Virus record (IMG/VR): IMGVR_UViG_2920970810_000002
Direction: 5' to 3' (one strand)
Source: an uncultured virus (IMG/VR IMGVR_UViG_2920970810_000002)
Taxonomy: Duplodnaviria > Heunggongvirae > Uroviricota > Caudoviricetes
Length of the DNA stretch: 20,000 nucleotides
The position numbers and the translations under genes were made by a program. Shown here piece after piece: positions 1 to 20,000 of the stretch. A model generated the notes under the pieces. It was not told where the DNA came from, ran no database searches, and was given only the letters and a program-made list of their open reading frames with translations. Numbering within the stretch: the stretch's first letter is position 1; each line of letters begins with the position of its first letter.

Positions 1-307
1 CGTAGAGGTGGGCGGCGTCAGTGCCGATATGGCGCCGGACCTCCTCGAAATAGATCGCGGCCAACCCACCGCTGTCGTCGGCCAGTTGTTCGAGCCAGCG
101 CTGGAAACGCAGGTACCGCATGCCGCCGCCATCGAAGCGTCCGGAGCGGAAGGTGGCGGTTCCGCTGTGCACGATCCCGCCCGCCAGGCTCGCCCAGCCC
201 GTGGTGGTGCCGAGATCCAGGGCGAGAATGGCGCTGCCCGCGGATGTCGAGATGACCGGGGCCGGATGGGGCGCGCTCTTGGGGAGAGGTGACGGGCACT
301 GGCTCAT
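1..307 (-). CDS. RuvC-like Holliday junction resolvase (phage type), 3' end outside the window
   Basis: Not in the ORF track because it runs off the edge. Manual translation from ATG at 307: MSQCPSPLPKSAPHPAPVISTSAGSAILALDLGTTTGWA...GGGMRYLRFQRWLEQL...IYFEEVRRHIGTDAAHLY. ILALDLG-TTTGWA and the later FEE are RuvC/RNase H-fold acidic motifs; AGAAGGA RBS-like sequence upstream. Confidence 0.8.
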   Translation of the reverse strand, partial: MSQCPSPLPKSAPHPAPVISTSAGSAILALDLGTTTGWASLAGGIVHSGTATFRSGRFDGGGMRYLRFQRWLEQLADDSGGLAAIYFEEVRRHIGTDAAHLY

Positions 308-378
308 GGTGGTGGGTCCTTCTCGTCTGATGTCGGTGAGGGGATGGACGGCACGGTGCCTGCGCGCGCGAAGCCCCT

Positions 379-437
379 GGGGGTGGGAGTGGGAGAACCC
401 GCTTGGCGCGGTTCTCCCCCACCCCCGAAGGGGGTGG
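379..437. repeat. Nested GC-rich inverted repeats (hairpins) between the primase and RuvC-like genes
   Basis: GGGAGAACC (391-399) pairs with GGTTCTCCC (410-418), flanked by GGGGTGG/CCACCCC; a second hairpin CACCCCC-GAA-GGGGGTG follows immediately. Confidence 0.6.
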
Positions 438-494
438 CTTTCACCCCCACAACTTCGAGAGCGCATCAACACGTTGAATCTTTTGGAGAAATCG

Positions 495-710
495 AAGTTG
501 GGACGGCCCATGGCGTGGGTCGCGTTCCCAACTTGAATCTGCGAAAGGCCGCGCAGCGGGGCGCGCTGGAGCCAAGGTAGTTGGGAGGAGCTTTCCCAAC
601 TTGAATGTGCGCGGGACGGCTGGGGGGTGCGCGGTGGCGCGAAAAGCAGCGAAAGTAGTTGGGAAGCTGGCCGCCCAGCTCGCCGCAACTTGCCACAACT
701 TGATTCTGCG
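495..710. repeat. Iteron-like direct and inverted repeats, putative replication origin
   Basis: TTCCCAACTTGAATCTGCG (525-543), TTCCCAACTTGAATGTGCG (593-611), CAACTTGATTCTGCG (696-710), each preceded by an inverted AGTTGGGA (496-503, 579-586, 657-664). Lies directly downstream of the primase-helicase gene. Confidence 0.65.
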
Positions 711-741
711 TAAGTCCGCGTAATCGGGATGAGCTGGCGCA

Positions 742-3063
742 TCACGAGGTCTCCTCCGTCTGATAGACCCAGACCAGAGGGTTCTCGACCGGCAGCGCCG
801 CGCCGCTCTGTGGGCACTTGTAGGTGCTGGGAAGGACCGGGATCCGGACGGGCACGACCTCGCCGGTGTCGGGGTCTGCCGTCTCTTCTCCGGTCGGGAA
901 CGTCATGCCCTCGACGCAGAGATAGCCGAACTTCGAACGCGAGGTTGGCAGGCCGAATGGCGCGCCATCGCGAACGAACTTGATGAAACCCTTCGTGGCC
1001 AGCACGCTGATCCGTTCGCGGATCGTGTCCTTGCCGCCGAGCCCGGCCTGGTTCTCGAAGCTCTCGGCGAACTGCAGCGCGGTGTAGAGTCGGCCGGCCT
1101 CGGCCTCATCGAAGAGCAGTTGAAGGATCACGTCGTGTTTCCGGGTCCGTTCGGCGTCCAGCTTCTCGCCAAATTCGCGGCGCACGAGGCGCTCGCCAGA
1201 GCGGTCCACCACGACCCAGCGCCCGTCGGCCTTGTCGATGATCATCGGCTCGATGCCGGGGCCGTTGCGCAGCTCGAAATGCAGCATCCGCTCCGGCCGG
1301 CCCTCGTCGGGACGGTGCATGATCACGCCGGAGGTGTAGAAGCTGCGGAGGCTGCCCGCGCCCGAGAGCGCCATGAACGGGTCCTCGACGAGCTGTTTCT
1401 TCGTGGTCTTGCGGGTGTGATGGCAGAGGATCAGGCCGGCATCCGGGGCTACGGCGTCCCGCAGCGCTTCGACCCGCTCTTGCAGGAAGAAGAGCATCGC
1501 GGTGTTGTCGTTCTCCCCGCCGCCGTCCGGACCCCCATCGAAGAGATTGCGGATCGGGTCGATGCAGAGGATATCGGGAGCGCCATGGCCGTAGTGGGCG
1601 CGAACCGCGGCGATGGTCAGGCCCACGCCGCCGGCGTCGAGCAGCATGCGGACCTTCGGCGTGGCGACGAGATTGTCGCGCGCCGCGGCCAGGAGCGCCG
1701 GATCGATCCGGATCGCCTGAAGGCGTTCGCGCAGGTAGTGGTATTGAATCTCCGCCTGCAGATAGAAGATCCGCAAGGGCCGGCTTGGCGCGAAGCCGAG
1801 GAACGGCACGCCCGCCGCCATGTGGACGAGCAGACTGATCAGGAAATCGCTCTTGCCGACCTTGGGGGCGCCGCCGAGCACCAGCATCCCGCCGGGCGTC
1901 AGCAGCCGCGGAGCGATGATGTCCTCGGGCATCGGGCTCACGTCGTCGAGCAGTGCGCCGAGCGTGAAAACCGGCAGCGCGGACATCGGCGGAACAGCGA
2001 TCCGTTCGAGGGCCGGTCCGTGGCGCTCTTCGTGCAGCCGCCAGAGGCGCTGTGCTTCCGAGGCGAGACGTTCGAGCGGCCAGCTCGGACGGAGCTGGGC
2101 GGCGTTGTACTGGCAGATCGCCTCCCACGCGTCGTCGCGGCTCATGCGGCCCTCGTGCGCCATGCGGACGTAGTGGCCGATCGCGGCGCTCGCCCCCTGG
2201 AAGCGCGTCCAGTCGTCCGAGCCGCCTTCGCGGACCGGTGTCGTCAGGACATCGGTGATCGAGGGTTTGTCCGAAGATGGGCCTGGCTCGGATCCGACCC
2301 CGGCAAGCGGCGGCATGTCGGCGACTAGCTCGGCGAAGTCGCGCAGATGGACCTCGACCCGCGGGCTGTGGCGGCGGATGTTGACCAGGCGCTTGAACCC
2401 GCCCTTGTGATAGACGGAGCCGGCCAGACGGATCGGCTGGTGGGCCGATCGGAAATGCGTGTCGCCGCCGACCTTGACCGCAATGTCGCCGCGCAGCCGA
2501 CAGAGAAGCGCGATGTCCTCGCCCTCGGCCGGTTCACTCAAGCGCCACCAGACATGCAGCTTGTCGAGACCGTCCGGCGTCCGGCCGCCGCTTTCGACGA
2601 GCAGTGTCGGCTCGCCGAGATGCCGGATGAGGTGGTCGAGCTTGGCGGCGATGTCACCCGCGTCGAGGTCGACCAGGACCGTCTGCATCTGCTGGACATC
2701 GGCGGCCTTGGCCTTGCCGGTCTCGGCGACCGTTCCCGGCACCACATAGAAGGCCGCCCCTTCGCGTGCTGCCCAACCGGCGAAGGAAACCGCCTTCTCC
2801 AGCAAACTGCCGTCGATCTCGATCCAGGCGTTGTGGGGTCGGCCCCCGCCGTGCTCCGCACGGCCATCTTCAGATTTCTTTGGGCCTTGGCCCTTGTCCA
2901 CGAACCCGCGCAGCGGAACCCAGCCCTCGCAATAACCGAAGACGACGTCGAGAAAGACGGCGATCTGCTCTGGATCCGGCTCGATGTCGAACGGATCGGA
3001 CTGCGGCGTAGCGTCGTTGAAGTCGCGCCAGGCATCGAGGGAGACGACTTTGTTCTCGCTCAT
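742..3063 (-). CDS. Primase-helicase: N-terminal RepB/AEP-like primase domain plus RecA-type AAA (AAA_25/RepA-like) helicase
   Basis: VDLD, LLVESGG, KLHVWW and QPIRLAGSVYHK primase-type motifs; Walker A GGAPKVGKS; Walker B ILCIDP; LILCHHTRK. Start placed at ATG 3063 (MSENKVV), an ATGA overlap with the upstream stop. Confidence 0.85.
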   Translation of the reverse strand: MSENKVVSLDAWRDFNDATPQSDPFDIEPDPEQIAVFLDVVFGYCEGWVPLRGFVDKGQGPKKSEDGRAEHGGGRPHNAWIEIDGSLLEKAVSFAGWAAREGAAFYVVPGTVAETGKAKAADVQQMQTVLVDLDAGDIAAKLDHLIRHLGEPTLLVESGGRTPDGLDKLHVWWRLSEPAEGEDIALLCRLRGDIAVKVGGDTHFRSAHQPIRLAGSVYHKGGFKRLVNIRRHSPRVEVHLRDFAELVADMPPLAGVGSEPGPSSDKPSITDVLTTPVREGGSDDWTRFQGASAAIGHYVRMAHEGRMSRDDAWEAICQYNAAQLRPSWPLERLASEAQRLWRLHEERHGPALERIAVPPMSALPVFTLGALLDDVSPMPEDIIAPRLLTPGGMLVLGGAPKVGKSDFLISLLVHMAAGVPFLGFAPSRPLRIFYLQAEIQYHYLRERLQAIRIDPALLAAARDNLVATPKVRMLLDAGGVGLTIAAVRAHYGHGAPDILCIDPIRNLFDGGPDGGGENDNTAMLFFLQERVEALRDAVAPDAGLILCHHTRKTTKKQLVEDPFMALSGAGSLRSFYTSGVIMHRPDEGRPERMLHFELRNGPGIEPMIIDKADGRWVVVDRSGERLVRREFGEKLDAERTRKHDVILQLLFDEAEAGRLYTALQFAESFENQAGLGGKDTIRERISVLATKGFIKFVRDGAPFGLPTSRSKFGYLCVEGMTFPTGEETADPDTGEVVPVRIPVLPSTYKCPQSGAALPVENPLVWVYQTEETS

Positions 3064-3848
3064 GCCGCCAGCCCCCAGCAGCGATCCGACCACGGGCACA
3101 TCCGGCACTCGTGGAAGTCACGGCTCGTAGCGATGCGCGGCAGCAGATCCCCTGCATCGCTCGCCTGAAGGATCCGCACGGCGCGGTCGCTCATACGCTG
3201 GGCGAGCCCCGCGTCGAACGGCACGAGTTCGTGGTGCAGTTCGGCGGTGTCCTTGTTGATGGCGGTGAAGAGCGCTGGATTGTCGGAGATGCCGGGGACC
3301 TGCGGCTCCATGTAGGCCTGGTAGAGGGCGATCTGGGCGGCGTAGACCGGCTTCGCGACAACCACGCCCTTGGCCACGGTCTCGCGCCAGTTCCTGGCGT
3401 TCATCGTCTTGCATTCCCAGAGCGCGGGAACGCCGATGCCCAGCTGCTGCGGAGCAGCGGCAATGATCCCATCGACATGACCGCGGATGCGGCCACCCGC
3501 GACCGAGAAGCCGAACTGAAAGTCGGCGCCAGCCAATTGCTCGCCGTCCGGACGGTTGCCCTTGCGGGTAAAGAGATCGAACCCGGCACCGCGCAGCCAG
3601 CCGATGGCAAGATCTTCGAGCGCGTGTCCGATCTCGAAGATCCGCAGCGTCTGGCCGGAGAACTCCCGGCCCTCATCCTTTGGCGCCCCCGTGAACTCGA
3701 ATTGCAGAGCGCGTTCGCACGGGTGCCCGAGGCGGGAGCCGCCGAGGTAGGTCCTGGGCGCAACCGCCGCGCGTTCAGCAGCGATCGCCTCGTCGATCAC
3801 CGCATTGATGCGTTCGGCGCAGGTGGGGCGGCGGTTGTAGTCGAGCAT
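3060..3848 (-). CDS. Cas4-like PD-(D/E)XK exonuclease with a predicted 4Fe-4S cluster (phage recombination nuclease)
   Basis: N-terminal Cys (LGHPCER) plus C-terminal CRMCPWSDRC (1+3 Cys staple); GHVDG...WECKT catalytic motif; QIALY (QxxxY). Confidence 0.8.
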   Translation of the reverse strand: MLDYNRRPTCAERINAVIDEAIAAERAAVAPRTYLGGSRLGHPCERALQFEFTGAPKDEGREFSGQTLRIFEIGHALEDLAIGWLRGAGFDLFTRKGNRPDGEQLAGADFQFGFSVAGGRIRGHVDGIIAAAPQQLGIGVPALWECKTMNARNWRETVAKGVVVAKPVYAAQIALYQAYMEPQVPGISDNPALFTAINKDTAELHHELVPFDAGLAQRMSDRAVRILQASDAGDLLPRIATSRDFHECRMCPWSDRCWGLAA

Positions 3849-4255
3849 CAGAACGGCACATCCTCGTCTTCAGCAGCAATGGCGTGCATGGCGTCCTGGA
3901 AGCCGCCGACGGCGACCTCGATGAGCGTGAGCACCTGCGCCTCCGAGAGATCGGAGAAGCGCGTCTGCCAGCCGATCTCCTCCATGATTTCGGCGACCGG
4001 CTTCATGGCGGCGCGGATCGCCGCCTTCTCCTGTTCGGTGAGATCAACCATGGCCCAGCGCTCCCGCGCCAAGCGCGTCCAGAAGCCCTGGCAGGCCATC
4101 GAGCAGAACCAGACCGAGGGGCGCGGCCAGTTCGATGGCACCGGATCGAACCAGCCAAAGCCACGGGTGGGTCGCCGGCAGACAGCACAGAGCCTTCCAC
4201 GCGGATGCCAGAGCCGCCGCCGTTCCTCGGCCGTGGTAGGGGAAACAGAAGCCAT
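3848..4255 (-). CDS. DUF6511-like phage protein with an N-terminal Cys-rich finger
   Basis: CAVC...WFCSMAC putative zinc ligands; C-terminal MVDLTEQEKAAIRAAMKPVAEIMEEIGW...EDVPF resembles DUF6511; tightly packed with neighbours. Confidence 0.6.
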   Translation of the reverse strand: MASVSPTTAEERRRLWHPRGRLCAVCRRPTRGFGWFDPVPSNWPRPSVWFCSMACQGFWTRLARERWAMVDLTEQEKAAIRAAMKPVAEIMEEIGWQTRFSDLSEAQVLTLIEVAVGGFQDAMHAIAAEDEDVPF

Positions 4256-4258
4256 GGC

Positions 4259-5962
4259 TCATGCCGCCCTCCCGATGGCTGCTTCGGGCGCGGCATCGGC
4301 CGCGCCGAAGACGAGGGAGCGGATGGCGTCGCGGTTGAACCGGAAGGCCAGCAGCGCCGAGGCCTGGTAGCGGGTGAGCCCGAAGTCCTGCCGGGACTCC
4401 GGCGGCAGGAAGGCGAGCTGCCGGTCGGTGGGCGGCTGGTTCAGCCAGCGGCGGGTCTTGTGGGCGCTCTCGTCGCTCTCATGCTCGTTGAGCCAGTCGT
4501 CAGCCGCTGCCAGACAGACGGTGCGCTCGCCCACGGCCAACAGATGCGGCCGCTGCTTCTGGAGGCCTCCGATGCCGTACCACCGGCCGTTCAGGAAGAA
4601 GACACCGCCCCAGGCATTGAAGCCGTTGGCGATGAGCGCGGCATCGTCGCCGAAGAGGTCGCACCAACGGAAACTCGACCGCTTCAGCAGGTCGATCTCG
4701 GTCATCACGAAGTCACCGAGCGGCGTTGCTTCGCCGCCTTCGGGACGCTCCCAGACATGACCGCACAGCGGGCATTCGATAGTGGCGAGCGGCACGATGG
4801 CGCCGCAGTCCGGGCAATCCTTGGTCGGCGCCTCGCCGGAGGGTTCGCGACCGTCCAGGTCGACGTCCTGCTCCAGCGATCCGTGCATCAGGGTCGAGGT
4901 GCCGAAGTCGAGCACGATGCAGTCGGTCTTGATGATGCCGGGATGCTCCTCGGGCGAGACCGTGCGCAGACCGCGACCGACCATCTGGATCATGGTCGAC
5001 TTGTAGGAGCTCGGCCGCAGCAGCACGACGCAGCCCGTCGGCGGGTGATCCCACCCCTCGGTCAGCACCGCGACATTGACGACGACCCGCAGCTCTCCGG
5101 CGGCGTAGGCGTCGAGGGTCGTCTTGCGGTCGGTATCGGCCATGTCGCCTTGGATCAGCCCGGCGGCGACACCGGCCGCGTTGAAAGCGGCGGTCACGTT
5201 GCGCGCGTGGTCCACGGTCGAGCAGAACACCACCGTCTGGCGCTCGCCCGCCTTTTCCCGCCAGTGGCGGATGACGGCGTCCGTGACCGGCGACCGGTTC
5301 ATGATCGCGTCGACCTCGGCCATGTCGAAATCGTCGGCCGTGCGGCGCACCTTGGTGAGCTGGTCCTGGACGCCGACATCGATCACGAAGGTGCGCGGCG
5401 GCACGAGATGGCCGGACGCGATCAGCTCCCCGATCCGGATCTGATCGGCGACGTTGGAGAACACCGGGCGCAGACCGCGCTTGTCGCCCCGATTGGGCGT
5501 CGCCGTGACGCCGTAGACCCGGCACATGGCATTGCGCTGCAGCGCGGCGTCGATGATGCGCCTATAGCTGTCGGCTGCCGCGTGATGCGCCTCGTCGATC
5601 ACCAGGAGGTCGAGCGCGGGCAGCTGGCCGAGATTACCGGCGCGCGCCAGCGTCGGCACCATGGCGAAGGTGACCTGGCCAGCCCAGGATTTCTCCTTCG
5701 CGTCGACGACCGAGGTCGTGATGCGGGGATTCACCCGGCCGAACTTGCTGCGGTTCTGCGCGGTCAGCTCGTCGCGGTGGGCGAGCACGCATGCCTTGGC
5801 GCCCGTGCTCTTCGGGGTTTCGCCGACCATGCGACCGACGACCCCCGAAAGCATGATCGTCTTGCCGGCTCCGGTCGGGGCGACGCCGAGGGTGTTTCCG
5901 TGTTCGTCGAGCGCGCGGACGCTGCGCTCGACGAACTGCTTCTGGCGGGGACGCAGCAGCAT
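4259..5962 (-). CDS. SF2 DEAD/DEAH-box helicase (phage RadD/UvsW-like) with zinc ribbon
   Basis: Q-motif LRPRQ, APTGAGKT, DEAHH, TATPNR, LTEGWD, QMVGRGLR; CPDC-x10-CPLC ribbon. Start set at ATG 5962 (MLLRPRQ) with GAGG upstream. Confidence 0.92.
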   Translation of the reverse strand: MLLRPRQKQFVERSVRALDEHGNTLGVAPTGAGKTIMLSGVVGRMVGETPKSTGAKACVLAHRDELTAQNRSKFGRVNPRITTSVVDAKEKSWAGQVTFAMVPTLARAGNLGQLPALDLLVIDEAHHAAADSYRRIIDAALQRNAMCRVYGVTATPNRGDKRGLRPVFSNVADQIRIGELIASGHLVPPRTFVIDVGVQDQLTKVRRTADDFDMAEVDAIMNRSPVTDAVIRHWREKAGERQTVVFCSTVDHARNVTAAFNAAGVAAGLIQGDMADTDRKTTLDAYAAGELRVVVNVAVLTEGWDHPPTGCVVLLRPSSYKSTMIQMVGRGLRTVSPEEHPGIIKTDCIVLDFGTSTLMHGSLEQDVDLDGREPSGEAPTKDCPDCGAIVPLATIECPLCGHVWERPEGGEATPLGDFVMTEIDLLKRSSFRWCDLFGDDAALIANGFNAWGGVFFLNGRWYGIGGLQKQRPHLLAVGERTVCLAAADDWLNEHESDESAHKTRRWLNQPPTDRQLAFLPPESRQDFGLTRYQASALLAFRFNRDAIRSLVFGAADAAPEAAIGRAA

Positions 5963-5969
5963 GGCCGCC

Positions 5970-6566
5970 TCACTGCGCCCAGGACGGGCGCGTGCCCGCC
6001 GCCGGTGCTGAAGATTGGGGCATGGATGGCGGGGAAGGCTGAGCCTGCGGCTGCGCTGCCGCACCGGGCACGCCCATGAGGGCGGCATAATCCTTGTGAT
6101 CCGGCGTCACGGCCGCGCGGATCTCGTTCTTCTCCTCGCCGTTGGTGTCGGTGCCGATGTCGATCCGCGCCACGAACTCGAGCCCGTCGAGATCGGCAAA
6201 GCCGCTGATGCGACGCGCGGCCTGGGCCTGGGCGGACGTGTCCTTGTCCGCAATGCCGCGCGCGGAGTTGAGCATGCCGCGGATCAGGCTGCGGCCCATG
6301 TTCGCCCAGTCCGGCCCCTTGGGGCTGTACAGCCCGATCAGGGTGAAGATCTTGCGCCGTGCGTAGGGCCCTTCGAGAACCGTGAACTCGCCCGAGAGAT
6401 AGACCGAGCCGGTGGTCCCCCGCGTGGCGTATCCGCCGGTCCAGCCCTGCGCCGGATCGTCGAAACCGCCCGGACGGATCGTCAGGCGCACCTTGGCCAG
6501 CGTGCCCTTGGGGATGATGTTGCTGTTCTGCTTGGCGTCGTTGAAATCGTTCCAGGATCCAGTCAT
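5970..6566 (-). CDS. Putative phage single-stranded DNA-binding protein (DUF669-like)
   Basis: IPKGT...YLSGEFTVLEGPYARRKIF...KNEIRA pattern; Pro/Ala/Gln-rich tail ending RPSWAQ; follows the Sak4-like ATPase. Start ATG 6566 with GAGGAG RBS. Confidence 0.6.
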   Translation of the reverse strand: MTGSWNDFNDAKQNSNIIPKGTLAKVRLTIRPGGFDDPAQGWTGGYATRGTTGSVYLSGEFTVLEGPYARRKIFTLIGLYSPKGPDWANMGRSLIRGMLNSARGIADKDTSAQAQAARRISGFADLDGLEFVARIDIGTDTNGEEKNEIRAAVTPDHKDYAALMGVPGAAAQPQAQPSPPSMPQSSAPAAGTRPSWAQ

Positions 6567-6583
6567 GGCTGGGGTCTCCTCGT

Positions 6584-7471
6584 TCAGGCGTTTTCGGAAA
6601 TGGCAGGGGCGTCGGAGGTCGCAGCGGTCGCGGCCGGGGGCGCCCTGCGATAGGCCAGCCGTTCGCAAGCCGGCTTCACGGGGCCGCGGATCTTGGCCAT
6701 CAGGCGGCCGAGATGCGGCTCCTCGATCAGGTCGAGACGGCCGGATCGATCCTTCGCCGGGAAATTGCAGGGGTTGATCGTCTGGCAGACGAAGGCACGG
6801 TACGGCGCGCCGGCGTCGTCCTTGATCTCCGCCATCGTCAGGACTTCATCGACGATGCCCGGCAGCTCGAGGCCGGTCTTCGCGCCGTCGATCTGCGGCT
6901 GGAAGATGCGTCGATTGAAGTCGTCGAGCTTCTCGTCGAGGATCCCGACGAACCAGACGTTCTTCGCCCGCGTGTGCTGCAGATGCGTGAGCCACGCGAT
7001 CATCTCGCGGCCGTGCAGGCCATAGGCGCCGCGGACATCGGGCTTGCCGGTCTTCTCCGAGAATGCCTCGGGCTGCCCCTTGCACCATTGGAAGCAGAGC
7101 CGCCCGGCGACGGTGATCGAGTCGATGAAGACCGTGTGGTAGCGGTCGAGCGCAGCCGGATCGCCGAAGCGCTCGCACACCGCCGCGAAGTGGGCCTCGC
7201 TGTAGACCTGGTCGTCCCGCAGCGCCGGATTGGGGCCGCCGATGAAGACCGCGAAGTCGCGGCATTCAGCCCATGTGCGCGGCCGGACGCTGTCGCCGGA
7301 CCATCCCTCGATGGCGAGGTCGCCCGCCTCCAGGTCGATGAACAATGTAGTGGCGGGGTCGAGCGTCCAGAGAAGCGAGGTCTTGCCGATCCCGGACTTG
7401 CCGAAGATCGTGCCCTTGATGCCGCGCGGCTCGGCGAGCCGCTGGTCGGCGGAGATGATCGGGAGGGCCAT
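6584..7471 (-). CDS. AAA_24 / Sak4-like ATP-binding recombination protein
   Basis: Walker A GKSGIGKTS, IDLEAG, Walker B VFIDSIT, C-terminal AKDRSGRL; TGATG overlap with the upstream gene. Confidence 0.85.
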   Translation of the reverse strand: MALPIISADQRLAEPRGIKGTIFGKSGIGKTSLLWTLDPATTLFIDLEAGDLAIEGWSGDSVRPRTWAECRDFAVFIGGPNPALRDDQVYSEAHFAAVCERFGDPAALDRYHTVFIDSITVAGRLCFQWCKGQPEAFSEKTGKPDVRGAYGLHGREMIAWLTHLQHTRAKNVWFVGILDEKLDDFNRRIFQPQIDGAKTGLELPGIVDEVLTMAEIKDDAGAPYRAFVCQTINPCNFPAKDRSGRLDLIEEPHLGRLMAKIRGPVKPACERLAYRRAPPAATAATSDAPAISENA

Positions 7472-7767
7472 CACTTGCCTCCCTTCGTCGCGATCAGGGC
7501 GTCGATCGCGACGTCCGCGCCGAGCGCGCCGGCCTTGCGGGCCTCGTCGTGGAGGGTGCGCACCGCGTCGATTTCTCGGTAGAGGGCCGATGCCCGCTCG
7601 TTCAGACCGATGAGGGCAAATGCCAGGTCGTCGATCGAGGCCGTCCCGACCGGCTTGACGGTCTCGTCGCGACGCTCGCCAAGGGCCGGCACCCGGATGG
7701 TCTCGGGCAGCTTTTCCAGCCCGTAATGGTGCTCGCGGAGCACCGCGAGCTTCTTCGTGATGCTCAT
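7471..7767 (-). CDS. Hypothetical phage protein (98 aa)
   Basis: Overlaps both neighbours (ATGA and TGATG) within the operon; protein-like composition. Confidence 0.7.
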   Translation of the reverse strand: MSITKKLAVLREHHYGLEKLPETIRVPALGERRDETVKPVGTASIDDLAFALIGLNERASALYREIDAVRTLHDEARKAGALGADVAIDALIATKGGK

Positions 7768-8252
7768 GTCGTCACCTCGCCGTTCAGGGAAAGACGGAAG
7801 CTGGGCTTGCCGGTGCGGACGGTGCGCGCGTCCTCGAAGGCGGAGCGGATGTGGCTCGGCCAGGCCGCGAACTTGCGCTCGGGCACCTTGATCGCGACAT
7901 CGACGTATTCACCGGGGTCGTCGCCCTCGGCCCGGATGCGTTCGACGAGAGCGGCGAGCTTGTCCTGGTCCCAGTCGACGCGCTTCGGCAGATCGGCGAT
8001 CACGGTGACCGCGCCGTCATCGAAGCGGACCGTGCCGGTGTCTTTGCCGGCAGTCTGGCGCGCTGCGTGGGCACGATCGCCGTACTTGAGCGCGACGGCC
8101 CCATCGAGCCAGTCGCAGACGGTCTTGGCGCGGCGCAGGGCGTCGGCGGCATCGTCCTGCAAGAGGGCGAGTTGCTCGGCGGGCAGAGCGGCGATGTCGC
8201 CGACGGCCATGCGGCGGAGCTCATCGAGGGAGATACGGTTTGAGATCGTCAT
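7764..8252 (-). CDS. Hypothetical phage protein (about 162 aa), possibly Gp157/Gam-like
   Basis: Start ATG 8252 (MTISNRIS) after GAGGGGG; helical N-half, KRVDWDQ and VRTGKPSFRL C-terminal motifs; typical position before the Sak4/SSB genes. Confidence 0.7.
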   Translation of the reverse strand: MTISNRISLDELRRMAVGDIAALPAEQLALLQDDAADALRRAKTVCDWLDGAVALKYGDRAHAARQTAGKDTGTVRFDDGAVTVIADLPKRVDWDQDKLAALVERIRAEGDDPGEYVDVAIKVPERKFAAWPSHIRSAFEDARTVRTGKPSFRLSLNGEVTT

Positions 8253-8262
8253 CACCGCCCCC

Positions 8263-8472
8263 TCACGCCGCAGGCTTGCTTGGGTGGTCGGCGGTACTCG
8301 CGCGGATCTGCTCGCGCTCGTACTCCTCGACGTCTTCGAGGCGATACACGACGCGACCGCCGAGCTTGACGAAGCGCGGGCCTTCGCCCGTCCAGCGCCA
8401 GCGCTCAAGCGTGCGGTGGCTGATGTTCCAGCGCGCAGCCAGGTCGATCTGGTTGAGGTGTTTCGTAGCCAT
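8263..8472 (-). CDS. AlpA/excisionase-like winged-HTH DNA-binding protein (69 aa)
   Basis: MATKHLNQIDLAARWNISHRTLERWRWTGEGPRFVKLGGRVVYRLEDVEEYE matches the HTH_17/AlpA pattern; AAGGAG RBS before ATG 8472. Confidence 0.88.
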   Translation of the reverse strand: MATKHLNQIDLAARWNISHRTLERWRWTGEGPRFVKLGGRVVYRLEDVEEYEREQIRASTADHPSKPAA

Positions 8473-8526
8473 CTGATTCTCCTTCGGTTTTGGTCGAAAA
8501 CCTGCGGAGACGATGGACGAGGCCGG

Positions 8527-8567
8527 GGGAGGAGCCGGGGAGGAGCCAGGGAGGAGATACGGGAGGA
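8527..8567. promoter_or_regulatory. Four helically phased GGGAGGA heptamer repeats upstream of the replication operon
   Basis: GGGAGGA at 8527, 8538, 8549 and 8561 (periods 11, 11, 12 bp) in the intergenic region. Confidence 0.55.
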
Positions 8568-8584
8568 ATGCAGTCCGAGTGGCC

Positions 8585-8617
8585 AAAAACCAAAAAGGCC
8601 GCCCCGAAGGACGGCCT
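8585..8617 (-). terminator. Rho-independent terminator after the 315-aa gene
   Basis: - strand reads AGGCCGTCC-TTCG-GGGCGGCCT-TTTTGGTTTTT: 9-bp stem, UUCG loop, U tract, 21 nt past the stop. Confidence 0.85.
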
Positions 8618-8638
8618 AGTTTCGAGAGGCTTTCAGTG

Positions 8639-9583
8639 TCACACCTCGAGCCAGCAGTTGGATCCGCTCTCTCTGATCACCTCTTGCCAGGTGGGGTGGC
8701 CACCGAAGAGATCCTTCAATCGCTTCACCGATGGCCCGCACTCGGCTTCCTCCAGGATGCGCGCGACGGGCAGCACGGGGTCGCCGCCCAGCCAGGCTTC
8801 GGCGAGCATGGCCACGGCGATCTTCTGTTTACCGCCAGTGAACTCATGCCACGTGCCATGCACGATCAGCACGCCGCCATCGCCGGAGACCCAGACGGGC
8901 CCTTTGTGCGAAGGCCCCTTCAGCAGGCGTGCGGCCAGGACTTCCGGTGCGACAGCGAGGCCATCCTCGTGATCGACGACATCCGCCAGCGCGACGAACT
9001 CATGGCCCCTTATGAAGCTGAGGCGATGCCGATCCGGAGGATCGAGGAAAAGGACCACGCGCAGGCCTTCGGGGGGACGGCGCGTGACGAGTTGACGGAA
9101 CTCCTCGAAAACCGCCGGCGCCGTCAGACCTCGGGCGACCCAGATCCCAGCGCGCGCCCTGCGCTTCGGCAGCCGCGCCGTCCCAAAGTCCATCACCGCA
9201 CCATCAAGGGATGGCACGGGGTCATCACCGAGCGAGCAGTCGAGCCGGGCGGCCACTCGCCGGGCTGTGGCCGACATGTCCAGTGCATAGACCCGGCGAC
9301 GGGCAGTGAAGTGCTCATCCTGCCACGCCTCATTGCCGAGATGCCCATGACGCCCCGTGATCGGGTGAACGATGACGGACGTCGGGGTGTCGTCCAGATC
9401 GTCCTCGGCGACGACGGCCATGGTGCTGCCGCGCGGCACGAGCAGTCCCGCTTCGATCAGCTGCTTTCCGGCGCCGCGCTTGTGGGCGAGGGCCATGGCC
9501 GAGACCCGCGCGTCGCGGGTCCCGGCGATGGACGAGAGCAGCCGGCGGGCGGCGAGATCAATCCTCGAAGAGCTGCAGGTCAT
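8639..9583 (-). CDS. Hypothetical protein (about 314 aa) with a possible C-terminal winged-helix domain
   Basis: Long ORF overlapping the upstream gene end and followed by a terminator. The C-terminus (WHEFTGGKQKIAVAMLAEAW...VARILEEAEC...RLKDLF...NCWLEV) has an OmpR-like wHTH pattern. Start uncertain. Confidence 0.7.
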   Translation of the reverse strand: MTCSSSRIDLAARRLLSSIAGTRDARVSAMALAHKRGAGKQLIEAGLLVPRGSTMAVVAEDDLDDTPTSVIVHPITGRHGHLGNEAWQDEHFTARRRVYALDMSATARRVAARLDCSLGDDPVPSLDGAVMDFGTARLPKRRARAGIWVARGLTAPAVFEEFRQLVTRRPPEGLRVVLFLDPPDRHRLSFIRGHEFVALADVVDHEDGLAVAPEVLAARLLKGPSHKGPVWVSGDGGVLIVHGTWHEFTGGKQKIAVAMLAEAWLGGDPVLPVARILEEAECGPSVKRLKDLFGGHPTWQEVIRESGSNCWLEV

Positions 9584-10745
9584 CAACCAGGATCCCCCAG
9601 CGCCGAAGGTACTTCTCGCCGATCATCTGCTCGGCCGCGGTGCGATCCTTCAGATCGCAGCCATGCGGCCAGGTGATCGTCAGGGTCAGCGTGCGCCGCC
9701 TGTCACCTCCCGGGCGCCGGGCAAGCTTCACGGCGATCTTGGCCCGCGTGACGACGTACCCTTCGCTCAGGGGCGTGCGATCTCCGAACTTCTCTTCCGC
9801 CTTCGCCCATATCGTTTCGTCAGCGCGCGCGGGCTTCTCCAGCGTCACCCTGAAATCACTGTCGTCGATCGGCATCAGGCGCAGCTCGCGCACCTCGACA
9901 CCCTCGATCCCGTCCTCGGGGTCGACCGGGAAGTCGTACGGCGTCAGCAGCACGGAAAGGTCGTAGCACCGCAGGGGCAGGCGGTTCTCCCTGAACTCGA
10001 TGCCAAGGAGGTGCGTGACCGTCGCCTTCACGATCTCGCTCCGCGTCACCTTGTCGTTGGCGATCACCTCGATGCCACCTGTTGCGGGCTCATAGGTCAC
10101 CGCGGCCTCGAACACGGGACGATAAGCCTGCCGCACGAGGGATCCCTTATCGTCGAAGCGCAGCAGATCGTCGGGCCGTCCCTCGCGGTAGATCGTCACC
10201 TGCACGAGGTCGCATTCGTCGCCCTCATGGGTCGTCCTCACCCGGTCGAAGATGTCGACATGGGCATGGGCGGCGCCCGAGAACTCCTTGATCGCGGAGA
10301 CAAAGGCATGGCGGGCCGACGCGTCGCGTTGCACGACGCATCCGGCGTCGGTCATGTAGCCGGCCCACATCCGGCCGCGCCGGCGGTCCTCCGTGAAGCG
10401 AACCTCTTCGGCATGGCGGAACCGGTCCTGCGCGTTGAGGAACATCCAGAGCGACCGCGCGTGCGGGTTCGCGAGGCCGTCGAGGAAGGCGGGATCCTCG
10501 GCCACGCTGTAGATCGCGGCTTGCCCCGGCTCGTCGGACAGGGCATGGACGCGCTCAGCGTCATTGGAGATGCGGTCGCGCTGGACGCGGGACATCTTCT
10601 CGATGGCGCCGAGAAGCGGCCTGGACAGCGCGGCCTCCGGCACGCTCCAGTCGAACTCGGTGGGCAGGCCGATCTCCGGCCGGTCGAAGTATTCGCGCAG
10701 CGCCTCACCGGGCGTCTTGCGAAGGAAGGCGGAAAGAGCGGTCAT
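9558..10745 (-). CDS. Hypothetical protein (395 aa)
   Basis: AAAGGAG RBS before ATG 10745; globular composition; no motif I can name. Confidence 0.8.
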   Translation of the reverse strand: MTALSAFLRKTPGEALREYFDRPEIGLPTEFDWSVPEAALSRPLLGAIEKMSRVQRDRISNDAERVHALSDEPGQAAIYSVAEDPAFLDGLANPHARSLWMFLNAQDRFRHAEEVRFTEDRRRGRMWAGYMTDAGCVVQRDASARHAFVSAIKEFSGAAHAHVDIFDRVRTTHEGDECDLVQVTIYREGRPDDLLRFDDKGSLVRQAYRPVFEAAVTYEPATGGIEVIANDKVTRSEIVKATVTHLLGIEFRENRLPLRCYDLSVLLTPYDFPVDPEDGIEGVEVRELRLMPIDDSDFRVTLEKPARADETIWAKAEEKFGDRTPLSEGYVVTRAKIAVKLARRPGGDRRRTLTLTITWPHGCDLKDRTAAEQMIGEKYLRRWGILVDDLQLFED

Positions 10746-10781
10746 GCTGGTCTCCTTTCGTGGTGCATCCGCGGAGTGGCT

Positions 10782-10801
10782 AATCCGCTAATTAGCGTAT
10801 T
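10782..10801. promoter_or_regulatory. Palindromic operator copy 1 (AATCCGC-TAATTA-GCGTATT)
   Basis: Matches the consensus AATNCGC-N6-GCGNATT seen three times; overlaps the candidate -10 of the 395-aa gene promoter. Confidence 0.7.
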
Positions 10802-10821
10802 TAGCACCCGCGCGGAGTCAA
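10794..10821 (-). promoter_or_regulatory. Candidate sigma70 promoter for the 395-aa/315-aa operon
   Basis: - strand TTGACT (10821-10816), 16-nt spacer, TACGCT (10799-10794); bracketed by two operators. Confidence 0.5.
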
Positions 10822-10828
10822 TCGAAAA

Positions 10829-10848
10829 AATACGCTTTTCCGCGAATT
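10829..10848. promoter_or_regulatory. Palindromic operator copy 2 (AATACGC-TTTTCC-GCGAATT)
   Basis: 10827-10848 matches 11941-11962 at 19 of 22 positions. Confidence 0.7.
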
Positions 10849-10861
10849 GACGGATTCTCTG

Positions 10862-11578
10862 CTAGAAAAGAGAGGGTTGGCTGCTGGAGGAGACCAGTAG
10901 GCTCAGCTTCAAAAGGCGGACTCGCGCGGCATCCTCTGAGACCGCGAATCGGTCCATGACTGCACGGATAAGTGCGCAGCCATCCTCCGATGCCTGGTGT
11001 ATCGAGCCGTGCAGTCCTCGCGGCTCGCAATAATCCGAGACAAGGCGGCGCAGCTGAGTCGCGGGCATAAGGATCGCCCCGCTGACGTATCCAGCCTGCC
11101 ATTCCATCCAGTCGTACTGGGACGCGCTTATGATGCTGTCGCGCTTGCAGATGGCCTTGTTCTCGATGCTCTTGCGATCGAACAGATGCCGAGCGATGAA
11201 CTTTTCCGCCCAGAGATGGCGGTGGAAATACACATGCCCAAACTCGTGGGCGAGGGTCGTCCGCAGCCTATTCTCCCGTCGCGAGTCGTTGGCCAGTTTC
11301 TCCGAGATGGAGACCTTCGTTCTTCCTTCCGGAAAGAACTCGGTCATGCCTTCAACGTCGTCCCCGAAGTCCGATAGGTCGGCGTAAGCATCAAGTTCCG
11401 ATTCGTGCTGCTCAATCAGCACTTCGAGATCATCCGTCCGTACAGGAAAATCGACGGAGCCACGACGGCCGCGCAAGAGGGCGGAGACAATCCGCTCACA
11501 CTCGCGGTCAAGCTCTTGGGCGGAGTAGTGTGGCCTCTCCGCGAACCGTCCAGTCTTGTCGGGCACCATCCTAACCAA
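10862..11578 (-). CDS. ImmA/IrrE family metallo-endopeptidase (anti-repressor)
   Basis: RLRTTLAHEFGHVYFH (HExxH), EWQAGYVSGAILMP, C-terminal FAVSEDAARVRL HTH; TTG start with GAGG RBS. Confidence 0.9.
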   Translation of the reverse strand: MVRMVPDKTGRFAERPHYSAQELDRECERIVSALLRGRRGSVDFPVRTDDLEVLIEQHESELDAYADLSDFGDDVEGMTEFFPEGRTKVSISEKLANDSRRENRLRTTLAHEFGHVYFHRHLWAEKFIARHLFDRKSIENKAICKRDSIISASQYDWMEWQAGYVSGAILMPATQLRRLVSDYCEPRGLHGSIHQASEDGCALIRAVMDRFAVSEDAARVRLLKLSLLVSSSSQPSLF

Positions 11579-11588
11579 GGCGACTACC

Positions 11589-11915
11589 TCAATTCGTAAT
11601 GTTCTTTCTGAAATTTGCGAAGCTCTTCACGATCTTATCTCGATCCTTCGCCTTTTCTCGCACGTCATCAGGGATCTTTCCGGCCAGCACGAAAAGGTAG
11701 CCCTCGTCCTCATCGAGGATCGTTGCAAACTGCTTGATCAGGTGATCGGACGTGGGGCTCCGGCGGTCATGCTCGATGTCATTGAGGTACTGCGGCGAAA
11801 TCGGGCCGCCGCCTTCCTCCTTCTTCACAAGTGCCGCGAGCTCCTTCTGGCTGAGGCCCTTTGCCTTGCGCGCCTTGGAGATCGCCTGACCAAAGGTCAT
11901 GGATTGGGCTGACAT
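11589..11915 (-). CDS. XRE-family HTH repressor
   Basis: FGQAISKARKAKGLSQKELAA...ISPQYLNDIEHDRRSP; GAAAGGA RBS before ATG 11915; paired with ImmA/IrrE. Confidence 0.9.
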   Translation of the reverse strand: MSAQSMTFGQAISKARKAKGLSQKELAALVKKEEGGGPISPQYLNDIEHDRRSPTSDHLIKQFATILDEDEGYLFVLAGKIPDDVREKAKDRDKIVKSFANFRKNITN

Positions 11916-11942
11916 CGCGGCTATCCTTTCGACTCCAACCAA

Positions 11943-11962
11943 AATACGCTTGTTCGCGGATT
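11943..11962. promoter_or_regulatory. Palindromic operator copy 3 (AATACGC-TTGTTC-GCGGATT)
   Basis: 27 nt upstream of the XRE start, in the divergent intergenic region shared with the Hsp70 operon. Confidence 0.7.
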
Positions 11963-12069
11963 AGCGAAGTGTTACTCCTTATCCCGCAGTTGGATCAACC
12001 ATTATGCAGTGCAGCCGGCCCGGGCGTTTGCGCGACAAGGCCAGACTTGCCTGACTGGAGGGGGCAAAC

Positions 12070-13218
12070 ATGCCGACTGTCGGCTGGATCCGTGAGGGAG
12101 ATCTCGATGCCTTCTACGAAGGCACCGAGAGAGTTCCTGACCCAGCCCCTCACAAAGCGCGGACGTTTGCCTGCCCTTTCTGTCCGTCCATCCTCACGAC
12201 GCAGCTCGACCTCCACGACCATGTGTACGCCAGGCACCGCGTCGAACGGCCGGTCATCATGCTGCCAGGTGGCGAGCCAACCGGGAACGACGTGATCCGT
12301 GCACCACTTCATGAGTCGGACGTGATGCTTACGAATACGAGCTTCGCAAGAGTTAGTGTCGACGGGGCAATGTCGCGCCAGGTGTCCCCAAAAGAGCTGC
12401 CGGAAATCCTAGCCAAGACGAAACACGCCGAGGTGAAGTTAGAGCTGGTTAACGACGTACAGCGCAACGCCGTACCGGTAACCTCGAAGTACAAAATCTC
12501 GTTCCGAGTCGCCGACCTTGACGCTCTCAGGAGTGTGGAGAAGGCTTTCGTCGAAGTTCTCGTGTCTGCAGCGATCAGCCGTGAATCGATCGGCAGGTTT
12601 CTTGCGGACAAGAGAGCGCAGGGCGCGGGAAACGAGTATGCCTCCGGTTTGGCTAATTATTGCCTGGGAATCCTTATAAAAGAGCGACCTGACGGGGAGC
12701 GACTTACGACACCTCTCTCTCGTTATCGTGAGCATTATGGATCTGCGCTAGAAATTCTTAAAGATTTCGATCGGCCACTTGCTCACCTGATCGCGAGCAT
12801 CATTCGTTTCTCAATGAACGATTTTGAGAGAGGTCGTGAGCGAACTGGATATTGGGAGCTTGATTTAACGAATGAGTTACTCGTTGATCCAAGCTCGGAA
12901 AACTTGCCGCCGAGTCAGGGGCACTCCAAACGTCGTCCCGTCTGCCCGGTCGATCATGGTACCGGGAGAATGCTCGAGTTGGCGTCACATCTTGTCGGGC
13001 AGCCTCGGTGGAGTCCGATACTGGATGATGAGTGCCGGGCGCTCGCGCGCTCTGATGTTTTGGACGCTAGTGACCACCAGAAAGCCTTCGCCATATGGGC
13101 CGCAGTTGCTTGGCGACTGGGTGCGACGCAGAGCGCGTTGGAGCCACTCTCGCAAATAGCCGAGGTTTATCCGTTCAGCCGGTGGGCAAGAGAATACTTA
13201 GAGAAAGAACCGATGTGA
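12070..13218 (+). CDS. Hypothetical protein (382 aa) with an N-terminal C2H2 zinc finger and helical C-terminal region
   Basis: CPFC-PSILTTQLDLHD-H-VYAR-H = C-x2-C-x12-H-x4-H; GGAGG RBS; first gene of the coupled operon. Confidence 0.8.
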   Translation: MPTVGWIREGDLDAFYEGTERVPDPAPHKARTFACPFCPSILTTQLDLHDHVYARHRVERPVIMLPGGEPTGNDVIRAPLHESDVMLTNTSFARVSVDGAMSRQVSPKELPEILAKTKHAEVKLELVNDVQRNAVPVTSKYKISFRVADLDALRSVEKAFVEVLVSAAISRESIGRFLADKRAQGAGNEYASGLANYCLGILIKERPDGERLTTPLSRYREHYGSALEILKDFDRPLAHLIASIIRFSMNDFERGRERTGYWELDLTNELLVDPSSENLPPSQGHSKRRPVCPVDHGTGRMLELASHLVGQPRWSPILDDECRALARSDVLDASDHQKAFAIWAAVAWRLGATQSALEPLSQIAEVYPFSRWAREYLEKEPM

Positions 13219-14240
13219 CTGAAAACGAAGAGAGCACTGGGACTATGCCAGATAAGAAGCCCGCAGACCTCTCAGCAAAAGACGAGACGGCGCCCGCAGA
13301 AAGTACCGCGTCTGATGTCGAGTTTCCGCCGACGTTGTCCGGGTATTTTTCAGAACAGCGCGCCACCCCATCAGCGTTCTTCAAAATCCTTCGCAAAAAC
13401 GCTGTGAAGCACTTTCGATCCGACGATCGGGAGGCGGCTGGAAAGCTGATGATAGACCTTGATCCCGAGGGTGAGCGCCTTTGGGCTCTGATGTCACAGT
13501 CTACCTTACCCGATGCTATCGACACCTGGGTATGGGGGGCTGCTCAAGTGCGTCTCAAAGAGAAGCTTGGGGAAGCGTTCGATCCACAAGACCACGATGC
13601 CGCGCGGGTGCTCAAGGTAATCCTGACCTGCCTTTCACCTGGGCTTCGCTCCAATTCAAAGGACGAAAAGAAGAACGCCGAAACATGGCTACGCATCGGC
13701 ATTTGCTGGCTCGTGGAAAAGCGCGCTCTCAAATCCTGGCAAGTTGCCGAGGGACTGCGATCCATCTTCTTCCCTGAGTTGAAGTCAGCTGCGCGCCTGG
13801 CTCAAAGGGCCATTCAACGGGGCAAGATTAGCGAGCTACGTCTCGCAGTAGCGGTGGCTGGGCTCGGCGATCAGGTGGTCAGAGAAGCAGCCGAAGAGCG
13901 TGATCGTGAAAGGAGCACGGCCGTCGACCTACGTCACCGGCTGGATGATGCACGAAAAACTATCGAAAGACTCAGTTCCGAGTTGAAAGGCGCGCGGAAG
14001 ACGATTGCTGAGCATGAAGCAGCTATTTCCACGCTTGAGCAGACGCTCACGGCAGAGCGGCAGCACTGGGGTCATGATCTGACCGAGACAAAGGCCGAGC
14101 AGAAGGTCCTGCTGGGTGAACGCCTCGCGCCCTTGCTCGAAGATGCCATTGATGCACTTGAGATCGACCCGCCCGCACCGGGGACAGCGCTTCGACGAAC
14201 AAAATCTGCACTCGCTGTTATTAAAGAGGTAAACGAATGA
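13215..14240 (+). CDS. Hypothetical alpha-helical protein (341 aa) with a C-terminal coiled coil
   Basis: GTG at 13215 overlaps the upstream TGA (GTGA); acidic disordered N-terminus; heptad-rich LRHRLDDARKTIERLSSELKGARKTIAEHEAAISTLEQTL; stop overlaps the next ATG. Confidence 0.8.
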   Translation: MTENEESTGTMPDKKPADLSAKDETAPAESTASDVEFPPTLSGYFSEQRATPSAFFKILRKNAVKHFRSDDREAAGKLMIDLDPEGERLWALMSQSTLPDAIDTWVWGAAQVRLKEKLGEAFDPQDHDAARVLKVILTCLSPGLRSNSKDEKKNAETWLRIGICWLVEKRALKSWQVAEGLRSIFFPELKSAARLAQRAIQRGKISELRLAVAVAGLGDQVVREAAEERDRERSTAVDLRHRLDDARKTIERLSSELKGARKTIAEHEAAISTLEQTLTAERQHWGHDLTETKAEQKVLLGERLAPLLEDAIDALEIDPPAPGTALRRTKSALAVIKEVNE

Positions 14241-16171
14241 CTGAACCGATTTTCGGAATCGATTTCGGCACAACGAATAGCCTTGCGGCGATTGCGGTGG
14301 GCGGCAGAGCATTGGCACTGGTGGACCGGGTGACGCTGCGTCCGCACCCGTCTGTCATTTGGTACCGTGGCTCCGACATCGTTGTTGGTCGAGAAGCGCG
14401 ACAAAACATGGATATTACGGAAAGTGGTGCCCCTCCAGGTTTTGTTCGTTCTCCCAAGATGTCTCTCAGGCGTGATGGACCCATTTTTGTTGACGGCCGA
14501 CCCGTCGAACCTACCGATGCTGTCGCCGAGGTTCTCAAGCATCTGAAAACCGACGCTTCCCTGGCGCGCGGGAGCGCTCCCGGCCACGATCTCACGAGAG
14601 CAGTTTTCACTATACCGGTTGATTTTGGAGGGCCTGAGCGCCGCGCCCTCCGCGAGGCGGCGCGAAAAGCCGGAATTGGCGTTGTGCAGTTTGTCCACGA
14701 GCCCGTAGCGGCCCTGTACGCTTATCTCCGCTCGCAGCCCGACCTTGGCCGTGAGCTGGCACGCCTGGAAGGAAAAACAATCCTCGTTTTCGATTGGGGC
14801 GGTGGCACGCTCGACCTCACACTATGTCGCATCTCCGGCGGCGCGATCATGCAGGTTAGAAATCTTGGCGACAATGAAGTGGGTGGTGACAAGTTTGACG
14901 AGCGTCTCAGAAACCACCTGCGCGAAAAGCACGCTGCCACACATGGCCTCGATGACATTTCAGCGCTCGAGCAACCCGGCATGGCAGCAAAGCTGCTACA
15001 TCAGTGCGAAATCCTGAAGATACATTTGTCCGATCCGAAGGCCGACACGGAAGACGTTATCGTTCGAAACTACTTGAAGGTCGATGGAGCCGGAAGGAAC
15101 CTCCTCGGATCCGTAAGCCGTTCGGAACTCGACGACCTCAGCGCGGGTATTGTCGCGCGCGGGCTCGCTCGAATCGATGAGATACTTGAGCAAACGCAAC
15201 TGACCTACCAAGATATCGAACTCTGCCTCGCTACCGGAGGCATGGTGAACATGCCTGCGATACGTGACGGTCTCACAGAACGGTTCGTGGGCAGGGTGCC
15301 GCGGCTCGACAACGGCGATCGGATCATCGCCGAAGGCGCTGCCTGGATCGCAAACGATGGTCTGAGGCTGAAACTCTCAAAACCAATCGAAATTCTTGTT
15401 GCGGATACATCCGGCCGGGGAACGTACCACTCCCTCGTCGATGCCGGTTGGACCCTTCCGATCGAGAACGAAACGCAGAATGTTGCTAACACGCGCCTGT
15501 TTTGCGTCGACCCGCGGGAAGGTGTCGCGGTGGTCGAGGTGGCGAAACCGGTGAAGCTCGGCAAAACATCACCGAACGATCCCCGACATTCGCTTTGCGT
15601 CGCCAGGGTCGAAGTGGACCGGAATGCGCAGCCCCTTATTGAACGAATTGAATGCAATTTGCAGATCGACCACGATTACATCGCCCGGGTGACACTTAGG
15701 TCGACAGGTCGAGGGGCTGAGTCTTCCGCAGAATTCCATGACCTCGAATTCGGACTCTCGCTGAGAGAGGGGGGCTCCCAAGACCCCGAGGCAGACGATA
15801 CTGACAACGTTGTCTCGTCCGGTTCGCTAGGAAAGATCAAATCACTTGCCAGCAGCAATCTATTTCAAAGAACTAATGTCGCACGTTTTGATGAGCGATC
15901 CCATGCGCATGGCGACCTCTGGAAGTACGTGCCCGGGGATTTGGTCGCGACATGGAAGTCAAACTATTTTGATACCAGGAACAGAGAGGCGACTGAAAGA
16001 CAATTGGAGGAGCGCAACTTCTATGTTCCTTGTGCTCGATGCAGAAGGACAATCTCTCAGATCAAGGCGGAAGGTCCAGTTGATGGGTGTCGCGGTTCGT
16101 GCGGCTTAGATCCGAGCAAAGGACGAGCAGATTCGTTCCAGCAATCTTCCCCACCCTATCGGGAGGTTTAA
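14237..16171 (+). CDS. Atypical Hsp70-family protein (not housekeeping DnaK)
   Basis: GIDFGTTNS, SPKMSL, TIPVDF..ERRAL, HEPVAA, VFDWGGGTLD, GGDKFD, LATGGMVNMPAI, IAEGAA are all Hsp70 ATPase-domain motifs; the C-terminal half is divergent and ends in a Cys cluster. GAGG RBS and ATGA overlap. Confidence 0.92.
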   Translation: MTEPIFGIDFGTTNSLAAIAVGGRALALVDRVTLRPHPSVIWYRGSDIVVGREARQNMDITESGAPPGFVRSPKMSLRRDGPIFVDGRPVEPTDAVAEVLKHLKTDASLARGSAPGHDLTRAVFTIPVDFGGPERRALREAARKAGIGVVQFVHEPVAALYAYLRSQPDLGRELARLEGKTILVFDWGGGTLDLTLCRISGGAIMQVRNLGDNEVGGDKFDERLRNHLREKHAATHGLDDISALEQPGMAAKLLHQCEILKIHLSDPKADTEDVIVRNYLKVDGAGRNLLGSVSRSELDDLSAGIVARGLARIDEILEQTQLTYQDIELCLATGGMVNMPAIRDGLTERFVGRVPRLDNGDRIIAEGAAWIANDGLRLKLSKPIEILVADTSGRGTYHSLVDAGWTLPIENETQNVANTRLFCVDPREGVAVVEVAKPVKLGKTSPNDPRHSLCVARVEVDRNAQPLIERIECNLQIDHDYIARVTLRSTGRGAESSAEFHDLEFGLSLREGGSQDPEADDTDNVVSSGSLGKIKSLASSNLFQRTNVARFDERSHAHGDLWKYVPGDLVATWKSNYFDTRNREATERQLEERNFYVPCARCRRTISQIKAEGPVDGCRGSCGLDPSKGRADSFQQSSPPYREV

Positions 16172-16189
16172 CTGCCCAGGAGGATGGTC

Positions 16190-16217
16190 GAATCATTCGC
16201 GCCGGCTCGAATGATTC
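16190..16217. repeat. Perfect 10-bp inverted repeat just after the Hsp70 stop
   Basis: GAATCATTCG (16190-16199), 8-nt spacer, CGAATGATTC (16208-16217); no U tract on either strand. Confidence 0.6.
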
Positions 16218-16307
16218 CGCCGTGGCGCGATAAGCCATTGAATCTTATTGCGTATCTTCGTTTTGTGACTACCGTTTCGCCAATCATCTTCTATTGCGAA
16301 CGGTCTC

Positions 16308-16532
16308 ATGCAAGACGCCCGATCCGGTCCAAACCCTCTTTTGCCCGCCCGTCTGTCGGCGGACGAACGCCTCGATGAACTCGCGCAGATTCTTGCCGCG
16401 GGGCTGAGGCGTATCCTGCCGGAACAGTCCAGTTCTTTATCTGCACCTGGCGAAGACAGTTCATTCGACATTCTCGCCCTCAAACGCCGTGTTGGTCGTC
16501 GCAAACCGAGCAACCGAGTTGGAGGGCAATGA
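16308..16532 (+). CDS. Small hypothetical protein preceding DUF2924
   Basis: NPLLPARLSADERLDELAQILAAGLRRI resembles the small ORF I associate with DUF2924-recombinase modules; stop overlaps the next start. Confidence 0.6.
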   Translation: MQDARSGPNPLLPARLSADERLDELAQILAAGLRRILPEQSSSLSAPGEDSSFDILALKRRVGRRKPSNRVGGQ

Positions 16533-17041
16533 TGCCAGGGACAAAGAGAAAGACTGACGCCGCACCATGGCAACAGGGCAACCGCGATGCGGCGCACGCG
16601 GGCGTGGTCACGCAGCTTGCAGCGCTGAAGCGAATGGCGGTGGTCGAGCTGAAGGCGAAGTGGGAAAGCCTCTTCGGTACACCCGCTCCGAACAACAGCC
16701 GCAGTTACCTCGAACTGAGGCTCAGCTACCGGGTCCAGGAACTGACCCTCGGCGGCCTGACCCGCGAGACGCGGCGGACGCTGGACTTGCTGGCTGACGA
16801 AATCGAGGGCCGGGTCGGGCGCAAGACGATCATCGCGGATCCCCGCAACCCCGTGGTCGGAACCCGCCTCGTGCGTGAATGGGACGGGGTGGAGCACACC
16901 GTCACTGTGATGAAGGACGGCTTCGACTGGCAGGGGCGCAAGTTCAAGTCGCTCTCGGCGGTGGCGCGGGCGATCACCGGCACGCAGTGGAACGGCTACC
17001 GCTTCTTCGGCTTGCGCGAGGCGCGGAGGGACGACCGATGA
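16529..17041 (+). CDS. DUF2924 domain protein
   Basis: ELKAKWESLFG, LELRLSYRVQE..LGGL, GTRLVREWDGVEHTVTV, SLSAVARAITGTQWNGYRFFGL; GGAGG RBS; directly upstream of the recombinase. Confidence 0.9.
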   Translation: MMPGTKRKTDAAPWQQGNRDAAHAGVVTQLAALKRMAVVELKAKWESLFGTPAPNNSRSYLELRLSYRVQELTLGGLTRETRRTLDLLADEIEGRVGRKTIIADPRNPVVGTRLVREWDGVEHTVTVMKDGFDWQGRKFKSLSAVARAITGTQWNGYRFFGLREARRDDR

Positions 17042-18375
17042 GCCGTCATCAGGAAGCCGTCGCGGTCGTTCCGCGCCGCCAGCGCTGCGCCATCTATACC
17101 CGCAAGTCGAGCGAGGAAGGGCTCGACATGGAGTTCAACAGCCTCGACGCCCAGCGCGAGGCTTGCGAGGCCTTTGTGACGAGCCAGAAGGCGGAAGGCT
17201 GGGCCACCATTCGCGAACGCTACGATGACGGCGGCTTCTCCGGTGGCACGCTGGAGCGCCCCGGCTTGAAGCGTCTCATTCAGGACGTCGAAGCCGGTCT
17301 GATCGATGTGATCGTGGTCTACAAGATCGACCGGCTGTCGCGCTCGCTGATGGATTTCGCCAAGCTGGTCGAGATCTTCGACCGCAATCAGGTGACCTTC
17401 GTTTCGATCACGCAGTCGTTCAACACCACGACCTCGATGGGCCGCCTGACCCTGAACATCCTCCTCAGCTTCGCACAGTTCGAGCGGGAGGTGATCGGCG
17501 AGCGCATCCGCGACAAGGTCGCGGCATCCCGCAAGCGCGGCATGTGGATGGGCGGTCACGTCCCGCTGGGCTACGACGTGCGCGACCGCAAGCTGGTCGT
17601 CAACGAAGCGGAAGCCGCGACGGTCCGGATGATCTTCGAGCGCTTCGTCGCCATCGGCTCCGCCACGACGCTGGCGAAAGCGCTCGCGGCCGAGGGCGTT
17701 CTGAACAAGCGCGGCAAGCCGATCGACAAGGGCTTCCTCTACAAACTGATCAACAACCGGGTCTACCTCGGAGAAGCCGTGCACAAGGGCACGGCCTATC
17801 CCGGCGAGCACAAGGCCATCATCGATCAGGCCCTCTGGGACAAGGTTCACAGCATCCTGCAGGAGAGCCCGCGCCTGCGGGCGAAGAACACCCGCCGCCA
17901 GACGCCGGCCCTGCTGAAAGGGATCATCTTCACCGAGACGGGCACGGCGATGACGCCGACCGCGACGAAGAAGGGCACGCGCCTCTACCGCTACTACGCG
18001 TCGATGGACCTGATCCGAAACCGCCCCACCGGCGAGACTTGCGGCCCGCTGCGCTTGCCCGCCGGCATGGTCGAGGACGCCGTCGTCGGCGAAATCCGCC
18101 GCATGATCCGCGCGCCCGAGATCGCGGCGCGGACGATCAAGGCCCTTCGCGAAGAGAGCCCGACGGTCGATGAGAAGGCGGTCGTCCAGGCGCTCGGCGA
18201 ATTCGACCAGCTCTGGGCGGCGCTCTATCCGGCGGAGCAGACCCGCATCGTCCAGCTTCTGGTCGAGCGGGTGACCGTCGGCGAAGACGGCATCGCCGTC
18301 GATTTGCGCCATGAGGGGCTGGGCTCGGTCCTGCGGGACATGATGGCCACCCGCCAGGCGGAGGCCTGCGCATGA
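17038..18375 (+). CDS. Large serine recombinase (resolvase + recombinase domains)
   Basis: CAIYTRKSSEE (catalytic Ser), SLDAQRE, DGGFSGGTLERPGL, VYKIDRLSRS, PLGY, NRVYLG; ATG 17038 overlaps the DUF2924 stop and has a GGAGG RBS. Confidence 0.95.
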   Translation: MSRHQEAVAVVPRRQRCAIYTRKSSEEGLDMEFNSLDAQREACEAFVTSQKAEGWATIRERYDDGGFSGGTLERPGLKRLIQDVEAGLIDVIVVYKIDRLSRSLMDFAKLVEIFDRNQVTFVSITQSFNTTTSMGRLTLNILLSFAQFEREVIGERIRDKVAASRKRGMWMGGHVPLGYDVRDRKLVVNEAEAATVRMIFERFVAIGSATTLAKALAAEGVLNKRGKPIDKGFLYKLINNRVYLGEAVHKGTAYPGEHKAIIDQALWDKVHSILQESPRLRAKNTRRQTPALLKGIIFTETGTAMTPTATKKGTRLYRYYASMDLIRNRPTGETCGPLRLPAGMVEDAVVGEIRRMIRAPEIAARTIKALREESPTVDEKAVVQALGEFDQLWAALYPAEQTRIVQLLVERVTVGEDGIAVDLRHEGLGSVLRDMMATRQAEACA

Positions 18376-18755
18376 CCGACTCGACGAACACCATCCGCGT
18401 CGTCATCCCCCTGACGATCCGCAAACGCAATGGGCGGCCGAAGATCCTCCCGCCCGACGAGGTGACAGTCCGGGACGGCCGGTCGCAAGACCCTCATGTG
18501 CTGCGCGCCATCGCCCGCGCTTGGAACTGGCGGCGGCAGCTGGAATCCGGTGCCGCTTCCACCATTCAGGATATCGCCGCGGCCGAGAAGGTCTCCGACC
18601 GGTTCGTGAGCCGCATGATGCGGCTCGCCTATCTGTCGCCGGAGGTGCTCGAACACCTCGTCATCAGGCGCGTACCACCGGCGCTTTCGCTGAACGACCT
18701 CGTTGCAGTTGCCGATCGGCCGTGGGCAGAGCAGATGGACATGGTTTTTGACTGA
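18372..18755 (+). CDS. Recombinase-associated HTH-like accessory protein (127 aa)
   Basis: IRKRNGRPKI, LRAIARAWNWRRQLESG, IQDIAAAEKVSDRFVSRMMRLAYLSPEV (HTH-like), WAEQ; ATGA overlap with the recombinase. Confidence 0.75.
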   Translation: MTDSTNTIRVVIPLTIRKRNGRPKILPPDEVTVRDGRSQDPHVLRAIARAWNWRRQLESGAASTIQDIAAAEKVSDRFVSRMMRLAYLSPEVLEHLVIRRVPPALSLNDLVAVADRPWAEQMDMVFD

Positions 18756-18774
18756 GCGCGCCGGCGCCCTGGTA

Positions 18775-19611
18775 TCAATGGAAGCCTGCCACGAATGCTG
18801 TGGCCGTGAGTGTGACGTGGGCATCGAGCGGCGGATACAGTTCGAAGGCCTTCGGCTCACGCGAGAAGTTCCAAAGCCGGAACAAGCACCATTCGGATCG
18901 GCGCTCGTCTGCTACCGCGAGCTCGTTGCGGGTGATGTGGAAGGGCGTCCGTTCCCAGCCGTTCGTCGTCTTCACCTCGATCAAGCGCGCCTGGCCATCT
19001 GGCGCGAAACTCGCGATGTCATAGCCTGCGCCATCCCCGTCCTCCTCAGACACCCAACGGACCTTTCGCGCCAAGTCATCACGTCCCGCCGACCGTAGCG
19101 ATGCCCACTCATGCGCCAGAACGCGCTCCTCGCCGGCGCGACCGAGGGCGCGGTTGCGCTCGTCCCGGCCTGCCACATCGAACTTGCCTGCGATGTGCAG
19201 CATCTGCTCCAGCTCTAGCGGTGGCGGCTGGTTCGACAGCGTCGGCGGCGGGCCGATCCAGATCGGTGCGGATTCTTCAAGACCCGTCGCCGGGCGCGAG
19301 TCTGGCAGACGGCCGAGCCACGCGGGGTTGATTGCCAACCACCGTACCACCGCGTCGACGAGCGACATTTGGAAATTGAACGCAGGCTTGTAGCCGGGGA
19401 TCCAGTCCTCGCCGAGCCCCTTCAGAACCGCGCTGATGTTCTGGTGCTTGAACTCGATCGATCCCTCCGAACGGCCGTTCAGCAACGGCAGGAGCGTACG
19501 GCGATGCTCTGCCTTGCTGTACGGGCGTCCGAAGACGTCGTCGGCCAGCATCGCGAAGTAATCCGCGACGATCAGATCGTTCTCCTCATCGGTCCAAGGC
19601 TCGCTCGACAT
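18775..19611 (-). CDS. DUF3883 (NO VEIN C-terminal) PD-(D/E)XK nuclease-like protein
   Basis: LGRAGEERV, DGDGAGYDIASF, RLIEVKTT, FHITRNE motifs; N-terminal WTDEE...RSEGSIEFKHQNIS domain. Confidence 0.85.
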   Translation of the reverse strand: MSSEPWTDEENDLIVADYFAMLADDVFGRPYSKAEHRRTLLPLLNGRSEGSIEFKHQNISAVLKGLGEDWIPGYKPAFNFQMSLVDAVVRWLAINPAWLGRLPDSRPATGLEESAPIWIGPPPTLSNQPPPLELEQMLHIAGKFDVAGRDERNRALGRAGEERVLAHEWASLRSAGRDDLARKVRWVSEEDGDGAGYDIASFAPDGQARLIEVKTTNGWERTPFHITRNELAVADERRSEWCLFRLWNFSREPKAFELYPPLDAHVTLTATAFVAGFH

Positions 19612-19939
19612 TAGGCCAGGCTACTGACGTCGCGGCCATTTGTCATCGAAAGTCAAAGAACCTTCGGGTCCTTGATCCCCCGCATAACGACGGGCTGCGC
19701 ACGGCTTCCCCCGAATATGCCTACCGCGTGTTCCCCCGGCGGCCACGCCAACCGGAAGAACGCCCGCTGAATCCATTGTCGAGCGACCTGCGAAACCCGT
19801 TGGAAACGCTGGCCTTCGCGAAGCCGAACCGGGCCGGACGAGGTTCGCTCGGTTAGAGACGGAGGGCTGTTCGGAGACGGAAATTGGACCCGGCGCCAGT
19901 CTCCGAGGTTCGGGCGTCTCGGCTAAGCGCCTTTGAAAC

Positions 19940-19968
19940 AAAAAGAAAAAGGCCCCCAACGGGAGCCT
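19940..19968 (-). terminator. Rho-independent terminator for a - strand transcript entering from the right edge
   Basis: - strand AGGCTCCC-GTT-GGGGGCCT-TTTTCTTTTT. Confidence 0.7.
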
Positions 19969-19992
19969 CATCTCGGGTTCGCTACAAGATAA

Positions 19993-20000
19993 TGGCGGAG
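19993..20000 (-). tRNA. Probable 3' end (CTCCGCCA) of a tRNA, possibly tRNA-Ser, or its att duplicate; rest is outside the window
   Basis: TGGCGGAG is the reverse complement of CTCCGCCA (G discriminator + CCA), with a - strand terminator 24 nt downstream. Only 8 nt are visible. Confidence 0.4.

Follow-up and report, generated by a model that had tools for sequence, protein, structure and literature searches.

A prophage-borne operon with a lidless Hsp70 as a candidate chaperone-driven immune system

The window, which is the whole stretch of DNA that was analysed (20,000 nucleotides), carries an operon whose last gene encodes an Hsp70. It raises the question of whether this operon is a piece of general chaperone equipment, or one dedicated module that could act against phages. 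The original prediction, a candidate anti-phage or conflict system, favored the latter. Co-occurrence of the genes, defence neighbourhoods, the exchange of cargo in the slot, and a separate host dnaK set all support one dedicated Hsp70-based module rather than a general chaperone.

Layout and genomic context of the operon

The features of the operon and of its surroundings are as follows.

10862-11578, minus strand: HExxH metallopeptidase, ImmA/IrrE/CapP-like, 238 aa (Pfam Peptidase_M78, 5.9e-8)
11589-11942, minus strand: HTH repressor, CapH/ImmR-like (Pfam HTH_3, 1.7e-9; PADLOC capH, 5.3e-6)
12070-13218, plus strand: gene A, 382 aa; C2H2 finger, Ig-like and TPR-like domains
13215-14240, plus strand: gene B, 341 aa; helical domain and coiled coil
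14237-16171, plus strand: gene C as a whole, 644 aa; Hsp70 plus module D
14237-15760, plus strand: Hsp70 part of gene C; complete nucleotide-binding domain (NBD), hydrophobic linker, SBD-beta, no alpha-helical lid
15845-16108, plus strand: module D; Cys4 domain, residues 537-624 of C
16190-16217, plus strand: inverted repeat with 14-nt arms, 93% complementary; possible terminator hairpin, weak
16529-18755, plus strand: integration module (DUF2924, large serine recombinase, recombinase-associated small gene); context, outside the system

Re-reading of the open reading frames confirmed that the three plus-strand genes are joined by overlaps of 4 nt, GTGA at 13215 (A/B) and ATGA at 14237 (B/C). 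Their predicted position between repressor and integration module was also found, with the HTH/HExxH-peptidase pair on one side and the DUF2924/serine recombinase module on the other. The line counts that had suggested a lower GC content (32/60 and 43/60) are exact, and the whole operon has a GC of 0.563 against 0.672 in the left backbone, 0.658 in the integration module and 0.654 in the genome. GC3 is 0.58-0.60 versus 0.85-0.89. A-B-C is a low-GC cargo of a lambda-like prophage. As for the proposed three-component set, A, B and C are linked, but the modules number four, the Cys4 domain D being separate from the Hsp70.

GGAGG is present ahead of gene A (12057-12061), and no sigma-70 promoter consensus was found in 11850-12150. 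The inverted repeat is located directly 3' of the stop codon of gene C, and the folding z of this region is -1.72. Contigs of three RNA libraries cover parts of A, B and C. They likewise span the flanking backbone, and thus they do not establish transcription of the operon.

The HTH/peptidase pair is divergent from the operon and is also found beside other cargo in sister prophages. It is prophage backbone, not a part of the operon. In the CapH/CapP layout, as defined in the available part of bioRxiv 10.1101/2022.04.27.489752, an HTH gene and an HExxH peptidase gene precede an operon and are oriented away from it, and the pair here corresponds to this layout. The peptidase matches PADLOC capP (7.9e-15) only at profile positions 25-153 of 242, with no GAF match. 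ImmR/ImmA and CapH/CapP are equally possible assignments for the pair at 10862-11942.

The order A-B-C is kept in all 47 Hsp70-seeded loci with sufficient flank (2.7 kb or more upstream; 44 by rule, 3 by inspection), down to ~35% identity and in at least three phyla. When gene A was the seed, B and C were present in 20 of the 23 loci with at least 4.3 kb, and the other three are broken copies. L115 was excluded, as its Hsp70-like gene is unrelated (28% identity). The trio therefore stays together across genomes. The operon is rare and patchy (1/400 other Pseudomonadota genomes), and one distant copy had no DNA match among E. coli genomes. Compact 4-kb copies are found in culturable Pseudomonas, Halomonas and alphaproteobacteria, which makes an experimental test simple.

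Profiles from 21 J-domains and 30 GrpE proteins detected neither a J-domain nor a GrpE gene in the window, in agreement with the original prediction. Among the ORFs of 115 related loci plus the window, there was no GrpE and one J-domain gene, located ~9.6 kb away from a broken operon copy in L020. On a separate contig, C35, the host carries a dnaK, a grpE and a J-domain gene of its own, and thus the operon is not the general chaperone locus.

The expected proximity to defence genes was observed. PADLOC models were matched by 74/228 representatives of the operon neighbours versus 4/90 host control genes (Fisher p 1.4e-8), where the controls are chromosomal genes of the host rather than genes of mobile elements, the loci are related to one another, and generic helicases or transporters are among the matches. 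No PADLOC-matching neighbour was present at 28 of 74 loci. In seven loci the operon lies in the pglX-pglZ interval of BREX type 1, and in L095 it lies inside Hma, between hmaA and hmaB. BREX-embedded copies fall at four or more separate points of the C tree, which comes from a quick search rather than a careful one, so that any count of BREX insertions is provisional. Other copies adjoin type I/III R-M, McrBC and DUF1156-MTase systems. Sister prophages carry other cargo in the operon slot, as would be expected of a cargo site; in L206, the same slot contains PD-T7-1 and Lit-like genes.

A and C had no match in PADLOC-DB 2.0.0 at E 0.1, and B had weak coiled-coil matches only (PbeC, 0.007; LmuB, 0.06). 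The trio still matches no named defence system, with PADLOC-DB 2.0.0 as the reference and post-2023 systems compared via the literature. A, B and D gave zinc-finger and coiled-coil matches only in Pfam, NCBIfam, PADLOC and PHROGs, and no nuclease, NADase or membrane effector was recognisable in the operon. There was no description of the operon in the literature covered, which leaves aside most subscription journals and the supplementary tables of large prediction screens.

Four modules around an Hsp70 without a lid

Gene C belongs to the Hsp70 family (Pfam HSP70, 2.4e-50), with an actin-like NBD and intact phosphate and catalytic motifs. It scores below the cut-offs of the DnaK equivalog (156 bits vs 822, TIGR02350) and of HscA (133 bits vs 709), and shows 26% identity to the host DnaK. 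Residues D9, T12, T13, K74, P127, R135, E155, D186 and D193 are found in 50/50 sequences, T191 in 49/50, and D/N480 in 50/50. C423, D425 and P426 in the substrate loop are invariant in 50/50, as expected for a single fixed ligand. C is the best-conserved gene of the operon; its mean pairwise identity is 46%, against 29% in A and 24% in the tail of B. The alpha-helical lid is absent; in the AF2 model (pTM 0.80), its place is taken by a disordered linker that leads into the Cys4 domain, and in 10 loci the C-type protein terminates directly after SBD-beta.

The fold of NBD, linker and SBD-beta and the catalytic residues are common to gene C and to housekeeping DnaK and HscA/HscC. The positions of R167, N170 and D393 of DnaK read Q/T, H and L, respectively, in gene C. 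R151/D481-type allosteric residues are shared with DnaK (numbering from the available text of PMC12406271). Gene C differs from the housekeeping DnaK-DnaJ-GrpE and HscA/HscC sets in having no lid, module D instead, and no linked J-protein or GrpE gene, and in being mobile and rare. Judged from the alignments, the ATPase site is intact, the NBD-SBD allosteric residues are kept, the lid is lost and the J-protein docking surface is altered. The description as an atypical Hsp70 stands, given the kept catalytic residues, the absent lid and scores far under the DnaK and HscA cut-offs.

Structurally, gene C is matched best by 7KRU, a peptide-fused, lid-released 'stimulating' DnaK (Z 42.1, rmsd 3.3, 476 aligned), with the top Z-scores tied within 1. 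The alignment runs from residue 541 of the gene C model, the start of D, to the last residue of the 7KRU chain, 552, and the confidence of the model is low at residues 531-550 (block means 43 and 56).

Module D is a Cys4 domain of ~85 residues with the aligned motif RxN..PG[DE]..Q..E..Y.PCxxC..C, and in the window copy it is tethered to the Hsp70 by a disordered linker. Among 108 loci, D is fused in 85, a separate gene in 10, and truncated or frameshifted in 13; L075 was left out of the split count, as it looks like a frameshift. There was no significant match in Pfam, PHROG, PDB or Atlas. The ESM Atlas match (0.87) is below the useful level, and the best E of the D profile against PDB sequences is 0.058, to eL37 zinc ribbons. 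R..Q-x-x-E is an ADP-ribosyltransferase motif; this reading of D was dropped because Q and E sit on a predicted helix. D is proposed to be a built-in client or effector.

Gene B, the fastest-evolving of the operon genes, consists in alignments of a poorly conserved N-terminus, a variable helical domain, a long coiled coil (~215-300) and a conserved C-terminal helical hairpin. Family searches returned coiled-coil families only, and the ESM Atlas match (0.80) is below the useful level. In 59 members there was no membrane-length hydrophobic segment and no match to Pfam GrpE. The hhalign probability to GrpE was 1% for gene B (11 GrpE sequences), 34% over 90 columns for the tail of 106 columns (30 sequences), and 0.3% for the hairpin alone. 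The score of the tail was 25.9, with reversed controls at 17-19, and the HMM scores were 2.7 bits versus 1.9 bits for reversed sequences. The C-terminal beta domain of GrpE is absent, and gene B stops right behind the hairpin in all aligned members. These comparisons hint, weakly, that gene B is possibly GrpE-derived. Neither B nor D resembles a J-domain protein (hhalign probability 0.2% or lower), and HPD occurs in 2/59 gene B sequences, wherever placed in the protein.

Gene A has a conserved N-terminal peptide, a single C2H2 zinc finger (~32-61), an Ig-like beta-sandwich (58-147) and TPR-like helical repeats (148-382). Its AF2 model (pLDDT 87.5, pTM 0.79) found only weak, generic Ig and TPR matches in a fold search (VIA), the best with Z 8.3 over 86 residues, and no match at E 0.001 in PDB and BFVD by Foldseek. 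C35, C38, H51, P61, N250 and D335 are invariant in 109 sequences. No match was found in the GenBank phage collection. Gene A is proposed to be a sensor or adaptor.

Comparison with described systems

To our knowledge, Hsp70 has so far been seen in bacterial defence as an add-on to CoCoNuT, EACC1-protease or GAP1-N2 systems, whose effectors are known, or as a host chaperone that a sensor makes use of (DnaK with DancE). The operon has Hsp70 as its core and lacks the usual effectors, unlike those add-ons. In phage defence by TAC, which comprises SecB plus a HigBA-type pair and no ATPase, the chaperone restrains the system until the balance is upset by a phage protein. The switch proposed below would work like TAC; no homology of any operon module to TAC was found.

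The published systems below are compared on the basis of the available parts of the papers. In type III CoCoNuT with CnuD/CnuCD (PMC11090510), the partners of CnuD are McrB/McrC homologues, a helicase and HEPN effectors, whereas the operon core contains no McrB/C and no nuclease. McrB-like genes flank 5/88 de-duplicated loci (L003, L009, L011, L012 and L038) and are absent from the window. CnuD has degenerate ATPase motifs (PMC11090510), in contrast to gene C, which keeps the catalytic residues in 49-50 of 50 sequences. EACC1-protease modules (PMC12642450) are fused to a lidless DnaK-like domain, likewise proposed as a defence sensor or switch. They contain a caspase-like protease and a pore-forming effector, whereas A, B and C had no Pfam, NCBIfam or PADLOC match to a caspase-like protease or EACC1. 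Their DnaK is ~50% identical to canonical DnaK (PMC12642450), versus the 26% of gene C to the host DnaK. GAP1-N2 GTPase-centred conflict systems (PMC7159879) also combine, among conflict genes, Hsp70 with a beta-sandwich protein that bears TPRs, but they depend on paired GTPases and on GrpE and DnaJ domains that can be recognised as such, all absent from the operon.

Possible function and mode of action

It is probable that A-B-C(D) is a self-contained anti-phage, or anti-mobile-element, system carried as prophage cargo. An Hsp70 switch that holds a built-in client may explain how it acts, but as a whole this explanation is tentative and falls somewhat short of an even chance. Gene C would act as a clamp that is driven by ATP and served by cofactors of its own. 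At rest, this clamp might hold its partner D in the substrate cleft, a step that is rather doubtful. A, via its Ig-like and TPR-like surfaces, could recognise a phage protein or phage-caused damage, for and against which the chances look balanced. B, which is probably a coiled-coil dimer and has a hairpin resembling that of GrpE, is not very likely to be what drives nucleotide exchange. Exchange would free or expose D, or permit B assembly, and growth of the infected cell would stop (abortive infection). The fusion of D in most copies would limit its release. Against the switch, neither a toxic activity nor a membrane segment is recognisable in any module, the resemblance of B to GrpE is weak, and the placement of D in the cleft comes from the end of one alignment, in a low-confidence stretch of the model. 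The most specific version of this reading is a stand-alone immune system in which the Hsp70 is the central switch, is run by J-independent private cofactors (a sensor with TPR, Ig and zinc-finger parts, and a GrpE that has degenerated) and guards a small zinc-binding effector in its own cleft; this version appears rather unlikely.

Defence may also proceed with no toxin. A would capture a structural or replication protein of the phage and pass it to the lidless Hsp70, which would bind or remodel it so that virion assembly is blocked; D would be a structural substitute for the lid and B a scaffold. The same co-occurrence and defence-context evidence, and the lack of a recognisable effector in any module, are consistent with such a trap. 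A lidless DnaK-like domain is proposed as a sensor of misfolded proteins or phage stress in EACC1 modules (PMC12642450, available part). However, phage clients change fast, and a fixed self-ligand accounts better for a substrate loop that is invariant and a D motif that is strongly conserved; C is also the best-conserved gene (46% versus 29% and 24%). This trap is possible, though we would not expect it. An alternative outside defence is that the operon is a specialised chaperone set which aids the host in stress or proteostasis and gathers in mobile islands irrespective of phage. C is indeed a true member of the Hsp70 family in which the ATPase and allosteric residues are intact, DnaK derivatives are proposed as cochaperones of DnaK in the available text of PMC13580251, and the 28 of 74 loci without a PADLOC neighbour would be accounted for. 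The absence of J-protein and GrpE genes nearby (the two families scanned), the repeated insertion within BREX and Hma operons, and the rare, patchy distribution with broken copies make it improbable.

The insertions in BREX type 1 (seven copies) and Hma (one) and the adjoining type I/III R-M, McrBC and DUF1156-MTase systems could instead point to a helper, inert alone, of BREX, restriction or similar complexes, which it would fold, guard or back up. The partners vary between loci, and the window copy is alone in a prophage slot. Moreover, unrelated insertions also occur between pglX and pglZ and leave modification unaffected, according to the available part of PMC9009780. Such a helper role is slightly less probable again than proteostasis. 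Tight translational coupling, a location on mobile DNA and a candidate toxin that is small and conserved (D) are what a toxin-antitoxin-chaperone unit that stabilises its carrier element would show, with phage defence at most a side effect. TAC systems are a precedent. There is no known toxin fold, and the operon is enriched inside defence operons, not beside replicons; addiction is the least probable of these explanations.

A self-contained defence role is thus preferred, and the operon is, on the basis of sequence comparison, a strong candidate for an undescribed chaperone-driven immune system. If it is protective, it should bring to light a new effector, either domain D or gene B, or else a novel means of blocking phage, and would show how an Hsp70 operates with no J-protein. 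One branch of the bacterial DnaK derivatives, which are largely unexplored according to the available text of a 2026 review (PMC13580251), would then have a function.

The operon and its prophage

The three open reading frames of the predicted cargo operon and both of its 4-nt overlaps, between genes A and B and between genes B and C, were confirmed in the sequence. The operon and the main prophage features are as follows.

12070..13218, + strand: gene A, 382 aa
13215..14240, + strand: gene B, 341 aa
14237..16171, + strand: gene C, 644 aa, Hsp70 with a C-terminal Cys4 domain (module D)
within 20 kb left of the window: terminase, portal, S49 protease, capsid and tail tube genes
742-7474: replication genes
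16529-18755: DUF2924/serine recombinase module

The window is the right portion of a lambda-like prophage. The two GC counts of the original prediction were reproduced on recount, and the GC of the operon is indeed below that of the backbone (56% vs 65% for the genome). Its GC3, near 0.59, likewise falls short of the 0.85-0.89 of the genes around it. In L004, a locus from a Sphingomonadales MAG, the first 4.4 kb encodes all three proteins at 100% identity to A, B and C. The host genome has its own dnaK, grpE and J-domain gene, all on contig C35.

Two backbone genes at 8639-10745 (-), of 395 and 315 aa, have no match in Pfam, NCBIfam or PADLOC. The 395-aa protein matches PHROG 37634. Most of 26 viral loci have it at 80-96% conservation, and its gene was found in 6 of 400 further genomes from the class. 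Just past the recombinase module, the NOV_C/DUF3883 protein encoded at 18775-19611 (-) matches PADLOC candidate PDC-S36 at 6.3e-128, and by this similarity its gene is a candidate second defence gene on the element. In the related locus L121, two toxin-antitoxin-like pairs (1130-1764 and 5446-6029), by eye AbrB/PIN-like and HigBA-like, lie inside the prophage structural region.

Conservation and protein architecture

The trio was expected to stay together across genomes, and searches seeded with A and with C both uphold this. Among A-seeded loci in named genomes, B and C follow in order in 20 of the 23 of sufficient length (four shorter loci are excluded), the three exceptions being broken copies. 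In the C-seeded set (the best 80 of 545 metagenome matches and 5 of 6 viral matches), every one of the 47 loci whose upstream flank reaches 2.7 kb or more carries A and B, even where C is only about 35% identical. Across loci, the pairwise identities of the three proteins covary (rho 0.66-0.74), which is descriptive only, as the loci are related. Hosts named in the records include many Alphaproteobacteria, Pseudomonas, Halomonas, Colwellia and Desulfatiglans; both Paenarthrobacter plasmid copies have gene A disrupted by IS3. The operon is rare, occurring in 1 of 400 other Pseudomonadota genomes, where the trio is intact.

In the Paenarthrobacter plasmid copy L028, a gene for a 446-aa protein outside any known family (17232-18572, +) begins 2 bases after the Hsp70 stop and may be an extra component of that copy. 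Frameshifts in A, B or C in L014, L021, L024, L006 and L018 may stem from sequencing and not from decay of the genes, because several of these copies share one kind of MAG assembly.

The predicted model of A is good (pLDDT 87.5) and consists, from the N-terminus, of a peptide, a single C2H2 finger, an Ig-like sandwich and TPR-like helices. Its structural matches are generic, and a few of the 342 clusters (50% identity) from its profile search, with E up to 1e-30, are zinc-finger repeat proteins. In alignments, B shows a helical domain that varies between members, a long coiled coil, and a C-terminal hairpin that is conserved. By eye, its tail resembles the long helix and bundle of GrpE, while profile comparison with 30 GrpE sequences gives a probability of 34% for the tail and 0.3% for the hairpin alone. 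No membrane segment was found in A, B, C or D.

C belongs to the Hsp70 family and is 26% identical to host DnaK. The alpha-helical lid is absent, and the side that docks J-proteins has changed, with Q/T, H and L in the places of DnaK R167, N170 and D393. The Hsp70 part is followed by a disordered linker and the 85-residue Cys4 domain D. Of the 108 loci with C, 85 have D fused to it and 10 encode D in its own gene downstream, while the other 13 have lost D to a frameshift or the end of the contig. Because D is fused in most loci but a separate gene in 10, the system has four modules; the genes of the predicted three-gene trio stand, while the module count does not.

The best alignment of the C model is with 7KRU, lid-released 'S'-state DnaK fused to a substrate peptide that we take to be C-terminal, and at its end model residue 541 lies opposite the last residue of the 7KRU chain. 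This alignment end, in a low-confidence stretch of the model, and the invariant substrate loop C423-x-D425-P426 weakly hint that D may be a built-in client occupying the C cleft. PMC12406271 assigns DnaK P143, R151 and D481 to an allosteric path and describes both the D393-N170 and R151-D481 contacts as absent from the 'S' state. Like the catalytic residues, the equivalents of those three path residues in C (P127, R135 and D/N480) are kept in 49-50 of 50 diverse members. C is an intact and probably allosteric Hsp70, without the lid or standard cochaperones and with three private partners.

Cargo slot and defence neighbourhood

The prophage slot occupied by the operon was compared in 13 of the 26 viral loci that have the window's backbone gene at 9558-10745 as well. 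Five of the 13 have the same HTH/peptidase pair (HTH repressor, 11589..11942 (-), and HExxH metallopeptidase, 10862..11578 (-), in the window) and readable cargo, and the trio is absent from all five. The anticipated swapping of cargo was found: L206 holds PD-T7-1 (2.5e-82) and Lit-like genes, L192 a phosphoesterase, an AAA protein and a UvrD-like helicase, and the remaining three loci genes without known function. Other cargo beside the same pair indicates that the slot is a cargo hotspot and that the pair belongs to the prophage gene set. The cargo of L192 is possibly an undescribed nuclease-ATPase defence operon.

L192, 798-8709, - strand: metallophosphoesterase, AAA_27 protein, UvrD-like helicase and small gene

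The slot cargo genes of L188 (3-1367 (-), 455 aa, partial) and L196 (848-3598 (-), 917 aa) have no Pfam or PADLOC match. The sister prophages L207, L208 and L210 have no cargo in the slot, and in place of the window's peptidase they encode a longer protein that matches CapP better (E 2e-69 in L208, 2.9e-59 in L210). The layout of the window's pair is like that of CapH/CapP (bioRxiv 10.1101/2022.04.27.489752 and 10.64898/2026.05.16.725639), but it shows no detected GAF domain.

For neighbours, de-duplication at 95% identity in C left 88 loci, from which up to three genes per side were taken (274 genes, 228 representatives) and compared with 90 identically called genes from five host chromosome regions. 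The predicted proximity to defence genes was borne out by PADLOC matches (E 1e-10) in 74/228 neighbours vs 4/90 controls (Fisher p 1.4e-8), with the reservations that the control is chromosomal rather than mobile DNA, that the loci are related to one another and that some of the matches are generic. A matching neighbour is present in 46 of the 74 loci having any neighbour and in none of the other 28. The position of the operon is more telling than this count. It lies between pglX and pglZ in seven loci (L065, L066, L067, L069, L070, L078 and L079), between hmaA and hmaB in L095, and directly after type III R-M or DUF1156-MTase systems, co-oriented, in four more. A quick tree of C distributes the BREX-embedded copies over at least four separate positions, and insertions in the pglX-pglZ interval are known (PMC9009780). 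In six close relatives (L003, L009, L010, L011, L012 and L031), a McrB-like gene with an EVE domain directly follows the operon, with McrC behind it where the contig extends far enough.

Known systems and possible mode of action

TAC is a chaperone-guarded system. By analogy, the operon may act like TAC or like DancE, which DnaK represses (bioRxiv 10.64898/2026.10.06.757031). It falls outside CoCoNuT type III (PMC11090510), EACC1-DnaK modules (PMC12642450) and GAP1-N2 systems (PMC7159879), because their defining genes are absent from it. Hsp70 or DnaK has zero mentions in the main texts of a 2026 BREX survey (PMC12839542) and a domain-centred screen (PMC13069673), and no bacterial mention in PMC8195603. 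Literature searches retrieved no description of the operon, which may still be listed in large supplementary prediction tables.

We tentatively prefer a guard or switch, in which A would sense the trigger, B would exchange nucleotide on C, C would free or expose D, and cell growth would then stop. The main rival, somewhat less likely, is a toxin-free system that traps a phage protein directly. Three further explanations account more poorly for insertions inside defence operons or for the stand-alone copy in the window: stress cargo is improbable, a helper of neighbouring systems slightly more so, and an addiction module the least probable. The operon is a real, conserved and undescribed four-module Hsp70 set with no recognisable effector, and the strong guilt-by-association evidence makes it likely to be a defence system.
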